Below, one piece after another: positions 1 to 64,000 of a DNA stretch of 64,000 nt. The number at the start of each line of letters is the position of its first letter. Positions within the stretch are counted from its first letter, which is position 1. This DNA is from a virus, in IMG/VR virus record IMGVR_UViG_3300037483_001012, positions 32,001-96,000 of that record. One strand, 5' to 3'. The notes beneath the pieces are model-generated. The model saw only the letters and a program-made list of their open reading frames with translations. It had not been told where the DNA came from and ran no database searches. Position numbers and translations under genes: made by a program.

Positions 1-608
1 CCGGCGGCGACGGTAACTGAGCCGATAAGGCATTCTCCAAAAGCCAGTGGAACCGGGCGCCCCTGTTCCGATGTATTTTCAATGCCCCCAAAGAGAAACG
101 ATTCCCTTCGGTCGACCGAAGCGCTGCCTCCACGCAGAGCAGGACTTGGTGACAGCATTTGCGCAACACCGGTGGCGACCAGTCCAAGGCCGAGCGCGGC
201 GAAGTTGCCAAACGTGATCGTCTGGCCAAACAAAGTAGCGCCGCCGATTGCCGAAGCCGAAAGGCCGCCGGCGAGTCCAAGGGCATATGGCGCGGCGATC
301 GCAACAGCGACAATCGCCAGTCCGGCAAGAACCTTTCCAAGACCGCGCCCGGAGCCGCCAATCACCGGAACGACATGCAGTTCGGTAGCGCGGCCGAGCC
401 GCAGATCGAGTTCCGGCAAATCTAGGTCATGACCGCGCGCCTCGGGACCACGGATAATCCGATAGAAGCCCTCGGAAAACGCCGCCCTGAATCCTGGGAT
501 TTGCAGGATGAGCGCGCGTAGCGCCTCGGTCGGTTTTTCCACGTCGAGCGCAAAGTTGCACCCGAAACGCTCGCCGAGCGCGCCATGAATAATGATGTTT
601 CTGAGCAT
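1..608 (-). CDS. tail assembly protein (lambda gpI-like), runs off window edge
   Basis: Read manually: ATG at 608, MLRNIIIHGALGERFGCNFALDVEKPTEALRALILQIPGF; follows the gpK-like gene; absent from ORF track. Confidence 0.8.
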   Translation of the reverse strand, partial: MLRNIIIHGALGERFGCNFALDVEKPTEALRALILQIPGFRAAFSEGFYRIIRGPEARGHDLDLPELDLRLGRATELHVVPVIGGSGRGLGKVLAGLAIVAVAIAAPYALGLAGGLSASAIGGATLFGQTITFGNFAALGLGLVATGVAQMLSPSPALRGGSASVDRRESFLFGGIENTSEQGRPVPLAFGECLIGSVTVAA

Positions 609-1376
609 CTAGCCCTCATAACGGAGCCAGTGGGTTACTTGGTTCAGCCATCGATTGACCGGCACACGGCCGGATATCCGGCCCATCAAATGATGGAGCA
701 TCATCTCATTCGGCAGGAGAATGCCGGCGTGGTTCGGCACCTTTGACATGACGCTCATGAGCACGCCATCGCCAGGACGAATGACGCTCGGAACTGTCGG
801 CCCGCGGCCGATCACTTTGAACCCAGCGCTTTCAAACCCGTCGACATAAAGATCTTTGCCGGCGTCATGCCACCACTCTGCGTCGCGCGGCGCGTCTTTG
901 ATTTTAGTATTCTCGACCTGCCAGTAATACTTCCTGGCTATTGTGAAGCAGTCACGAACGCCGTGAATAAATTCGCGTCCGATATGCTTTCCGCTTTCGT
1001 CGCTCAGCGGTTCGTCGAGGATGTGATCTCCGAACCATACGATATCCGCGGCTCTTTCCTTGCGCGCCCAGGCTATCCCCCACGGAATTCCGGACCCTGT
1101 CGTTTCCATCTGCGACCTGATGTCGTCGGCCGATGGACAGCGCGGATCGTCGAAACGAATTGTCGGGTCGATCGGGCGCGTATGGCTGTGGATTACAGCT
1201 TGTAGATTCTCGTCGAGCGGCCACGCGTCGTCCGGCATTCTAAATTTCTCCGTCGGTCTTCCGGAGATGTTTTGAATAGGACGATACGCGCCGCCGATAA
1301 CAAGACCGCATGACTCTTTTGGATATTCCGCGATGGCGTGAGACTTGATGGCTGCATCGACCTCTGGACCGAACAT
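609..1376 (-). CDS. tail tip protein K-like (JAB/MPN + NlpC/P60)
   Basis: YPKESCG, HSH..PSADD, RDCFT, PNHAGI motifs; lambda M-L-K-I order. Confidence 0.88.
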   Translation of the reverse strand: MFGPEVDAAIKSHAIAEYPKESCGLVIGGAYRPIQNISGRPTEKFRMPDDAWPLDENLQAVIHSHTRPIDPTIRFDDPRCPSADDIRSQMETTGSGIPWGIAWARKERAADIVWFGDHILDEPLSDESGKHIGREFIHGVRDCFTIARKYYWQVENTKIKDAPRDAEWWHDAGKDLYVDGFESAGFKVIGRGPTVPSVIRPGDGVLMSVMSKVPNHAGILLPNEMMLHHLMGRISGRVPVNRWLNQVTHWLRYEG

Positions 1377-2122
1377 TACAGCCTCACCCTGTTGACGCCG
1401 GGGAACCCGCCGAACGGCAATGGCTGGCTTGGAAACCGTTTTTTGCATCCGATATTGACGCGCTTTGCGCATCGATCGAGCGCGGGGTCGAACACCTCGA
1501 CGCCTTCATTATCGAACATCTTGTCGTCGTTGGTGTCGCCGGTGAATGGGCAGGTTGCCTGGGAATAATCGAACGCTACTGCGTCGGCGTCCCAAAACCG
1601 ATAGCGAAGCGGACAAAAACCTTGCGTGATCTGCCGTCCAGGAAGCAACCTACCCTCCACATCGATGGCTGGACCGAGCCGCCATTCGACGTAGACCTTG
1701 TTTTGCGCGATCTTCTGTTCGATCTGAAAAATGTCGGGGTCAAACTCAATATCAGGATCGGCATCCGGCTGACCGTCGAGATAGCGGCGGAACGTCCGGC
1801 GTCGCGTGACCTGGCACCCAAGAAGGTCCCTGAACGCTATCGCCAAAGCTGAAAACTGCAATTGGATGTTGGCCACCTTTAGATTTGGTGACGGTAGCGT
1901 TCCCTTCCCGGTCATCTGCCATCCGGTCGACTCCATCCGGATAGGGGAATAGATATTTCCGCCCCAGGTAACAGCCTGCGGAACCGGGTCGCTCAAGTCT
2001 GCGATCAACGGCGCCGGCGCCAAACGATAGATCTCGCCGCCGATATTTGTCGCATCGATCTCAAATAAAACGACATCGGGGTCGAGGCTGAGCTTTTGGA
2101 CCTCTTCTGTCGGAAAGGTCAT
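1376..2122 (-). CDS. minor tail protein L
   Basis: LFEID, RRRTF.RYLD, conserved Cys set, C-terminal PFGGFPG. Confidence 0.9.
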   Translation of the reverse strand: MTFPTEEVQKLSLDPDVVLFEIDATNIGGEIYRLAPAPLIADLSDPVPQAVTWGGNIYSPIRMESTGWQMTGKGTLPSPNLKVANIQLQFSALAIAFRDLLGCQVTRRRTFRRYLDGQPDADPDIEFDPDIFQIEQKIAQNKVYVEWRLGPAIDVEGRLLPGRQITQGFCPLRYRFWDADAVAFDYSQATCPFTGDTNDDKMFDNEGVEVFDPALDRCAKRVNIGCKKRFPSQPLPFGGFPGVNRVRL

Positions 2123-2472
2123 AACCCGAAGTCCTCGGTAAACTCAGCGGTAAGACCGTAATAGAGCGGCGCCACGTCCATCATCGGCGTCCACTTCTTG
2201 CACCGCCACTTCCTCGGGGTGTCTTCATAGGGAAGCGTGTAGAGGAATGGCGTCGCGCCGGCCTTGGTCGTGAAGAATGTCAAGATCGTGCCGAGTTGGG
2301 CCTTGGTGAGCGTGTTGTTCCAACGAAGTGACCATGCCTGACCGATCGAGTTTAATCCGTCAGGTTGCGCTTGGACATATCCATCACCGAATGGCGCTTC
2401 GTTCGTTCGCGCGTTCACGTCCACGCTGCCGCCGATGGATGGCGCTACCGCTGGTGTGAACGTATCGGTCAC
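2119..2472 (-). CDS. minor tail protein M
   Basis: FGDGYVQ..PDGLN motif; 117 aa; directly after tape measure. Confidence 0.88.
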   Translation of the reverse strand: MTDTFTPAVAPSIGGSVDVNARTNEAPFGDGYVQAQPDGLNSIGQAWSLRWNNTLTKAQLGTILTFFTTKAGATPFLYTLPYEDTPRKWRCKKWTPMMDVAPLYYGLTAEFTEDFGL

Positions 2473-5400
2473 TTGTTAAACATCCCGCCAGGTCTTGACT
2501 CGTCATAGAACACCTGCATGGCGATATTCTTCATCGCCTTTGCCGCTTCATTCCCGACCAGTTGCGCCTGCGCGATATCGGTCTTGTTCGCTCCGCTAGG
2601 CAGATTGATCTGGACCGGCGCCATGATCTGGACGGCGCCTCGCCCGACGCGTTCCGAAAGCCCGGAGATGACGTTGCCTGTGCGGTCCGCCATCTTTTCC
2701 GTCAGAACGTGCTCGCCGCGCTCGAGGATGGCTTTGTATTCTTTGCTGGTCAGGCCTGAATGAAGACGCGGCGCGCCGGCGAAACTTGAAACGGTTCGCA
2801 TCGGTGCCGCGTCACCGACGCGTCCACCGCTGTGATACAGACCGCCCGTTGTGGTTAGGCTAAGGCCAAGTCCACCACCACCGCCGCCGCCACCAAACAA
2901 CCCCGACAGTCCTGAAAACAAATCTCCGCCGCCGGCCTGGCCCAAAAACCCCTTGACGATATTGCGCAGTGGATTGGTGAACGCCTCCTGATATGCGATT
3001 TTTGCCAGCGTCTTTGCGAGATTCTGTGCCGCAACCCCGACATTGTCGAAATCGGCGATCGCTTCATCGGCAAAATTACCGATCGCGTCAGACGTGGTGT
3101 CGATCCACTTGTAGTTTTGGAACGACGCGAGGAAGTCGGCATAGGCCAACTTGGCTTGGCCCGCGGTGATCGAGCCGTTTTGAACGGCTAAATTCAGTTG
3201 CTGCTGCTTTTCCGCGACCAGCGGTACGATCTGTTCCCACGTTCCATATTGCTGAACGATATTGCGGTATTCGCCGCCGGCCTTCACCAACAGTTCGATA
3301 TCGCGCAACTCGATCAGCTTCGAACTGACGCCGGAGAAGTTTCCTGACTTGGCGGCGGCGACATAGGCCGCCAGATCATCGGCCGATGCCTTCATTGCCC
3401 GGCCGTGCTCGAGCACGGCGCGATCTATATCGCCGAGAAAGGCGCCTTGCGCAGTCTCTTTCAGGCGAGCGAGACGCTCGGCAAATGCTTCCGCCGCGCG
3501 CCGGCCGCGCTCATGTGCGCGCGCGAGTTTGTCTGCCCGATCCTCTTGAATTGCGAGAGATCTGGCGACGTCATAGCTGATTGGAATATTCTGCTTGAGT
3601 CCCTCGAAGTAAATCTCCTGCGCCCGCGCCTCGATGTCCTTGCCCTGCGCCTTGAGCAGTTTTTGCTGAATCCTATTATGGATGTTGCTGTAAAAGTCAC
3701 CAAACGCGGTCGCGGCCGCGCCGGCGGCGCGCTCTTCCTCGAGTGCAGCCGCGGCGGCAGCGCTTTCGATCTCGTCATAGGCGCTTGCGACCTGGCGAAG
3801 TGTTGCCTGCTCTTTCTCGCGCTGAAGGATGACTTCATAAGTGAGGTTGGTGCCATTCTTTTGCGCCTGGAGGTATTTTACCAATGCGGTGTGCTCTACC
3901 TCCCTGGCCTCCATCCTGGCGCGGATGCCGGAGGCCTCGATATCATAGCTCTGCAAAATGTCGCTATCAGACGTAAATTTCTTTGACGCCGATTCCGTCT
4001 CCTCCTTCGCCAACTCCATCGCAAGACTATTGGCGGCTTTTTCGGCCTCCTCGTAGTTTTTCTTGGCCTTATCGAGCCCGACAATAATCGCGGCGTTGGC
4101 GCGCACCTCTTCGTCGGCGAGCAACGGGTATTGCTTCTTCAAGTCCTGATAGCGCTTCTCGACCTCGTATGCCTGATCGCGCAGACGCAGCAGATCCTGC
4201 ACGTCGATGATTTCGCGCCGTGCCAAAAGCGGGGATTTTGCTTCTTTGAATTTATCGCTTTCGCTTGCATCATATGTGCTGCGGAATCTCTCGCCGCCGT
4301 CGCCACTGAGCTTGCTCAAGCCCTCCCGCTGAGCCGCGGTGAGTTTTCCTGACGCCAATAGATCGAGTTCGGCCCGGTAATCTTTCGCCGCGACGGCGGC
4401 GCCACGCAAGGCGCCGGCATTCTCTCGCGCGGCTTCAGCGAGCGAGTTGATATATGGCTTTGCCGTCTGTATTTTACTAAGCCGCTCATTAAAATCATCG
4501 ACGGTAATCGAACCCTGGGCATATTGCCTGACGAGTTCGATGACCTCGTTCTGCGCGGCAACGATTTGCCGATCTGACCCACTGGTGCCGGCACGTTGAA
4601 TCACGCGCGCATCGGAAATGATCTTTAATACGCGGTCATATTCCTTTTCGATGCTTTCAATATCGCTTTTGGTCTTTTTGACCCTGGCATCGAGCAGGGA
4701 GTCGCCGGCCCCGGCCTGTTCCTTTCCTCCAGCCGCATTGATCTTCTGCAGGCGCTGCTCGATCGTCTTCTGAGCGGACGCAATTTCCTGCGCGGCACGC
4801 GCCGACTTCGCGGCCAGCGCGCCCATTAGAACGATGGCCCCGGTAATCGCCACTCCCCACGGGCCGCCAAGCGTGCCGAGCAGGGCCAGAGATTGTCTAT
4901 TCACAAACGCCTTGGCCCGGCCAAACTGCGTGGCCGCGCTTTCCGCCGCGAGAAGATTGGTGGTCAACGGTTTGATCGCGGCGTTCAGCTTGGATACGTC
5001 CGCGACCTGCCCGGTCAGCGCCGTGCGAGCGTTTCGGGTGCCGCTATCTGTCACGGCCTCTTGCGCCGACCGTGCGTCAAGGCCGGCCAACCCAACATTG
5101 AGACGGGACTGCTGATAGGTAGACCGTAGCGTATTGACCCGCCTGGCCTGCTCCAATCGCTTGTCGACAGCCGCCTTTTCGGCGGTAGCCTGCAGATTGT
5201 CGATATCGACTTGCCGGCGAACAATCACTTCGCGGTCGCGCGCGATACCCTTTTCCGCATTCGCGAGTTCCCGCTCAATCGATATCCGGGCCTTTGTCGC
5301 TTCTCCCGTTGACTGCAGGCGGCCTGTCGTCGTCTGAAGACCAAGCGACGCCGTTTCATGGTTGCGGGCCGCGGCCAAGTCACGAACTAATTTGGCCTGG

Positions 5401-6773
5401 CGAGTAAGTCCCGTGTTGACCCGGTCCTCGGCCCCGGCGAGGTCGTCAGCGAATTTGATTGCACGCGCCGAAACGTTGGGCCCGATGCTCGCCAATTCGC
5501 GCTGCCCGGCCCGCAATTCATTAAAGGCCTTTTGCGCCGCTTCCCTAGCCTTATTGATCTGCTGATCGGCGCGCTGGACCGCCTTGACCGCCGACTGATC
5601 CGCAAATTCAGCGACATCCCCGCTGCGCAGCGCCTTGGCAAACGTTGCACTTTTAGCCGCGGAGTCGGCGGAAGCGGTCGAAAGAACCCTGATTTGATCC
5701 TTCAGGCTGACCACGCGCTCGCGCGCCTCAACGGCGTCGGCCTTGATCGCCCTGACTATTCCGGTGCCGGCGCCGGCCAGTTTCTTACCGATGAATGCCG
5801 CGGCAAGGCCGCCACCGACCTGCGCGATCAGCGGAAGTAGCGTATCGAGATTATTCCCGATCGAGAGAATGCCGGTCGCCAACAGTCTGGTGGCGCCGTA
5901 GGTTTGGTTGACGTTCCCGAAAAACGCGGTGAGTTGGTTGTCGACCTGGGTCAGTGCCTGATCGACGGTCATGATCGACCTGGAAAACTGCTGGTCGATG
6001 CTGCCCGCAACCTTGCTCAGCGCGCCGAGGACGACGTCCGCGGTGAGCTTGCCCTCGAGCCCCATCTTGCGGAACTCGCCGAGCGTTACGCCGATGCCCC
6101 TGGCCAATTCAAGACCGAGCGGGGTTTCCAGCACCGCCCGGAGTTCTTCACCGCCGAGCCTGTTCGAAGCAATGGCCTGCGAAAACTGGATCGCGGCCGA
6201 TCGCGATTCCTGAATGGTGGCGCCACCGAGTTGCAGCGCCTTCTGGATCGTTTCGACGTATCGAAGAACCTCCTCCGCTCCTCGGTCCGGCGAGGCCTTC
6301 TGAATGCGCGAATAGAGAATGGCGGTCGATTCCAGGCCGGCGCGGCTGCGCTGGGCCACGGTCTGAACGGCCTCAAGCCGCGCCGCCAAGTCAGCCGCGT
6401 TGGACGAAACGACCCTGATCTGGTTCGACAGATTGGTGTAGGTGTCGGCGTATCGGATGATGAGATTGGTCGACAGCGCGCCGATAAATCCGGTGAACAC
6501 GCCGGTCGTCGCCAGCAACGAGCCACGCAACAGACTGGCGCGATCGGCCGCGCCCTCGAACGCGCGGCTGACCGCAATCAGACTGTAGGGACGGAAGTTC
6601 CGGGCGGCCGAACTTTGCCAAAACCGATCGACCGCCTTTTCACCAACGCCGGCGTTGCGCGCGATGTTGCGCGTAACGCCGCCCGTCACCGACTGCGCGC
6701 GCGTCATCGCCTGCGCGAACGGCTGAACGTCTGCCGTCAACGAGACGAATAGTGAGCCAATCGGAACGGCCAT
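2469..6773 (-). CDS. tail tape measure protein
   Basis: 1434 aa, Ala-rich helical; tape-measure N domain (QFSQAIASNRLGGEELRAVLE); C-terminal HSGG..AILERGE. Confidence 0.92.
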   Translation of the reverse strand: MAVPIGSLFVSLTADVQPFAQAMTRAQSVTGGVTRNIARNAGVGEKAVDRFWQSSAARNFRPYSLIAVSRAFEGAADRASLLRGSLLATTGVFTGFIGALSTNLIIRYADTYTNLSNQIRVVSSNAADLAARLEAVQTVAQRSRAGLESTAILYSRIQKASPDRGAEEVLRYVETIQKALQLGGATIQESRSAAIQFSQAIASNRLGGEELRAVLETPLGLELARGIGVTLGEFRKMGLEGKLTADVVLGALSKVAGSIDQQFSRSIMTVDQALTQVDNQLTAFFGNVNQTYGATRLLATGILSIGNNLDTLLPLIAQVGGGLAAAFIGKKLAGAGTGIVRAIKADAVEARERVVSLKDQIRVLSTASADSAAKSATFAKALRSGDVAEFADQSAVKAVQRADQQINKAREAAQKAFNELRAGQRELASIGPNVSARAIKFADDLAGAEDRVNTGLTRQAKLVRDLAAARNHETASLGLQTTTGRLQSTGEATKARISIERELANAEKGIARDREVIVRRQVDIDNLQATAEKAAVDKRLEQARRVNTLRSTYQQSRLNVGLAGLDARSAQEAVTDSGTRNARTALTGQVADVSKLNAAIKPLTTNLLAAESAATQFGRAKAFVNRQSLALLGTLGGPWGVAITGAIVLMGALAAKSARAAQEIASAQKTIEQRLQKINAAGGKEQAGAGDSLLDARVKKTKSDIESIEKEYDRVLKIISDARVIQRAGTSGSDRQIVAAQNEVIELVRQYAQGSITVDDFNERLSKIQTAKPYINSLAEAARENAGALRGAAVAAKDYRAELDLLASGKLTAAQREGLSKLSGDGGERFRSTYDASESDKFKEAKSPLLARREIIDVQDLLRLRDQAYEVEKRYQDLKKQYPLLADEEVRANAAIIVGLDKAKKNYEEAEKAANSLAMELAKEETESASKKFTSDSDILQSYDIEASGIRARMEAREVEHTALVKYLQAQKNGTNLTYEVILQREKEQATLRQVASAYDEIESAAAAAALEEERAAGAAATAFGDFYSNIHNRIQQKLLKAQGKDIEARAQEIYFEGLKQNIPISYDVARSLAIQEDRADKLARAHERGRRAAEAFAERLARLKETAQGAFLGDIDRAVLEHGRAMKASADDLAAYVAAAKSGNFSGVSSKLIELRDIELLVKAGGEYRNIVQQYGTWEQIVPLVAEKQQQLNLAVQNGSITAGQAKLAYADFLASFQNYKWIDTTSDAIGNFADEAIADFDNVGVAAQNLAKTLAKIAYQEAFTNPLRNIVKGFLGQAGGGDLFSGLSGLFGGGGGGGGLGLSLTTTGGLYHSGGRVGDAAPMRTVSSFAGAPRLHSGLTSKEYKAILERGEHVLTEKMADRTGNVISGLSERVGRGAVQIMAPVQINLPSGANKTDIAQAQLVGNEAAKAMKNIAMQVFYDESRPGGMFNK

Positions 6774-6782
6774 TGCGCCTCG

Positions 6783-7070
6783 CTATAGGCTTTTCTTTGC
6801 CAATTCTCTGGCCTTCGCGAGAGCGACGAGCCCCTCGTCCGTCATCTCGGCGGTCTCGCCGAAAAGCTCGAACGCGTCCTTCGGAAATTCCTTCAGGCGC
6901 TGGAATAGGGCGATGTACCAGGCCTCCTGGATCACGCCTTTGCGGCGCTCTTGGATGTATCGGAAGGCCCTTCCTGGGGTGAGTTCGTCGAGCTCGGTCG
7001 GTCGGAGTCCGACCCGGAAAGCAGCTCGCTCGAGTTCGTCGAGGAGTTCTCCGGGTCGTTCGGAGGGTTT
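6783..7070 (-). CDS. tail assembly chaperone GT, -1 frameshift extension
   Basis: Overlapping -1 frame ORF between chaperone G and tape measure; slippery heptamer at 7064-7070. Confidence 0.7.
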   Translation of the reverse strand, partial: KPSERPGELLDELERAAFRVGLRPTELDELTPGRAFRYIQERRKGVIQEAWYIALFQRLKEFPKDAFELFGETAEMTDEGLVALAKARELAKKSL

Positions 7071-7438
7071 TGCGCCCTGGAGAGCGCCTCCATCGCCCAA
7101 ATCTGGTACTCGATGAAGTCCTTCTCATGCACGGACAGATAAAGCGCGTGCAGGATCAGTTCGGCGAGTTTTGCGACGGAAAGCTCACCGCACTCCTCCA
7201 GTTTGATCGGCCTGGTCTTGCCGGCCGCGTCCTTCCCGCCGGCCTGGAGATAGATTTCCATCCACTCCATGTCGAACGAGTTGAGGCGGTCCGCGGCGTC
7301 GAGGAACCACTTTTCCCCCAGCCGTGTCTTGAGCGTGTGGCAGTCGCGGTGGCGGAAGATGATATGAAGCGGGACTCCCGCCACCGGAACGATCACTTCG
7401 CGGATCGGCTTGCGATCCTGGGTATCGGTATTGCTCAT
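6932..7438 (-). CDS. tail assembly chaperone G
   Basis: Position between tail tube and tape measure genes. Confidence 0.7.
   Translation of the reverse strand: MSNTDTQDRKPIREVIVPVAGVPLHIIFRHRDCHTLKTRLGEKWFLDAADRLNSFDMEWMEIYLQAGGKDAAGKTRPIKLEECGELSVAKLAELILHALYLSVHEKDFIEYQIWAMEALSRAQNPPNDPENSSTNSSELLSGSDSDRPSSTNSPQEGPSDTSKSAAKA
7064..7070 (-). other. -1 ribosomal frameshift slippery site A-AAC-CCT
   Basis: XXXYYYZ heptamer in the correct phase of G (CAA AAC CCT); -1 frame open to 6783. Confidence 0.65.
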
Positions 7439-7449
7439 TAATCACCTGC

Positions 7450-7893
7450 TTACGGGATTTCGGAGAACGTGGTGCCGCCGGTGCAACGAACCGTCGCGGT
7501 GCCGCCGACCGGATCGTTCGGGTTGATATTGACGTCGCCCGGATTTTTGATGAAGCCGGCGCCGTTCTCGTACTTCGCCCAACCGGCGCCGCCGTAATTG
7601 ATGCGCCAATTGAATTGCGCGCCGCTCAAGAACTTGGTGAGCATGTTCGTGTGGGTGGCGTTGGTCGGGTCGAAGTGCGTTTCGAGCGCGATCGAGCCCG
7701 GATCCTTGAAGCCGGCACGCAACTCGCGGAAGCCGCCGGTCGAGGCGAGATGGGTAAAATCGATTTCTTCCGCATCGCGGCCGCTGAAGGCGATGCTGCG
7801 CACGTTCGCGACGGCCGTGAACACTTCCGGCGACGCGCCATCGCCCATTTCGAACGTGATACCGCGGCCGGTTTTACCCGTGGATTCGGTCAT
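7450..7893 (-). CDS. major tail tube protein
   Basis: GDGASPEVFT, EEIDFTHL.S, GFKDPG typical of siphovirus tube proteins; strong RBS. Confidence 0.85.
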   Translation of the reverse strand: MTESTGKTGRGITFEMGDGASPEVFTAVANVRSIAFSGRDAEEIDFTHLASTGGFRELRAGFKDPGSIALETHFDPTNATHTNMLTKFLSGAQFNWRINYGGAGWAKYENGAGFIKNPGDVNINPNDPVGGTATVRCTGGTTFSEIP

Positions 7894-7973
7894 TGTCGTC
7901 TCCTGATAATATTTGGGATGACGGCATCGGCCGTCCTCGCGAAGCCCGCTTTGGGTGCGGGCGCCCAGAAATC

Positions 7974-7994
7974 AAAAAAGCCCCTTGCGGGGCC
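7974..7994 (-). terminator. intrinsic terminator-like hairpin upstream of tail tube gene
   Basis: GCCCC-GCAA-GGGGC followed by T run on minus strand. Confidence 0.6.
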
Positions 7995-8016
7995 TCGCTC
8001 GCTCAAACTGCGCTGG

Positions 8017-8433
8017 TCATCTCCAGCGAATTTTGTAGTCGCACGCCCGACGAAACGAGCTCCGATCGTCCGCGGAATCGCTGAAGTCAGAGCTTTCCTT
8101 CGAGATGTCGACGTCGGTTGCGACGTCCGGCGGCGACTCGTTATTGATCGCCACGGTCTGTTTCACGCAAGGGAAGTTGACCTTCAGCAGTTCGCCAAGC
8201 TTGTTCGCCTCGGACGCCGTTCTTCCGATGCAGTCGATCTGGATGCGCGAATCGTAATAGCCACCCCGGCCGGCGAGCATCTGTTCATCCGGTTCGTCGA
8301 TCAGATGAAGAACGAGATACGGAATCGGCGCCTCTTGCGGCGCCTGCATCGCATGGACCGCGCCTGCTCCAATGATCGACGTGATCGGCGCTATCGCCGA
8401 TATCCTGGTGACGGCGATCGCGAGCGCGCTCAT
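8017..8433 (-). CDS. tail completion/terminator protein (DUF3168-like)
   Basis: APQ..PYLV, RIQIDC motifs; position. Confidence 0.75.
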   Translation of the reverse strand: MSALAIAVTRISAIAPITSIIGAGAVHAMQAPQEAPIPYLVLHLIDEPDEQMLAGRGGYYDSRIQIDCIGRTASEANKLGELLKVNFPCVKQTVAINNESPPDVATDVDISKESSDFSDSADDRSSFRRACDYKIRWR

Positions 8434-8888
8434 TGTTTGACCCCGCGGATCGTCCCGACGATGCCGCTCCAAATCTCCCGGCTGATGATGCGTACGGCAT
8501 CGCCGGCCTTCGCGTCATAGGCCGGCCGGATGAACGGTTTCGGTCGCGCCCCGGGGTGCATCCATCCGCCGCGCCACCGCGGCTGCCAGTGCGGCGCCGT
8601 TCCAAATTCGACCAAGTGAGCGATTTTGCGCGCACGGAGTTTGAAGGAAAGCCAGAACACCCGAAAGTATGTTCCTGTCGATTTCCGCTTGGCAATCACC
8701 ACGCCCTGATCGAGATGCCCGCCCTTCGGAGAGCCCGGCGTTCGCAAACGCATCGCGTTTTTTACCGTCTCATCCTTCATCGGCGTAAGGCCTGCAATAC
8801 AGGCCTGATCGAGAAACCTTCCCGGCGATTTGCCGATAGCCGCGAGCGTGCGGTTGAGCTTTGCCTGGCCTCGGATTACTGCCATCAC
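8430..8888 (-). CDS. HK97 gp10-like neck/tail component
   Basis: AHLVEFGT and PKPFIRPAYD motifs. Confidence 0.8.
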   Translation of the reverse strand: MMAVIRGQAKLNRTLAAIGKSPGRFLDQACIAGLTPMKDETVKNAMRLRTPGSPKGGHLDQGVVIAKRKSTGTYFRVFWLSFKLRARKIAHLVEFGTAPHWQPRWRGGWMHPGARPKPFIRPAYDAKAGDAVRIISREIWSGIVGTIRGVKQ

Positions 8889-9220
8889 GCGTCCTGCAGC
8901 GTCGCTTCGATCACGCAGTCTTCGCGCCGTTGAAGGTCTGGAAGGATGGCCCGGATATCGTAGGTCTTGCTCTCAAAAGTGATGCGCATTGTCGTATCGA
9001 CGCCATCGACGTCGAGAAAATTGCAGCGAAACCGATACTTGATCTGAGAAAATAGCTGTTTCGTTTGCTGGTCGAAGTGTTCCTGGCCGGCCTTGGCGAC
9101 GATCTCGACGAACGGCGAGACAAAGGCCTGCCATGCGTAAATCTTCTGTTGAAGATCGTCGACTCCGGTCTCGACCTTATGCTGAATCTCGATCTTGTTG
9201 CGGCGCACCCCGTTGCGCAT
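8885..9220 (-). CDS. head closure protein (SPP1 gp16-like)
   Basis: 111 aa; MRITFESKTYDIRAI; position. Confidence 0.8.
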   Translation of the reverse strand: MRNGVRRNKIEIQHKVETGVDDLQQKIYAWQAFVSPFVEIVAKAGQEHFDQQTKQLFSQIKYRFRCNFLDVDGVDTTMRITFESKTYDIRAILPDLQRREDCVIEATLQDA

Positions 9221-9224
9221 CGCT

Positions 9225-9845
9225 CTACTCCCATCCGTCGTAAGACACGGGAATCCGCAAGAGCGGCAACAGATAGTCGACGCCGTAGCTCGTCTTTCGG
9301 TTTGTCATCGCCGCGACGCGGTCGTTGATGCTCGCTTCCTTGTTCTCGATGTAGTCGGAGGCAAGGATTTTCAGCAACCGCTTGAGGTTCGGCGGGTACG
9401 TGTCGTAGCCGGCGTCAAAGGTGACGGCGACGGCCCGCGGATGGGTATCGGCCGACGGCCATGACTCGCCCGACTTCAACTCGATCTCGCCGATCGGCGC
9501 ACCGAGCCGAACGATGTAGGTGGTGGGATCGACGACCGGCGCCGGACTTGACCCGGTACCGTCTTCGTAGGCGATCGAGATGACCTCTTTGAGCGGCGGG
9601 AACGGGAGCCGGATGATCCCGCTAGTCGGAAATGCGCGGAGATATCTGACCCACCGGCATGGGAAAACGGTGCGATTGAGGATGCCGGTCAGGCCGTGCA
9701 GGCCGTCGGCCGCTTCCTTGATCGCGTCGCCGATCTCGGTATCCATCGACGAATTGGTGATCCGCAAGTGCGTCTTGAGGTCGGCGACCGAGACGATGTC
9801 AAGCCCGGTTGCGGTGGGCGCCGTGACCTCGACAATATCCAGCAT
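9225..9845 (-). CDS. head-tail connector protein
   Basis: VSVADLKTHLRI, LPFPPL, AVAVTFDAGY motifs. Confidence 0.82.
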   Translation of the reverse strand: MLDIVEVTAPTATGLDIVSVADLKTHLRITNSSMDTEIGDAIKEAADGLHGLTGILNRTVFPCRWVRYLRAFPTSGIIRLPFPPLKEVISIAYEDGTGSSPAPVVDPTTYIVRLGAPIGEIELKSGESWPSADTHPRAVAVTFDAGYDTYPPNLKRLLKILASDYIENKEASINDRVAAMTNRKTSYGVDYLLPLLRIPVSYDGWE

Positions 9846-10006
9846 CAGCGCGTCTCATAGCCTGGATTGCGGCCAGGCTGCATGTCGCGCGTGTCGTATC
9901 CGGACTTCTTGGCCGGCTGCATGTCGCGCGCCTTTTCCGGCTTGTCCTTTGGCCATACCGCTTGGGTCGGCTGTTCCGTGTTTTTCGGCTTATCGTTATT
10001 TTGCAT
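9845..10006 (-). CDS. small hypothetical protein
   Basis: Coupled to both neighbours; internal RDMQP..GY.TR duplication. Confidence 0.55.
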   Translation of the reverse strand: MQNNDKPKNTEQPTQAVWPKDKPEKARDMQPAKKSGYDTRDMQPGRNPGYETR

Positions 10007-10643
10007 TTTTGGCCTCCAACGCATCGAGTTCTGCGGCCAGGTCGACCATCGGAAAGATGCCAGGACCAAGTTCGGAACCCGGCGTCGCGTTGACCACGGT
10101 CAGGCCGCGCGCCGCCAGTTCCGGCTTGATCTCGGCAAAACGATCGCGGCGATCGGGAAAACTCGGCGGGCTGTAGGGCGGTCCGGAATTCTGAATTTCG
10201 GGTGGGTGCTCGCCGAACCAGTGGCTGCCGTGAAAATCGAACCCAACTAGGATATCGCGCGCCGCGCCGAAGTGGGCGGTGAGGTGAACCGCTTGATAGC
10301 CGCTATTCCCGCCGGAGCGGAGCGAGCCAGGATCTGGATCGAAGCCAGCGACCCCGCTATTGACCATGGTGAGCACGTCGGGGAATTCTGTTTCGTCGAG
10401 ACCGATCTTGAGGCCGCGGAACCCGGGGAGCCCACGGTGCAGCCGCCACCATCGGGCGTCGCACGCGTAACATAGATCGGCGAACCAGCACGGATAGACG
10501 GCATCGTTGATGGCGATGACCCGGATAAGATCCCGGGCCCGCGCCATTCCGATAAGACGGGCCTGAGCCGCGGAAAAAGAGCTGCCGCCTGCAACTATGC
10601 AGACGGCAGCGTCTTTCCAAATCGGCTCAGCTCGGTACCGCAT
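9996..10643 (-). CDS. MAF/DUF115-like (sialyltransferase-fold) putative sugar transferase
   Basis: CIVAGGSS, VIAIND, NSGYQAVHL, ILVGFD, VVNAT motifs. Confidence 0.6.
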   Translation of the reverse strand: MRYRAEPIWKDAAVCIVAGGSSFSAAQARLIGMARARDLIRVIAINDAVYPCWFADLCYACDARWWRLHRGLPGFRGLKIGLDETEFPDVLTMVNSGVAGFDPDPGSLRSGGNSGYQAVHLTAHFGAARDILVGFDFHGSHWFGEHPPEIQNSGPPYSPPSFPDRRDRFAEIKPELAARGLTVVNATPGSELGPGIFPMVDLAAELDALEAKNAK

Positions 10644-11149
10644 TAGATCGGGCTGCCGACATTCCCGATCTTCAGCGACGAGGGCTGCCGGCTGTCGCCG
10701 AACAGCGCCATGATGGCGGCCCATTCGGCGGTGTCGGTACCGGACGCCGACAGGTTCGGCGTCGGCTGGACGCGGACGTAGCGGCCAGCACCGGACAGGT
10801 CGATATCGACCTCGGCGACGCCGGTCTCGGTCGAACCGCCGGAGTCGCCGGTGGCGACGGTGGTGGTGGCGATACCGGTGCCGTAGTCGGCCATATCGCT
10901 GCCGTCCGCCAACGCGCCGCTCTGAACCTGAACGGCGAACTTGAGCGTTTCGGCACCGCCGAGCGTGGTCGTGAACGGAAGCATGAGCTTGGCCGACATG
11001 GCCAGGCCGCCTTCGGTCGGGTGTTTCCGATCGATCACGGCACCGTCGACTTCCGTATTGTCGCCGCTACCCGCGGCGGTCGCGGTCTTGTTGATGGCCA
11101 CGAAGGCCGAGCGGCAGTAGGCGCCGCCATTGAGCAATTCACTCCGCAT
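10643..11149 (-). CDS. putative capsid decoration/cement protein
   Basis: Beta-rich, Thr/Ser/Gly-rich, RYVRV motif; downstream of capsid gene. Confidence 0.55.
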   Translation of the reverse strand: MRSELLNGGAYCRSAFVAINKTATAAGSGDNTEVDGAVIDRKHPTEGGLAMSAKLMLPFTTTLGGAETLKFAVQVQSGALADGSDMADYGTGIATTTVATGDSGGSTETGVAEVDIDLSGAGRYVRVQPTPNLSASGTDTAEWAAIMALFGDSRQPSSLKIGNVGSPI

Positions 11150-11190
11150 CGGAGTTCTCCTTCAGCAAGGGGTTGGGGAATGGCGGACGA

Positions 11191-11640
11191 TTACTGGCCG
11201 GCGTTGCCGTCGGCGCTTCCGGTCTGGGGCTGCGCCCCGTCACCGGCCGTCTGCGCCGCGGCTTCCGCGCGACGTTTCAGTTCCGCCTCGAGGAATTCAT
11301 CCGCCGCTTCGGTGGGCGTCTGACCATCCTTCGGGGCAAAGTCGGGATTGAGCCTCTTCGCGAGATTCACCCGCTTGAGTGGGTGCAAATCCTTCCATCC
11401 GTCCGGGATGTCGGCGGTTTCATCGTCGATTTTCGCCGCCGGCTTGGAGACGGTGGCGCCGAGATCGGCAACGTTATGGGTTTCGACACCAGCCGGGATG
11501 TCGGCGAAATCGGCATCGCCGTCGGCGACGGCCTTGCGCGCCTTGTCGGGGGTGAGACCGATGATCTCGCCGGCCTGATAAGGAAGCGACGCACGCTTGA
11601 GTTTGACCGGCACAAAGCCGGTTTTCGTGACAACTTTCAT
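11191..11640 (-). CDS. hypothetical head-module protein
   Basis: Immediately downstream of capsid; AGEIIGL..DKA motif. Confidence 0.6.
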   Translation of the reverse strand: MKVVTKTGFVPVKLKRASLPYQAGEIIGLTPDKARKAVADGDADFADIPAGVETHNVADLGATVSKPAAKIDDETADIPDGWKDLHPLKRVNLAKRLNPDFAPKDGQTPTEAADEFLEAELKRRAEAAAQTAGDGAQPQTGSADGNAGQ

Positions 11641-11704
11641 GGCATCCGCCTGCGTTTGGTTTGGTGGACCGGGACGCCGGCAGGCGCCCCGGTATTATTC
11701 AGGG

Positions 11705-13042
11705 TTACGCGCCCCAGCGCACGGCCGTCAGGACGGAGACGGCTTCGAGGTAGCGGATATCGACGTCGTGCTCGGCCTCGGCCTTGATCAGCGTCACGCC
11801 ATCCTGGAAGGCGTTGATCGTCTGGCTGCCGTTCACCACGGTCGCGGTGTCCGAAATCGCCAGTTGGATCGCCATCGAGTCGCCGAACATCACGTGGCCG
11901 AAGGCGATGAGATAGAGCTCGGATTCGTCGGTGCCGCCGCCCAGGTTGCTCGGGATCTGGGTGGTGACGCGAACCGTCCGCATGCGCCAGGTCGGGGTGG
12001 CCATCGACAATTCCGGGTAGATCCGGTTGCCGTTGCCGTCGCGCATGTTCTGCAGGTACTTGAACACGCGCGGGGACATGCGCCATTCGATGCCGAGCGG
12101 CGGGAGGTTAGCGTTCTCCATCCGCAGTTCGAGCTTCGCCGCGTCGGCCTCGACCTGCGCCACGGTGGGCGTCGTCGAGTTCGTCGCCGCAACGCGATAG
12201 ACGCCGACGATGTTGGTGATGCCGAGCGGCGAATCAACCCCGCCGGCGCCGCGGAACAGCGCGGAATCCATCGTGGTGCCCATCGCCGCGCTGAGGTCAC
12301 GCTCGACCCAGCCACGCAGTCCGGTGACGTTCCAGCGCAGAAGCTGGTTCGAAACCGGGACGATGCCGGCCAGCAACTTGGCCGACATATTGATCGATTT
12401 GAAGCTCGGCTGGGAAACGGCCGCCGCCTTGGTCTCGCCGCGATACGCCGCGGTCGAGCCCGCCGCAGCCGCCGGCTGCTTGTAGGTGCCGTTCTGCATC
12501 GGCAGGATGATCGGATTGCCCTGCAGGAAGGTCGTGTTCGGGCGGAGGATGTCGAGCATGTCGGTCGACATCGCCTCCGGCAGCAACACGCCGCCGGCCG
12601 TGGCATTGGCCGAATTCAACGTGCGCTGCTTCGAGCCGTTGAACTGAGCCGCTTCGAACTCACGCGCCACTTCGGCAAAGCCCATGGCCTCGAGAGCGCG
12701 GAAGGTCGGCTTGGCACCGCGCACGCCCTCTTCGCTATAGGCGCGAAGCATGGCGCACGCCACCAGGCCGATCTTTTCGGCCGGCACGAGCGTCTTCTTC
12801 GGTTCGGCCGGAGCGCCTTGGCTCGCCGGCTCGACGCGTTCCTGCGCGCCGGTGGCGAGACGGGCGCGCGCGGTCTCTGCATTTTCGAGGGTTTTGATCT
12901 CGGCCTCGATCTTCTCGGCTTCGGTCGTAAGGTCGCCAGCCGACTTGATCTGCTCGGCGGACAACGTTTCGGCGTCGTTCAGGGCCTTGAGCGCCTCGGC
13001 AATTTCTTTCAACCGGGCGCGCAGTTTCTCCAGGTGCTTCAT
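11705..13042 (-). CDS. major capsid protein (HK97 fold)
   Basis: Coiled-coil delta domain, GGVLLP, RDGNGNRIY, FGD, NAFQ; RBS CAGGAG. Confidence 0.93.
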   Translation of the reverse strand: MKHLEKLRARLKEIAEALKALNDAETLSAEQIKSAGDLTTEAEKIEAEIKTLENAETARARLATGAQERVEPASQGAPAEPKKTLVPAEKIGLVACAMLRAYSEEGVRGAKPTFRALEAMGFAEVAREFEAAQFNGSKQRTLNSANATAGGVLLPEAMSTDMLDILRPNTTFLQGNPIILPMQNGTYKQPAAAAGSTAAYRGETKAAAVSQPSFKSINMSAKLLAGIVPVSNQLLRWNVTGLRGWVERDLSAAMGTTMDSALFRGAGGVDSPLGITNIVGVYRVAATNSTTPTVAQVEADAAKLELRMENANLPPLGIEWRMSPRVFKYLQNMRDGNGNRIYPELSMATPTWRMRTVRVTTQIPSNLGGGTDESELYLIAFGHVMFGDSMAIQLAISDTATVVNGSQTINAFQDGVTLIKAEAEHDVDIRYLEAVSVLTAVRWGA

Positions 13043-13064
13043 GGGGGTCTCCTGTGGCACCAAT

Positions 13065-13090
13065 AAAAAAGGCGCCTTCTCGGCGCCTTC
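13065..13090 (-). terminator. intrinsic terminator-like hairpin just upstream of capsid RBS
   Basis: AAGGCGCC-GAGAA-GGCGCCTT plus T run on minus strand. Confidence 0.55.
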
Positions 13091-13144
13091 ATTCCCTCGG
13101 TTAGCCCGGTCGGGATCGGTAACGGGCGACGTCGCCCGAAATTC

Positions 13145-14641
13145 TCAGGTGATGACGCCGTTCGCCTTCATGCGGGCGAGCGCAGCGCCGGTCGCGGCTT
13201 TCGCCGCCGCGATGGCTTCGGCGCTGGGCGGCGCCGGCTCATTGAACGTCGGCTCGACGCGGTCGGATTTCGTTGCGGCCGTGCCGAGCGCCTTCGAAAT
13301 CATCTCGGCCACGGACCGAAGGACGCCCATCGCAACGGGCTCGTGGTCAATCTTGGGGGCATTCTCTTCGGCCGACTTTTCGGGCTTTTCCGGCTCTTCG
13401 GCCTTATTGAGTTTGCTCATCTTTTTGTTGATGGCATCGATCTGGGCTTCGGTAATGCCCGGAACGGCCAGGGTTTGGTCCGGCCGGCCGTTGGCGCTAC
13501 GAACCTGAATTCGCTCGGAGCCCGAGACCATCAGGTCCTTCCGCTCGGGCGAAAGCAGATCCTGCGCCATCTCACGCTCGATAATAACGGTGTCGCCCTT
13601 CTCGATCGACGACAGCAGCGCCTCGACGGTTGCTTCGACCGACGGCTTTTCCGCCTGCCAGCCTTTCTCACCACGCTCGAGCGCGGGCGCATATTCGTGC
13701 GCCAGCGCATAGGTCCGCTTGTCGTCGGCCGCCTTGGTCTCAATGACATAGTTGACCTTCGCGGTCGCAGGGAGGTCGCCGAAATGCTTCCACTTCCCAT
13801 CGACAACCTTCAGCAGCGCCTTGACGTCGCCTTCGACCGCGGCGGTGGCGCCGGCGAGCGCCGGGGCCAGCTTTGCCACCTCGAATTCGATCGAGGCGAT
13901 ATCGGCCGCGTTCTTTTGCTCGTCGGTCACCGGCAACTGGACCTGTGACTTTTCCTCGACGACGGTGCGATACGCCGCCTCGTAATCCTTGCGCGGCATC
14001 AAGAGCCCGGCCGGGCTGCGAGACCAGTTGTCGAGGACGTCCTCAATCAGCTCCTTGGCGAGCCGCATATCGCCGCCGGCGCTTTTGGCCAATGCACCGG
14101 GATTTGCCGGAATCGCACAAATTGAGCATTCAACAAGTTCGCTCTTGACGAAGCGGTAGCCCTGCCAATTTCCCTCGTCGTCGACGATCATTTCGACTTC
14201 GTTCCAATCCGGAACAAAGCCGATGGAACAGGCTCTGATGCCACCGTTAGCCAGCATCCATTCCGTCTCTTCGATTTCCTTGATGGGGCCGTCGGCCGGC
14301 AAGAGAATGAAGTCGCCCTCCAGGCGCGCGGGGCGCCCCTTGAGCACCTTTTCCAGGTTGTCCCATTTCGCAACCGGCCAGGTGCGGCTCATATGAAACA
14401 ACAGCCCGACCGGATTGCGCTCAAACTCGGTCGTATCGACGCCGTCCGTCATGACGATGTCGCCGTAGCGATCGGCTTGCTGCGTCGACATCACAAAACG
14501 AGCCGACCGCGCCTCCTTGTCCCACGACGGCGGGGCCTTGAATGCTTTCACGATCGCGGTGCCACGATCGGTCTCCCGCGTGTGGTCCTTGCGCTTGGCC
14601 ATCGCCTCGTCGGCGGAGACCCGCTTTGTCTTCATCGGCAT
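13145..14641 (-). CDS. prohead protease (HK97 family) with long C-terminal extension
   Basis: DRYGDIV, NPVGLLFH, SIGF, ELVECSICAIPANP. Confidence 0.88.
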   Translation of the reverse strand: MPMKTKRVSADEAMAKRKDHTRETDRGTAIVKAFKAPPSWDKEARSARFVMSTQQADRYGDIVMTDGVDTTEFERNPVGLLFHMSRTWPVAKWDNLEKVLKGRPARLEGDFILLPADGPIKEIEETEWMLANGGIRACSIGFVPDWNEVEMIVDDEGNWQGYRFVKSELVECSICAIPANPGALAKSAGGDMRLAKELIEDVLDNWSRSPAGLLMPRKDYEAAYRTVVEEKSQVQLPVTDEQKNAADIASIEFEVAKLAPALAGATAAVEGDVKALLKVVDGKWKHFGDLPATAKVNYVIETKAADDKRTYALAHEYAPALERGEKGWQAEKPSVEATVEALLSSIEKGDTVIIEREMAQDLLSPERKDLMVSGSERIQVRSANGRPDQTLAVPGITEAQIDAINKKMSKLNKAEEPEKPEKSAEENAPKIDHEPVAMGVLRSVAEMISKALGTAATKSDRVEPTFNEPAPPSAEAIAAAKAATGAALARMKANGVIT

Positions 14642-14654
14642 GGCTATCGCTCCA

Positions 14655-16037
14655 TTATGAGTTGTCGGCGACCAGCCGCAGCGCGGGCTGTCCGTCCTTC
14701 TCTGGCTCTTCATCGGTCTTGTCGGCCGGCTCTTCCTTGACAGCCTGGCCGCCGATGATCACCTCGCCGCCACGGTCGACGACATTCATGTTGACCGGGA
14801 TCAGGCGGGCCTGGCCCTGCTTATTCGGCAGCGGGTTGAAGCCAAGGCGGCCGCGGAATTCGTCGATCTCAATGCCGCCGCGCTCGAGCGCTTTCGTCAG
14901 CCGCTCGGTTTCGGCCTTGGTGTCCTTCACCATCAGGGCTTCGCGGTCGTGCAGGAAAAACAGGCCGCGGCGCCGATCTTCCTTGGAAAGCAGCGTCTTT
15001 TTGTACCGGTCTTCGTGCCGCTTGCAGATCGGGATCATCGTGTCGCCGACGTAGGCCTTCTCCATCGTCTCGAGGTTTTCGTACTTCACACCCTCGAGAT
15101 GAAAGAGCTTGTGCGGTGGGATGCGAAACAGCCGGCCGGTCGCGACGATCTGCGCAGCGAATTGTTCGCTGAGTTCGGCCTCCTGCGGGTTGACGGAAAT
15201 CTTTTCAAACTTGACCCCGCCCTCAAGCACGATTGGCTCGTTGGTCTGCGCCGAGCGCGTCATCAGCGCGCGGAACTGCTGCTTCAAACGATCAAAAAGA
15301 ACATCCGGCAGCGCCTCCAGAGAGTCCGGGCGCGTGAACACGCCGCGAATCTGGCCGTCGTCGTCGAACAGCCTTTCGCGGTATTTGTCGATCGCGGTCC
15401 CGACGTCGAGCGTCTTCTGCCCGACCTCCATAGTGGAATAGCCGTCCATGCCGTCGAACATGCGGCCGCGGACATGGATCATGTCGCGTTCCGGGACCGT
15501 GATCATCCCGGCGCCGAGCAGCGCCATCTCCTGCTGCGTCGTGGCGGTGATGTCGTAGAATAGTTCCGAGCCGTAGATGCGCTCGGTGATCCGGCCGGTC
15601 TGCAATGGGATGAGCGCGATCGGACTGCCGAGCCGATCCCTCTTCACAATGGCCAGCGAGTTCTGGGTGGCGGCGTGCCAAAGCCCCATCATCTCGACGA
15701 ATTCGGTCCAGGTATGCCGCTGGTTCGGCTCGTCAGCGAGCAGCGCAGCGACCTCATGCTCTTTCGGGGCGAGAACCCTGGGCGTGCCGTTCGGCTGCAT
15801 CTCACACAGGTGCAGTGGCGCCTTGCCCATATCCTGCGAGATGATGTCGCAACACAGCAAGAAAGCGGCCTGCTGCAGCGCTGATTTTAGGGTCAGGTGC
15901 CCAAATGTCGTCTGATACCACTGCGCAAACTCGACCATATTCATATCGGCCGAATGTTCTTTCGTGACCAGCTCCATCGACCGTGCGTGGTCCGCGCTTG
16001 ACGGAGTTCCACCCATCATATCGACGAGGTCAGCCAT
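14655..16037 (-). CDS. portal protein (HK97 family)
   Basis: EPNQRHT, MIHVRG..DG..G.S, VLEGG, FRIPPH. Confidence 0.92.
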   Translation of the reverse strand: MADLVDMMGGTPSSADHARSMELVTKEHSADMNMVEFAQWYQTTFGHLTLKSALQQAAFLLCCDIISQDMGKAPLHLCEMQPNGTPRVLAPKEHEVAALLADEPNQRHTWTEFVEMMGLWHAATQNSLAIVKRDRLGSPIALIPLQTGRITERIYGSELFYDITATTQQEMALLGAGMITVPERDMIHVRGRMFDGMDGYSTMEVGQKTLDVGTAIDKYRERLFDDDGQIRGVFTRPDSLEALPDVLFDRLKQQFRALMTRSAQTNEPIVLEGGVKFEKISVNPQEAELSEQFAAQIVATGRLFRIPPHKLFHLEGVKYENLETMEKAYVGDTMIPICKRHEDRYKKTLLSKEDRRRGLFFLHDREALMVKDTKAETERLTKALERGGIEIDEFRGRLGFNPLPNKQGQARLIPVNMNVVDRGGEVIIGGQAVKEEPADKTDEEPEKDGQPALRLVADNS

Positions 16038-18000
16038 TCGGTTTTGCCTCTTCATATCCGAGCAACTTCCCGCGCAGCACGAACGGGTCTATTGTCTTCT
16101 TCTCGTCGCCATCCGGCGTCTTGGCGTGGTTCGGTTCCATCCTCACGCCATTCGCAAAACAGGTAGCGACGAAGCCGTCGATCTTGCGCTTGGAATTCTC
16201 CGACTCCTTGCGAGGCAGGATCAGGCCGTTGCCTCTACGATCGCCGTGGACGTTAGCGGCCATCCAGGCCATCACCGGATTTCCGTCATGCCAAATTGTC
16301 TGCGCCGCGATCCGGCCAAGAATGTCGTCGGTCGGCGGCGTCATCGTCGCCGCATTGTTGCTGTACGTCATCACTGGGCGCTGACCGTCCCAGAGATACT
16401 TGACCGTGTTATGGGCTTGATGCGGGTCGCATGCGATTACCTGGACATCGAATACGTCGCAAAAGGCATCGACTTCGTCGCGCACCATCTCATGATCGGC
16501 GAGCGGACCTGGCGTCAGCGTAAGCCACCCCTCCTCGGCCCAAATTCTAAGCTGGTCTGAAAGGTCCGGGTCCTGCGCAGTTGGAGACTCGGCCGGCAGA
16601 AAGAACTTCGCGAACATCGCCATCGTGTCGTTCGGCAGCATGAAGAGCAGCACGATCGCGCACATATCCAGAACTTGCGCCAGATCGACGCCGATCCAGC
16701 ACTTTGCGCCAAAGAAATCTTCAATCTGGATTGGCCGTTTGCACGCCATCCAGGATGCAAGGTCGATAAGCGCCTTGCCCTGCCCGGTCCAAACGTTGAA
16801 TCTGGTGCGTACGAACTCTGATCGAAGATCTGGCCGGCGCCGTGCCGTTTCCTTGTCGGCGTTCATCTTGATCGGATCGAGGCTTACCCGATACATCGGG
16901 TTGCATTTGGCCATCAACCGATCGAAGTGCGACCCGAATATCTTGTCGTACTCGATCGCCTTCGTTTCCTTGTGGCGATAGTCGTCGTCGTCGAGTTCAT
17001 AGATCGCCGCGAAGAATGTGAAGTCCTCCGACTTTCCTTCGAGCACCATGATGGCCTCGAGCCGCAGTTCGTATCCTGGACCTTCCGGCCGGTAGCCGGC
17101 CGTGGTGATCATTCTCAGCAGCGCATTTGGCCTCGCGCCGAAGGCTGAATTGACCACCCGATATACCGTCGCGGCGCCGGCGTGCCCTTCTTCGAAAATA
17201 GCAAGCGATGGATTGAGACCGTCTTGTCTCTCGCCTTGCGATGAAAGTTTGAAGATTCGGCCTTCCCCGCAACGTATTTCATCCGTTGTTACTTTGAGCC
17301 GATACCTCTCCACGAGTTCTGGCTCGTTGTTCACCATCTTGACGAGATCGCCGTAGAGCGTGTCGTCCGCCTGTCTACTGGTCGATGCCGCGATTGGAAT
17401 TTCTGGCGCAAGCTGTCCGGAACAGCAGAGGTCGAACAGCGCGGCCGGCACAGCTCTTAAACTTTTTGCATTTTTTCTGGGTAAGATTTCCAGCGCCTTT
17501 GTCACGAGGCGCTCGCCTGTCAGGCGCCGGCGAAACCCTTGGATCGCAGACTCAATCCAGATTTGGAACGGCTCGAGGATGATGAACTGGTTGACCGTGC
17601 CATCATCGCTTCTCTGGGTGTATTCCCAACTGCCGCTCTCGAAGTGTCGAAGTTTTTCGATGAATGCGCAGTAGTCGACGACATGCGCTGGCGAAAAATA
17701 GAAAAGACACGACTCGGTCTCCGCCATCTTGAGCATGCGGAGATATCGCTCGGCGGCCAGCACGACGTAACGGCACACCGGGTTGGTTCCGGCCACGCAC
17801 GCCTCGGCATATCGCTTTGCGATTGCCGGATAGTCCGTGAATTCCTGCTTCTGTGTCTCCACGCCATCATGAACATCCAAGACGAGCGGAGGCAGGTCAG
17901 CGAAGTGGGCGCGCCGCAGATACACGACTTGAGAATCCGCAGGAGGCGAATTTATTTGTCTTCCCCCCGGGGTTCGCGATCGCTGGTGCGTCATCGGCAA
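16030..18000 (-). CDS. terL: terminase large subunit
   Basis: LEPFQ, PRKNAKS, DGLNPS, ITTAG, GVDLA, KIDG. Confidence 0.93.
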   Translation of the reverse strand: MPMTHQRSRTPGGRQINSPPADSQVVYLRRAHFADLPPLVLDVHDGVETQKQEFTDYPAIAKRYAEACVAGTNPVCRYVVLAAERYLRMLKMAETESCLFYFSPAHVVDYCAFIEKLRHFESGSWEYTQRSDDGTVNQFIILEPFQIWIESAIQGFRRRLTGERLVTKALEILPRKNAKSLRAVPAALFDLCCSGQLAPEIPIAASTSRQADDTLYGDLVKMVNNEPELVERYRLKVTTDEIRCGEGRIFKLSSQGERQDGLNPSLAIFEEGHAGAATVYRVVNSAFGARPNALLRMITTAGYRPEGPGYELRLEAIMVLEGKSEDFTFFAAIYELDDDDYRHKETKAIEYDKIFGSHFDRLMAKCNPMYRVSLDPIKMNADKETARRRPDLRSEFVRTRFNVWTGQGKALIDLASWMACKRPIQIEDFFGAKCWIGVDLAQVLDMCAIVLLFMLPNDTMAMFAKFFLPAESPTAQDPDLSDQLRIWAEEGWLTLTPGPLADHEMVRDEVDAFCDVFDVQVIACDPHQAHNTVKYLWDGQRPVMTYSNNAATMTPPTDDILGRIAAQTIWHDGNPVMAWMAANVHGDRRGNGLILPRKESENSKRKIDGFVATCFANGVRMEPNHAKTPDGDEKKTIDPFVLRGKLLGYEEAKPNG

Positions 18001-18364
18001 TCTTCAATTGACCAAGTGCTCTTTGCATCTGCGTCGATAGCGATGCCGGCACTGATTTTCCAGCGGCCATCCGCCGTTGCATCTCCTGGTGCAGGAACGC
18101 GACCTGCTCGACCAGCATCCGGGTGACTGACGTGAGCTTGTTTGAATCGAACAGGATGCGCGCCAGTTCGTGATATTTATCCAGGCCGGCTTTATCGAAC
18201 GGAAGCTCAGGTTCTGGAATCGTCTTGAGCCATGGCCCGGTGACAACGGTGGCCGCCGCGGCTGCGTCACGCAATGCGTCGGAGCGATCGGCGCGGAACG
18301 TCCCGCGCTTCTTGCGCTCCTCGTCGCTCAGGCGACTGCTGCCGCCGGATCCTTTGCCGCCCAT
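17897..18364 (-). CDS. terS: terminase small subunit
   Basis: MGGKGSGG..KKRGTFRADR N-terminus of P27-type TerS; upstream of terL. Confidence 0.8.
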   Translation of the reverse strand: MGGKGSGGSSRLSDEERKKRGTFRADRSDALRDAAAAATVVTGPWLKTIPEPELPFDKAGLDKYHELARILFDSNKLTSVTRMLVEQVAFLHQEMQRRMAAGKSVPASLSTQMQRALGQLKIADDAPAIANPGGKTNKFASCGFSSRVSAARPLR

Positions 18365-18395
18365 ACTGCGCCTCGATCGGATCGGCCGACAGCGA

Positions 18396-19079
18396 TCATG
18401 TCGGCGGTCCCGCTTCCACGTACATCATGCGAGAGAATTCACGACCCCAATCCGCCGCATATGCGCAGTCTTTGTACCTTTCGAAGTACGGACCGCCTTC
18501 TGTGAAGTGCAGATTTGCGATTTCTTCTGGCGGAACATTTGGATCATAGCCTACGAGATGGTTCCAGCGATGCGGGATTTCGCCGATCAGATCCTCGTTC
18601 TCCAGCCATTTGAAGCGATGAAGCTCGAGCCCGGTCGCGGTGTTGACGTATTCCGGCGTGAGCGCGCGGCACATCGCGCAATTCATCAGCATCACGCTTG
18701 ACCAGTTTTTCATCGGGTAGGTGGTCTGAACGTTGCCAAGGAACTTCTTCGTTCCGGTCGGAACATGATTGTGCTTGACCACCTGCACAGAAAAGTTTTG
18801 GTCTCGAAGGGCCCACAGTTCGGCGACATCGCTCAACACAAGCATGTCGCAATCCATAACAATTGCCCATCCCTCATAATTGCAAAGGGACGGAACTAGA
18901 AAACGCGAAAACGAAAAGTCCGTCGACTGAAGAGGGTCGCGCGGCCGCGTCATTCTCAATTGCGAAAGCATCAACGGGGTAATTTGTACGGGGCAACTCG
19001 CGCGCGCGTGAATGGAGTGAGACAGGACATGGAACGCAACCGCTTCTCTTGGATCATAGCCGATGAAAACGCGTATCAT
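18396..19079 (-). CDS. glycosyltransferase, GT-A fold (GT8/plant CDI-like)
   Basis: FIGYDPRE, STDFSFSRFLVP, DCD (DxD), KNWSSVML, LHFTEGGP. Confidence 0.8.
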   Translation of the reverse strand: MIRVFIGYDPREAVAFHVLSHSIHARASCPVQITPLMLSQLRMTRPRDPLQSTDFSFSRFLVPSLCNYEGWAIVMDCDMLVLSDVAELWALRDQNFSVQVVKHNHVPTGTKKFLGNVQTTYPMKNWSSVMLMNCAMCRALTPEYVNTATGLELHRFKWLENEDLIGEIPHRWNHLVGYDPNVPPEEIANLHFTEGGPYFERYKDCAYAADWGREFSRMMYVEAGPPT

Positions 19080-19113
19080 GTAAGGCCTCGCGCGTATTCA
19101 TCGAGCAACCACA

Positions 19114-19896
19114 TCATCGAACGAATTGATTGCGCGGCGTGTAATGGAAGACGTCTATGGGATGAAGCTGTGACCAAATATCCCTACAATGTTGACACGG
19201 CATCCACTTCCCGCAAGCCGGCGGCATCGCAATGTTCCTATGCCCTGGATAACCAAGGATGTTTGGATCTCCGACACCACCGAACAGCACCGTGGCGTTA
19301 TTGATCCGAAGCGCCGCATTCGCATGATGCAGGCCGCCATCCGGCAGCACACACCACCGAACAAGCCTCATGACGGCTGCGGCCTGCCGAAAAGTCGGCG
19401 TCTCGATGAAGCGCGCGCCCTCCAACGGTACCGTGTCAGACGGGCCGATCTGAAGCGGAACGAGGCCGTAGTGCTTTACGATTGCAACAAGCTCTTGCCA
19501 CTTGTCGACGCCCCATTGCTTGTTCGGATTGGCGACCGACTTCAGCGTCGGCTCGATAAGGAAAAGCCTCTGCTCACTACCGACTGCTCTTTCGGCGAAC
19601 TCCAATTCAGTAACGTCAAGTTCGATAGCGCCGAGATGGTCGCGCGCGCGCCAATTGCTGAACTTTTGTCCACCCTCGCGGGAAAACGGATACGCGATGT
19701 ACGGCCGGCAGCCCGAGCCGTTTTTCAGGTCGATGAATGAACCGCTTTGGCCTGGCTGCAATATCCACGAAAGGCCGCGCCACATCTCAGACCAGCGCGG
19801 GGCACCGTGCTTATCGACGATGCGAATTATGTTTTCTGTGCGCCGGTGCTCGGAAAGAGCATGGCCGGAGGCCATAATTTCATCTCCGATTCCCAA
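19114..19896 (-). CDS. GT9-like (heptosyltransferase-fold) glycosyltransferase
   Basis: GIGD N-terminus, NKQW, DGGLHH..AAL, VLFGG, C-terminal Cys cluster. Confidence 0.72.
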   Translation of the reverse strand: MGIGDEIMASGHALSEHRRTENIIRIVDKHGAPRWSEMWRGLSWILQPGQSGSFIDLKNGSGCRPYIAYPFSREGGQKFSNWRARDHLGAIELDVTELEFAERAVGSEQRLFLIEPTLKSVANPNKQWGVDKWQELVAIVKHYGLVPLQIGPSDTVPLEGARFIETPTFRQAAAVMRLVRWCVLPDGGLHHANAALRINNATVLFGGVGDPNILGYPGHRNIAMPPACGKWMPCQHCRDIWSQLHPIDVFHYTPRNQFVR

Positions 19897-19899
19897 ATC

Positions 19900-20589
19900 T
19901 CAATCCCACGACATGATGTAATCGCCGGATATTGTATTGCGCACCACGGCGCCCATGCTCTTCAAGAACTCGACGCCGTCGGTGACGCCGATGCCGTAGC
20001 GATCGGCCATGCCGGTTTCCGGCTTCTGCTCAACGATCACGCACGGCTTGTCACGCTTCAGCGTTTCAATCGCGCCGCGCAGCACGAACAATTCATAACC
20101 TTCGCAGTCGACCTTTATGAAATCGATGTGTTGAATATTGAACGAGTCGAGCATCCGAAGATCGGCGGATATGCCTTGAGCATCGGCCGCGGTGTTGACC
20201 CCGGTGTCGCCAGACGACCCAGGCGTCCGCGTTTGCACGACGACCGACCCAGTCGTCTCACCAAGCGCGCACTCGTGCAGTTCTGCATTGCCGCGCTGAT
20301 CCATATTCGCGCGCCAGCATTGGCGATGTTCAGGCATCGGCTCGAACGCATGCACGCGTTCGAAATCAAACGACATCGGCCATGACCAGAGGCCAACATG
20401 AGCGCCGATATCGATCGCGACGCGGCGTTCCGGTCGAACATATTCCAGCGCGGCGTTGTATTTGTGAGCTTGGTATCCGAGCCGCTGCTGGTCGAGCGGA
20501 CCAACGCGCTGCTTCATGGACACCATCCACTTTAGAAGGTGCTCTTCTCCGTCAGGGAGATACCAGCCGCCGGCTTCGAATAGCTTCAT
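19900..20589 (-). CDS. FkbM-family methyltransferase
   Basis: IDIGAHVG, AFEP, IKVDCEGYELFVLRGA. Confidence 0.85.
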   Translation of the reverse strand: MKLFEAGGWYLPDGEEHLLKWMVSMKQRVGPLDQQRLGYQAHKYNAALEYVRPERRVAIDIGAHVGLWSWPMSFDFERVHAFEPMPEHRQCWRANMDQRGNAELHECALGETTGSVVVQTRTPGSSGDTGVNTAADAQGISADLRMLDSFNIQHIDFIKVDCEGYELFVLRGAIETLKRDKPCVIVEQKPETGMADRYGIGVTDGVEFLKSMGAVVRNTISGDYIMSWD

Positions 20590-21334
20590 TTGCCCTGAGG
20601 TCCTTCCAGCACTTGCCGCTCGCCATTTCGTCAATCGTCCATTGGTTCGCCGCTAAAACAGCAGCAAACTCAAGCCGACCTTTTGGAAAAGCAGGGCTTT
20701 CTATTTTTGAGAGATCGGAAAGAGTCATGCGCGACGCGGCGCATCTCCCAGTTGTGAACGCCGGAATTCCTGCGAGCACGGCATCCACGGCAGAATTGGA
20801 GGTGAACGTAACGACGGCCCAGCAATCGTTGAGCGCCCGCGCGATCGGCGCGATTTTGGCGTCCGCCTTCAGCCTTACTTTGATTTGGCGGTCGGTGTGC
20901 TTGCGCAGTTCGCGCGTTGTCTTTTCGACCCACTCACCTGGCTTGAAGCCGTGAAGTTCGAAGAAAGCCTCGGATTGCGGACAAAGCAGAATGTGAGACC
21001 CGCGCTTCCGCCAATCCTTTATCGGGATGTTGAACGATAGAAACCGCGCCGGGTCGGCCTGCCCTTCACCTGTGTGCTGAATAGCGCCACGCGTAACCCG
21101 ATAGTATTTGCCGCGACCGAAATAGGCGTTGTCGCCGTAATACCAATCACGGTCCTCCGCGATCGCCCGGTTTATGATCGGCCACAGTTTCGGGCTGCCG
21201 TATATAGCAATGGCTCCTGGCCGAAGACGACAATCCCGTACAATCTCACCACCGCAGCCGCGCGCAAAAGCCGCGCACCATTTCGGCGATGTCTGCTCGC
21301 CCGGCGCCTCGTAGACATGGACGGAGTCCGCCAC
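20552..21334 (-). CDS. KpsS/KpsC-like putative glycosyltransferase
   Basis: AVVTFTSNSAVDAVLAGIP resembles the capsule-synthesis family C-terminal motif. Confidence 0.55.
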   Translation of the reverse strand: MADSVHVYEAPGEQTSPKWCAAFARGCGGEIVRDCRLRPGAIAIYGSPKLWPIINRAIAEDRDWYYGDNAYFGRGKYYRVTRGAIQHTGEGQADPARFLSFNIPIKDWRKRGSHILLCPQSEAFFELHGFKPGEWVEKTTRELRKHTDRQIKVRLKADAKIAPIARALNDCWAVVTFTSNSAVDAVLAGIPAFTTGRCAASRMTLSDLSKIESPAFPKGRLEFAAVLAANQWTIDEMASGKCWKDLRANEAIRSRRLVSP

Positions 21335-21343
21335 GAGAATTTT

Positions 21344-21565
21344 CTACCTGATGACTTTCACGGCCTGGTGCTCACGAACGCCTTCCATTTGGCGCTCGAA
21401 CCGCCGCTCCCATGCCCTGGCGCAGGAGATGCACTGCTTCGTATGAGGTACCAGTTGGAGACGCGCGGTCTCGATCGGATCGCCGCAATCCTTGCACTCG
21501 ACTGGCTTCGGCAGGCTCTTGCCATGTGCTCGGCGGCCGGCGATCAGATTGACGACGTCGCCCAT
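21344..21565 (-). CDS. TraR/DksA C4 zinc-finger protein
   Basis: CKDCGDPIETARLQLVP..KQCISC. Confidence 0.82.
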   Translation of the reverse strand: MGDVVNLIAGRRAHGKSLPKPVECKDCGDPIETARLQLVPHTKQCISCARAWERRFERQMEGVREHQAVKVIR

Positions 21566-21601
21566 ATCGAGACCCCATGGATTTGATCGGCAGGCTTCCC
21601 A

Positions 21602-21814
21602 TTATCCCAGCGAGATCGAATCCGGCAGCGAATTTGTTTCGGCAATCGCCGCATCGCATAGCTCGATCGCCGCGCGCTTCTGATCGCCGTAGTGCTCGAT
21701 GAGCAGGGCCTTCGCCTCCCTCGGCGTCACCTTGCCCTCGCCGATGGCGATGGCTGCGGCCAATGGGAAGCCCTTGTACGGGCCCTCAGATACGGTGGCA
21801 TCCATGATCGACAT
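21602..21814 (-). CDS. hypothetical protein
   Basis: ORF with GGAG RBS. Confidence 0.55.
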   Translation of the reverse strand: MSIMDATVSEGPYKGFPLAAAIAIGEGKVTPREAKALLIEHYGDQKRAAIELCDAAIAETNSLPDSISLG

Positions 21815-21849
21815 CGGCGATCTCCAAGAGAGCCGTTAGCTTCCCGGCG

Positions 21850-22200
21850 TCAGCGTCTCTTTTCTTGCTTCCCGGCCGGAGGCGATCCAGCGGCAATACC
21901 TGCTTCGCCGGCCATCGCCTCGATATTCTTTTCGAGCAAACTGATGTGCTGCTCTACCGTCTCGAGGGCCGCGTTGACCGCATCATGATATTTCAGGTGA
22001 TCCTTCCATGGCTCCAGCGCTTGCCGCGCCAGCGCGGCCGCGTTCTGACCGAACACCGCCAGCATCTCTGTCTTTTTTTCAATCGTCGTCCCGGGCTTGT
22101 CGACAACCGCTTCAAGAACGGTGAGCAGCAGGCCTTCCATCGCAAAAATGCGCCCAACAAAAAAGGCTGGGTCCATCGGATTGGTCGGCTTTTTTGCCAT
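21850..22200 (-). CDS. hypothetical protein
   Basis: ORF in operon orientation. Confidence 0.55.
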   Translation of the reverse strand: MAKKPTNPMDPAFFVGRIFAMEGLLLTVLEAVVDKPGTTIEKKTEMLAVFGQNAAALARQALEPWKDHLKYHDAVNAALETVEQHISLLEKNIEAMAGEAGIAAGSPPAGKQEKRR

Positions 22201-22210
22201 CTCGGCCCCT

Positions 22211-22241
22211 AAGAAAAGCGGGCCGGCTCGCGCCGGCCCGA
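22211..22241 (-). terminator. intrinsic terminator
   Basis: CGGGCCGGC-GCGA-GCCGGCCCG then CTTTTCTT on minus strand. Confidence 0.6.
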
Positions 22242-22299
22242 GTTATTACGTAACGCGGGAGGAACCTTGTTCTGCGCCGTAGGAAAAATACGGATCGAC

Positions 22300-22482
22300 C
22301 TATAGCGTTTGCCAGCGCGGATCGTTGGCCCGGTCCGATGGCCCATCAGCACCGGTCGCGGCCGCGATGTCCTCAATCGATTTCAAGGTGCGCCGCGTAT
22401 TGACCATCGCGATGACGGAAAGCACGACCGCCGACAGCGCTACGACGAGGGCGACGATCGAGATGACCATAGCGTCAGGCAT
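22300..22482 (-). CDS. small membrane protein
   Basis: Single hydrophobic N-terminal helix. Confidence 0.5.
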   Translation of the reverse strand: MPDAMVISIVALVVALSAVVLSVIAMVNTRRTLKSIEDIAAATGADGPSDRANDPRWQTL

Positions 22483-22705
22483 GGCGGCCAGGCCCTGCGT
22501 CCCCGTAGATCGAATCGGCGATTGCCTTGAGCGCCAGCTTGTCGGCCCAACTCAACCGCGGATCGTCCAGCGAAATAGCGAGGAAGTTCTGATCGAGATA
22601 GGCCCGGCGCTTGATCGCTTCCTTGTCGATGCTGGTCGGCGCCCTGAAATTCGTTCGGAGAAAACCTTCTCCTCGGTCCGCTATGGCGCAATCTTGCGGC
22701 TGCAC
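22475..22705 (-). CDS. hypothetical protein
   Basis: Coupled to csp and to the next gene. Confidence 0.5.
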   Translation of the reverse strand: MQPQDCAIADRGEGFLRTNFRAPTSIDKEAIKRRAYLDQNFLAISLDDPRLSWADKLALKAIADSIYGDAGPGRHA

Positions 22706-22706
22706 G

Positions 22707-22910
22707 TTACACTAACTCGACGTTGATTGCCGACAGCCCCTTCGGCTTATCCTCGACGTCGAACTTCACCTTGTCGCCTTCGCGCACGGTGATCCCGGCC
22801 TTCTCGACCTCGCTGGTGTGAAGGAACACGTCCTTCTGGGCGTCGTCGCGCGTGATGAAGCCGTAGCCCTTGGTCGGGTTAAACCACTTTATGGTGCCTT
22901 GCATCTGCAT
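22707..22910 (-). CDS. cold-shock protein
   Basis: GTIKWFNPTKGYGFI (RNP1), DVFLH (RNP2). Confidence 0.95.
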   Translation of the reverse strand: MQMQGTIKWFNPTKGYGFITRDDAQKDVFLHTSEVEKAGITVREGDKVKFDVEDKPKGLSAINVELV

Positions 22911-23269
22911 GGTGTCAGGTTTCCGGTTGGTGTGGACGTGACCGGGTATCGCGCGCCACGGTGCGCCCCGCTTAGGCGGGAGAATTATTTCGGCGATGTT
23001 GGGATTTTTCCCGAAAGTATCCGGGTATTATGGGCGGGTAATATTCGAGGCCGAGATCATCGGGCCCTTCGATCCGCAACCTTTAGAGCGAATCACCAGC
23101 CATAGGCCAGATATTGCGGCAATCGAGTTTAGTGTCAATCGATTGTGGTGCTGTTGCAATTATTTACCACATCTTGGATCATATTATCTCTGATATAATT
23201 TCGCGCGATGTAGATAATATCGCCGGATCGGTGAGGCATACGCGTAACACTAATATTTTTTGGCCATAT

Positions 23270-23458
23270 TTTACTGGCTCGATCGCTGCAATCTTCGCTA
23301 TCGCCGGAGCCGACGCGGCCTCAGCTATTTCCAAATCGAATTTGGTTTGCAAATTGAACCAGAGCTGCGCCGATGTGCCGATCGCCTTGGCGAGGCGCGG
23401 TGTCGGCGGTGACGCCGCTGGTCTCGGCCGCGATGCGCTCGACCCGCGCGCCGGCCAC
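23270..23458 (-). pseudogene. higA: higA antitoxin remnant
   Basis: VAGARVERIAAETSGVTADTA /frameshift/ LAKAIGTSAQLWFNLQTKFDL; N-terminus missing. Confidence 0.7.
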
Positions 23459-23492
23459 ACTCTATATTAGCCACCTATTATAATGACTGAAA

Positions 23493-23951
23493 TTATTGGT
23501 CGCTATTATTCCTGCCGCCCCAAAGTTCCGGCGGGATTGCTGATATCTCGCGCGGCCGGTTCTCGATCGCCTCGCACCAGAACGGTAACATCTCGAGTTG
23601 ACCGGTCTCGCGGGCGAGTTGCTCCATCCTCGCTTTAAGGCCTCCATGGTGCCTGGTGCACAGCGACTGTAAATTCCCCCAGGCATAGGTCAATTCCGGG
23701 AATTCCCGACGCGGCTTAATATGGTCGACGACGTCGGTGAGGACCGCGTCGTCGCCTTCCTGTGTGCAAAATTCACAAAATGGACGGGCCCTCCTGAACC
23801 TTCGGCTGAGCCGCGTCCAGTGATCGTCCAGCCCCCGCTCCGCCGGCGCCGGCCGCGGCTCACGCCCGGCGAATTGAGGCCGCACCGCCGACGGTGCCTT
23901 CCATTGCTTAAACCGCGGGGGCCGATCGGATCTGACGGGCATTGGCCTCAA
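23493..23951 (-). CDS. HNH endonuclease (packaging-associated, HK97 gp74-like)
   Basis: PFCEFC..VVDHIKP..WGNLQSLCTRHH. Confidence 0.85.
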   Translation of the reverse strand: MRPMPVRSDRPPRFKQWKAPSAVRPQFAGREPRPAPAERGLDDHWTRLSRRFRRARPFCEFCTQEGDDAVLTDVVDHIKPRREFPELTYAWGNLQSLCTRHHGGLKARMEQLARETGQLEMLPFWCEAIENRPREISAIPPELWGGRNNSDQ

Positions 23952-24328
23952 CTATTCCGCCGGGATTTTCGCGATGACGCGCCGGCCCGATAAACAACGC
24001 CAGCCGAGCCTCTTCCGTCAAGGAGTTTCGCCGCCGCGCCGTTATTGCATTTTAGCTCCCAACAATTTTTTTACAGCCCATGCCGGAATATGCCTGCCTC
24101 GCGCGGTCAGTATCCAACAAGTAAAATTGTTAACGACACCCCCCATACCCCAAGCATCGTCAAGCATTCGCGTGAAATTATTCACACGTTGCGGCTTATG
24201 CTGCGTTGTCGATTGATAGGATTGATCTACTATACCTTGACCATAGTCCTATTGCGCGGCTGCTATGGAATGGTTACTTGTGTCAAGCTATGTGGAAAAA
24301 TAATTATTGAAAAATGCGTGGCGAATAG

Positions 24329-24357
24329 TTGACAGGCGTTGCGTCTTATGAGAGGGT
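24329..24357 (+). promoter_or_regulatory. putative sigma70 promoter of the early array
   Basis: TTGACA-N17-GAGGGT with AT-rich upstream tract; -10 degenerate. Confidence 0.45.
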
Positions 24358-24419
24358 ATGAATGCCACGCGATTGTGGCGTGTTCGGAATAGTCCGGACG
24401 AGATATGAGGAAGCACCCA

Positions 24420-24590
24420 ATGCGCGCCATCACCACAACGGCCCTGGTCCTGCTGACACTGGCGGCCCCCGTCGTTGGCCTGCTGTATGTCGTCCCCGCT
24501 GTGAATGCGTGGGAGCTGGCGAACAACTATCCTTATGGCAAGATGTGCAATTCGATCTTTACCGCCAACGTTGACACCTGCCCCCGTTGA
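24420..24590 (+). CDS. small membrane protein
   Basis: Hairpin + GAGGA RBS; hydrophobic N-terminus. Confidence 0.65.
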   Translation: MRAITTTALVLLTLAAPVVGLLYVVPAVNAWELANNYPYGKMCNSIFTANVDTCPR

Positions 24591-24685
24591 TGGCGCGCCA
24601 CGTCCTGCGCCTCTACATGGGGCGCAGTGCGGGGCACGTACCCCGTGATCGGAATGGACCGGTCATCATATGAGGAACCTAAGCC

Positions 24686-24898
24686 ATGGCTACCCTTGAC
24701 CTGCACCCCGGCGCGTACACGTCGCGCAAAGGATTCCGCCCTGTCATCCGCACCTATCGCGATGGCGTCCCGCATGGCTCTAAGGCGTCCGGCTTCCTGT
24801 TCGCCACCAGGGCCGAAGCGGAATCACATGCGCGCATTGCTGCGCTCAATGTGGCTCTGAACTACAACGGCGCGTCCCTTCACGTCGCTGTGCACTAG
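24686..24898 (+). CDS. hypothetical protein
   Basis: Hairpin + RBS. Confidence 0.7.
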   Translation: MATLDLHPGAYTSRKGFRPVIRTYRDGVPHGSKASGFLFATRAEAESHARIAALNVALNYNGASLHVAVH

Positions 24899-24908
24899 GG
24901 CGCGCGCC

Positions 24909-25022
24909 ATGGTCCGCACCATCATCCGTGAGGCCGCCTTTGTCGGGACCTGCCTTGTCGTCGGCACGGTCCTAAGCGGGGTGGGCTTATTGGCTTACCT
25001 GCTGGTGGATTGGCGATTCTAG
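24909..25022 (+). CDS. 37-aa membrane peptide
   Basis: Read manually: MVRTIIREAAFVGTCLVVGTVLSGVGLLAYLLVDWRF; weak RBS. Confidence 0.45.
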   Translation: MVRTIIREAAFVGTCLVVGTVLSGVGLLAYLLVDWRF

Positions 25023-25121
25023 GCGTGCATCGCGTCCTGCCGTCTCGTCACGGGGCGGCAGTGCAGGGTGCAGCTACCCTCCCCGCTGGAATCGACCGCC
25101 GGGGCAAATCGAGGAAAAGAC

Positions 25122-25724
25122 ATGCCACAAGGCCGCGTTGAGAAAGTTGATTTTACCTCTGGCGGTGCCGGGAACCAATGGACCACGATTGACGGCGTGA
25201 GGTACGCCACATGGTGGGGTATCAAGACGAAGAATTGGCGCACGGGCGATCTGGTGACATTCGAAGTTTACAGCGCCCCGCTTTGGAGTGGCATGACGCC
25301 AATCGCTTGCGCCAAAAATATCAGCAAGGCCGAAAGCCAAAATATCATCCGCGCCAAGTTGATCGAGGCCCGCGCTCTTATTGCAGACCGTTCTAACTGG
25401 TGCATGGGAATGCACGCCAGCGACCGCGACGGAAATGCCGTCTATCACAATGAACCGAACGCCAAATGCTTTTGCGCCGATGGCGCGCTAGGCAAGGTCT
25501 GTGGCGTCGAAATAAGCCCCGCCGGGGATTGGCAAAACAACCCTCTCTATAATTCGGTACGAAGCGTCGTCTGGGATGCAGCAACCCGCGAATTCGGCAA
25601 AAGCCATGTTTGCGTCAATGATGGTGAGCACCTGCCGGACGACTTCGATGACGATTCCGTTGTCGCCCGCTCACACCGCGATATTCTAACCGTTTTTGAC
25701 AAGGCGATTGAGGCAATCGCCTAG
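25122..25724 (+). CDS. hypothetical protein (two-domain)
   Basis: Hairpin + RBS; C-terminal ARALI..WC.G..CFCADGAL phage domain. Confidence 0.7.
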   Translation: MPQGRVEKVDFTSGGAGNQWTTIDGVRYATWWGIKTKNWRTGDLVTFEVYSAPLWSGMTPIACAKNISKAESQNIIRAKLIEARALIADRSNWCMGMHASDRDGNAVYHNEPNAKCFCADGALGKVCGVEISPAGDWQNNPLYNSVRSVVWDAATREFGKSHVCVNDGEHLPDDFDDDSVVARSHRDILTVFDKAIEAIA

Positions 25725-25955
25725 CGCGCGCCGCGACGTGCGCCGGGTCCGCCCGGCGCATATCAGGGCGCGGCTACGTCTGGCCTAAGCCTCAGTGCGG
25801 CGCTACCAGTGGGTAGCGTGCGGCACGGGCGACGATGCAGGGGCAAACCGGACCGGGCGGGATTCCCGGAATGGACTCCCTGATGACGGGCAGGCAATCC
25901 CGCCGCGACAACCCTACCGCCCGGAATGGTCCGGGCGGGACATGAGGAACGAACT

Positions 25956-26084
25956 ATGAAACCCGCGATATTGCCCAATCCTTTCGACGATCTCGCCGCG
26001 CCGGCCAAGCGCAAGGCCAAGCGAAGGAAGCCCGCCCGCAAGCCGGCGACGCGCCGCAAGGTGGCCACACGCCGCAAGCGATAG
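25956..26084 (+). CDS. 42-aa highly basic protein
   Basis: Read manually: MKPAILPNPFDDLAAPAKRKAKRRKPARKPATRRKVATRRKR; hairpin + RBS. Confidence 0.7.
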   Translation: MKPAILPNPFDDLAAPAKRKAKRRKPARKPATRRKVATRRKR

Positions 26085-26192
26085 GCGCGCGCCGCGTTGT
26101 GCAGCTCGTCGACAGACGGGCTGCATAGCAGGGCGCGGCCTAGGCCAGCTCTACCGTTCGGAATAGTCCGGACGGGTATCGAGGATCGTAAC

Positions 26193-26375
26193 ATGCTCTA
26201 TGCAAACGTCCGCGTTGCGCGCGCCGCAACCGGCCTCTGGTCCGCCTTCGGGTCATGGGTCGGCGGCTCCTTTCATGTGCTTGGCTGCCTGTCGGATACC
26301 GAGGCCCGCGCCTTCGCGCGTGGCCGGTGCCTGGCCATCGGACGCGCGCCCCGCTACATCGGGGGTTCGCGATGA
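26193..26375 (+). CDS. hypothetical protein
   Basis: Hairpin + RBS. Confidence 0.65.
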   Translation: MLYANVRVARAATGLWSAFGSWVGGSFHVLGCLSDTEARAFARGRCLAIGRAPRYIGGSR

Positions 26376-26461
26376 AACGCAAACCCATCGCCTATGTCCG
26401 GCGCCGCACCCGAAAATTCGTGCGGACCGACAAGCGCGCGTTTCTGGAGTCGTGCCAATGA
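26372..26461 (+). CDS. 29-aa basic peptide
   Basis: ATGA overlaps on both sides. Confidence 0.45.
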   Translation: MKRKPIAYVRRRTRKFVRTDKRAFLESCQ

Positions 26462-26535
26462 TTAGCACCCCCGAGGCCATCGCCCTTGTCGTCCTGGCGC
26501 TTGTCTTGCTATGGCAGGCGTTCAGGCCAGCGTGA
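26458..26535 (+). CDS. 25-aa membrane peptide
   Basis: ATGA overlap; MISTPEAIALVVLALVLLWQAFRPA. Confidence 0.45.
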   Translation: MISTPEAIALVVLALVLLWQAFRPA

Positions 26536-26624
26536 CGTTGCGAAGCGGGGCGGCAGGTTCGCCCCGTCACGGAACGCCAAGCCGTCCCTTGCTGGAATTG
26601 TCCGGCACGAATTGAGGAATCGAT

Positions 26625-27533
26625 ATGAACATGATGGTAGGCCCGGAAGCCATGACGGCGGCCGCTCTTTCGTCCCGCGCAATGCTGGCGCGCCTGAAAA
26701 TCTGCACTTGGTCGGCGACCAAACTTGACCGCAAGGTAACCGACAAGGTGAATACGGAACACCATGCCGCGCATGACGCCGGGCGCTATAACAAGCGCCT
26801 GCTTTCCAAAAGCGCAACGGCGGTCTTGACGCGGGTTTGCAGCGAGGCGCGCGCCGCGCACTACGCCCGCACCCTGCCCTGGCAGGATGACGGCGTGCGC
26901 ATTCTTTCGGCCGCCGCGTATATGGAATACGCGGAAAAAATGGCCGGGCTGCGCTCTCAATTCGATGCGGCGGCCGACTCCTTCGCGATAGGCTATGCCG
27001 AATTCGTGATTGATGAACGCGCGCGGCTTAACGGCATGTTCAATGCCGACGACTACCCGCCGGCGGAGATCATCCGCAACCGCTTTACCTTTGACGTGAA
27101 AATCGATGTGATGCCGGACGCGTCCGACTTCCGGGTCGACTTGGGCGAGGCGCAAGCGGCGGAGATCCGCGCCGATATCGAGGCGCGGACCAAACAAGCC
27201 TTGGCCGACGCGATGCGCGACGTATGGGAACGCGTTGCGGAAAGCGTTGGCCACATGGCGGACCGGCTGAAAAACTACCGCCCGGCGGAAACCAAAGGCG
27301 ACAAGTCGCAAGGCATTTTCCGCGATTCGCTGGTGGAGAATATCCGCGATCTCGTCGCCGTGCTGCCCGGCCTCAACGTCACGGGCGACCCGCGGCTTGC
27401 CGCCGTCGCGGACCGCCTGCCCGCGTTGTGCCGCGACGACGCGGCGACGTTGCGCGACGACGCCACGGCGCGCGCCAGCGTGGCGGCGGAAGCCGACGCG
27501 ATCTTAAAAGACGTATCGGAATATCTGGCCTAA
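26625..27533 (+). CDS. DUF3150-like protein
   Basis: WSATKLD, TLPWQDDGVRIL, FNADDYP, IFRDSL, LNVTGDP; typical partner of MoxR/VWA genes. Confidence 0.65.
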   Translation: MNMMVGPEAMTAAALSSRAMLARLKICTWSATKLDRKVTDKVNTEHHAAHDAGRYNKRLLSKSATAVLTRVCSEARAAHYARTLPWQDDGVRILSAAAYMEYAEKMAGLRSQFDAAADSFAIGYAEFVIDERARLNGMFNADDYPPAEIIRNRFTFDVKIDVMPDASDFRVDLGEAQAAEIRADIEARTKQALADAMRDVWERVAESVGHMADRLKNYRPAETKGDKSQGIFRDSLVENIRDLVAVLPGLNVTGDPRLAAVADRLPALCRDDAATLRDDATARASVAAEADAILKDVSEYLA

Positions 27534-27629
27534 GTGCATTCCGGCTAGGCGCGGCGGTAACGCCGCGCCCTTCCCGAGCGCATAACGCCCGCCGCGCGGA
27601 ATGGCCCGCACGGATTTGAGGAAACCGCT

Positions 27630-28643
27630 ATGAACCTGATTCAAGCATCCGCCGCACTCAATGCCTACATGGCGGCAAACGTGCCAACGTTCCTTTGGGG
27701 CGCGCCCGGCATCGGCAAGTCCGATCTGACGCGCGACGTGGCTAAGGCGAACGATATGCCGCTAATCGACGTGCGCGCAATCTTGCTCGATCCCGTCGAC
27801 CTTCGCGGGCTGCCCACCGTGACCGATGGCCGCGCGACCTGGGCGCAACCGGATTTCTTGCCGCGCGCGGACCGGGACGGCCCTAAGGGCATTCTGTTGC
27901 TTGATGAATTGAACGCCGCGCCCGCGTCGGTGCAAGCCGCACTTTTCCAACTGATTCTTGACCGCAAGCTAGGCGAATACACCTTGCCGCCGGACTGGCG
28001 CATTGTCGCGGCCGGTAACCGCCAAAGCGATCGCGCGGCGGCGCAGCGAATGCCGTCCGCCCTGGCCAATCGCTTCGCGCATATCGACGTTGACGCCGAC
28101 GTGACCGCCTGGGGCAAATGGGCGGCGGCGAACAATATCGCGCCGATGGTGCTGGCGTTCATCCGTTTTCGTCCCGCCCTGCTGCACGCCATGGAAGGAA
28201 GCGATTTGCGCGCGTTCCCGACACCGCGCGCATGGGCAACCGTTGCCCGACTCCCGCAAGTCCAGACAGTCGGCACGGCGGACCGGGACGCGGACGCGTT
28301 CCGGCTGGCCCTGGTCGGCGGCGTCGTCGGCGAAGCGGCGGCGGCGGAACTGGAAGGCTTTATACGGGTCTGGCGATCCCTGCCGACAATCGCGGATATC
28401 ATCGCGGACCCGGACGGCGTGACCGTGCCGAACGATCCGGCCACGCTCTACGCGGTTTCAACCGCGCTGGCGCGCAAGGCGGACCGCAAGACCTTTGAAC
28501 CGATCTTGCGCTTTGCCCGGCGCGCCATGGGGCAGGAATTCGGAATCCTGCTTTGCGTCGACGCGATCACGCGCGACCCGGACCTTAAAACGACGCGCGC
28601 ATTCGTTGAATGGGCGTCCGACAATCAGGACGTAACGCTATGA
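27630..28643 (+). CDS. MoxR-type AAA+ ATPase
   Basis: GAPGIGKS Walker A, LLLDE Walker B, AAGN, ALANRF, FPTPRAW. Confidence 0.9.
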   Translation: MNLIQASAALNAYMAANVPTFLWGAPGIGKSDLTRDVAKANDMPLIDVRAILLDPVDLRGLPTVTDGRATWAQPDFLPRADRDGPKGILLLDELNAAPASVQAALFQLILDRKLGEYTLPPDWRIVAAGNRQSDRAAAQRMPSALANRFAHIDVDADVTAWGKWAAANNIAPMVLAFIRFRPALLHAMEGSDLRAFPTPRAWATVARLPQVQTVGTADRDADAFRLALVGGVVGEAAAAELEGFIRVWRSLPTIADIIADPDGVTVPNDPATLYAVSTALARKADRKTFEPILRFARRAMGQEFGILLCVDAITRDPDLKTTRAFVEWASDNQDVTL

Positions 28644-29803
28644 GCCTGCCCCACAAGTTCACGCGCGCCCGCGCCGCGCTGGTCATGCGTCAGCCGTTTT
28701 TCGGAACGCTAGCGCTGCACCTCCGGGCCGAAATGACACCCGAATTTGACACGATGGCAACCGATGGCGTCCGGCTGCTGGTCAATCCGGATTTCTTGGA
28801 AACGCTTTCCGCCTCTGAGGCGGAAGGCGTGATAGCGCACGAAGTTCTACATTGTGCGTCAAAACACCATACGCGGCGCAAAGGCCGTGACGCCAAGCGC
28901 TGGAACATCGCTACGGACCTGGCGATAAACCGCGATCTGATCGCGGCCGGCTTCAAACTACCGGCCGGGGCTCTGATCGATCCCAAGTATGGCGACCTTG
29001 GCGCGGAAGCGATCTACCGCCTGTTAGAGCAAGAAGAGCAAGCCGGCGGCGGTCAATCGCAACCCGCGCCGGGACAATCCGGCGGGACCGATCCGGGCGG
29101 GTGCGGCGAAATTCTCGACGCCGCGCCAGAACACGATACGGCGGCCGTCTCGGCGGCGGAGGCAGAATGGGATACGATCACGCGGCAAGCCGTCAACGTG
29201 GCCAAGGCCCGCAACGCCGGGCAGGTCCCCGGCAATCTGGCGCGCCTTGTGGAAACCATGAACGCGCCGCGCGTCGACTGGCGCGGCGTGCTGCGCCGCT
29301 TTGTCGACGAGTCTACGTCCCGCGACTTTTCATGGATGCGACCTAACCGCCGCCACCTGTACGCGGGCCGGATCATGCCGGGCTACGTCCCGGACCGGCC
29401 GTCCCATGTCGTGGCAATGATTGACACGTCCGGGTCAATTCAGCCGGCGGACCTGGCCGCGTTCCGAACTGAGATACAGGCCGCGCTTGACGACGGCGCG
29501 GCGGACCGGGTGACCGTGGCCTATGCCGATACGGTGGTGCATGCGCATGACGAATTCGCCGCCGGGGATCTCGTTCGCATGGAAGCCAAGGGCGGCGGCG
29601 GCACGTCGTTTGCGCAGCCGTTGGCATGGGTTGCCGAGAACGTGCCGGACGTTTCGGCGGTCCTCTATATGACCGATTGCCAAGTGACCGAATGGGGCGA
29701 CCCGCCCGCGCCCGTGCTTTGGGTTGTGACCGGCGACCCGCGCACGGCGGCGCGGTGCGCAGCGCGCGCGCCGTTCGGGGAGGTAATCATTTTGGCGGAC
29801 TAG
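28640..29803 (+). CDS. metallopeptidase + VWA domain protein (DUF2201-like)
   Basis: TMATDG, HEVLH (HExxH), WNIATDLAIN, MIDAS DTSGS, GGGT, TD. Confidence 0.88.
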   Translation: MSLPHKFTRARAALVMRQPFFGTLALHLRAEMTPEFDTMATDGVRLLVNPDFLETLSASEAEGVIAHEVLHCASKHHTRRKGRDAKRWNIATDLAINRDLIAAGFKLPAGALIDPKYGDLGAEAIYRLLEQEEQAGGGQSQPAPGQSGGTDPGGCGEILDAAPEHDTAAVSAAEAEWDTITRQAVNVAKARNAGQVPGNLARLVETMNAPRVDWRGVLRRFVDESTSRDFSWMRPNRRHLYAGRIMPGYVPDRPSHVVAMIDTSGSIQPADLAAFRTEIQAALDDGAADRVTVAYADTVVHAHDEFAAGDLVRMEAKGGGGTSFAQPLAWVAENVPDVSAVLYMTDCQVTEWGDPPAPVLWVVTGDPRTAARCAARAPFGEVIILAD

Positions 29804-29876
29804 CGAACATCGAGGACGCGCCGCGCGCGCCCTCTCTCTCGTGCGGAATAGTCCGCACGTCATTGGAGGATATGGA

Positions 29877-30392
29877 ATGCTTACAAAGCATGAACTGCGC
29901 CGCGCCATGGGCGAAGCATATGGCGCTTGGTACTGGCGCACGCCGGGCCGCTTCGCACACAAGGCCGGACCGGACGGGAAAGCCGAGCGGGTCGCCTATA
30001 TCCTAAAATATCGGGCGCGTCGCGCGGAACTAAGCGCCGGGACGTTCCGGCCGGAAGTAAACGCGCGCGGCAACGTCGTTTTGCGCGATCATGATGCAGA
30101 CCGCGCGTTGCGCTTGCGCAATGCCGGCGACCGCTACGCATACGATTTTGGTCCGTGCCGGGCCTGGATTCAATTCGATACCCGACAAGATGCCATCTAC
30201 TTTGGCGTATGGGTGAACCCAGACAATCGCCAAATATTCACCTACTGCGAAGGCGACCGGATTCTAGTTACATGCCCGACGCCCGAGTCATTCCGCACCG
30301 AGTTGATCGACGCAAAAGAATTCTACGGCGCGCCGATTCCGCCACCGCTGCAAGATTTACTCGCCGATCTGGAGTCGGCCACCTGTAACTAA
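29877..30392 (+). CDS. hypothetical protein
   Basis: Hairpin + RBS; WIQFDT.QDA.YFGVWVNP motif. Confidence 0.7.
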   Translation: MLTKHELRRAMGEAYGAWYWRTPGRFAHKAGPDGKAERVAYILKYRARRAELSAGTFRPEVNARGNVVLRDHDADRALRLRNAGDRYAYDFGPCRAWIQFDTRQDAIYFGVWVNPDNRQIFTYCEGDRILVTCPTPESFRTELIDAKEFYGAPIPPPLQDLLADLESATCN

Positions 30393-30486
30393 TCGCGCGC
30401 GTCGCGGTTTGCCGCGCCATGCGCGCGGCATTCCAGGGCGCGGCCCTATGCCGGGAATGGTCCCGGCGTTCAAATGAGGAAAGCAC

Positions 30487-30879
30487 ATGCCCGATATCTC
30501 AAAGCTTGTATCAGAACTGCGCCTTGGCGACCAAGTTGATTTGGAAGGCGACAAATTTGCGGACCCGCGCCTCGACAAGCCCGCGCTCCAAAGTGAATAC
30601 CAACGCGTCGTCAGCGTTGAACGGGAAAGTACCAATTGCATCGCTGTCGCCTTCGAGGGATTCGACTTAATCGGATTCCCGCCGGACCACCGCGTTAAGG
30701 TAGCGCCATGCCAGACAACAAAAATCAGCGTTCCGAGAGCCATGAGCGCGACGCAAGCCGATCTCGCCGCGTCATTGGCCTGCTACACGTCCGACGATGA
30801 TTGGGGCGATGACCGGCGTGCGTTCCTGCAATCTGTCAGTGATCGAATCCTCTTGGATTTGATGACTGGCGAATACTAG
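30487..30879 (+). CDS. hypothetical protein
   Basis: Hairpin + RBS. Confidence 0.7.
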   Translation: MPDISKLVSELRLGDQVDLEGDKFADPRLDKPALQSEYQRVVSVERESTNCIAVAFEGFDLIGFPPDHRVKVAPCQTTKISVPRAMSATQADLAASLACYTSDDDWGDDRRAFLQSVSDRILLDLMTGEY

Positions 30880-31004
30880 GCGGCTCGCGCCTACTCCATA
30901 AATCGTCACTCTCCTAATCGTCCGCCATAATATTTACGCAATTATAGCGGATGGTGCCAAGATCAATTCGGTTTGGAATAGTCCGGACCACATATGAGGA
31001 ACAC

Positions 31005-31241
31005 ATGTCACACAAACCCGACTTTGACATCATCGATACCGGATCGCTGGCGCTATTCACGCCAATGACGGAACGGGCAATCGATCATGCCGAGCAACAT
31101 CTTGCCGACGCCATGACGCACGGCCTCAGCTACGTTGTGGAGCGCCGCTACGCCCTCGATATCGTCAACGACCTGATGAACGAGCATGGCTTTACCGTCA
31201 TGATCGACGGTCGCGAACTGGCGTCCATCTCGCCCGTCTAG
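31005..31241 (+). CDS. hypothetical protein
   Basis: Hairpin + RBS. Confidence 0.72.
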   Translation: MSHKPDFDIIDTGSLALFTPMTERAIDHAEQHLADAMTHGLSYVVERRYALDIVNDLMNEHGFTVMIDGRELASISPV

Positions 31242-31283
31242 CTTTCACGTTCGGAATGGTCCGAACAGCGCATGAGGAAACCA

Positions 31284-31877
31284 ATGGCAACCACATTTGT
31301 TCTCGATCTTTCCCATCCCGAGCATGGCACCCAAGAAACTCAGGTGACCATCGCTGCCGATGGCGGCTTCCATATGCATTATGAGGACGATATCGCGCCG
31401 CAGGCGCGTAAGAATGTCGCCTCTCGCTTTGTCGATTACGAAAGCTTCGGTTCAGGTTCCGCCTATGCGGATCGTCTCGAAGAGGTCGGCGACGTATTCA
31501 AGATCACCGGCATAGCATTCGTGGACGTGCCGGCACGGCCCGACATTCGCTTCGCGGTGCGCGGCAACTACTCCACCGATGAACAGGGCGATTGGTCCGA
31601 CTGGATCATGGCGAGCGATAAAGAGCGCGCCGAATTTCTGGCGCGGTGGACGATGGCGGAGAACGAACGCGCCGACCCGTCCAGCGAACATGACTTCCAA
31701 ATCACCATGGAAGAGATCGAGATCAAGGAATGCTACCCGGAGCCGTTCACCAAAGACGAACTGGCAAAATTCGTGGGAACGATTGCGCGGATGATCCCGA
31801 CCGAGGACGGGGACGATTCAATCGCAACCGTCAATCGTTTGATCGAGGACGCCCGCAAGCTTCTCGGGGTCGTGTAA
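31284..31877 (+). CDS. acidic hypothetical protein
   Basis: Hairpin + RBS; D/E-rich. Confidence 0.72.
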   Translation: MATTFVLDLSHPEHGTQETQVTIAADGGFHMHYEDDIAPQARKNVASRFVDYESFGSGSAYADRLEEVGDVFKITGIAFVDVPARPDIRFAVRGNYSTDEQGDWSDWIMASDKERAEFLARWTMAENERADPSSEHDFQITMEEIEIKECYPEPFTKDELAKFVGTIARMIPTEDGDDSIATVNRLIEDARKLLGVV

Positions 31878-31912
31878 CCCGCGCGGAATAGCCCGCGCAC
31901 GTATAGGAGATC

Positions 31913-32080
31913 ATGAAAATGCGCAAGCTGCCGAAGGACGTTATCGCTGCGCTCAAATGGTCGGCGCGTAGCGTACACCATCCGGCCTGTCCAATCGCGC
32001 GCGGGAAAGATATTGAGACAATCACTCACAACCCGTGCACCTGTCATGTGAAGGCGGCCAAGGACGCCCTGGCAAAGTAG
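31913..32080 (+). CDS. 55-aa His/Cys protein
   Basis: Read manually: H.P.CP...CTCH; hairpin + AGGAG. Confidence 0.62.
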   Translation: MKMRKLPKDVIAALKWSARSVHHPACPIARGKDIETITHNPCTCHVKAAKDALAK

Positions 32081-32129
32081 AGACTGAGACCGCAAGTGGA
32101 ATGGTCCGCGCGCAATGGAGGAAATATTG

Positions 32130-32312
32130 ATGGCAAAAGCCAAGCTGGAAATCCGCATTTGGACCGATGATGACAAAGAGCTTCCTGACGATTTGCCGGA
32201 AGCCTTTGCTCCGCACATGGAGCATGTCGGGAAAATGGCCGAAGAAGGTTGTTTTGCCGGCGAAATCTGCGACGAGAATTTTAGGGGTTGGTGGGAAATC
32301 GTCACGGGCTAG
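32130..32312 (+). CDS. 60-aa acidic protein
   Basis: Hairpin + GGAGG; D/E-rich, ends FRGWWEIVTG. Confidence 0.7.
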   Translation: MAKAKLEIRIWTDDDKELPDDLPEAFAPHMEHVGKMAEEGCFAGEICDENFRGWWEIVTG

Positions 32313-32357
32313 TCAAATCACTAGCGCGGAATAGTCCGCACGCAAAAGGAGGACGGC

Positions 32358-32537
32358 ATGACAATGAAATCAAGCCCTCTCTTTGACCGATGCGTCGCGA
32401 TCATCGTCTGGTCGACGATCATCCTCTGGCTTATTTTCGCGCGCTACCACTCCTTCCGGAGCGCCCGGAAGGCCCGACGCCTGCTCTTGAATCGTCAGGC
32501 GCGCAAGCGCCACAACATGGAGACAGTATCACAATGA
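32358..32537 (+). CDS. 59-aa membrane protein
   Basis: Read manually; hairpin + AGGAGG; one TM helix then basic tail; ATGA overlap. Confidence 0.62.
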   Translation: MTMKSSPLFDRCVAIIVWSTIILWLIFARYHSFRSARKARRLLLNRQARKRHNMETVSQ

Positions 32538-33592
32538 GCCAAGTCATGGTCCTGGCCGGCGACACCGCCGCGCCGTGCTCTTGCGAGAATTGCGGCTGGA
32601 AAGGCACGGCCGCCGCCCTCGAAATGATTTCTGATTTCGAGGATCGCGTATCAGCCGGCGAAACCGTTCCGGCCGGGCAATGCCCGGAATGTGGCGCGCT
32701 TGCGCACCTTGATACGGCCCCCGCTTGGAGCGCCGACGCGCTTTTGTCGCGCGCCAATGATCTGTTCCGTGAAGCGGTTGACGCATGGCCGCAATTCGAC
32801 GGCGACGATGCGGTGAGCGGAGCGGACCTGGTCGAATGGTTCGCGGAGTGGCGCGGGCGCGTGAAGGCGCAACTCGGCGGTGCCATAGCTTCGCCTCTCG
32901 TAACGCAACCGACCTTCGGAGCGGTCACCGTGGCGACCTTCACGCACAAGCACGGCGTCGACACGCGCGTTTTTGCCACCGCCGATGCTGCCGAACTTTG
33001 GCGGCAAGAGATCGCTAAGGAATATTGGCGCGACTTCATGAATGAAGACGCCCCGACCGATCCCGTTGCCATGGCTGATCGCTATTTCGAGCGCGGCAAC
33101 GAGTTGGGGGATGAGTTTTTCGCGGCGGAACAATGCCCCGTTGAAGGACCATCGCCTTCTCTCGACAGCCAATTGGCAATCGATGCGCGCGCCCTGCTGA
33201 TCGAGATCGACGCCGCGCGCGGCAAACCGATTGACGGCGGCACCGTGCTGGACCCGCTGCACCCGATCTGCGCTTTCGCGGAGCATCTATCCGAAACGCT
33301 TAAGGGCGTGCCGGCCAACGAGCAATCGCGCCCGATCCTTGCCGTTATCTGCGACGGCGGCCTGGTGCAAGGCCTCGTATCAACGCGGCCGGCCGTCTTC
33401 GGCGATGTTCTGGTCATCGATTACGACACCGAAGGTGCGGGCGGCAAAGACGTGATGGACGTCAACCAGGGCGATGGCACCTATGCCGAGGCGTGCGTAT
33501 CGCTGCGATCTGTCGAGGCCGCCGCGATTGATCTGCCGCAGGTCATCTTGGATTTGGTCCGACAATCGTCCGAAGATTCCGTCGCGCCTTAA
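32534..33592 (+). CDS. multi-domain hypothetical protein with zinc ribbon
   Basis: CENC...CPECGAL; GGLVQ..VIDYDTEG. Confidence 0.7.
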   Translation: MSQVMVLAGDTAAPCSCENCGWKGTAAALEMISDFEDRVSAGETVPAGQCPECGALAHLDTAPAWSADALLSRANDLFREAVDAWPQFDGDDAVSGADLVEWFAEWRGRVKAQLGGAIASPLVTQPTFGAVTVATFTHKHGVDTRVFATADAAELWRQEIAKEYWRDFMNEDAPTDPVAMADRYFERGNELGDEFFAAEQCPVEGPSPSLDSQLAIDARALLIEIDAARGKPIDGGTVLDPLHPICAFAEHLSETLKGVPANEQSRPILAVICDGGLVQGLVSTRPAVFGDVLVIDYDTEGAGGKDVMDVNQGDGTYAEACVSLRSVEAAAIDLPQVILDLVRQSSEDSVAP

Positions 33593-33663
33593 ATTCCGCC
33601 GCAATCGTCAACTACCGTTTTCAAATTCTGGAATAGTCCGGAACAAACATGAGGAAAAAACCA

Positions 33664-34989
33664 ATGAACGCAATGACACCCGCTTTCTCCCCCGCGCGCC
33701 CGGCCAGCGATGCCGAGTCCGCGGCAATCGCCGCCTCGATGGTCCCGGCAAAGCCGGACCCGATTCCAGCCTCCCACACTCTCACCGCTCACGCGCGGCT
33801 GGACGGCCCGTCACTGACTGCCGCGATCAACGCGTGCATCCGCATTGTCGAGAAACGCAACGCCGCTCCGATGTTCGCCAACGTCATGCTTACCGCCAGC
33901 GCCGGCGGCGTGACCATGGAAGGGACCGACGGCGACATTGTCATTACGGTGCCGATCAACGGCACGGCTGACGCCAATTTTGCCACGACGATCCCCGCCC
34001 ATATGTTGCGCGACGTTCTGCGCAAGGCCAAGGGCTGCGAAATGGTCACTGTTGACCTGACCGAAAAGACCACGTACCGCGCGCCGTACGGCTATGAGAA
34101 GACCCTCGACCCGGTCCCGACGGTCGATAACCGCAATTCGCTGCGCATGGGTCGCTTCAAGGTTACGTTGAATGGCCTGCCGGCGGCCGACTTCCCCAAG
34201 CTCAAACCGGAATCTCGGCAATTCAGCCACAAGTTCACCATGCCGGCGGCCGATCTGGCGCGCGCACTTTCCAAGGTCGAATTCTGCATCTCGACTGAGG
34301 AAACGCGCTACTACTTGAACGGCATCTACATGCACGTCCCTCACCATTCGAAAGCAAGGCCGGCGACGCTGTGCTTTGCCGCGACGGATGGCCATCGCAT
34401 GGGCGTCGCCGACATCCCGGCGCCGGATGGCGTCTTTGGTATGCCCGGCGTCATCGTGCCGGCCAAGGCCGTGGCTGAATTCATCCGACTGTGTTCTGCC
34501 AAACCGGTTGCCGAGCATTATGTCACCATCTCTGTTTCGCCAGCGCGGGTACAACTCCAGGCCGGCGACGTGACGGTGAACTCCTACGTTATCGATGGCA
34601 CCTACCCGGACTACGGCCGCGTCGTCCCGTCCGGCAATGACAAGCTGGCGCGCGTCGATATCGCCGACCTGATCGACGCGGTCGACAAGGTTTGCGTCAT
34701 CTCGTCGGAGCGCGGCCGTACGGTCAAGCTCGCCTTCACGGCTGGCAACTGCTTGCTGACCGTGGTCAACCCGGATACCGGCGCTGCGACCCTGCCGATC
34801 GATCTGGAATATTCCAGCAACCCCATGGATATCGGCTTCAACTCCAGATATCTGACTTCCATCCTGGAGATGTTCGACGGCGACGTGGTCGAAATGCTGA
34901 TGGCCGATCCCGGCTCGCCGACACTCTTCACCGGTCGCGACACCAAGGACTCCGGGGTACGGTACGTGCTCATGCCAATGCGGGTGTAG
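33664..34989 (+). CDS. dnaN: DNA polymerase III beta sliding clamp homolog
   Basis: STEETRYYLNG, ATDGHR, IDGTYPDY, IGFNSRY, YVLMPMRV. Confidence 0.93.
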   Translation: MNAMTPAFSPARPASDAESAAIAASMVPAKPDPIPASHTLTAHARLDGPSLTAAINACIRIVEKRNAAPMFANVMLTASAGGVTMEGTDGDIVITVPINGTADANFATTIPAHMLRDVLRKAKGCEMVTVDLTEKTTYRAPYGYEKTLDPVPTVDNRNSLRMGRFKVTLNGLPAADFPKLKPESRQFSHKFTMPAADLARALSKVEFCISTEETRYYLNGIYMHVPHHSKARPATLCFAATDGHRMGVADIPAPDGVFGMPGVIVPAKAVAEFIRLCSAKPVAEHYVTISVSPARVQLQAGDVTVNSYVIDGTYPDYGRVVPSGNDKLARVDIADLIDAVDKVCVISSERGRTVKLAFTAGNCLLTVVNPDTGAATLPIDLEYSSNPMDIGFNSRYLTSILEMFDGDVVEMLMADPGSPTLFTGRDTKDSGVRYVLMPMRV

Positions 34990-35078
34990 CACGCGCATGC
35001 CTACGCGGCGGGGCGCGTTGTCCCGCCGCAGCTACCAGCGCCAGGAATGGTCCTGACGCCAGATATGGGAGCCGCGAT

Positions 35079-35498
35079 GTGACCACAGCCCTTTCATTTT
35101 TGTTCGAAAAATACGCGAACCTACAGCCGGAAGACCCACACTGGATTTGCGACGGGGCCGATGACGAGTCGGCGGACTACTGCCGGAAATGCGCCTTGGC
35201 CAAAATCAAGAAGGACGGCAAAGGCGAACTGAACATGTCGGTCGCGCCCGAAAGCGATAGCTGTAGCCACTGCGAGCAATGCGGCAAGTTGCTCGACTAT
35301 TGCCTCACGAACTCAGGCGCCGACGCGGAGCTAGATCACTTCCGTAAGGTCAAATTCCGGCGCGGCAAACCGCTCGACCGGCAAACCGCATACCATTTGG
35401 CCAGGATGCTTGCGGCCAAGGGGGGCGACTTTGAGGCGACCGAGATTGCTGCGCGCGCTATCCGCTGCATGAAGTCGATCCCAAATATCTCGCATTAA
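35079..35498 (+). CDS. hypothetical zinc-binding protein
   Basis: Hairpin + GGAG, GTG start; CRKC, CEQC. Confidence 0.62.
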   Translation: MTTALSFLFEKYANLQPEDPHWICDGADDESADYCRKCALAKIKKDGKGELNMSVAPESDSCSHCEQCGKLLDYCLTNSGADAELDHFRKVKFRRGKPLDRQTAYHLARMLAAKGGDFEATEIAARAIRCMKSIPNISH

Positions 35499-35553
35499 AC
35501 ACGCAACGGCTCACCGCCAGGAATTGTCCCGGCGAAATAGGAGGAACTACCGA

Positions 35554-35913
35554 ATGACCGCAGGTCCCGCAATCTCATTCCGCTCCCTCAACGGTAAATA
35601 CGTCGGCGTCTATGCTTTGCCCGGCGATCAACGCTGGCGGACCGTAGGCGCCAACGGCAAGGACAGCCTGTTCGACACCGCGCGCGAGGCCGAGGCTATC
35701 GCCGGCCACGTCCTATGTGCCAAGATTCATCAATCGCCAGCCGTTCTCCAAGAGCCGCACCGGCAGGAACTGCATGCCCTGCTCAATGACCTGGTCGACT
35801 GGCATGCCATGATGGGCGGATTCGAGGCCCCGGTGTGGGGGCGCGTCGAGAAAATGCGGGAGCGCGTGGCGGCGCCGCCGGCCAGGCCCCGCCTTGTCGC
35901 GGGAGGGCGGTGA
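35554..35913 (+). CDS. hypothetical protein
   Basis: Hairpin + AGGAGG. Confidence 0.68.
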   Translation: MTAGPAISFRSLNGKYVGVYALPGDQRWRTVGANGKDSLFDTAREAEAIAGHVLCAKIHQSPAVLQEPHRQELHALLNDLVDWHAMMGGFEAPVWGRVEKMRERVAAPPARPRLVAGGR

Positions 35914-35914
35914 T

Positions 35915-36166
35915 ATGGCATCCATCGCAATCATCGCACCAGACGGCAACAGCGTTGTCGGCCTATCGCACGAACGCTTGTCGGCTCGCGCCTTAAATCG
36001 CATGGCCGCACGAGTCGGTAATCTCATGGCTGTGCCTGGCATCCGCTATGACAATTCAGTGTGCAGGGGCCTGAACTGGCCACTGCGCTTCCAACTGGTG
36101 ACCGTAATTATCAATGGCCGCTGGCGTACATTCGATCCAGACTATCTGCCGGCCGAGTTTTGGTAA
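35915..36166 (+). CDS. hypothetical protein
   Basis: GGAGG RBS. Confidence 0.55.
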   Translation: MASIAIIAPDGNSVVGLSHERLSARALNRMAARVGNLMAVPGIRYDNSVCRGLNWPLRFQLVTVIINGRWRTFDPDYLPAEFW

Positions 36167-36189
36167 AAAATAATCAGGAGGGCAATGCG

Positions 36190-36507
36190 ATGAACGACCA
36201 CAATGCTAGCGCCGCATCCAATGAATGGCCGGTCCGCCGCTTCCTCGATCTCTCCACCGCGCACCTGCGCCCCGAAACGCGCTCGCTCTGGATGGAATGC
36301 TTCTGCGCAAAAAGCTTCCCTGGCACGGTTCTGATCGGCGAGCACGGCTGGATGCTGCACGTCCCGGAACGCAACACGGATTGGGACTACCGGTGCGGCG
36401 CGGAACTGTTCGCCATCTTCGACAAGGCCCGCTCGCTCAGTTGTGACTACGTGCTGTTCGACGCTGACGGCAGCATGATCGATGGTCTTCCAGTCTTCAA
36501 CGATTGA
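36190..36507 (+). CDS. DUF5983-like protein
   Basis: RRFLDLSTAHL, GWMLHVP, CDYVLFDADG. Confidence 0.65.
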   Translation: MNDHNASAASNEWPVRRFLDLSTAHLRPETRSLWMECFCAKSFPGTVLIGEHGWMLHVPERNTDWDYRCGAELFAIFDKARSLSCDYVLFDADGSMIDGLPVFND

Positions 36508-36553
36508 TTGACCTCAACGAAAACCGCCGACATCAACCAAGAAGGAGATTCCC

Positions 36554-36889
36554 ATGATTGCCTACTGCTACGCGTCCGGTCTGATCCAATTCGGCCGCAA
36601 GACACCCGACGGCGCCATAGCGATCGCGGCCGGCCCGGCGAAGCCGTTGCGCGATCTGATCGACGCCCGCGCTCGCCACGGCTACGAGACCAGGAAGGTC
36701 AAGGGGCGGCCGACGAAGATCCCCGGTACCGAATGCCTGCTGGTGCCCGGCGTTCCCGAGGCGCCAGACCAGGAAGCCGGCGGCGACGCGCTGGGCGCGT
36801 TCTGCAAGTGGATCGGCGAGAAGCCGCCGAAAGGCATAACGGTATTCGGCATGCGTCCGAGCCGCCGGCCTGGCCGCAAGGCCGCCTGA
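36554..36889 (+). CDS. protein of a family often labelled host nuclease inhibitor
   Basis: AYCYASGLIQFG, ARHGY, LLVPGVPEA; label recalled, not verified. Confidence 0.55.
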   Translation: MIAYCYASGLIQFGRKTPDGAIAIAAGPAKPLRDLIDARARHGYETRKVKGRPTKIPGTECLLVPGVPEAPDQEAGGDALGAFCKWIGEKPPKGITVFGMRPSRRPGRKAA

Positions 36890-36926
36890 GTAACACCAGA
36901 TGACCGAACATAGTCAGGAACCGAAC

Positions 36927-37301
36927 ATGGGCAAAAAAACAATCCAAACCTTGCTTGACCTGCTTAATCCGCTACACGGCGCGCTCGATAAGCGGACGAT
37001 GGATTTGCGGGAAGAAAACTACCCCGCCGATTTCTGCCGCGACGACGAGATTGATGTGATCGTTACGCGGGGGATGGAGCGCGATCTGACGCAAGCAGTC
37101 TCTATCCTCGAAAACCGTCTCACCACGGCGGACGACCTGATTGATACGGTCGAGGCAATGCAGTCCTTCATTGGCATCATGTTCGGGCAAGGCCCAGACG
37201 CCATCATTCCCGAAACGGTCAATGCACCCATCGGCATCCCGATCAAGGTCGGTGACCTCATGCGCTCAGTTTCCGCCATTGTCGCGCGGGCCAAAGCGTA
37301 A
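36927..37301 (+). CDS. hypothetical protein
   Basis: AGGA RBS; operon orientation. Confidence 0.55.
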   Translation: MGKKTIQTLLDLLNPLHGALDKRTMDLREENYPADFCRDDEIDVIVTRGMERDLTQAVSILENRLTTADDLIDTVEAMQSFIGIMFGQGPDAIIPETVNAPIGIPIKVGDLMRSVSAIVARAKA

Positions 37302-37341
37302 TTCGCACATAACCCGCAACCGATTGGCACAGGAGAGACCG

Positions 37342-37488
37342 ATGGCCAAGAACACCTACCCGAAGACCGACCGCATCCGCGAACTCCGTGAACAGAAATG
37401 GGAGCGCGACCAAGCCGCGTTGCGGGCGACCGCGTCCAGCCCCAGGCCGGCCGTGAAGCCGGCGCGCCGCAAGCGGGCGAAGAAGTAA
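37342..37488 (+). CDS. 48-aa basic protein
   Basis: AGGAG RBS; MAKNTYPKTDRIRELRE...RRKRAKK. Confidence 0.55.
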   Translation: MAKNTYPKTDRIRELREQKWERDQAALRATASSPRPAVKPARRKRAKK

Positions 37489-37496
37489 CCACGATC

Positions 37497-37922
37497 ATGG
37501 CCGCTTCCGTCTCCGAGATCTCCGACATGTTCGCCCGCGCCAGCTTGTCTATGGCTGCTGCCGAGATCAAGGCCCTGACGAAAGAGGAGATGATCGACTC
37601 TTATATTCTCGCAATCGGCATACATCTTAAGCGCGCCGAACGACTGATAACGCTCGCCTCGCGCCTCAACGCGTCGTCGCGCCTCCCCCGTCGGGCAATC
37701 GCCATCACCGCGATTAACCAAGCGAGCAAACGGGTGATAGCGGCTGAAACTTGCGACGTCCTATTGAGGGCCGTTGACGCGACAAAAGGCGCCCTGCCCT
37801 GGTCGGACGATCCGTACTCGCCGAACATCAAAGACAAGATCGCTATTATTCAGGGTTTCTTGAATGCGCCACCAGCAAGAAAGCCGCGGGCGCGTGACAT
37901 GGACGACGAGATTCCATTCTGA
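37497..37922 (+). CDS. hypothetical protein with SSB-like acidic tail
   Basis: Ends DMDDEIPF. Confidence 0.6.
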   Translation: MAASVSEISDMFARASLSMAAAEIKALTKEEMIDSYILAIGIHLKRAERLITLASRLNASSRLPRRAIAITAINQASKRVIAAETCDVLLRAVDATKGALPWSDDPYSPNIKDKIAIIQGFLNAPPARKPRARDMDDEIPF

Positions 37923-37968
37923 TATCCACGACCCGTCCGGAATCGACCGAACGACATAGGAGGAAGCA

Positions 37969-39300
37969 CTGAACACACATTTCCAACCCGGCGCCTTGGC
38001 GCTCCAGCGCCGTCTCTCCGACGTGGTCGCAGAGTACGATCAAAAACGGGTTGCGCTCGACCAGGCCTTGGTCGATTTCAACACCGCCGGCGAGGCGCTC
38101 AAGATGGCCGCCACCATCGGCGGCACCTATGGCGACACGAACATAGAAACCGGCCACGTGTATGAGCGCGAGCTATCCACCAGCCTCTTGCGATCGGCAT
38201 GGAAACATGTCTACGCCGGACTCAACATCGCTGTTCTCGCCAGCCCGAAGGATAAGCGGCGGTTTGAACAATCGCTGACAGACCCTGCACCCTTCACAAT
38301 CGACAACATCCGGGCGAGCTTTGGCACTTACATCCTCGACCCGCGCGCGGCTATCTTGCGCTCCATGGCCGAAGTGTTCTGCGATCTGGACCCATTCTAC
38401 CGCAGTCACGAGAAGATGAAGGTCGGCGTTAAGGGCCTGCCGAAGCGCGTAATTCTCAATTACATGGGCGACTACAGCAGCCACGGCAGGGAGAAGGTCG
38501 AGGCGATCATCAATGCGATGGCGGCGTTCGAGGGAAAGCCGCTGGTGACGTGGCGCGAAATTAGCGCGCTGCTCAAAGACGAACGCGCCCTGGTCGAAGA
38601 CGGAGACCTCCCCGCTGATCGCACTTGGGACGAGCCTGTCAAGGTCATCGGTCGAGGCATCCGCCTGCGCCGGTTTGGCAACGGCAATGGCCACTTGTTC
38701 TTTGAGCCGGCGGCGCTGCGCACGATCAACCTCGCATTGTCAGAATACTATGGTGAGATCCTGCCTGACTGCGCCGATGACGCGCCCGACGCGCCGCGAG
38801 CGTCAACCGCCGTCGCCAAGGACCTTCAATATTACCCAACACCGGCGAAGGTTGCCGCCGACGTGGTGACCGAGGCCTACGTCAAGAAAGGCGACCTGGC
38901 GCTTGACCCTTCCTGCGGTTGCGGTCGCCTGCTCGACGCGGCGCGTGCTGCCGGCGCCAAGGTGGTTGGCATTGAGGTTGATCCGCTCCGCGCCGCCGAG
39001 GCCATGCGTAAAGGCCACCGCGTCATGGTGGCCAACTTCCTCGATACCGTTCCGACGCCGACCTATGACGTCGTGCTGATGAACCCGCCGTTCTACGGCA
39101 AACACTACGTCAAGCACGTAGAGCACGCCCTCAAATTCCTAAAGTCTGGCGGCAGGCTGATCGCAATCCTGCCGTCGACCGCACGCTATGACCATGGGTT
39201 GGTGGATGGCAGTTGGCGCGACTTGCCGGTCGGCTCATTCAGCGAGAGCGGCACGAATGTGAACACCAGCGTTCTGACGATCCACAACAGGGAACGGTGA
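37969..39300 (+). CDS. DUF4942-domain DNA amino-methyltransferase
   Basis: RRFGNGNGHL, QYYPTP, LDPSCGCG, MNPPF, FSESGT; probable CTG start after AGGAGG. Confidence 0.82.
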   Translation: MNTHFQPGALALQRRLSDVVAEYDQKRVALDQALVDFNTAGEALKMAATIGGTYGDTNIETGHVYERELSTSLLRSAWKHVYAGLNIAVLASPKDKRRFEQSLTDPAPFTIDNIRASFGTYILDPRAAILRSMAEVFCDLDPFYRSHEKMKVGVKGLPKRVILNYMGDYSSHGREKVEAIINAMAAFEGKPLVTWREISALLKDERALVEDGDLPADRTWDEPVKVIGRGIRLRRFGNGNGHLFFEPAALRTINLALSEYYGEILPDCADDAPDAPRASTAVAKDLQYYPTPAKVAADVVTEAYVKKGDLALDPSCGCGRLLDAARAAGAKVVGIEVDPLRAAEAMRKGHRVMVANFLDTVPTPTYDVVLMNPPFYGKHYVKHVEHALKFLKSGGRLIAILPSTARYDHGLVDGSWRDLPVGSFSESGTNVNTSVLTIHNRER

Positions 39301-39303
39301 GTA

Positions 39304-39630
39304 ATGGACCTTCCCAAAAACGTCGGCATCGTCATGCCCTTCATCGACTCGGCGATGGAGGAGTTACGCTGTGTCGACAAAGGCAATCACTCAATCGCCG
39401 TGGTAGTCTCTACAGTCAGAGAAGCCATCAAGCAACTGGTGGCGGCGCAGACGCTGATTAAATTCTTCAACAGCGAACTAACCGACGCCACCATCGATGA
39501 TGTCTGCAACGATCTCCACACCGGCTATGCCGTGGTTAACGGCCGGATGTTTCGAGTGGCCAGCCCATCGTTTTCGCATGGCCACAACTCCATCGAGATC
39601 AAGCTTACGCTGCTGTCAAAGGGGACATAA
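39304..39630 (+). CDS. hypothetical protein
   Basis: Tightly packed in operon. Confidence 0.55.
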   Translation: MDLPKNVGIVMPFIDSAMEELRCVDKGNHSIAVVVSTVREAIKQLVAAQTLIKFFNSELTDATIDDVCNDLHTGYAVVNGRMFRVASPSFSHGHNSIEIKLTLLSKGT

Positions 39631-39633
39631 AGC

Positions 39634-40236
39634 ATGCTAGACAATTTCCTGTCCCTATCTCGCCCGGAGGATTTCGTGGCCACGACGACTGCCGATCTGC
39701 GCGCCGCGCGCATGCTGCTGGGCCTGTCCCGCGTTGAAATGGGTCAACTCCTTGGCGTTGACGCCAAGGAAGTCCAACTTCTCGAGCGCGGGCGAACCCA
39801 CTTCGTTTTTCGCGGCCATGCCGCCATGCTTGAGGCCATGCTCGAACAGGTCAACACCCTGCTGCTGGAGCACACCGGCGACGCCGTGCCGGCGCCAGAA
39901 TTCCTGTTCTGCTACCCGAACAACGAGGTGTTCGAGGAAATGGAGCCGGCTCTCTCCAAGTGGATGCGCTTCAATTCGGTGCATCAGATGTTTATGACGC
40001 GCGTCATGGACGACTGGATGCAGCGCGACCACCGCCCTGTCATCGTCGAGATCGTTCCGAAGCAATACCAGGAATTCATCGCCGTTCGTGGCGGCAAGGA
40101 CACGATAGGCCAGCGCACCGCCTGGGCGATGGAGCACCTGAAGGTCATCAAGTATCGGCCTGGCCTGCCGCGTCAGGACTACGAGGGCAAGATCAAATTC
40201 GAAGCCACAGACGACCAAGGAGGAGAACGAGAATGA
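39634..40236 (+). CDS. HTH protein, Aca2/YdiL (DUF1870)-like
   Basis: DLRAARMLLGLSRVEMGQLLGV..VQLLERG HTH followed by LFCYPNNEVF...HQ segment; similarity judged by eye. Confidence 0.55.
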   Translation: MLDNFLSLSRPEDFVATTTADLRAARMLLGLSRVEMGQLLGVDAKEVQLLERGRTHFVFRGHAAMLEAMLEQVNTLLLEHTGDAVPAPEFLFCYPNNEVFEEMEPALSKWMRFNSVHQMFMTRVMDDWMQRDHRPVIVEIVPKQYQEFIAVRGGKDTIGQRTAWAMEHLKVIKYRPGLPRQDYEGKIKFEATDDQGGERE

Positions 40237-40688
40237 CACCCTGGATACTGATCGGATTTTTTGCCTTGGTCGGGGCCATCATGCTCTACCATCACTGGCC
40301 GCGCTCCGGGGCGGCGCTATTTCACCATCGCTATCGCGATTTTGACGCGCGGTGCCGCGCCCGCGGACTCAGTCATGCACAACAGACTGAGGAATTCTTA
40401 TTCCGCAACGCTTGGGCGAAGCTACGCCGGCGCAGCTCGGCCATCGTTCTCGCGTCGCCGTCCGATCCGAACAAGGCGATCGCCAAGATCGCGGCCGAAG
40501 AGGCTGAATTGCTGGCGGTGGTCAACAAGCAGGTCGCCAAGAAATTCATCGGCGTCGTAAACGAGGCCGGCCTGTACGAGATCCTTTATCCAGACGCCTA
40601 TGAAGCCGTCGAGGCCTGGGGAAAAACCAACATCCCGGTCGCGGAGATCACCGACGACAATATCGCGGCGTTGAAGACTGAGGCCTAG
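40233..40688 (+). CDS. membrane-anchored hypothetical protein
   Basis: AGGAGG RBS; N-terminal TM helix. Confidence 0.6.
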   Translation: MTPWILIGFFALVGAIMLYHHWPRSGAALFHHRYRDFDARCRARGLSHAQQTEEFLFRNAWAKLRRRSSAIVLASPSDPNKAIAKIAAEEAELLAVVNKQVAKKFIGVVNEAGLYEILYPDAYEAVEAWGKTNIPVAEITDDNIAALKTEA

Positions 40689-40716
40689 ATCGAATCTCTG
40701 CCGTGGTTTTTCGTTT

Positions 40717-41028
40717 TTATCGATCTGACGGTGGTTTAGGTTGTCTGGCATCCCAAGAAGCGAGACGGCGTACCAGCCAATTAGCCATACGGTCAAGCGT
40801 CCAATCAACTAAGCGATCGAACAACCGATACAGCGCGGTACCCATGAACGCGCGTTTAAATTGGCGCATGGCGAGTTCACGTTCGGCATTATAAGCTATT
40901 GATGTCCCACGAAACAGACGAACCCTGTCGCGCAAATCGTCATCCGATGCCGGGAGTAGTAGGTCGGCAGGCACCCAACGCCCATCGATTAGGAAAAGGT
41001 GGCCTTCGGCGCGGTATGGATATTTCAT
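40717..41028 (-). CDS. hypothetical protein
   Basis: GAGG RBS; last gene of replication operon. Confidence 0.45.
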   Translation of the reverse strand: MKYPYRAEGHLFLIDGRWVPADLLLPASDDDLRDRVRLFRGTSIAYNAERELAMRQFKRAFMGTALYRLFDRLVDWTLDRMANWLVRRLASWDARQPKPPSDR

Positions 41029-41035
41029 CTTTCCC

Positions 41036-41590
41036 TCACGACGTAAACTCGCCGGCCGCACCAGCCATATCCTGCAACAGCTTCTGGAGCGCCTTGACTG
41101 TCCTCGAGTTTGGCGCATCCTTCAGAAAAAGATAGAACACCGCCGCTCGGTTGCACGCTTCCCTGAGCTTGGTGCTGATGACCTTGTTTTCTTCGCCACC
41201 AGCCCTGTGGATTTCCTCAAAGGTCAATCCATAGCCGATCACGGCCTCCATGAGAAGATAGTGTTCCTCACCAAGGTGCTTCCGTAACCGCGTGAGTCTT
41301 GCCTGGGTATCGACAGCGGTCAGGTTTGCGCCGGCGATCTTCCCACCATCGACGCCTGGCTCGAAGCCGCGGCATCTCATCGTGGAATAGCCGGCCGTTT
41401 CAAAATCGCGCTGAAACTCAGCCGCAGCCGCGAATTGCGGATACGTTATTCCGCCGCTGCGGTAGATCCCGGCCAACGGATTGGACTGGAGGTCGATAGT
41501 CACCTTGCCCCCGCCGGATGGCGGGAAAAATGAGACAAACCTCTGCGCTTTCTTCCGGGCGCGCGCCTTGAGTTCTTTTTTTGTGGCCAT
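41036..41590 (-). CDS. DUF6456-like putative late activator/antiterminator
   Basis: IT..QFAAA.EFQRDFE.AG motif; Q-like position. Confidence 0.55.
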   Translation of the reverse strand: MATKKELKARARKKAQRFVSFFPPSGGGKVTIDLQSNPLAGIYRSGGITYPQFAAAAEFQRDFETAGYSTMRCRGFEPGVDGGKIAGANLTAVDTQARLTRLRKHLGEEHYLLMEAVIGYGLTFEEIHRAGGEENKVISTKLREACNRAAVFYLFLKDAPNSRTVKALQKLLQDMAGAAGEFTS

Positions 41591-44016
41591 CACAGGTCCT
41601 CGAATGTGGTTAGCCGCCCGTTCCACCGAAGCGGCCGCTGCTCATACGCCCTGCCACGCCTACGCTTGAGGCCGATTACGTCGGCCCGGTCTGCAACCTT
41701 GTCGAGTTTTACTTGCCACTCCGCGATCTCATGAGGGTCTTTGGAAGACGGACGGTTTTTTCGAAGCCAATTCGCCTCGCGCCAAAGTCCTAAAACCCAA
41801 TCCGCGTCGCGCTCGATCGACGGGAAATCGGTATCCAATATGTCCGGTGTCGGGTCGTCGCGACGCTGCGCAGTCCTTGTGCGTTGGGCGAGGACAATTC
41901 CTGGAACCTTGATGCGCTTGAAAAGATTCTTCAGGTCGCGCGTGATTTCCGCGCCTCGCTCAAATCGGTCCCTGTGTCTTGTATCTGATTTGAGCTTGTC
42001 TAGTTGGTCGACCACAACGGCGGCAAGGCCAACCGTTCGTTTCATCGCCAGACAATGCGCTCCGAGTTGCCTGACCGTGATGGAGTCGACATCCAGAATA
42101 TATAGTGCGGGCTTTTGCAGAGCCTCCTCGGCATCCTTAATGGCCTCGGCCTGTGCAAAGTCGAAAGCGCCTTCATTAATCTCCTGCACGGACATCCCAC
42201 ACTCTCGCGCCATCTCACGGGCGACGATCTGCTCGTCCGACATCTCCATTTGAATACAAAGAACAGGAAGGCCCTGTGCTGCGATATGGCGCGCAATGCA
42301 CATGGATAGGGCGGTATTGTGTGTGACTATAAAGTCATTGGTCACATACAGAGAACTAGGATGGCTCACTTTGATGCACTGCGCCTCCGCAATGCGCGTC
42401 GGAACTATCGAGGTCACGGTCCGGTATAGGCTCTGCGGTTTGTTGCAAAGACGTTTTTTCCTGCTCAGGGAAAACGCGTCCGCACCGTTCGCTAGCTTGA
42501 TTCTCAACTCAAAAGCATCGCGACACTGGTGCCGTATGCCGCCCTTCTTGTAGTGAGAAGGTTTGGTTCGCATCGTAACGACTGCGCCGAGCGACCGGGC
42601 AAGCCAAGCAACGTCGTCGGCAAGCTGCCGACTGGCTGTGCAGAACCTGGGATCTCCGTTCACGTTCACCCACCCGTCGGTATCCATGAGGCCCTGCAAC
42701 AGGCGCCAACGGTGCTTCATGTGGAGTTTGAAATATTCAGCAGGAATGAACTTATCTTGCGATAGCTTGCCGTAAAGTCCGAGGCGCTCTAGCCCTGCCC
42801 GAACTTTCGTGTCCTTCAGGAAACTGTAGGTTTTTGCCGCATTGCCGCGTTTATCGATCTTGGCAATCAGTTTCGTCTTGAGAATCTTTGATACAGCAGA
42901 AACTATCTCAGGGTCAGCGCTTGTCAGTTGAATGGTGCCCCTAGCCAAGGACCCATCTCCGATCAGCACGCCCAGTAAATATGGATCAATAGGCGGACGT
43001 TGCCACCGATTGCCAATAAACTCTATTGGTGCCACGACCGGAATGTTGAAGCGCGGTTTTCTTGCCCCACCCAAACATTCCATCATTTGCTTGGTGGTGA
43101 AGAGTTTTGATCCCCTCCGACCAGTTACGCGAGATCCTCTGATGTATTTGGCGTGCCCCCTCTTCCACGCCAGCCAGATATGATCTTCAGTAACTTCCGT
43201 TGAAGTGCCATCGTGGAAAGTAACACGATAGAGTTGTCGCTCGCCCAACGGATAGACGCCTATTACAGTAGAAGCAGAACCATCAGGAGACAGCACTAGC
43301 GTCCCGACCTTCAGGCTACCCATTGGTCTGTAGCCAAAAGGTGTCAGCACCGGTGCATCGAGCGGCTGACCTTTCCCATCGCCCTGACTAGCGCAAATAA
43401 ATCCTAGGTCTTCCGGCATGATGAGCCCAAGCACTTCGTCAACCGCGGCGAGCCCGGTATTGTAACCTGGAAGAAACTCGCCACCCTTGGCGCGGAACGC
43501 CGACGCCACTACCGCCTTGGCGATTTCGCCTTCCTTGATCGGGCGCCTCGGTGCCGACACGTGCATCACGTCAAGGATCGCCAGTTCCGCCTCCCCGGCC
43601 ACGTCGATCGCCGGTTGATCGGCCTTCTTTATAGACTTGAGCATGGCGTGCGCGATCGCTTCGATCCGTCGCATATTCGCGGATTCCGCGATGCTCTCGG
43701 CAAAGTCGATCGGAGTGGTTACGTCTTCCGCGTTCCTAATGTAATTGTGGATCAGGAGATCCATCATCACGCCGTTGTGGTCGGGCGGAAGCCGGCTCAA
43801 CAGCAGCACCAGGCTCAGTCGCTTTCCTTCCTCACAGATATCGCGCACCACCCCGAAAATTTGCTGGTGTAGCGGGTCGGTAAAGTGCTCCTGCTTGATC
43901 TTGTCAGCGACGGTCCAGTAGGCCTGCTCGCTTTTCAACAGCGCGCCGATCACCGCCTTTTCGGCCGCGAGATTTGACGTCACCATCGAAGTAAAGGCTG
44001 CGCGCGCTACTGCCAT
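41590..44016 (-). CDS. dnaB: DnaB-like replicative helicase with intein
   Basis: AEKAVIGALL, Walker A ASQGDGK/T split by intein, MEMS, VVVDQL, LAQ, IERDAD. Confidence 0.9.
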   Translation of the reverse strand: MAVARAAFTSMVTSNLAAEKAVIGALLKSEQAYWTVADKIKQEHFTDPLHQQIFGVVRDICEEGKRLSLVLLLSRLPPDHNGVMMDLLIHNYIRNAEDVTTPIDFAESIAESANMRRIEAIAHAMLKSIKKADQPAIDVAGEAELAILDVMHVSAPRRPIKEGEIAKAVVASAFRAKGGEFLPGYNTGLAAVDEVLGLIMPEDLGFICASQGDGKGQPLDAPVLTPFGYRPMGSLKVGTLVLSPDGSASTVIGVYPLGERQLYRVTFHDGTSTEVTEDHIWLAWKRGHAKYIRGSRVTGRRGSKLFTTKQMMECLGGARKPRFNIPVVAPIEFIGNRWQRPPIDPYLLGVLIGDGSLARGTIQLTSADPEIVSAVSKILKTKLIAKIDKRGNAAKTYSFLKDTKVRAGLERLGLYGKLSQDKFIPAEYFKLHMKHRWRLLQGLMDTDGWVNVNGDPRFCTASRQLADDVAWLARSLGAVVTMRTKPSHYKKGGIRHQCRDAFELRIKLANGADAFSLSRKKRLCNKPQSLYRTVTSIVPTRIAEAQCIKVSHPSSLYVTNDFIVTHNTALSMCIARHIAAQGLPVLCIQMEMSDEQIVAREMARECGMSVQEINEGAFDFAQAEAIKDAEEALQKPALYILDVDSITVRQLGAHCLAMKRTVGLAAVVVDQLDKLKSDTRHRDRFERGAEITRDLKNLFKRIKVPGIVLAQRTRTAQRRDDPTPDILDTDFPSIERDADWVLGLWREANWLRKNRPSSKDPHEIAEWQVKLDKVADRADVIGLKRRRGRAYEQRPLRWNGRLTTFEDL
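42316..43371 (-). mobile_element. class 3 intein with LAGLIDADG endonuclease (352 aa)
   Basis: GQPLDAPVLTP..., DHIW, LLGVLIGDG, LLQGLMDTDG, AQCIKV, IVTHN/T. Confidence 0.88.
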
Positions 44017-45095
44017 TGGGTCTTTGCCTTATTCCAAATATCGAGATAGTCCTCGCCTGGGGGAGGTTCTGGATTGATCACGCCTTTGACGTTGGCGGCG
44101 TCGAGCCGCGCCCGTAGCGCGCGCGCCGCTTTTCGGCCGGCCGGGGTTGGGTCGGGAGCTAGATCGCCGCCATCGATGCGCTTCGGATAATCACCATCGG
44201 GGAACTGGTCGCAGCGCTCGATCTCCGGCGGGGGCTCGAAGTTCATCATTCCGGAGGTGGAGAGCGTGGCCCATACCGGCCGGCGCCGGCCGATCAGATA
44301 CCAAGCGCCCAGCGTGCTCTCGAGCCCCTCCCCCACGTCGGTGTGCGGCTGGAGCCCGCCGATGCGGACCGCGCCGCCACTTGCCGAGCCGAGCCCGAGC
44401 TTCTCCTCGCCCGGCACCGGCGCCTTGGCTGGCTTCTTGGGGTCCAGAAAGATGCGCCAGATCGCGGTGAACTCGCCCATGGCGTCGTCGACCCGCGCCA
44501 CCAGTGCCGGATATCGCTGGCCATTTGGGTGCTTCAGGCCGCCTGCAAACCCCAGAACGTCGGGCCAGCCCTCCTCCGGGGTCGGCAAGCCGCGGGCATT
44601 GAGGTAGGCCTCAGCGTGCGTGCCGGCGATTGGCACCACGTGCCGCCAGATACCGGCCGCGGCTTCGATCATCTCGGCTTCGTTGAGCACGTTCTCAGAA
44701 TCGCGTTCCGCCCGCCATCGGGCCATCTCGGCCTCGCGCCTGGACTCCTGCTCCTCCCACGACCGCTGCTCGTCGGGCGACCGGTTACGCACGCGCGCGT
44801 CCTTCGGCATCGGAATGCCGGCCATCGCTGCGCACTGCTCCACCGCCTGCGGAAATGTAAGGCCGTCTATCTGCATGAGAAAATCAAAGATGCTCCCGTT
44901 CCTAGCGGACGAAAAATCAAACCACGCCATCTTTTGGTCGTTGACGAAAAACGACGGCGTATTTTCCTTGTTGAACGGGGAGAGCCCGCGGAATTCGCGA
45001 CCGGACCGCTTGAGCACCACGCGGCGGCCGACGACTTCCGACACCGGAAGCCGGGCGCGGATCTCGTCGAGAAACTGTGAGGTGAATTTGGCCAT
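44007..45095 (-). CDS. DNA primase (CHC2-type N domain + TOPRIM)
   Basis: GLSPFNKENTPSF, AEAYLNARG, VGEGLES, PPGEDYLD. Confidence 0.85.
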   Translation of the reverse strand: MAKFTSQFLDEIRARLPVSEVVGRRVVLKRSGREFRGLSPFNKENTPSFFVNDQKMAWFDFSSARNGSIFDFLMQIDGLTFPQAVEQCAAMAGIPMPKDARVRNRSPDEQRSWEEQESRREAEMARWRAERDSENVLNEAEMIEAAAGIWRHVVPIAGTHAEAYLNARGLPTPEEGWPDVLGFAGGLKHPNGQRYPALVARVDDAMGEFTAIWRIFLDPKKPAKAPVPGEEKLGLGSASGGAVRIGGLQPHTDVGEGLESTLGAWYLIGRRRPVWATLSTSGMMNFEPPPEIERCDQFPDGDYPKRIDGGDLAPDPTPAGRKAARALRARLDAANVKGVINPEPPPGEDYLDIWNKAKTQWQ

Positions 45096-45096
45096 C

Positions 45097-46791
45097 TCAC
45101 GCGCTGATCCCCTGCTTCGCCAAGTAATTCTGTGCCAGCAGTTTCACGCGCGCTTCGTCGCGATAAATCGGGAGGACCCCGGCCATCGGATCGCTGATGC
45201 CGCGCGCCTGCGTCCCCTTGATCCCGTGGATGCTCATGATCGTGGGATCAGAGCCCTCGTCTACGACACACCAGAAAGCATCGATGACGGATGCGCCTTG
45301 ACCTGGACGGTCGACGCGCCCAAGATTCTGCTGGTGAACAGCGCCCGACCAATCAAGTTCCCCGAAAATCTCGGTATGGCAGCGCTGCTGAAGACCATCA
45401 ATACCGTCGCCAGAGCGCAGCGACATGATCATCAGGTCGGTCTCACCGTTGATGAAGGCGCGCTTGCTACGTTCCTTTTTTGCGGAACTTTCGCTGCCGG
45501 TGTAGAGGACCGGCCGGAAGTCAGCGAGTTCTTTCAACCAGATTTCGTAACAGTCGCGATGCCAGCCAAAGAGCAGCGTGGGGATGCCTTGACTAACGAT
45601 CATCCTGGTGAAGGCCGCCACACCGCGGGCCTTCGCGACGCCAGTATCGTGACGCATAAGTGCGTCCAATTCGCGCGCTGCTTGACCACGCTCGACGAAA
45701 CTGCCCGAGACGGTACGTTGCGCAAGGAGACGCGTCAGATCACGGGATTCTTTCTCGGCGTCGTGGTCATAGTCTACGGTGATGATGTGAGTATTTACCG
45801 GCCGCCCTTCTCTTACGCGGCGCAAAAACACCTGGATTTCGCGGAGATACGTCCCTAGCGCGTCCGGGTCTTTGACCGCCCACTTCCCGTTGCCAATGCT
45901 GGTGCACCATTCCCGATAGAATTCGTCGCGGGTGCCCAGCGCGCCCGGAACGAAAATCTCAAGAATATTGAATATCTCGTCGCCGTAATTGAACACCGGC
46001 GTGCCCGACATCGGCAGGCAGATCTGGGCGTTGTCGGCAAACACCTTGGCCGCCGCACCCTTCTGTGTTGCTATTCCCTTGCGTAATTCATGGCACTCGT
46101 CGGCGATAAAGGCTTTGAAGACCCCTGTCGCCGCTACATCCGCCCATCCGGCAATGTTCGAATACCGAAAGACATAAAGATTTGCGGGCGGCAGAGAGTA
46201 TGGCGTTCGCCCTTCGATGATGTGGGCCGTTAGATAGGTGTGCGGCTTCACATACTCCTCGACCAATTGCTTGGGGAGGTGAGCCTTGGTGACGTAAGCC
46301 GCCGGCAGGAATGGCGAACCGACGATCGAAAGAAGCGCGGTATGCGTCTTGCCGTGACCCATGCTATCAGCAAGCAGGAGCCTCTTTTTACGGTGCAGCA
46401 TCTCGGCCGCTTGCTGCTGGAGCAACCACGGTGTGAACGACGGTTTGAAACCGTGCCTAACCGGCGGCACGAAGTCCGGCATTAAGATGCGCTCGATATC
46501 ATCCCGCTGTGTCTCGTAAAGTTGGCACCGTTCACTCAGGTGCGCGCGATCGTCGGCACTAATTTCGAGCGGGTATCTTTGGCAAAACCAGTCAAGGTCA
46601 GCGCAGATGTTCTCGACGTCGGCAAATTCGAATCTCCCGGTTTGCGCTTTGGCGATCGACGGGAATACCGATTTCAATCGGATCGCCACGTGGGGCTCAA
46701 TCCCTTCCATAATCCAGCGACCGTTGCCGTATCGCAGGGCACCGTAAGGCTTGCCGGCCCGCGCAATCATGTTACTGGCGGTGACCGTCAT
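45097..46791 (-). CDS. SNF2-like helicase
   Basis: LADSMGHGKT, DECH, SGTP, Q..GRVDRPGQ. Confidence 0.88.
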   Translation of the reverse strand: MTVTASNMIARAGKPYGALRYGNGRWIMEGIEPHVAIRLKSVFPSIAKAQTGRFEFADVENICADLDWFCQRYPLEISADDRAHLSERCQLYETQRDDIERILMPDFVPPVRHGFKPSFTPWLLQQQAAEMLHRKKRLLLADSMGHGKTHTALLSIVGSPFLPAAYVTKAHLPKQLVEEYVKPHTYLTAHIIEGRTPYSLPPANLYVFRYSNIAGWADVAATGVFKAFIADECHELRKGIATQKGAAAKVFADNAQICLPMSGTPVFNYGDEIFNILEIFVPGALGTRDEFYREWCTSIGNGKWAVKDPDALGTYLREIQVFLRRVREGRPVNTHIITVDYDHDAEKESRDLTRLLAQRTVSGSFVERGQAARELDALMRHDTGVAKARGVAAFTRMIVSQGIPTLLFGWHRDCYEIWLKELADFRPVLYTGSESSAKKERSKRAFINGETDLMIMSLRSGDGIDGLQQRCHTEIFGELDWSGAVHQQNLGRVDRPGQGASVIDAFWCVVDEGSDPTIMSIHGIKGTQARGISDPMAGVLPIYRDEARVKLLAQNYLAKQGISA

Positions 46792-47135
46792 AGCCAGGCC
46801 CTGCCCAGGTGGACGAAATATGTTGCCTTGCCGGCGAGTTCAGGTGGGAAGCCCATCGCAACGTTGGTTGCGAGAATGAGCGCCTTCACCTTCTCGTGCC
46901 GACAATACCGTTCGCACTGCCGGTAAATCTCGCGACGCTGACCTTTGATCTTAACTTCGATCCCGATATCTCCGACCATGAAGTCGATTATGTCGGCGCC
47001 AGACAGGCGGACCTCTCGCTCGTGTTCGATGCCTGCGGTTACAAACTCAGCCGCGATCAACGACTGGAGCCTCTTCTCGTCGGAGAGATGGAAGCGTCGA
47101 TTTCCGAGGAATAGGACCATCTCCGGTGCCAACAT
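46788..47135 (-). CDS. PD-(D/E)xK-like hypothetical protein
   Basis: IDFMVGDIGIEVKI..QCERY. Confidence 0.6.
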   Translation of the reverse strand: MLAPEMVLFLGNRRFHLSDEKRLQSLIAAEFVTAGIEHEREVRLSGADIIDFMVGDIGIEVKIKGQRREIYRQCERYCRHEKVKALILATNVAMGFPPELAGKATYFVHLGRAWL

Positions 47136-47136
47136 G

Positions 47137-48150
47137 CTAAGCCACCCCTGCTGCGACCGGCGATTGGCTTAAATATTCCTTGGCGAGGGCTACTATCCGC
47201 TGTTCAACTGGCGATCGCCCCGCTTGCGCCAACAGAAAAATCATCGACTGTCTTTGTCGATCGGCGGCCGCCGCGTTCCCGCTCGCGTCGTGTTGCTTTG
47301 CCCAATGAAGATGGATGCCCATCCTGGCGCTGCGTCCGAACGCCGGATCCTTATGCCTATCTTTAGTTTGTCCGGCGTGCCGCCTGGCATAGGCAGGATC
47401 GGAATGCTTCTTGCGCAATCCAGCAGAATATTTCTCAGCGAAAACGGGATCTTGATGCTGGTTACGCGCCAACTCCGCCTTCTTCAGCCGAACCTGCGGC
47501 GTGTTAAACCGCCGCTGACCTTCATTTTGCTTCGCTCTAACCTCCGGCCTTTTGTTCGACTTGCGGACGCCCTCTATCTTGCGGGCTACAAATTCTGGAT
47601 TTTGGTGAAGCTGCTTCAGATTGGCTGAAATCTTTGCCTTATGCTCTGGCCGCGCCTGTACCTCAGCCGACGCTGCTCGCGCTTTCGCGAGGTAAACCGG
47701 GTCCAGGTTCCTCCGGCGCACCATTTCCCGATGTTCCTTCAACACTGTCGGATCTGCGAACCGTCTTTTCTGTACCTCCGACAGCTTCTTTTTGCCGGCC
47801 GCAGTCAGTCGAGCGCCCTCGCCTCCGAGCGTCATGTTCAAGCCGTGAGGCCCAAGGGCAGTGTTCTGAAATTCGATGTGCCTGATCTCCGCGGCGAGAG
47901 CGAGGCGGTCGGCCTCTTCTAGCGTTTCGGCCGAGACGGTCTCTAGGATCTCTAACGAGAAAGCTGCGGCCCCATGCTTTGCAACGGAGCGAGCGATGCG
48001 CCGGCAAGCGCTGTGCGGCTTCATATGATTTTCAAACCTACGCTCTGGGCAAACGGACTTGCCAACGTAACGGATGCGACCGGAGTGCTCATGCCCCTCC
48101 TTCGTGAAGCGGATTCCATAAACGTAAGAGTTGTGGGTCTCCGGGCTCAT
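47137..48150 (-). CDS. GIY-YIG homing endonuclease with NUMOD-like basic repeats
   Basis: YVYGI..RYVGKS..RRF..H, E..HI, GLNMTLGGEG. Confidence 0.8.
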   Translation of the reverse strand: MSPETHNSYVYGIRFTKEGHEHSGRIRYVGKSVCPERRFENHMKPHSACRRIARSVAKHGAAAFSLEILETVSAETLEEADRLALAAEIRHIEFQNTALGPHGLNMTLGGEGARLTAAGKKKLSEVQKRRFADPTVLKEHREMVRRRNLDPVYLAKARAASAEVQARPEHKAKISANLKQLHQNPEFVARKIEGVRKSNKRPEVRAKQNEGQRRFNTPQVRLKKAELARNQHQDPVFAEKYSAGLRKKHSDPAYARRHAGQTKDRHKDPAFGRSARMGIHLHWAKQHDASGNAAAADRQRQSMIFLLAQAGRSPVEQRIVALAKEYLSQSPVAAGVA

Positions 48151-50528
48151 CAGGCCACACCCCTGCGATCAGCAGGCACCGCTTTGGCTTTTGGCGCCGC
48201 GTCTGCCATGATCGCGCCGACGCAGGCCTTCATCTTGGACACTGAAACCGCGTTGCCGATCTGTTTGATCTTTTCGGTCTTCGTGCCGGCGAATTCGTAG
48301 GTGGCTTCTTCGCTGTCGAAGCCCATCGCGGCGGCGAGTTCGTGGGGCTCAAGCATGCGGAACAGGATGTCGTATTCGGGCGTGGCCTGGATCAGGTCGA
48401 CATGACCGGTAGCTGCAATAGTCGGTGCCGGTTGGTCGATGTCGTGAACGCGCGGTGATTGTCCCTGTCGCTCGCCGTGTTGCGCCGTGATGAAGGCGAG
48501 TTCACCACGGTTCGCGCCGGTCACGGTCGGCAGAGGATCGGTGCCGGCATCGCGGATGCGGTCGCTGATGTCGTGATGCGTCACCGGCATGACGATAGCG
48601 AATTCGCCGCCCTTCGCGGTCGTCATCGTCGGCACCGGGCCATCGACACTTTGCCCGGCCATGTGATTCCGCAGGATGACCAGGAAGGGCTCGGGCCATC
48701 CGAACTTGACCGCGCCGGCCATGATGCGCGCCAGCGTCTTGGGGGCCAGCGGCTTCTTGCGATTGAAAATCGAGTTGCCTTTGATATTCCAGTCGATGAT
48801 GTCGCGCGCCGGTCGCCACGGTTTGATGCCGGGGAACAGCAACAGTTCGTCGGCAATCTTTTTCCGGTGCGTCGGGATCGGCCACGACACGCTGCGCTTG
48901 TCGCTGCGCGCCATCAGGATAAACCGCTGGCGCGTCGTGGCGTCGCCAAAGTCGGCCGCGTTCAACTTGCGCCATTCCGGGTCATAGCCAAGCCGGCGAA
49001 TCGTATCGATCCATGCCCGGAAATATTCGCCCTTACGCGACGGGATCGGTTTGCCGGTGCGGGCGTCGACCGGACCCCAGCCACAGAATTCCCAGACGTT
49101 TTCAATGATCATGCGCTTGACGCGCAATTCTGTCAGCCAGGTTACGATGTGCCAAGGGTCGCTGCGTTGCTGGTCGCTGGTCGGTTTGCCGCCGCGCGCG
49201 ACGCTGTGATGCGTGCAGTTATGAACGACGATGCCTTCAGCTACATATGATTCGTCTTCCTCGACCGAAATATTGAAAACCGGAACGGTCCGATTTGTTG
49301 GTGTTACTGACCTGACCCGCAACCATGAAAGCCCGTCACTCTCGCCGCCATAGTTATGCTGACGGCTCCGGACCCAAACGAGATGATACTGGTCTCGCTG
49401 CGATACCTTCCGTCCTTCGATCGGGTTTTGTCGCGCGCGTGTGAGATGCATCGCAACGCGGTGGCCTAGAGATTCGGCCAGGAGCCTCATGCCCAACGCG
49501 AGCGATTTCGACACAGTATTTGTTTCACACTTACGATGGTCGCCCCATCCATCGGCCGACAGATACCCTTCCAGCATTGCTCGGCGATCCCGCTCTGGCA
49601 TTGTTAGCGCCCATGCCGGCAGCCGTTTGCCGTGCGCCAACTTGCCAAAATGAGCCTTGAGCCAAAGCATCAAGCCCTCATGTTCGGTGTCAAACCGATA
49701 GCCTGTGGGCTGCTTTCGGCCGCTCCATCGCAACTCGTTCTCTGCGGCCCTGGGGCCAACCGCAGGCGCGAAATTTAGATGCGCAGCTAGCTCGTTGTGT
49801 TCGGAGTGTCCGCAACAGATGATGATTGCGGCATTACGCGGTGCCTTGCGTTCGCCAAAGTAGCCATCGCCAAGCCAGCGTCCTACAAACCACCAGAACT
49901 CCGGCGAAAACTTAAGACCGCGACCTCCGATCTCCGGAACTGGCAGGTACTCGGCGCGTGTGGGCGTCGCCCAGAAGTGTTTCTTCGCCTTCAGCGACGC
50001 GGCAGGAACCCATGCCGGGTCCGTATACCGATGTCTCCCGCTGCCAGGCGCGTAGCGATGCTTTAGTCTTCTCTCGCAAGCAAGAAATGGATGATCGGCG
50101 GTTGTCTCGATACCGAAATGGCCATGGCCTCGCACTAGAACGGTCGGTGCCTCGGTCCTCATGGTAGATGACACTCGTCGCCACCGACCTTTGTGCGTCA
50201 AAACCCTAACGCCCGGCTCAACCGTTTCTATCGGCTCGAACCCACGCTCGGTCATGACCAACGTTCCGGCCGGAAAACAGGTCGGCGACGCCATCAACAG
50301 ATCGAGATAGCCCTCCGGCACGATCAGGTGCGGCCGCACGGTCGCAATGTCCTGGCAGTAGTGGCGGGCCTCGGGGTGGTTCTTGGAATGCGTATCGAGC
50401 GCAACGGGCCAATGGTTGACGCAAACCAGTTCCATCTTAAGACCGAGTTCGGCGAGCGCGCGGGCACATCCGGTCGACGATCCGCCAGCACCGCAAAGTA
50501 AGTCCGCAACGAGTATCTTCTTGGTCAT
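48150..50528 (-). CDS. C5 cytosine DNA methyltransferase with intein
   Basis: DLLCGAGG, ASPT/C, IENV, TTRQR, KQIGNAV. Confidence 0.9.
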   Translation of the reverse strand: MTKKILVADLLCGAGGSSTGCARALAELGLKMELVCVNHWPVALDTHSKNHPEARHYCQDIATVRPHLIVPEGYLDLLMASPTCFPAGTLVMTERGFEPIETVEPGVRVLTHKGRWRRVSSTMRTEAPTVLVRGHGHFGIETTADHPFLACERRLKHRYAPGSGRHRYTDPAWVPAASLKAKKHFWATPTRAEYLPVPEIGGRGLKFSPEFWWFVGRWLGDGYFGERKAPRNAAIIICCGHSEHNELAAHLNFAPAVGPRAAENELRWSGRKQPTGYRFDTEHEGLMLWLKAHFGKLAHGKRLPAWALTMPERDRRAMLEGYLSADGWGDHRKCETNTVSKSLALGMRLLAESLGHRVAMHLTRARQNPIEGRKVSQRDQYHLVWVRSRQHNYGGESDGLSWLRVRSVTPTNRTVPVFNISVEEDESYVAEGIVVHNCTHHSVARGGKPTSDQQRSDPWHIVTWLTELRVKRMIIENVWEFCGWGPVDARTGKPIPSRKGEYFRAWIDTIRRLGYDPEWRKLNAADFGDATTRQRFILMARSDKRSVSWPIPTHRKKIADELLLFPGIKPWRPARDIIDWNIKGNSIFNRKKPLAPKTLARIMAGAVKFGWPEPFLVILRNHMAGQSVDGPVPTMTTAKGGEFAIVMPVTHHDISDRIRDAGTDPLPTVTGANRGELAFITAQHGERQGQSPRVHDIDQPAPTIAATGHVDLIQATPEYDILFRMLEPHELAAAMGFDSEEATYEFAGTKTEKIKQIGNAVSVSKMKACVGAIMADAAPKAKAVPADRRGVA
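49218..50279 (-). mobile_element. intein with LAGLIDADG endonuclease (354 aa)
   Basis: CFPAGT, TADHPF, RWLGDG, GYLSADG, VFNISVEEDESY..VVHN/C. Confidence 0.9.
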
Positions 50529-51385
50529 TTCACCACCGACAGCGAAATCTGGATATTTTTGATGCGGTTTAGCTTCAGCCCGACTGAGGCGAGCGGCGCC
50601 GTTAGATCATCGACCAAGTCATCGATAATCTTGACGGCCGGTGTCGGCGCGCGGCCGGTCCACAACTTACCGATCATGAAGTTGTACCCAATCCCGCTTG
50701 GCATGACCTTGGCGAGCATCGATATCATGTGCGCGCCGCGCTCTGAGGTTTCGACGATCTTCCCGTCGAACACGATGGCCGATCCGTCGCCGCTGAATTC
50801 GCAGGTCACGCCGTTGAACGATGTCGGTTCACGGCTTGGTGTGGCTTGGCGCTTAGGTTGCGGCGTAGAAGCCGGCGCGGCCGCAAGACGCTCTTTGATC
50901 TGGCGAACGGCCGGCGTCATCGCCGCCTTCGGTACTGGCTTTTGCGGTTTTAATTCGATTGGCTCTATCTTTTTAGCCGGCGGCTTTGGTGATGATGTAG
51001 GGCCCTCCTCGCACCACGGCAGCGGACCGACCTCGATCGCGCCGTCGATCTCCCTCACCTCGCACGGCGCCATGCCGTGCTGTTCGTTCGGGTAGGCCGA
51101 TATCCGCCCGAGAAAGAAGTCATAGAATGTGCTCGCGCCATTGAGTTTGACGTGTGCAATGCCGTCCGGCGCCGGTATCAGCCGCAGACGGCCGGCGCTT
51201 TCATCGGCACCGATCAGCACATCGAATGTTTGAAGCCCGGCCGGATTGGCGCGCCGAAGCAGATTCGCCTCGATAGAAATCTTGAGTGTCGCGAATTTTG
51301 CGTTGCGGACCTTGCGTAGACCGGCGCGCGCCAGCGTCGGCCCGCGATATCCGTCCTCGATCCTTTCCAGCCTGATGAAACTCAT
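50525..51385 (-). CDS. hypothetical protein
   Basis: Coupled ORF in replication operon. Confidence 0.6.
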   Translation of the reverse strand: MSFIRLERIEDGYRGPTLARAGLRKVRNAKFATLKISIEANLLRRANPAGLQTFDVLIGADESAGRLRLIPAPDGIAHVKLNGASTFYDFFLGRISAYPNEQHGMAPCEVREIDGAIEVGPLPWCEEGPTSSPKPPAKKIEPIELKPQKPVPKAAMTPAVRQIKERLAAAPASTPQPKRQATPSREPTSFNGVTCEFSGDGSAIVFDGKIVETSERGAHMISMLAKVMPSGIGYNFMIGKLWTGRAPTPAVKIIDDLVDDLTAPLASVGLKLNRIKNIQISLSVVK

Positions 51386-52035
51386 GTTGCCACCTTCGGC
51401 CGGAACAGGTCTTCGGCGGCGCCGGCGATGCGCGGATTAAGGTGGCCGCGCAAATGCCACGCCAGACCGATTGCGTCGGCCTGATCTCCATTACGCACGT
51501 CGATGCCAAGTCGATGGCACTGCAGCATCGATTGCTGCTTCCACCACTTGCTGGCGTTGTCGCAGCCTTTCGGCGGGCTCTTCGCGCCAAAGAACGATGA
51601 TCGCCACGTCTTGTTGTTGACGACATACAGCGGAATATTCAGCCGCTCGCACGTCTCGCACGCTGCACCGGCAAGCGCGTACAGGCGGAAAATCACATTG
51701 AAGGTGGTGCCGCCCTTCTGCTCGTACTTGATCGCCTGGCCGGCGAAGTTCGCAGCCATGTCGACGACCGGCTTTTTGAAGCTGACGTTCGACTGAAGCG
51801 GCCGCTCCATAGCGACCGCCTCGATCTCGTTCGCGACCAACCACGCCCTGAGATGGTCGCGGAACTCCCGAACCATCTTTCCTTCGTGCTGGAAATCAAC
51901 CTCGCCACGATCGAGATCGAATGGGCGCTTCGCGCTCGGCCGAAACGATTCCGCGCGAAAGACATCGCCATCGCAGATAGCCAAGCCAGAATTGGTCGCA
52001 ACATCGATCCCGGCGATTTTCAATGGTGACCTCAA
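51382..52035 (-). CDS. RuvC-like Holliday junction resolvase
   Basis: IAGIDVATNSG, VAMERP, DQADAIGLA. Confidence 0.75.
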   Translation of the reverse strand: MRSPLKIAGIDVATNSGLAICDGDVFRAESFRPSAKRPFDLDRGEVDFQHEGKMVREFRDHLRAWLVANEIEAVAMERPLQSNVSFKKPVVDMAANFAGQAIKYEQKGGTTFNVIFRLYALAGAACETCERLNIPLYVVNNKTWRSSFFGAKSPPKGCDNASKWWKQQSMLQCHRLGIDVRNGDQADAIGLAWHLRGHLNPRIAGAAEDLFRPKVAT

Positions 52036-52748
52036 TGAGTCGTGCCGGACGACGCTTCACCGGCGCCGGCATCGGCGTCGAACGGCTGCTCTTTATCGGT
52101 ATCCTCGAGGATGTCGTCGTCGAGCGCATCACTCTTCTGGGCCGGTTGGGTAGCCGGCACCAACGCCGTATCCGTCGGCCCCCGGAAGGCGACCTTCATC
52201 AGCGCGGCCTGCCCTTCGTGCCAACCCTCAATCCAGCGCTGCTGGGTTTGCGGCGCGTAGGTGCTCGGCGGCACGCAGGACTTACCTTCCATGCCCGAGA
52301 TCTTGCCTTCCTCGAAGGCCCGGTCATCGATTGGGGTCGGATCGGACTTGCCGTCGACAAAGAGGTCGAGTTGCGCCACCGGATGGTTCAGCCATCGAGC
52401 AATCTGCTGCTCGCGCTGGCGCTTCTTGACGATTGCCTTCTCGTCGCCCTTGCGCAGCGCTAGGCCGAAGTCGACGTCGTCCTTGCTGAAGCTCCGCGCC
52501 TCCAACTGCTGCCGCTTGTTTCTTATCTTGGCGACGACGGAATCTTTTTCCTGGATCAGCGTTTCGAGTTCGCTGAGGCCGTTCACGAACAGCGCGCGCT
52601 GCTCGTCGTCGGTCAGCGTTGAAGCGCCGGTCGTTTCCGGCGCTCCTTCGGAGTTGTGGCCAGGCGTGGCGTTTGCAGGGCCACGGTCCTTTTTGTCGCT
52701 CCGCGGCTTGCGGGGGGCTTTGTCGACGCTTCCCTTGGTTCTGGCCAT
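52032..52748 (-). CDS. hypothetical protein (GapR-like region)
   Basis: PGHNS motif, coiled coil, AQLDLF, RWIEGWHEGQ. Confidence 0.55.
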   Translation of the reverse strand: MARTKGSVDKAPRKPRSDKKDRGPANATPGHNSEGAPETTGASTLTDDEQRALFVNGLSELETLIQEKDSVVAKIRNKRQQLEARSFSKDDVDFGLALRKGDEKAIVKKRQREQQIARWLNHPVAQLDLFVDGKSDPTPIDDRAFEEGKISGMEGKSCVPPSTYAPQTQQRWIEGWHEGQAALMKVAFRGPTDTALVPATQPAQKSDALDDDILEDTDKEQPFDADAGAGEASSGTTH

Positions 52749-52749
52749 T

Positions 52750-53853
52750 TTATGTCTCCATCGGTGTTGGTTGATCTTGCATCTGCGTTGAGGCGGCGGC
52801 GACACCCGGCCACTTGTTGCCTTTCCGGATGTTGTCGATCGCCCAAAGCGGCTGGTAATTTGTGTAATGAAAGCAAGTGAATTGCTGCGCTGGGTCCGTG
52901 AAGTCGAACGACGAGACCGGTCGAATGTGATCGAGTTGCCAGCAGCCGCGTTTGCGACCCCAATTTTCCCAAGTCATGCCCGGTAACCACCGAGTTTCGA
53001 TGTGCGCCCTGAAATCAGCTATCGTGCAGCCGAGAAGTTCGGTGAGGCGATAGGCTTTCCGCCCATTACGGCGTTTTACGGCGGCCCGGACCATACAGCT
53101 AAGCGTAAACGCCATCCGCTTATGTGGGTCCGCAAAAGCTTTTTTCCGCTTATTGACTTCGTGGCGGGCTACGGCCTCCGGATGCTGTCGGCGCCAGTTG
53201 GCGTTTCGTGCCGTCTGCCTAGCAACGTTCTTGGTGTGCCATATCCTGAACTTCGCAAGACTGCACTGTCGGCAGTTTCCGCTGGAAACAAGTCTTTCGC
53301 TGACATGCCCATGTTTGCATGGAATGCCGGTGAAATACCATTTCAGGCCCGACGCTCTCGCCTCGCCACATGATACGTACCTCGTGTCCGCTGCCTTACG
53401 CGCGGCATTCTCAGCCGCGCGCCGATTGGCAGTGTCAGCCCTTCTGCGTGCGCCGGCGAGCGTGCGGTAGCGCTTCGCGCGAATGGGGTCAGCCTTCGGA
53501 GAGCACCCCTTGCACCGTGAGACTAGCTTGCCAGACGCGCGCTTGTAAAAACTGCTGGCCGAAAGTGTCTTTCCGCACCCAGGACACCGCTTCTCAACTT
53601 TTGGCCGCGAACGGCAGGTGCTGCACGCTTTCGACCTTGTGTCTTTCTTGCCTCCGCAAGCGCAGACGTTGGTAGTGCCCGGCTTGCGCTTAGCGGACAA
53701 GAAACAGTTTCGGCATACAATAGCTCGATAGTCCATCAGCGCGCCGCAATGACACGACCTCAGGTTCCATGCACTCGCGCCGTCTAACGCGCGGCTTATC
53801 GGCACAAAGCCGTTGGGATGAACGAGTGTTGGAGGAGTGTGTGCTTGATCCAT
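52750..53853 (-). CDS. HNH homing endonuclease with Cys-rich N-terminus
   Basis: LLGC..GMTWENWG..WQLDHIRP..CFHYTNYQPLWAIDNIRKGNK. Confidence 0.8.
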   Translation of the reverse strand: MDQAHTPPTLVHPNGFVPISRALDGASAWNLRSCHCGALMDYRAIVCRNCFLSAKRKPGTTNVCACGGKKDTRSKACSTCRSRPKVEKRCPGCGKTLSASSFYKRASGKLVSRCKGCSPKADPIRAKRYRTLAGARRRADTANRRAAENAARKAADTRYVSCGEARASGLKWYFTGIPCKHGHVSERLVSSGNCRQCSLAKFRIWHTKNVARQTARNANWRRQHPEAVARHEVNKRKKAFADPHKRMAFTLSCMVRAAVKRRNGRKAYRLTELLGCTIADFRAHIETRWLPGMTWENWGRKRGCWQLDHIRPVSSFDFTDPAQQFTCFHYTNYQPLWAIDNIRKGNKWPGVAAASTQMQDQPTPMET

Positions 53854-53854
53854 T

Positions 53855-54856
53855 TTAATGCGTCACAAACGCGATGCGCCGACGGCTGCTCCAGCAAAGC
53901 GTGCAAGACGAGCAACTCTCGGTCTTTGGTATTTCAGGATGTGTTGCCGACGGAAGTTGGCTTGGACAGATGATCGCGTCGGCTGGATTCTGATACGGAT
54001 GTTCGATCGATATCGTCGCCGGCACCCCGGCCGAGGCATCTGGCGCGTCCGAAAATCGGATAGCGAAGCGCGCCCACTGTTCTTTGACCAGCACTCGTAA
54101 CGCGATGCCGATGTCGTCGGTGTGCCGCGCACTGTAACCAAATACGTTCAGCGCCGGCGCTTGCTCGAGAAGAACGCGCCAGAGGTTTACATACCGGACA
54201 GAGAAGAAATCCCCGAGCACGTGCAGCCTGACGACAAAGCCGCTCGGATAGCCACGCTGTAATCCAATAACTTCCTCGACGAGCCGCCGTTCAAAATCCG
54301 GGCTCTCGTGAGAGATGCGGTGCCCGAGATATGTCCCATTACCAAAACACGATCTCCAGTGATGGCAGGTCTTCGGACACGTCTTCCGCTCCTCAAGCGT
54401 GAGCGTGAAGACCGGCATTCCCTTCCACTTTCCCTTTAGGATCGTGCCGCCGATCTTCGATTGATTGGTGCCGGGCTTAAGCAGGCGCTTCCCGCTCAGG
54501 TCATGGATCACGGTGTCGGGATAAAGTGTGGTGCCGTTCATGATCGCCGGGTGATCGATCGGCGGCATTCCCATCGCGCGCTTGCCGTGCAGCGATCCAT
54601 GGACGAAACGGCTTTTTGATTTAAGCCCTTCCGCCTCTCTCTCCGCCTTCAGCTTTACCGCGCCGGTGCGTACCAGTCGGACATACGTCGCGCTGCATTT
54701 AAGACGTGCGGCGATCTCCCGGTCCGACAAATCATGAGGCGCCGCGGCTAGTATGCGAACAAGATCGTGGTCGACGCGCCTGCGCCGCTTCTTCGCCGGA
54801 GCGGCGACCGGGCGCACATTCACATCCAGGGCGGTGAGGCGATCGACGAGGTTCAT
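53855..54856 (-). CDS. Gp88-like Cys-rich protein with N-terminal HTH
   Basis: LTLEERKTCP.TC..W.SC, VRLHVLGDF, ICP.Q..CSSCTLC. Confidence 0.6.
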   Translation of the reverse strand: MNLVDRLTALDVNVRPVAAPAKKRRRRVDHDLVRILAAAPHDLSDREIAARLKCSATYVRLVRTGAVKLKAEREAEGLKSKSRFVHGSLHGKRAMGMPPIDHPAIMNGTTLYPDTVIHDLSGKRLLKPGTNQSKIGGTILKGKWKGMPVFTLTLEERKTCPKTCHHWRSCFGNGTYLGHRISHESPDFERRLVEEVIGLQRGYPSGFVVRLHVLGDFFSVRYVNLWRVLLEQAPALNVFGYSARHTDDIGIALRVLVKEQWARFAIRFSDAPDASAGVPATISIEHPYQNPADAIICPSQLPSATHPEIPKTESCSSCTLCWSSRRRIAFVTH

Positions 54857-55521
54857 GGCACCACCGTCGGCGCGTACCAGATGCGTGGCGACACTCTGTC
54901 GCCAAGCCACGTCTGCTGCCACAAAAACCATGTGTGGCTCTCCGTCGGCCCTGTTTTTTTCTCTCCCTTGCCATTGCATTTTGCGCACTTGTCATCGCCG
55001 ATTTTTCCGGACCCACCACATGGCTTGCACGGCACCGGCTTATCGAACCATTTGATGCGCTTGGTCAGGACAATGCGGCCGGCGAACTGCGGACAGTCAC
55101 GGAAAAGATGCGCGCGACCGCCGGCGGAATCAAAATCCACCGGCAGCAGCATCGCCATGAAGCCGTAATCGGCGATGCACGTCAGTCCCTTTTCGATGAA
55201 CTTCTCGGCGAGTTTGCACCGCTCGCCATAGGGCGGGTTGGTGATGATGCCGTCGTAGTGCACGAGGCCGGGACAGTTGCCCGGCGCCATAAAATCATGG
55301 ACAATTTCTTGATGCTCATAGCCGTAGTCGTGGACGTCGGTGCTGTAGACCGATGCGCCGTGCGCGCGGATCGCCTCGACCATTTCGCCGGTGCCGCATG
55401 CCGGCTCCCATATCGTTTTTGATTTTAGGTTAACGACTTCGGCAAGCGCGTCGATCACCCACGCCGGCGTTGGGTAAAAGCTACGTTCCTTTTTCTCGTA
55501 TCCGGAATCGCGGCGCGACAT
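54853..55521 (-). CDS. DNA amino-methyltransferase
   Basis: FYPTP, IWEPACGTG, ITNPPY. Confidence 0.82.
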   Translation of the reverse strand: MSRRDSGYEKKERSFYPTPAWVIDALAEVVNLKSKTIWEPACGTGEMVEAIRAHGASVYSTDVHDYGYEHQEIVHDFMAPGNCPGLVHYDGIITNPPYGERCKLAEKFIEKGLTCIADYGFMAMLLPVDFDSAGGRAHLFRDCPQFAGRIVLTKRIKWFDKPVPCKPCGGSGKIGDDKCAKCNGKGEKKTGPTESHTWFLWQQTWLGDRVSPRIWYAPTVVP

Positions 55522-55605
55522 CGTGTTGCCCTGCGATCGCTCGATCGCGGTTTGGTTTTCAAAAACACGCGAAGTCCGCGCCGATACGCAGCCGCGGTGA
55601 GGGGC

Positions 55606-55815
55606 TCAGCCGCCCCCGAGTTCGTTTTCTTCCCGGTATTCAGCGGCATCGCGCGCGCAGGCGCGGCTGATGCGGTCGTTCTCGACCCCCGCCCAGTAGT
55701 CGTAAAGATCGTCGTACCACTGGGCCTGATCGGCCGGTGACATCGCCGCGAATTCAATCCCGCCCAGTTCGGGGTTGAACTTCTTCTTCGCCGGCGCCTG
55801 AGCTTGTTCCGCCAT
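55606..55815 (-). CDS. hypothetical protein
   Basis: GAGG RBS. Confidence 0.55.
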   Translation of the reverse strand: MAEQAQAPAKKKFNPELGGIEFAAMSPADQAQWYDDLYDYWAGVENDRISRACARDAAEYREENELGGG

Positions 55816-55823
55816 CGCCCGCC

Positions 55824-56396
55824 TCAATCTTTTTCGGCCGAAGCCAAGGCGCTATCCGATATGCTGGCCATAGCGTGCACTGCATCAGGACGCGGGCTAT
55901 AAGGTTCCTGGTCATGAACAATCTGGGCGGCCTGGCGCGCTCGGCTGATTGCATCGGTCGTTTCACGGGCGGTACCTACCGTACTTTTGAGGCGCGCTTC
56001 AGCAGCGTCGCGCTGGCATATTGCGTCGGTGACGACAAAGATGCGAGCGAGCCAGGTCCACCACTTCGGGCGCGCGTCACCCATGGCGTCGATCAAGAAA
56101 TCCATCCCGTGCTCGGAATGGAGCAGCGCCCAAACCGCTTCCGACGGCAGCCGATCCTTGCTCAGCCAGTATTCGCAGGTGCGTACCGGCTCGCCAGTGA
56201 TTTGATGCAGGTAAATCGCGGTCTTTACGGGGTACAGCGCGCGCACGCGGCGGAGCACCCTACCATTCGACCGCAAGAACTTGCGGTCTCCGCGCAAATT
56301 TTCGGCGCTTTGTTCTTTCGGTAAATTTGCCTTCACCGACGTGACGGCCGATGGTCCGCTCGTAACGAGTGAATGAGGTGACCGTGCGTAAGACAT
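55824..56396 (-). CDS. CII-position regulator-like protein
   Basis: Directly after cro; RTCEYWL HTH-like segment. Confidence 0.5.
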   Translation of the reverse strand: MSYARSPHSLVTSGPSAVTSVKANLPKEQSAENLRGDRKFLRSNGRVLRRVRALYPVKTAIYLHQITGEPVRTCEYWLSKDRLPSEAVWALLHSEHGMDFLIDAMGDARPKWWTWLARIFVVTDAICQRDAAEARLKSTVGTARETTDAISRARQAAQIVHDQEPYSPRPDAVHAMASISDSALASAEKD

Positions 56397-56398
56397 TG

Positions 56399-56659
56399 CT
56401 AAGCGAGCTCCGCGACGACCGGCGCCGGATAGAGGTCGCGGCGGAGGTGATGGCGAGGAACGCCAAACAGCTCCTCGATCTGCAGCACCTTCTCGGCCGC
56501 AATCCCCTTCTTCGAGGTGGTCAGCCAGTATTGGATCAAGCTCTGGGAGACGCCGATGGCGTCGGCCAGCTTTTCCTGGGTGCCGGCCAATTCAATCGCG
56601 TTCTCCAGGCCGGCCCGGGAAATCGCAAGGTTTTCACTCGGTTCATTCATACGCACCAC
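56399..56659 (-). CDS. cro: Cro-like repressor
   Basis: GTQEKLADAIGVSQSLIQYW..LRRDLY; divergent from cI. Confidence 0.85.
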   Translation of the reverse strand: MVRMNEPSENLAISRAGLENAIELAGTQEKLADAIGVSQSLIQYWLTTSKKGIAAEKVLQIEELFGVPRHHLRRDLYPAPVVAELA

Positions 56660-56663
56660 AACA

Positions 56664-56731
56664 TATCAGTTTTCTGTTGCGGTCAAGCAATCAATACCAA
56701 TTATCTGGCAATGACCAGCAGAAATCTGTGG
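56664..56731. promoter_or_regulatory. OR operators (three 16-bp sites)
   Basis: TATCAGttttCTGTTG 56664, TACCAAttatCTGGCA 56695, CAGCAGaaatCTGTGG 56716. Confidence 0.7.
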
Positions 56732-56771
56732 GGCAAATCATCCTCTGGGATTTTTGGATAATTGTAACGTT

Positions 56772-57524
56772 ATGAAAAAGCGAAAAAAAACATCTAAAGT
56801 CGTAAATTTGGAACTGGGTAAGCGGGTGGCAGTGGCGCGGCGCGCCGTAAGCCCTCCCATGACCCAGGTTGAATTGGCGAAAGCCGCCGGACTGACCCAA
56901 ACCGCGATCGCGGAGATCGAGGCCGGCCGGATCAGGCGACCGAAGAAACTGCGAGAACTCGCGCGGGCGTTGAAAGTGTCAGAAGCTTCACTTCTTGGTG
57001 AACAAGAAGAAAATGCCTCCGGAAATTCATTTATTTATGGTCAACTTGGGACCGTCGAAATACCGGTGGTGGGTCGCGTCGAGCCGGGGGTATTCCGTGT
57101 GCATGAACAGTTCGATGATGTCGCGCCGGCGACGATCGTCGGCGCCCAGGACGCAAGGTTTCCTGGCGCTAAAATCGTAGCTTTTGTAGTTGGCGGCGAT
57201 AGTATGGTGGGTCGTAACATCCACGATGGCGATATCGCCATTACCGTCGATTTTGCCGACAGCCACCTTCCCCTTCGCGATCGGATGGTCGTGGTCGTCC
57301 AAAGAACCCGCGACGGCGGGCAGACCTTGGAATGGACGATCAAGGAGGTCGAGACCCACCGCGACCATATCGACCTGATCCCGCGCTCTCCGAATAAGCG
57401 ATACAAGCCGATCATCGTAAAATCTGATTACAATCCCATAACCGGTGGGTTGGCGGACGATGGCGCCGAAATCAAGATCCTTGCGGTGGTGCTGAGGGTT
57501 ACCAAGGAAATTGAGGTTCGGTAA
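56772..57524 (+). CDS. cI: CI-like repressor (HTH + S24 peptidase)
   Basis: MTQVELAKAAGLTQTAIAEIEAG; VGGDSM; TIKE. Confidence 0.92.
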   Translation: MKKRKKTSKVVNLELGKRVAVARRAVSPPMTQVELAKAAGLTQTAIAEIEAGRIRRPKKLRELARALKVSEASLLGEQEENASGNSFIYGQLGTVEIPVVGRVEPGVFRVHEQFDDVAPATIVGAQDARFPGAKIVAFVVGGDSMVGRNIHDGDIAITVDFADSHLPLRDRMVVVVQRTRDGGQTLEWTIKEVETHRDHIDLIPRSPNKRYKPIIVKSDYNPITGGLADDGAEIKILAVVLRVTKEIEVR

Positions 57525-57904
57525 TGCAGAAATTACTGATTCTATTGTGGTTTTTTATGCTGGCGGGCTGCGCCGGCGGCTATACGCCAACACCGCCACC
57601 ACCGGCCTCGAGCCTGGTCGCCCCCGTCACCTATCGGGGCCCGATCGCCGCGCAGTTCAAGGCGACCCTCCGGGATCCGACAAGCGTTCGTGACGCTCGT
57701 ATCTCACAGCCGTTTGTCAGGCATATGGGCGCCGGCGAGCGTTACGTGGTTTGCGTCCGGTTGAACGCGAAAAACGGGTTTGGAGGCTATTCTGGACCGG
57801 TCGATCGGCTTGCCGTTTTTGTCGGCGGTGAATTGCTGAGCATTGTCCCGACGGTGGCCGGCGAGTGCCGAGAGGTGGCGATGACGCCGTTTTCTGAGAT
57901 TTGA
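57524..57904 (+). CDS. lipoprotein
   Basis: Lipobox LAG-C; CVRLNAKNGFGGY; coupled to cI. Confidence 0.75.
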   Translation: MQKLLILLWFFMLAGCAGGYTPTPPPPASSLVAPVTYRGPIAAQFKATLRDPTSVRDARISQPFVRHMGAGERYVVCVRLNAKNGFGGYSGPVDRLAVFVGGELLSIVPTVAGECREVAMTPFSEI

Positions 57905-57949
57905 TGTCTATAGAAGTTATTGTAATATAAGGTTTATATAGAAAGGAAG

Positions 57950-58370
57950 AGAGAGACAGCCGCTCTTCTGTTTTGCTGGGTAGTCGGTTCGGTTGCGGTC
58001 CAGGAAGACGAGACCCAGCCTCCGCACAAGGCAGAGGTGGACCGTCATCCCGGGGGCCTCGTACTGCCAGGGCAGTTCGGACGGCGCATGCCAGGAGCAC
58101 TTCCCCGGGGGCGGAGAAGACGCTGGGCGACTTTTTCCGCGGTCCCCCGCGGGTTGGGTGGGCTCTACCCTGGTTAGACGATGCCCACGGCCGGCGCTGG
58201 CCAACATTCCGTCCATCGCGCCTTGCAGCACCACGCGAGCGGACCGGTCCCCGTATGACCCGCGCGGTTCGACGCCCGCGATTCGGGCGCCGCACACACC
58301 AATTTTCACGATTATTTCCGGGCAGTTACGCCGCGCCGGTACCCCACTTACCCACAAAGCCTGACATCGC
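57950..58370. ncRNA. candidate structured RNA or origin
   Basis: Gap without a convincing CDS, dense in short inverted repeats, AT-rich left flank. Confidence 0.3.
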
Positions 58371-58380
58371 CGCAAAAAAA

Positions 58381-58417
58381 TATCAAATAATTGTTGCGCT
58401 CCATAATTTTACTGATA
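58381..58417. promoter_or_regulatory. OL operators (two 16-bp sites) overlapping pL
   Basis: TATCAAataaTTGTTG 58381, CATAATtttaCTGATA 58402; TTGCGC-N16-TAGCTT. Confidence 0.68.
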
Positions 58418-58450
58418 GCTTGGGTTGAGATTTTGAGGGTCACCAATCCG

Positions 58451-58759
58451 ATGCGAAATTCCGAGATAGTGCGGCCGAGCGCCGCGCGCCCATCGATCGA
58501 AAACCATTCGACTATTCATGGATTTCGGGGAAATCCGCTAGCGGTGACAAACGCTTGGCCGGCCCCACAACCGGTGGTCCAAAACTCGATTGGTGCCACG
58601 GCACGCAACCGCCGCATCAGTGGTACCGTCGCCGTCTCCCTGTGGATAGCGGGCAAAGTTCTCCGCGCGCCGCCGGCGCTCGTCGGTTTGGCGCTGGCCG
58701 CCGCCTGTCTCGCCGCCATCGCCGGTCTAGTGGCGGCCCACCATTCAGGAGTTTTCTGA
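58451..58759 (+). CDS. membrane protein, first gene of pL operon
   Basis: GAGG RBS; hydrophobic C-terminus. Confidence 0.5.
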   Translation: MRNSEIVRPSAARPSIENHSTIHGFRGNPLAVTNAWPAPQPVVQNSIGATARNRRISGTVAVSLWIAGKVLRAPPALVGLALAAACLAAIAGLVAAHHSGVF

Positions 58760-60084
58760 TGTCGGAAAAACCGGTCGCCGCCTATCGGCTGCACGCCCTC
58801 CAGGTCGAGAACTTCAAACGATTGGTCGCCGTCGACATCAGGCCGGACGGCCGGATCGTCCAGATCACCGGGAAAAATTCAAGCGGCAAGAGTTCGTGTC
58901 TCGACGCAATTTGGAGTGCGATCGGCGGCCGGGCCGCCATCCAGTCGCAGCCCATTCGGAAGGGCCAAGACGAGGCGCTAATCAAACTCGACCTCGGCCA
59001 CCTCAAAGTGAAGCGCACGTTTAAGGCCGTGAAGGAAGGCGACTACACCACCACCCTGACCGTGACCAGCGCCGAAGGCGCCAAGTTTTCCAACCCACAG
59101 GCGATCCTGGATAGCTTGCTATCCTCGCTGGCGGTGGATCCCCTCGCCTTCACCCGCATGAGGCCGAAAGACCAATTCGAACAGCTCCGCGCCATGGTGC
59201 CGGGGTTCGACTTCGAGCGTTCCGACGGTCTGAGCGCCGCGGACTACGACTCCCGCAAAGAGATCAACACCAAGGTCAAGTCGCTACGCGCCCAGGCAGC
59301 GGCAATCGTCGTCCCGGAAGCGCTGCCGGCCGCGGTCGATGAGGCCGCCCTCGTCTCCGATCTCGAGAGGGCCGGCAGCCACAACGCGGCGATCGAGCGC
59401 GACCGGTCCGCGCGCGAAAAACTGTTTCAACTTGTCGAATTATGCCGCCGTGACGCGGCCGCCGCGCGCGCCAACGCCGAGCAGTTGCGAAAAGAAGCCG
59501 ACGCGGCGGATGCAACAGCGGCTGAAAACGACCGTATCGGCAACGAGCACGCCGCACAGATTGCCGAACTCCCATCGCTGCCAGACCCAATTGACGCTTC
59601 CGCGGTCAGCGCCGCGCTCAACGCCGCCCGCATGACCAACGCGACACTGGCCGCGGCAACGCGGCGCGACGACCTTATCGCCGACGCCGAGATCGCCGAG
59701 GCGCAGGCCAATGCGCTCACCGACGCGATCGAGGCGCGCGAGAAAGCCAAGCAGGACGCCATCGCCAAGGCAAATCTGCCGGTGCCAGGCCTCGCTTTGG
59801 GCAATGGCGAGGTGCTGCTCAACGGCGTGCCGTTCGAACAAGCAAGTTCCGCCGAGCAACTCAGGGCGTCGATCGGCATTGCGATGCGTGGCGATGCCAA
59901 GCTTCGGCTTTGTTTGATAAAGGACGGCTCGCTGCTCGACGAGGATTCCATGAAATTGCTCGCCGACATGGCTGAGGAGCAGAACTTCGACGTCATCATG
60001 GAGGTGGTCGACTCGAGCGGTGAGATCGGCGTGGTGATTGAAGATGGCAGAGTTAAAAACCAAAAGCTTGAGGCGGCGGAATAA
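58759..60084 (+). CDS. SMC/SbcC-like ATPase
   Basis: VENFKR, GKNSSGKSS, coiled coil, ASSAEQ, IKDGSLLD. Confidence 0.82.
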   Translation: MSEKPVAAYRLHALQVENFKRLVAVDIRPDGRIVQITGKNSSGKSSCLDAIWSAIGGRAAIQSQPIRKGQDEALIKLDLGHLKVKRTFKAVKEGDYTTTLTVTSAEGAKFSNPQAILDSLLSSLAVDPLAFTRMRPKDQFEQLRAMVPGFDFERSDGLSAADYDSRKEINTKVKSLRAQAAAIVVPEALPAAVDEAALVSDLERAGSHNAAIERDRSAREKLFQLVELCRRDAAAARANAEQLRKEADAADATAAENDRIGNEHAAQIAELPSLPDPIDASAVSAALNAARMTNATLAAATRRDDLIADAEIAEAQANALTDAIEAREKAKQDAIAKANLPVPGLALGNGEVLLNGVPFEQASSAEQLRASIGIAMRGDAKLRLCLIKDGSLLDEDSMKLLADMAEEQNFDVIMEVVDSSGEIGVVIEDGRVKNQKLEAAE

Positions 60085-60086
60085 CC

Positions 60087-60341
60087 ATGACGCATTCTGG
60101 CGGCAAACCACACACGAATATTGGTGATCGCGGCCAGCGATACGAAATCCGATCGACTGGATATCCCAAAACCGTTGCCGATAGTGAGGGAACCGCCGTC
60201 ATCGGATGGTCGGACACACTCGAAGGCGCTGACAAAATGGCTGCGGCGATACGGACGCACCCCAACTGTATCAGCACCACGATATTCGACCGGCAAGAGA
60301 GCAAGCCGGTCATCACGCGGTTCGCGGGGATTTTGCGATGA
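60087..60341 (+). CDS. hypothetical protein
   Basis: Tightly packed in operon. Confidence 0.55.
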   Translation: MTHSGGKPHTNIGDRGQRYEIRSTGYPKTVADSEGTAVIGWSDTLEGADKMAAAIRTHPNCISTTIFDRQESKPVITRFAGILR

Positions 60342-60985
60342 CAAATAATACCACCACACAACCTGACGCTGAAATCTTCAAACACCTGTTCGGCGGCTAC
60401 CGCGAAGCCGAGGCGCGCCGCTGGAAAAATCCGGATGGCAGCGAAGGCGGCATCGTCGCAGTTTCGGCGAACGTCCACGCCGACATCAAACTGCCGGCCG
60501 ATGTTGTCGTCTGGCCGAACGCCAGGATATCGAAAGACGTTTCCATCGGCGCCCGCACGTCCATCGGCGCCCGCACGTCCATCGGCTACGGCACGTCCAT
60601 CGGCGCCCGCACGTCCATCGGCGCCCGCACGTCCATCGGCGACGGCACGTCCATCGGCGACGGCACGTCCATCGGCGCCCGCACGTCCATCGGCGACGGC
60701 ACGTCCATCGGCGCCGGCGTTAGCCTTGAGGCCGATGACTGGTGGGGCTGCGTCGGTCCGCAGGGCTCGCGCAATGCCTTTATGACCTATTCGTGGTCCA
60801 CAAAGTATGGCTTGCGTTTTTGGGTTGGCTGCCAACACGGCATCACCGCTACCGATCTGCGCGAGCGGGTGCGGCTCGAACACGGCGACACCCCGCATGG
60901 GGATGACTATCGCTATGCGATTACGTTCGTCGAAAATCATCCCGGTTTGAAACGCGCCATAGCGATGGCAAAGCCGAAGGAGTGA
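60338..60985 (+). CDS. hexapeptide-repeat (left-handed beta-helix) protein
   Basis: SIGART/SIGDGT repeats; C-terminal VGPQGSR..VGC. Confidence 0.75.
   Translation: MTNNTTTQPDAEIFKHLFGGYREAEARRWKNPDGSEGGIVAVSANVHADIKLPADVVVWPNARISKDVSIGARTSIGARTSIGYGTSIGARTSIGARTSIGDGTSIGDGTSIGARTSIGDGTSIGAGVSLEADDWWGCVGPQGSRNAFMTYSWSTKYGLRFWVGCQHGITATDLRERVRLEHGDTPHGDDYRYAITFVENHPGLKRAIAMAKPKE
60542..60721 (+). repeat. 18-bp tandem repeat x10
   Basis: TCCATCGGC-GCCCGC/GACGGC-ACG units. Confidence 0.92.
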
Positions 60986-60986
60986 C

Positions 60987-61346
60987 TTGGTGGCCGACGA
61001 CCTCTTCACATATAGCCCACCAGCGGCGCGCTCCTATCAGGAGACGTCTCGCGAGGCACTTCAGAAGAGCAAGCGCCACAAGGGTGATCTCGACTTGGCA
61101 ATCATGCGCGCCATCGCCGCGAACGCCGCGGCCGGCGGCGACGGGATCATCTGCGAAGCGATCGAAATCTTTGTCGGAAAGAAGCACCAAGCGGTGTCCG
61201 GCAATCTCCGCCATCTGGTCGAGGATGGGTTTGTCAAGTTCACCGGGCGACACGGGAAGACGTCTTCCAATCGGAAGGCGATGAAATGGGCGCTCACGGA
61301 AGATGGGCGCCGGGCGCTCGCTGAGAACAAGGAGTGCGTAGCGTGA
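60987..61346 (+). CDS. winged-helix-like protein
   Basis: HQAVSGNLRHLVEDGFV..SNRKAMKW. Confidence 0.6.
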   Translation: MVADDLFTYSPPAARSYQETSREALQKSKRHKGDLDLAIMRAIAANAAAGGDGIICEAIEIFVGKKHQAVSGNLRHLVEDGFVKFTGRHGKTSSNRKAMKWALTEDGRRALAENKECVA

Positions 61347-61753
61347 TGAAAAGGCCTTCCAAATTGCCAAACCCGATCGACAAGCACGTGGGCTCGCGCG
61401 TGCGCATGCGCCGGATGATGCTGAGCATGAGTCAGGAAAAGCTCGGCGACGCCCTCGGCCTGACCTTCCAGCAAGTCCAGAAATACGAGAAGGGCACCAA
61501 CCGTATCGGCGCCAGCAGGCTCCAGAATATCGCCAATATCCTGCAGGTCCCTGTGGCGTTCTTCTTCGAGGGCGCGCCAGGTGGCAAGCAGACCGCTGGG
61601 CTGCCGGAAGTGTGCTCGCCGGCGACGGTCGATGAATTCCTCACCACCTCCGATGGCCTGACGCTCACCGGCGCCTTCATGCGCGTCAAAAGCGACAAGA
61701 CGCGCCGGCGCATCGTGCAATTGGTTGAGCAAATTGCGGACGGAGACAAGTAA
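61346..61753 (+). CDS. XRE regulator, PraR/PhrR-like
   Basis: PNPIDKHVGSRVRMRR..SQEKLG..LTFQQVQKYEKGTNRIGASRL. Confidence 0.82.
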   Translation: MKRPSKLPNPIDKHVGSRVRMRRMMLSMSQEKLGDALGLTFQQVQKYEKGTNRIGASRLQNIANILQVPVAFFFEGAPGGKQTAGLPEVCSPATVDEFLTTSDGLTLTGAFMRVKSDKTRRRIVQLVEQIADGDK

Positions 61754-61995
61754 TGACCGACGTCACCACGCGGCTTCGAAAGCTCGTCGCCGAACATCTT
61801 GGTCTCGACGAGGAAAAAGTGGTCGACTCCGCTGCGCTGGTCGACGATCTCGGTGCCGACAGTCTCGACGCATTCGAGATTAAACTTTACGCAGAGGAAG
61901 AGTTTCGCGTCGACGTCACGGACGACGCGGTGGTCAACGCCATCACGTTCGGCGACCTCGTAAAGGTTATCAAAAAAGCGGTGGGGACCAAATGA
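61753..61995 (+). CDS. acpP: acyl carrier protein
   Basis: DDLGADSLD with phosphopantetheine Ser; EEEF; 80 aa, acidic. Confidence 0.88.
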   Translation: MTDVTTRLRKLVAEHLGLDEEKVVDSAALVDDLGADSLDAFEIKLYAEEEFRVDVTDDAVVNAITFGDLVKVIKKAVGTK

Positions 61996-62954
61996 TCGAG
62001 GCGCGACCTTACATCACTGGAACGAAAATCTCCGAGCCGGGGATGTATTCGGGTGTGCCGATTACGCTGTACCACGGCTATCGCGAAGACGGCGCCATTT
62101 ATGATCTTTGCGACGCACCGTCGATCTCGTCGACCGGCTTGCGGACCATCTTCAGCCCCGACACCAGCGCCGCGCATTACTGGGATGGCTCGGTTTACAA
62201 TCCGGAAGGCCAGCCTCGCAAGGAAACCGAGGCTAAGCTTCTCGGCCGCGCAACGCATCACCTTCTGCTCGGCGAGGCGAATTTCAAAACACAATACGTC
62301 ATCCGGCCCGAAAAACTGCTTGGGAAGGACTGGCACGGCAGTAGGAACGATTGCAAGGCGTGGATCGCCGAACATGAACTACAAGGACTCACAATCCTAG
62401 GGCCGAGCCTGGGCGCTCGTATTCTTGGCATGGCGAAGGCCATCGACCGGCATCCATTCGCAAAGGAAGCGTTGCGCGGGCAAATCGAGCGCACACTAGT
62501 CTGGAAAGACCCGGACACCGGCGTATGGCTGCGCGCCCGTCCCGACGTTATCACCGGCGCCTCGACAGACTATTGCGATCTCAAATGCACCGCGTCCGTG
62601 TCCGACGACGCGATCGAAAAAACGATCGGCGACTACGGGTACCACCAGCAAGGCGCGCTGGTGCAAGAAGGCGCGGAGATGTTGCTCGGTCAAGCCGACA
62701 CCAGTTTTCATGACATCTTCGTGGAGAGCGAGCGGCCGCATTGCGTCCGGCCCGTCACGCTCAAGCCCGAGGATCTGGCCGACGGTCGCAAATACAACAA
62801 AGCGGCGACAAAGAAGTTTGCGCGCTGCCTGCAATCCGGCGTGTGGGATGGCCCAAGTGGCGACCGCAAAGACGCCGAATACGTCGGCGTCAAAGGATGG
62901 ACCAAAAAACAAAACGATTTGCGGCTCGCCGAGCTGCAGCGGGAGGCAGCATGA
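61992..62954 (+). CDS. RecE/exonuclease VIII-like nuclease
   Basis: ISSTGL, GRATH..LL, RARPD, DLK, YGYHQQ. Confidence 0.82.
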   Translation: MIEARPYITGTKISEPGMYSGVPITLYHGYREDGAIYDLCDAPSISSTGLRTIFSPDTSAAHYWDGSVYNPEGQPRKETEAKLLGRATHHLLLGEANFKTQYVIRPEKLLGKDWHGSRNDCKAWIAEHELQGLTILGPSLGARILGMAKAIDRHPFAKEALRGQIERTLVWKDPDTGVWLRARPDVITGASTDYCDLKCTASVSDDAIEKTIGDYGYHQQGALVQEGAEMLLGQADTSFHDIFVESERPHCVRPVTLKPEDLADGRKYNKAATKKFARCLQSGVWDGPSGDRKDAEYVGVKGWTKKQNDLRLAELQREAA

Positions 62955-64000
62955 ACGACCGTGCATTAACAATTCAGCCTGACCAAGCCCCCGAGCGCAT
63001 CAAGCGGGAAAGCCAAGTCGTTCAACACCCGATTGCGGTATTTGACACAGCTCGTTTTGAACACCTCCAGCGGATCGCCGGCGGCATGGCCGAGGCCTCG
63101 CTGCTGCCGGAACATCTGATCGTCTTCCGGAACCAAAATGGTCAGGTCGTTAAGCCGGACACTAATGGTGCGTCCCTCGACAAAAAGGCAACGCTTGGCA
63201 ACTGCCTTATCGTCGTCAATCAGGCTGAGATTTGGAAGATGAATCCTTTCCAGCTCGCACAAAGCACATTCCGCACACCTGGCGGTCAGATCGGCTACGA
63301 CGGGAAGGCCGTCGCCGCCGCCCTTTATGGGCTTGGAATAGAACTTGATCACGAGTTTAGCGGCGAGATCTCGACCGATAGTCGGGCGATTAAGCTATCT
63401 GGACCGCGCCCAGGCGACGGCAAAGTAGTTGAGATCATCGGCACCGTCGGGCAATGGAAGACCAAGGATCGCGATGGCAATATCAAACAAAATTGGAAGA
63501 ACCAGCCCGATGACCAATTGATTTATCGCGGAACCCGCCAATGGGCGCGGCGTCACGCGCCGGGTCTCATCATGGGCGTGATCACCGACGATGAAGTCGA
63601 AGAGATGCTGGAAAACCAGCGCGCCTTGCGCGCCGTCACGGTCGGCGGGCCTTCCGGCCTCGCCTCTCGCCTTATCCCATCTTCGACAGGCGAAGGTTTC
63701 AACGGCGATCACGTCTCGCGCGAGATCGAAAGCGCGACTGCCGGAAAGGCGCCGGCCGCGGCACCGGCAACCGAACCGGCCGCCGCCGAACCGGCCGACA
63801 ATGCGAACGAACAACCGAAGACCGAAGACGCGAAAACCGAGGTCGACGACGCCGCTGTCCGGAATAGTCCGGACGCCGGATCAACGTCGCAGGCCGAGGA
63901 AGGCTCCGACCCCGCCGGCAAGACTGAGGCGGACCCGGGCCAATCGTCGACCGGTTCCCCAACCGGCGACGATACGGCGGCCGCCGGCGGCAATGCCGCT
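62951..64000 (+). CDS. RecT-like recombinase, runs off window edge
   Basis: Read manually: SLLPEHL, NCLIVVNQA..W.MNPF, IGYDGK, QLIYRGTRQWARRHAP; follows recE-like. Confidence 0.7.
   Translation, partial: MNDRALTIQPDQAPERIKRESQVVQHPIAVFDTARFEHLQRIAGGMAEASLLPEHLIVFRNQNGQVVKPDTNGASLDKKATLGNCLIVVNQAEIWKMNPFQLAQSTFRTPGGQIGYDGKAVAAALYGLGIELDHEFSGEISTDSRAIKLSGPRPGDGKVVEIIGTVGQWKTKDRDGNIKQNWKNQPDDQLIYRGTRQWARRHAPGLIMGVITDDEVEEMLENQRALRAVTVGGPSGLASRLIPSSTGEGFNGDHVSREIESATAGKAPAAAPATEPAAAEPADNANEQPKTEDAKTEVDDAAVRNSPDAGSTSQAEEGSDPAGKTEADPGQSSTGSPTGDDTAAAGGNAA
63857..63874 (+). repeat. orphan copy of the early-array hairpin
   Basis: GTCCGG-AATAGT-CCGGAC inside recT-like CDS. Confidence 0.75.

Follow-up and report, generated by a model that had tools for sequence, protein, structure and literature searches.

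An AAUNGN-loop hairpin before start codons of a temperate phage gene array, apparently a previously undescribed mRNA mark of translation start regions

The stretch of DNA analysed here, called the window (64,000 nt), belongs to a temperate phage of 112.7 kb (G000, 94% complete), and it carries an array of about 28 co-oriented and mostly small genes (Table 1). The array encodes a DUF6197 protein, a MoxR AAA + VWA/DUF2201 pair, a sliding clamp, a DUF5983 protein, a host-nuclease-inhibitor-like protein, a DUF4942 methyltransferase, an HTH protein (39634-40236) and many ORFans; these are accessory genes, probably with early expression. All the small hairpins of the array are located between genes, and they are missing only at translationally coupled genes or in gaps below about 50 nt, several of the intergenic gaps being just 44–52 nt long. 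In the longer gaps the arrangement consists of three parts, that is, a larger GC-rich hairpin after the stop codon, then a short CAGCTACC-like box, and then the small hairpin. The upstream GC-rich hairpin and the box are missing at half of the sites (gaps of 44–76 nt).

The core of the small hairpin, GGAATNGNCC, has 22 matches in the window, a number that none of 100 shuffled sequences reaches (they average 3.23 ± 1.86), and 18 of these matches are found within 24386-37939, all on the + strand, which agrees in number, position and strand with the first-pass annotation of this DNA. The loop at these 18 sites is AATNGN, i.e., the six RNA bases AAUNGN, and it is carried by a stem of 4–8 contiguous pairs, or of 7–9 pairs with one mismatch. 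The spacing from CC to GAGG/GGAG is 9–13 nt (17 scored sites) and the start codon comes next, at 28–33 nt from the loop, while the position of the Shine-Dalgarno sequence relative to the hairpin varies by 1–3 nt. The hairpins are stable, with a mean dG of −12.4 kcal/mol and a mean z of −3.0 against shuffles. A covariance model (R1) scores every copy at 22.8–32.3 bits, the next best match in 156 kb being 15.5 bits; across the whole phage (112.7 kb) it has 19 matches, and in 1.4 Mb of loci from other phages it has none. The nineteenth copy lies inside an ORF and is unexplained by a model of mRNA leader hairpins. The earlier description of the hairpins as intergenic and followed by a ribosome-binding site and a start codon holds for the array sites, with the exception of site 37939, which has no ATG, GTG or TTG in reach, and where, to judge from the reading frame, translation would begin with the CTG at 37969. 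The sequence CTACC, which had been said to precede them often, does so at about 7 of the 18 sites.

Table 1. Position of the gene array and of the hairpin copies, with the gene that follows each copy
Feature	Position	Strand	Remarks
Hairpin-served gene array	24420..40688	+	about 28 co-oriented, mostly small genes
Hairpin 1 (TGTTCGG aatagt CCGGACG)	24381..24400	+	29.2 bits; precedes 56-aa ORF, start 24420
Hairpin 2	24645..24666	+	precedes 70-aa ORF, start 24686
Hairpin 3, one mismatch	25081..25104	+	precedes DUF6197 gene, start 25122
Hairpin 4	25917..25938	+	32.3 bits; precedes 42-aa ORF, start 25956
Hairpin 5	26154..26175	+	precedes 60-aa ORF, start 26193
Hairpin 6	26590..26607	+	precedes 302-aa gene, start 26625; L274 ortholog likewise tagged
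Hairpin 7	27592..27613	+	precedes MoxR-type AAA ATPase gene, start 27630; L274 and G412 orthologs likewise tagged
Hairpin 8	29840..29859	+	precedes 171-aa gene, start 29877; L274 ortholog likewise tagged
Hairpin 9	30448..30469	+	precedes 130-aa gene, start 30487
Hairpin 10	30970..30989	+	precedes 78-aa gene, start 31005
Hairpin 11	31249..31266	+	precedes 197-aa gene, start 31284; gap just 45 nt
Hairpin 12	31881..31898	+	precedes 53-55-aa ORF, start 31913 or 31919
Hairpin 13, short stem	32096..32109	+	precedes 60-aa ORF, start 32130
Hairpin 14, short stem	32326..32339	+	precedes 59-aa ORF, start 32358, coupled to 352-aa gene at 32534
Hairpin 15	33626..33643	+	precedes DNA polymerase III beta (sliding clamp) gene, start 33664
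Hairpin 16, one mismatch	35038..35059	+	precedes 139-aa gene, GTG start 35079
Hairpin 17, one mismatch	35515..35534	+	precedes 119-aa gene, start 35554
Hairpin 18, one mismatch	37934..37953	+	precedes DUF4942 methyltransferase gene; GGAGGA at 37959, in-frame CTG at 37969
19th full copy (TGTCCGG aatagt CCGGACG)	63856..63875	+	28.4 bits; within + strand ORF, no start codon after

Alignment of 26 sequences showed that 82% of the stem cells are paired, against 61% in shuffles, and gave a covariation score of 0.52, compared with 0.16 in shuffles, 0 of 500 of which reach the observed value; as a control, when the partner was slid by 1–3 columns, pairing dropped to 26–45%. With relatives included, double changes are found at 9 of 9 stem pairs, and even in the two seemingly invariant closing pairs both bases are replaced, G-C giving way to C-G in 7 sequences and to A-U in 1. 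In a set of 33 sequences, found without requiring the full loop plus stem, loop positions A1, A2, U3 and G5 are constant throughout (33/33), and every stem position is variable. Moreover, the ratio of G-U to A-C is 14:2 at the four loop-proximal pairs (one-sided binomial P = 0.002), the excess being weaker over six pairs (16:8, P = 0.08). The conserved loop and the compensating stem changes, G-U included, that had been noted earlier are thus borne out, and the covariance-model and Rfam check proposed at that time gave significant covariation and no Rfam family. Since the stems vary yet stay complementary, and since the G-U bias is accompanied by a fixed orientation and start distance in unrelated phages, the data support a single-stranded structure, as preferred in the first-pass annotation, and place it on the sense strand, not in a double-stranded operator; to judge from sequence, RNA and single-stranded DNA would look alike.

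A site acting at the DNA level, for silencing or for cassette exchange, is very unlikely. It would be either a double-stranded core like a stoperator, or an extruded or single-stranded DNA hairpin read by an HUH nuclease, by a recombinase or as an integron-like cassette site. It has been reported that the stoperators of Cluster A mycobacteriophages and the Cluster O repeats are short, number in the tens and are scattered over non-structural operons; the stoperators are asymmetric and transcription-oriented, and the Cluster O repeats are perfect 17-bp palindromes, one third of them within genes and not linked to starts (PMC4351075). The core described here is likewise short, asymmetric and co-oriented with transcription, and the near-constant GGC/GCC of the members closed by C-G leaves room for a sequence-read DNA site there; the duplicated genes between modules in a second phage (see below) are also as expected from module recombination. 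However, those repeats are sequence-invariant double-stranded sites, whereas the flanks here co-vary, keeping complementarity and not the sequence that a double-stranded reader would keep. The wobble bias is strand-specific, the fixed start-codon distance has no DNA-level rationale, and no HUH or integron-type integrase was found in Pfam scans, which were non-exhaustive.

What is new is that the same loop occurs at the same start-codon distance in other contigs, including one without a detectable shared protein. The AAUNGN hairpin stands at a matching distance from the start codon in no fewer than two further contigs of viral or metagenomic origin, G001 and L274. G001 (41.8 kb, 100% complete) has, at one of its ends, an array with 9 copies and 2 variants with a GAUGGU loop; its gaps have the same three-part layout of larger hairpin, box and small hairpin, and its duplicated genes are flanked by hairpin modules. 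The tblastn comparison of G000 with G001 gave nothing at E < 1e-4 and noise alone at E < 0.02. In L274, the orthologs of g6 (52% identity), MoxR (39%) and g9 (40%) have kept the hairpin with an identical loop and different stems, and the loop-closing pair is flipped relative to G000. Members closed by C-G show hardly any variation in their short stem, GGC/GCC. Five viral records (G409–G413) hold probable further members of the family; these came from patterns requiring the loop and a paired closing, and therefore contribute breadth and no independent statistics. In all of these, G000 included, the loop starts 27–36 nt before the start codon. The absence of a shared protein is a BLAST-level statement that a small, fast-evolving RNA-binding protein would escape, L274 and G409–G413 being partial records.

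Two modes of action were considered and rejected. For a leader that sequesters the Shine-Dalgarno sequence, as a ROSE-type thermometer does, the unpaired probability of this sequence in 30 units is 0.08–0.94, which is not below that with shuffled 5′ flanks. As the Shine-Dalgarno sequence is not sequestered, the hairpin would act beside the ribosome-binding site and not by masking it. For antisense control resembling that of P1 C4, the + strand of G000 does not contain TTCCTCAT, and the stretch most complementary to the consensus unit matches it at 19 of 27 bases, which is the noise level; pairing with an antisense partner is also disfavoured because loop positions N4 and N6 are variable.

The accessibility of the Shine-Dalgarno sequence, which is equal to or slightly greater than that with shuffled upstream flanks, is what would be expected if the hairpin were a passive insulator with no reader, stopping GC-rich upstream RNA from pairing with the ribosome-binding site so that start sites stay open. 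It would also fit that phages without the AAUNGN loop have hairpins of other sequence in this position ahead of their g6 homologs. Such an insulator is nevertheless unlikely: an invariant loop would be unnecessary for it, yet the four loop bases are constant while all stem positions vary, and the loop recurs in phages without shared genes.

As for transcription signals, sigma-70-like promoters number 7 against 6.5 expected, none of them at hairpins, and the 6 nt preceding GGAAT, 17 nt 5′ of the AT-rich box, bear no resemblance to TTGACA. The short length of several intergenic gaps (44–52 nt) likewise speaks against a transcription signal. Terminator-like sites number 19 against 19.8 expected, and the hairpins are followed by the purine-rich Shine-Dalgarno sequence, not by a T run. 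The early promoters of coliphage N4 are small hairpins with conserved loop bases at a fixed distance 5′ of a conserved purine-rich start region, and the N4 virion polymerase is an enzyme of about 3500 aa. The hairpins resemble these promoters and the T7 layout of promoter plus GGGAGA, but it is extremely unlikely that they are DNA-hairpin promoters from which a phage-type RNA polymerase would transcribe each gene with a very short leader. The single-subunit RNA polymerase profile PF00940 had no match in G000 or G001, as in the control genomes, which gave no match either, and there is no giant ORF (none above 1434 aa in G000, none above 875 aa in G001). The stretch between hairpin and Shine-Dalgarno sequence is AT-rich in G000 and GC-rich in G001, and the 1–3 nt shift of the Shine-Dalgarno position fits a ribosome site, not a promoter.

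Because neither promoters nor terminators are predicted within the array, a long transcript in need of punctuation is plausible. In that case, an endoribonuclease would cut just 5′ of each hairpin, the small hairpin would remain as a 5′-terminal protector, the GC-rich hairpins after the stop codons would guard the upstream 3′ ends, and the loop would be the recognition mark for the nuclease or for a protective protein. The RNase III sites between the early genes of T7 and mRNA-stabilising 5′-terminal stem-loops act by such punctuation, and the second GC-rich hairpin with its CAGCTACC-like box in the longer gaps, together with the like layout of G001, would suit it. This explanation is doubtful, though less so than the other alternatives, since half of the sites do without the upstream hairpin and its box, G000, G001 and L274 have no conserved single-stranded sequence for cleavage in common, no nuclease candidate was found, and a 5′ protector does not need the tight distance to the Shine-Dalgarno sequence.

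On balance, the evidence leans somewhat towards a cis-acting leader hairpin whose loop is read by a putative trans-acting factor, setting the translation or stability of the tagged cistrons. The hairpin in the polycistronic mRNA would mark each cistron that is initiated independently. Its stem, which can have any sequence, carries the hexaloop A-A-U-N-G-N, always closed by G-C or C-G in this reading, and its 3′ foot lies about 5–8 nt before an exposed Shine-Dalgarno sequence. The hairpin therefore occupies roughly −40 to −15 from the start codon, where the 30S binding site has its edge. The structure, covariation, strand, fixed geometry and recurrence are observed, and we infer that the hairpin functions at the RNA level, that a factor binds to it, and that binding has an effect. 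Reading of the loop would co-regulate translation initiation, and possibly stability, of all tagged cistrons, and the effect would be either repression, as a shut-off of the whole set, or activation. Since this loop and its distance are shared by phages without a detectable common protein, it may be read by the ribosome or by a protein of the host, and not by a regulator specific to the phage. This recurrence in unrelated phages is also the reason why the element looks like an mRNA tag for translation start regions.

Among classical translational operators, in which a protein recognises loop bases of a hairpin close to the ribosome-binding site, are the T4 gp43 hairpin, the T4 RegA targets and the coat-protein hairpins of MS2 and PP7; RegA represses many early T4 messages together through unstructured, AU-rich targets, and the PP7 operator has a six-base loop. 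The present hairpin is similar in its position near the ribosome-binding site and in its loop size, whereas the classical operators are single or, for RegA, unstructured, and belong to one lineage with its own protein, unlike an AAUNGN loop common to phages without a detectable common protein. ANTAR targets are tandem pairs of hexaloop hairpins with variable stems, in which loop position 1 is A and position 4 is G, and in mycobacteria they act near ribosome-binding sites. They share with the present element the six-base loop, the few conserved loop positions and the variable stems; however, here the hairpin is single, the conserved bases are A1, A2, U3 and G5, and Rfam gives no match. Specifically, permissive scans (Rfam 15, E ≤ 1; window 23000-41000 and contigs L255, L274 and L485) placed no family on any hairpin, and the unrelated sub-threshold matches all lie off the hairpins (Mu-gpT-DE 23/49 bits, hya 29/57, sR43 21/45).

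The Aca2 and Aca1 RNA motifs are located in the 5′ UTRs of anti-CRISPR operons, where the protein binds a structured hairpin by the ribosome-binding site for translational control; there are up to three predicted sites per regulator, and the HTH protein reads the stem, whose sequence is therefore conserved, as an operator-like duplex (PMC13551039). The hairpin here also adjoins the ribosome-binding site, but its stem varies at all nine pairs, its loop is conserved, there are 18 sites, and no Aca2-family (DUF1870-like) HTH regulator was found in the array. The array HTH protein has weak Pfam matches to HTH_31/HTH_3 and, among PDB sequences, a generic likeness to 434 repressor alone (E 0.012–0.32); sequence search gave no Aca2 match among solved structures or in Pfam.

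The earlier statement that no named element resembles these hairpins stands with regard to Rfam, but two described systems are of the same general kind, differing in their defining features. The first is the SAS of Cluster K mycobacteriophages, with a proposed role in translation initiation (Pope et al. 2011, PMC3203893). It is an asymmetric 13-bp repeat, GGGATAGGAGCCC, which includes the Shine-Dalgarno sequence, lies 3–7 bp from the start, has GG(G)...CC(C) ends, and occurs in 11–19 copies before small genes of different families, exclusively within the non-structural genome half; for the extended SAS, a 17-bp inverted repeat, no compensatory changes were found and a DNA-binding protein was favoured (PMC3203893). 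As with SAS, the hairpins have one orientation and stand just 5′ of the starts of unrelated, exclusively non-structural genes. Unlike SAS, the core GGAATNGNCC is 9–13 nt 5′ of a separate GAGGA/GGAGG, with the loop 27–36 nt from the start, and unlike the extended SAS, the hairpins show strong covariation in their stems, conservation being confined to the loop. The second is the PeSL cassette of T4-type phages, a strong sigma-70 promoter with a terminator stem-loop (Arbiol et al. 2010), located between small non-essential early genes, which are shuffled by recombination between copies (PMC2839356). The present element has no promoter or terminator signal and is tied to the ribosome-binding site, but it is likewise a small repeated stem-loop cassette, and the duplicated genes lying between modules in G001 give indirect support to the idea that the modules delimit exchangeable gene cassettes.

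The small hairpins lie in a linear virus record (G000) of 112,714 bp, about 94% complete and about 60% G+C, which is a temperate siphovirus-type genome and of which the window covers positions 32001-96000; its landmark genes and the other mapped features are collected in the table below. Its closest database relatives show protein identity of only 30-43%, and most of them are phages of Alphaproteobacteria. An IS1595-type element in the record, similar to Acidiphilium and sphingomonad plasmids at a DNA identity of only 65-70%, suggests that the host is alphaproteobacterial as well. The hairpin array itself is a co-oriented plus-strand block (24420-40688 of the window) of about 28 mostly small genes adjoining the packaging genes, and its recognisable products include a DUF6197 protein, a MoxR-type AAA ATPase coupled to a VWA/DUF2201 protein, a sliding clamp, a DUF5983 protein, a host-nuclease-inhibitor-like protein, a DUF4942 methyltransferase and an HTH protein, the remainder being ORFans. 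Because of its gene content and its position beside the likely genome end, the array fits an early or takeover module, and we infer its timing. The gene at 36554-36889 matches the PHROG 'host nuclease inhibitor' (Gam-like); just before it, at 36462-36556, lies a sub-threshold Rfam match to Mu-gpT-DE (23 of 49 bits, E 0.17), which is probably due to chance.

Mapped features of G000 (window coordinates) and of G001 (coordinates of L216)
Feature	Location	Strand	Details
Tape measure protein	2469-6773	-	
Large terminase	16030-18000	-	
DnaB helicase with intein (LAGLIDADG homing endonuclease domain) and C-5 cytosine methyltransferase with Hint/intein splicing domains	41590-44016 and 48150-50528	-	
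CI-type HTH/S24 repressor	56754-57524		
Other replication and modification genes of G000			primase, several methyltransferases
GC-rich structure 3′ of stop codons	24591-24644, 25040-25080, 25725-25790, 26085-26150, 27548-27570, 30393-30445, 35004-35030		in longer gaps
19th hairpin copy	63856-63875	+	full-scoring, perfect, 28.4 bits; in ORF from 62741 onward
GAUGGU-loop copies, G001	about 16175-16195 and 15480-15500	-	closing pairs C-G/A-U or G-C/C-G

The first-pass annotation had described eighteen plus-strand copies across the array, each in front of a ribosome-binding site and a start codon, and this holds; it had also recognised no named element like them, which has to be qualified by the published elements of the same general kind compared below. 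The window contains 22 matches to the core GGAATNGNCC, whereas 3.2 would be expected, and 18 of the 22 are on the plus strand between 24386 and 37939. Every array copy is the top of a hairpin in which the GG/CC pairs are extended by 2-6 further pairs (with one mismatch in six cases) around the loop AATNGN. GAGGA or GGAGG follows 9-13 nt 3′ of the CC, and then the start codon, so that the loop begins 28-33 nt upstream of the start. Hairpins are missing only from array genes whose start overlaps the preceding stop or lies close behind it. In a covariance model all copies score 22.8-32.3 bits and the next match in the 156 kb of G000 and G001 (the virus record IMGVR_UViG_3300010938_000074) scores 15.5 bits; a further 1.4 Mb of GC-rich loci from other phages contain none at E <= 1. 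Scans of window 23000-41000 and of the loci L255, L274 and L485 with Rfam 15 gave no family match to the hairpin. The 19th copy lies in a low-complexity, Ala/Pro/acidic-rich region, with GAGGAA 19 nt 3′ of it and no start codon; possible explanations are a relic, an internal site or some other use.

It had also been claimed that the loop is kept while the stems covary, and that the signal is a single-stranded structure instead of an operator in double-stranded DNA; the alignments support both points. In the first alignment (18 sequences from G000 and 8 from G001, with column shuffles and a sliding 3′ partner as controls), 82% of cells are paired compared with 61% in the column shuffles, the covariation score is 0.52 compared with 0.16, and 0 of 500 shuffles reach the observed score; when the 3′ partner is slid by one to three columns, pairing falls to 26-45%. 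In the extended alignment of 33 sequences, to which L274, L347 and a variant G001 copy were added, two-sided changes are seen at all nine of the nine stem pairs. The loop-closing pair is G-C in 26 sequences and C-G in 7, and the next pair includes one A-U, while loop positions 1, 2, 3 and 5 (A, A, U and G) are invariant in 33 of 33, position 4 being any base and position 6 mostly U. The mean stability is -12.4 kcal/mol (z about -3). Close to the loop, in the first four pairs, there are 14 G-U wobbles against 2 A-C mismatches (P = 0.002); counted over six pairs, the figures are 16 and 8 (P = 0.08). An asymmetry of this kind is not expected of a palindrome in duplex DNA, so selection acts on the structure in the sense strand, and a site acting at the DNA level is the less likely reading.

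A hairpin promoter is likewise less likely. The array has no excess of sigma-70-like promoters or intrinsic terminators, and at some hairpins there is no room for a promoter because the gaps are only 44-52 nt long. Checked by eye, none of three promoter types fits, whether for reasons of spacing or of conservation from one phage to the other: the would-be -35 of a sigma-70 promoter is not conserved; the ECF-type arrangement GGAAT(-35)/CGTC(-10) has a spacing of 14 nt in G001, and its box is absent from G000; and the GG-N10-GC of a sigma-54 promoter is not present. A profile search, which gave no match in control genomes either, matched no T7/N4-type polymerase in G000 or G001. As for control within the leader, the ensemble folding test showed that the hairpin does not sequester the ribosome-binding site, and the pairing of an anti-SD (CUCC/CUCUC) 5′ of the hairpin with the ribosome-binding site, seen in some minimum-free-energy folds, was not supported by the same test. 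No antisense or anti-RBS RNA partner was found in G000. The HTH gene at the array end (39634-40236) was considered as an Aca2-like regulator, a reading without sequence support, as the similarity is of the generic 434-repressor type only; its protein has no homolog in G001.

The hairpin recurs in other phages. G001 (41.8 kb, 64% G+C, rated complete) was found by a pattern scan of IMG/VR. Besides eight exact cores it carries an A-U variant and two copies whose loop is GAUGGU, on different closing pairs, all on one strand in an inward-pointing array of 5-6 kb at one contig end (L216 13562-19335, minus strand), each 13 nt 5′ of GGAGG and a start. As the GAUGGU copies demonstrate, G can occupy the first position of the loop, and covariation of the closing pairs occurs even inside a single phage. 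The genes behind the G001 hairpins are ORFans and three pentapeptide-repeat paralogs, which are possible DNA mimics. Two genes, one of 113 aa and the other a pentapeptide gene whose leaders are identical, are tandemly duplicated together with their modules, and the duplication ends lie inside the repeat modules, which is consistent with module-mediated recombination. At BLAST sensitivity, no protein common to G000 and G001 was detected.

The metagenome contig L274 (Ga0315903_10010834), found among the matches listed in an alignment of the VWA protein to metagenome contigs, has six copies of the form GGC-AAUNGN-GCC. Three of the six precede orthologs of hairpin-tagged G000 genes, namely the 302-aa gene g6 (52% identity), MoxR (39%) and g9 (40%), and the coupled VWA gene has no hairpin in either record. 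That is to say, the position and loop of the hairpin are kept between G000 and L274 across deep divergence, while the stem has turned over completely. At least five more viral records (G409-G413) came from a pattern scan for the C-G-closing form, each with 2-4 clustered, co-oriented copies 5′ of small ORFans and another AAA_5 ATPase, at a loop-to-start distance of 27-36 nt; they are probable members of the family, and were kept out of the statistics because they had been selected by pattern.

Searches run to completion for the GG/CC form close to a Shine-Dalgarno (SD) sequence returned only G001, apart from chance singletons. None of 80 viral loci with sliding clamp relatives (at most 43% identity) has the motif, nor do the VWA relatives in genome contigs (best 42% identity); the VWA relatives P0002-P0004 are 70%, 64% and 60% identical, and the VWA module gave 5 matches in 401 bacterial genomes sampled phylum-wide, 0 of them with hairpins. 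Homologs of g6 were found at 21 viral loci, with one hairpin copy in L347 only and different hairpins in the others. Two candidates were rejected: in G002 (L234, 11157-14306) five GGAATNGNCC matches are repeats within the coding sequence for a 1049-aa protein on the opposite strand, and the bare 10-mer is thus not diagnostic without the stem and ribosome-binding context; L256, related to an array gene of G001, carries a different repeat, GATCAGGACG, and lacks the AAUNGN hairpin. Start-region repeats of other kinds are found in phages with related genes: tandem GATCAGGACG units stand 5′ of several small genes in L256 (8500-9800), and an almost invariant CAAAGGAGCAAAC stands 5′ of many starts in L347 (8000-12700).

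Judged by its anatomy, the element is most likely a translational operator or a leader tag. The existence of the stem would matter and its sequence would carry no information; the feature recognised would be the six-base loop with its four fixed bases, in a rigid position on the 5′ border of the 30S footprint, next to a strong and exposed SD. On these three grounds, we propose that the hairpin in the mRNA would be bound by a trans-acting factor, by which the initiation, and perhaps the decay, of all tagged cistrons would be raised or shut off together. In the loop of the iron-responsive element, a cross-loop pair presents a three-base turn; an A1-G5 pair would do the same here, and the pattern of fixed (1, 2, 3, 5) and free (4, 6) positions is what such a pair would be expected to leave. 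The reader may be host-encoded or ribosomal, because the carriers have no common protein at BLAST sensitivity, some records being partial sequence; alternatively, it may be a small, divergent phage protein. A further proposal, which we consider rather improbable, is that the hairpin serves as a portable tag for translation initiation whose reader is no phage protein but a conserved component of the host, either an RNA-binding protein or the platform of the 30S subunit itself; unrelated phages would each have put it independently before early, anti-defence and takeover genes, whose messages would gain privileged or switchable access to ribosomes.

The main rival to the reading as operator or leader tag is a role in the processing and stabilisation of RNA, and what speaks for it is found in both G000 and G001: large GC-rich hairpins after the stops in longer gaps, and a short box before the small hairpin. 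In G000 the GC-rich structure has an outer stem GCGCGCC...GGCGCGC around a variable inner hairpin, often with a CAGCTACC-like box 3′ of it and just 5′ of the small hairpin; its analogue in G001 is a module of three hairpins, made up of CTCCATGCGTGCGG, a hairpin, CCCGCC-tagc-GGGCGGG and then the AAUNGN hairpin. The GC-rich post-stop structure may be a 3′ stabiliser or a processing signal. A merely passive insulator is less likely.

Among published systems, the closest in kind is the start-associated sequence (SAS) of Cluster K mycobacteriophages, which has the same genomic logic (PMC3203893). The SAS, whose reader is unknown, contains the SD and has an extended repeat without compensatory change (PMC3203893), whereas the AAUNGN hairpin is separate from and 5′ of the SD and its stems covary. 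PeSL cassettes have the cassette and shuffling aspect in common, but are promoter-terminator units (PMC2839356); Aca1/Aca2 motifs are alike in the translational control of anti-defence operons, but are read through the stem and have few sites per regulator (PMC13551039); stoperators and the Cluster O repeats, unlike the hairpin, are invariant duplex sites (PMC4351075). The control of early messages by T4 RegA, and the coat-protein and gp43 operators, are functionally comparable to the proposed mechanism. Since the hairpin lacks at least one defining feature of the SAS, of the PeSL cassettes, of the Aca1/Aca2 motifs and of the stoperators and Cluster O repeats alike, it is identified with none of these and is placed in the general kind 'start-associated regulatory repeat / leader hairpin of phage non-structural genes'.

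The early and accessory genes of phages are mostly ORFans, and little is known of their control as groups. In this 16-kb array of takeover and anti-defence type, almost all of the independently translated genes bear one and the same well-defined structure. A single reader, if it exists, would be a master switch for this whole class of phage functions, and the search for it should be easy, since the hairpin offers a 20-nt bait whose loop is defined. Should a host factor be the reader, it would expose a route of translation control exploited by phages, and a host-read portable tag would add to the SD a new class of translation signal in bacteria.

The motif can also serve as an annotation aid, fixing the right start codon and flagging early or accessory modules in uncultured phage contigs. 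The hairpin-to-start spacing selects GTG at 35079, and 24420 rather than 24405. For the DUF4942 methyltransferase gene, with its start region at 37959-37996, no ATG, GTG or TTG stands at the usual distance behind the hairpin and GGAGGA; an in-frame CTG at 37969, 27 nt 5′ of the TTG at 37996, matches the 30-35-nt geometry of the other 17 units, and judging from this spacing the non-canonical CTG is probably the start.

Follow-up and report, generated by a model that had tools for sequence, protein, structure and literature searches.

An Aca2/YdiL-superfamily protein encoded near the distal end of a hairpin-tagged phage operon as a candidate feedback regulator

The 64,000-nt stretch of viral DNA analysed here (the window, comprising bases 32001–96000 of the 112.7-kb IMG/VR record IMGVR_UViG_3300037483_001012, which has a completeness rating of 94%) encodes, as the penultimate of about 28 co-oriented genes, a helix-turn-helix (HTH) protein that by sequence profile and modelled fold is a divergent member of the DUF4447 branch of the Aca2/YdiL superfamily, and for which an Aca2-like homodimer is predicted. 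The reading that best explains this protein, and that we consider probable, is that of an Aca-type feedback repressor. A dimeric HTH regulator would thus be made as the second-to-last product of a 16-kb early accessory operon and, having accumulated, would most likely feed back negatively on that operon in an aca-like manner. Both the repression and the target to which the regulator would bind are what we infer. As for the target, the 18 hairpins found close to ribosome binding sites (RBS) in the operon could conceivably be its operators, most naturally in RNA form though DNA might also serve, and just as conceivably the regulator could act only on DNA of the control region in front of the operon with the hairpins being read by something else, neither of which we would expect outright. 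A protein bound to a hairpin ending 17–20 nt before the start would sit inside the 30S footprint, and would for that reason be expected to block initiation.

The open reading frame of the regulator is a genuine gene. Its ATG is preceded by a ribosome site, AAGGGGA, and because two homologues (with 60% and 51% identity) have the same N-terminus, both the gene and its start can be regarded as real. The short distance from the stop codon of the preceding 108-aa gene to this start implies that the two genes are co-transcribed, and they are probably also translationally coupled. Located downstream of the cargo at the distal end of the operon, the regulator gene has the position typical of aca genes, with only one more gene following before a strand switch to convergent genes beyond position 40688; its description as the penultimate gene of the array in the initial annotation was hence correct. 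When the gene was compared with the phage collection using blastn and tblastn, zero matches were obtained, as was also the case when that collection was searched with P0017, and scans of viral and metagenome contigs for close relatives (queries A1 and P0004) found none. The coordinates of all features are collected in Table 1.

Identical DNA was present in several sediment metagenome runs, with contigs from four such runs matching positions 24300–40800 as identical fragments, whose joints were flanked by only 21–33 nt; the runs listed included no RNA run. The window also encodes a second XRE-type HTH protein of 142 aa (positions 61325–61750; Pfam HTH_3, 2.7e-11), a candidate phage regulator of the cI/Cro type that is unrelated to the DUF4447 branch except for its HTH.

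Table 1. Features of the operon, its control region, the hairpin array and the modelled regulator; nucleotide positions refer to the window and residue numbers to the regulator.
Feature	Position	Strand	Description
Control region	24030–24420	+	Non-coding, AT-rich, 390 nt, before the operon
Palindromes	24116–24131 and 24169–24188		In the control region
Partial hairpin-loop words (three)	24243, 24267, 24323		In the control region
TTGACA	24329		In the control region
Second hairpin	24362–24381		In the control region; abuts the first array hairpin
Array of 18 hairpins	24381–37953	+	Covarying stem of 5–9 bp, invariant GG-AAT-N-G-N-CC top
Starts of the 10-nt hairpin cores	24386, 24651, 25088, 25923, 26160, 26594, 27598, 29845, 30454, 30975, 31253, 31885, 32098, 32328, 33630, 35044, 35520, 37939	+	One per array hairpin
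Genes without a hairpin	28640, 32534, 35915, 36190, 36554, 36927, 37398, 39304, 39634, 40233
DUF4942-type DNA methyltransferase gene	37996–39300	+	Pfam; final hairpin-tagged cistron, two genes 5' of the regulator
108-aa gene	39304–39630	+	No family assigned; stop 3 nt 5' of the regulator start
Regulator gene	39634–40236	+	200-aa HTH regulator, Aca2/YdiL superfamily, DUF4447 branch (ORF, profile, fold model)
Last operon gene	40233–40688	+	151 aa, hydrophobic N-terminus, no family; start overlaps the regulator stop
HTH and long helix	Residues 17–81		AF2 model
Aca2-like beta-alpha-alpha-beta dimerisation part	Residues 90–139		AF2 model
Two-helix extension	Residues 142–169		AF2 model; common to the regulator and SO3848
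C-terminal tail	Residue 170 onward		AF2 model; low confidence

The XRE-like N-terminal HTH noted in the initial annotation is present in the protein, although only weakly seen in single-sequence searches. The Pfam match to HTH_31 (E 3e-4) was under the cut-off, hmmscan at E up to 10 returned HTH_31 and HTH_3 and nothing else, PHROG 955 was matched at 5e-6, and a search of the PDB gave designed and natural 434-repressor chains. Using an exhaustive profile search, we collected a family of about 60 full-length relatives of 155–190 aa, and the resulting family profile, when compared with the PDB, found 2OX6 (SO3848, a DUF4447 protein) with E 9e-19 over its full length (positions 11–158), followed by Aca2 (four sequences, each near 1e-7) and, at 1e-4, by YdiL. 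With Pfam, one-third of these relatives were assigned to DUF4447 (20 of 60) and 10 of the 60 to Aca2_YdiL, some being above both cut-offs, and alignment with hhalign of the close subfamily of the regulator to the Pfam-positive DUF4447 and Aca2_YdiL members gave a probability of 99.75% and E 2.4e-27 over 154 columns. The regulator itself was matched neither by the Pfam model of DUF4447 (PF14590) nor by that of Aca2_YdiL (PF08965, formerly DUF1870), and a six-frame search of the genome with the latter was empty at E up to 1.

Modelling with AF2 gave a pLDDT of 46 from a three-sequence alignment and of 90.3 from the 60-row alignment. The model agreed best with 2OX6 (Z 17.6, 154 residues, rmsd 2.1), then with five Aca2 entries (Z 12.4–12.9, having 113–118 of the 115–124 Aca2 residues placed on model residues 14–138) and with YdiL (Z 11.7), the next fold being that of Aca1 at Z 7.7; with Foldseek, the TM scores by target in the comparison with Aca2 and YdiL were 0.65–0.75. 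A structure search of the Atlas agreed with DUF4447, and its feature search returned generic HTH clusters only, under 0.9. The published Aca2 fold consists of a four-helix HTH part followed by a beta1-alpha5-alpha6-beta2 extension (PMC8633003), and the parts of the model are listed in Table 1. Residue W164 is nearly invariant among the family relatives. As both fold and profile rank 2OX6, Aca2 and YdiL far above the rest, the modelled protein is placed in the Aca2/YdiL superfamily as a divergent member of its DUF4447 branch. The resemblance of the C-terminal region to Aca2/YdiL, initially claimed by eye, is hence real at the level of profile and fold, with the Foldseek comparison also putting these proteins far above the next fold, whereas the similarity to DUF1870 that had been claimed stands as a likeness to Aca2 and YdiL in fold and profile and does not extend to a match with the Pfam model.

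We also predicted the homodimer, which reached an ipSAE of 0.88 as compared with 0.01 for the best control, with at least 65% of the contacts agreeing between runs and a partner pLDDT of at least 79. Of 30 proteins with a solved structure of one-chain pairs, 20 attained the same mark, as against 1 of 23 with a single-chain structure. In the predicted interface, helix 17–30 packs against residues 118–126 and 136–139 of the partner chain, which is the mode of the Aca2 homodimer, wherein helix 1 of one chain lies on the C-terminal extension of the other (PMC8633003); the dimer may have passed owing to likeness to the solved Aca2 dimers. Aca2 reads bases with Arg30, Tyr34 and Arg39 of its recognition helix (PMC8633003). 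In the profile alignment the first two of these correspond to K45 and L49 of the regulator and the third is kept as R54, which is invariant in its close homologues. With two of the three base-reading residues thus changed, the target cannot be predicted from that of Aca2, and a different target sequence is to be expected.

The operon that this protein would control runs from about 24400 to 40688, with some 28 co-oriented genes in 16 kb, and its cargo recognisable by Pfam comprises DUF6197, a MoxR-type ATPase with a VWA/metallopeptidase partner, a beta sliding clamp, DUF5983 and the DUF4942 methyltransferase. The 18 hairpins of the array, reported in the initial annotation as tagging 18 genes, are real. 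Their 3' ends lie 17–20 nt before a start codon and 7–9 nt before a GAGGA-type ribosome site, which is itself outside the stem. In an alignment of the window hairpins with the copies from a second phage (G001, described below), both partners vary in 7 of the 9 stem pairs, and the observed covariation score was reached by 0 of 500 shuffles. The conserved portion consists of the loop and the two uppermost pairs; the stems covary. Since the hairpins are strand-specific as well as covarying, they should act as a folded single strand. About 10 of the 28 genes are without a hairpin and all of these overlap or abut the previous gene, so that the absence of a hairpin at the regulator gene, although correctly noticed initially, does not set it apart from about nine other tightly coupled genes.

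With regard to the identity of the hairpins, Rfam gave only a sub-threshold Mu-gpT-DE match at 36462–36556, and CsrA-type GGA sites, lambda nut boxB, integron attC and N4 hairpin promoters were set aside as readings of the hairpins, because copy number, size or loop did not fit. A nineteenth perfect copy of the hairpin (a stem of 5 plus GGAATAGTCC) is found at 63856–63875, where an open reading frame encodes an Ala/Gly/Pro-rich stretch, with no ribosome site or start at the usual distance. There is also a second repeated GC-rich element, made of GCATA-CAGGGCGCGGC and GCGCGCGCCGCG words (25718–25775, 26085–26140 and 30415–30445), which follows stop codons and lies just 5' of some hairpins.

The control region in front of the operon holds several candidate DNA operators, namely the palindromes, the partial loop words and the second hairpin, proposed as such from their sequences. 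The three partial loop words fall within 87 nt, as compared with a background of 0.83 per kb; since this 87-nt span was picked after the words had been seen, their clustering is suggestive at best. A canonically spaced sigma-70 promoter could not be assigned in the region, and no clear inverted-repeat operator was found overlapping a recognisable promoter of the operon.

Close to an even prospect, in our judgment, is that the hairpins work without the regulator, serving as the site of a host factor, as a 5' stabiliser after processing, as a stand-by or spacing element for the ribosome or as a cassette recombination junction, with the HTH protein acting on DNA only. This explanation draws upon arrays found in viral genomes that lack the gene. 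In IMG/VR pattern scans, the sole viral contig besides the window to have several copies of the window loop was G001 (IMGVR_UViG_3300010938_000074; 41.8 kb, rated 100% complete), with nine hairpins of the form GGAATRG(T/G)CC on covarying 7–8-bp stems, each before a GGCGTCGGAGGA site (L053:15300–20000 and L054:1–1844), their operon being directed from the contig end inward. No family member was found in this genome, even with the HMMER filters off and at E up to 10, and the last gene of its operon encodes a 62-aa HTH_17 protein. It shares no protein with the window phage at E 1e-5, weaker matches being noise, so that the window loop occurs in two phages without a common protein, and co-occurrence of loop and regulator can be counted in just these two known genomes, one with the gene and one without. 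The proposal in the initial annotation that motif and regulator be compared across related phages accordingly turned out in part against it, in a phage that keeps the same-loop hairpins without the family, even if this phage shares no window protein. A second, analogous array is found in the 125.5-kb provirus G409 (IMGVR_UViG_2695421015_000001), having at least 20 start-linked hairpins (L135:350–20040) with the invariant loop TTCGCAG on covarying stems of 4–12 bp, nearly all before a CAAGGAGACCA ribosome site and start codon. The block includes a methyltransferase 62% identical to that of the window, and the record has no gene of the Aca2/DUF4447 type. These two genomes show that arrays of such hairpins do not need the regulator family of the window.

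That the ribosome site is not part of the stem also agrees with hairpins that work without the regulator, as does a classical promoter palindrome at one homologue (L305, in G351:C102), located between the -35 and -10 elements of the homologue's own promoter, which shows classical DNA operators to be in use within the family as well. Against it, sequence-specific recognition is suggested by stems that are free to vary below a loop that is invariant, the differences in loop from phage to phage would be unexpected for one universal host factor, and no candidate host factor was identified.

Additional searches for such arrays gave little. At 124 loci where the clamp or the methyltransferase has a homologue there were zero family members and zero GGAATNGNCC arrays, a pattern scan of genomes for the hairpin gave no arrays among the matches listed, and one locus considered as a hairpin array (L058) turned out to be noise. 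Among the cargo of the G001 operon are a gene module present in duplicate and three proteins with pentapeptide repeats. Another phage (IMGVR_UViG_3300046660_000259, L170:48–10571), with a methyltransferase 65% identical to that of the window, has seven promoter-like modules of the form TTGAC-N3-TAGGGC-N5-GCCCTAT, in which a palindrome separates the -35 from the -10-like part, and which look like a repeated promoter–operator regulon replacing the hairpins. At the L305 homologue, the stretch 5' of the family member (L305:9400–9700) contains 3.5 tandem copies of a 20-bp unit with the palindrome TTGCTGGCAA, together with repeated GGGTAT...ATACCC palindromes, and resembles the iterons or the origin of a mobile element.

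The initial annotation had proposed a master RNA-binding repressor, in which the regulator would bind all 18 mRNA hairpins and stop translation of each independently initiated cistron after an early burst. This is possible, yet we doubt it. The Aca2 fold and the predicted Aca2-like dimer, the distal position in the operon, and the strand specificity and covariation of the hairpins all agree with the proposal, as do the two adjacent hairpins of the first leader and the partial loop words of the promoter region. Furthermore, Aca2 and Aca1 are published RNA binders, and predictions include RNA motifs located between genes within a single operon (PMC13551039). Binding to hairpins is also made plausible by the fact that relatives of the regulator adjoin start-linked hairpins, as described next. 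The nine same-loop hairpins before ribosome sites in G001 and the larger analogous array in G409, both in genomes without the family, weigh against the proposal, as does the single pair of genomes known for the window loop, and it would need recognition of the loop, unlike the described mode of Aca2. What has held from the proposal is thus the fold, the operon-end position, the predicted dimer and the start-linked hairpins near relatives, but not the dependence of such arrays on the family. In its most specific form, with a DUF4447-branch relative of Aca2 serving as a timer of the 16-kb operon by binding the 18 RBS-proximal hairpins through the loop and top pairs, we regard it as rather unlikely.

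One relative with an arrangement like that of the window is bacterial (L469; G587:C166:1700–4460) and lies in a candidate Aca2-type operon of five genes for small proteins without known function, the third of which encodes an Aca2/DUF4447-type HTH protein of full DUF4447-type length (E 1.4e-35 to the family profile, and above the Aca2_YdiL cut-off). The promoter has TGTTCA-N7-TGAACA between -35 and -10. Genes 1 and 2 are each preceded by the same 23-nt hairpin, which has a 9-bp stem and the loop AUAGG and whose end lies 20 nt from the start. As in the window, the full HTH architecture is found together with an HTH gene that is coupled in the operon and without a hairpin of its own, and with a hairpin and RBS module 20 nt from the starts, which here recurs identically at two cistrons. 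The operon differs from that of the window in having only two hairpins, of identical sequence and with the pentaloop AUAGG, and a clear inverted repeat in the promoter; the BLASTP alignment of the two HTH proteins is confined to the N-terminal 71 residues, with 28% identity.

When the L469 protein was used in tblastn, an annotated HTH gene was found in 38 mycobacteriophage records, which in Catdawg is the more distantly related gp73 (positions 6–126 of the family profile, 28.8 bits), the last gene of a long operon that includes a sliding-clamp gene. The Cluster O mycobacteriophages have about 34 copies of a 17-bp repeat, TGTTCGG-N3-CCGAACA, for which a transcriptional role was judged unlikely, and the 2015 paper named three candidate DNA-binding proteins and no reader of the repeats (PMC4351075). 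In the Catdawg stretch that we examined (NC_022057.1, 40518–52889), 3 of 7 palindromes lie in short spacers and end 22–28 nt before start codons. One 17-bp palindrome is located inside gp73 itself (L471, 6252–6268). Cluster O phages (Corndog and Catdawg) resemble the window in having a long early operon with a sliding clamp, palindromes before starts and an Aca2-like HTH gene at the end. Their repeats differ from the window hairpins in having invariant arms, where those of the window covary, in having no set orientation and in lying inside genes in about a third of cases, and gp73 differs from the window protein in being without the DUF4447 extension and in its weak profile match.

Among bacteria, 1 of 401 alphaproteobacterial genomes carries the family, as does 1 of 56 genomes from the order to which G587 belongs; at E 1e-10 it was matched in 3 of 401 Pseudomonadota genomes, two of the matches being full-length and one extending over the HTH part only. 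A canonical DUF4447 gene (324 bits) in one bacterial chromosome (L470:9009–10870; G700:C1) follows a gene for a 133-aa protein in a two-gene unit without an evident hairpin, and a RelA/SpoT-domain gene (259 aa) is located just upstream, neighbours that could hint at a toxin- or immunity-linked role of the chromosomal branch. A role of the window regulator outside its own operon, upon host genes or other phage genes or as partner of a neighbouring protein in the manner of XRE-type antitoxins and immunity-linked regulators, would agree with that pairing and with the coupling of the regulator gene to two small genes without known family, but is improbable, given that the whole chain is explained by a dimer fold binding DNA or RNA, that no toxin-like neighbour was recognised near the regulator and that its position fits aca genes.

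Returning to the Aca-type feedback repressor, Aca2 is a published example of an HTH protein controlling genes through both DNA and RNA (PMC13551039). This reading is favoured by the fold, the kinship, the operon position and the predicted dimer, together with the analogues in L469, Catdawg and L305. Weighing against it are the changed base-reading residues, a promoter region with no clear inverted-repeat operator, hairpins that conserve the loop and mostly occur singly, the arrays of G001 and G409, and the L470 gene in its ordinary chromosomal pair. If the regulator were to bind the hairpins, this principle would extend to the uncharacterised DUF4447 branch, and would scale from a predicted maximum of three regulatory motifs at each Aca locus (PMC13551039) to 18 sites, forming a regulon of a whole early accessory block; this would also provide an easy marker of genes that are accessory and possibly anti-defence. 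By the same reasoning, the Aca2-like gene would be the reader that the 17-bp repeats of Cluster O have long lacked, a link that makes the puzzle from 2015 (PMC4351075) directly testable. If the regulator does not bind them, the presence of the same hairpin in unrelated phages would point to a reader on the host side.

Compared with known systems, the window protein shares with SO3848 of Shewanella oneidensis (2OX6, type of PF14590) a full-length fold and two C-terminal helices with a conserved R..WA motif, at an identity of only about 15%, and whereas the canonical DUF4447 gene seen here is chromosomal and part of a two-gene unit, the window gene belongs to a phage operon. Aca2 represses through an inverted repeat in the promoter and through RBS-proximal RNA hairpins in the 5'-UTR that block the ribosome (PMC13551039). 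It differs from the window protein in being about 60 residues shorter at the C-terminus, in having R30 and Y34, which are replaced here, and in matching PF08965. The systems also differ in their hairpins, since Aca2 has one leader with two hairpins and the window has 18 that stand singly, their loop being conserved and their stems covarying; Aca2 is described as reading the helix, whereas the window hairpins conserve the loop instead. An Aca2 dimer binds two hairpins, and the window sites are single except for the first leader, where the second hairpin directly precedes, in an operon with no known acr gene. With Aca2 of Pectobacterium phage ZF40 (7VJO, 7VJQ, 7B5J) and with YdiL (1S4K) the window protein has in common the HTH followed by a beta-alpha-alpha-beta dimerisation part, and with ZF40 Aca2 it further shares the predicted dimer surfaces, the distal location in an accessory operon and hairpins that adjoin ribosome sites.
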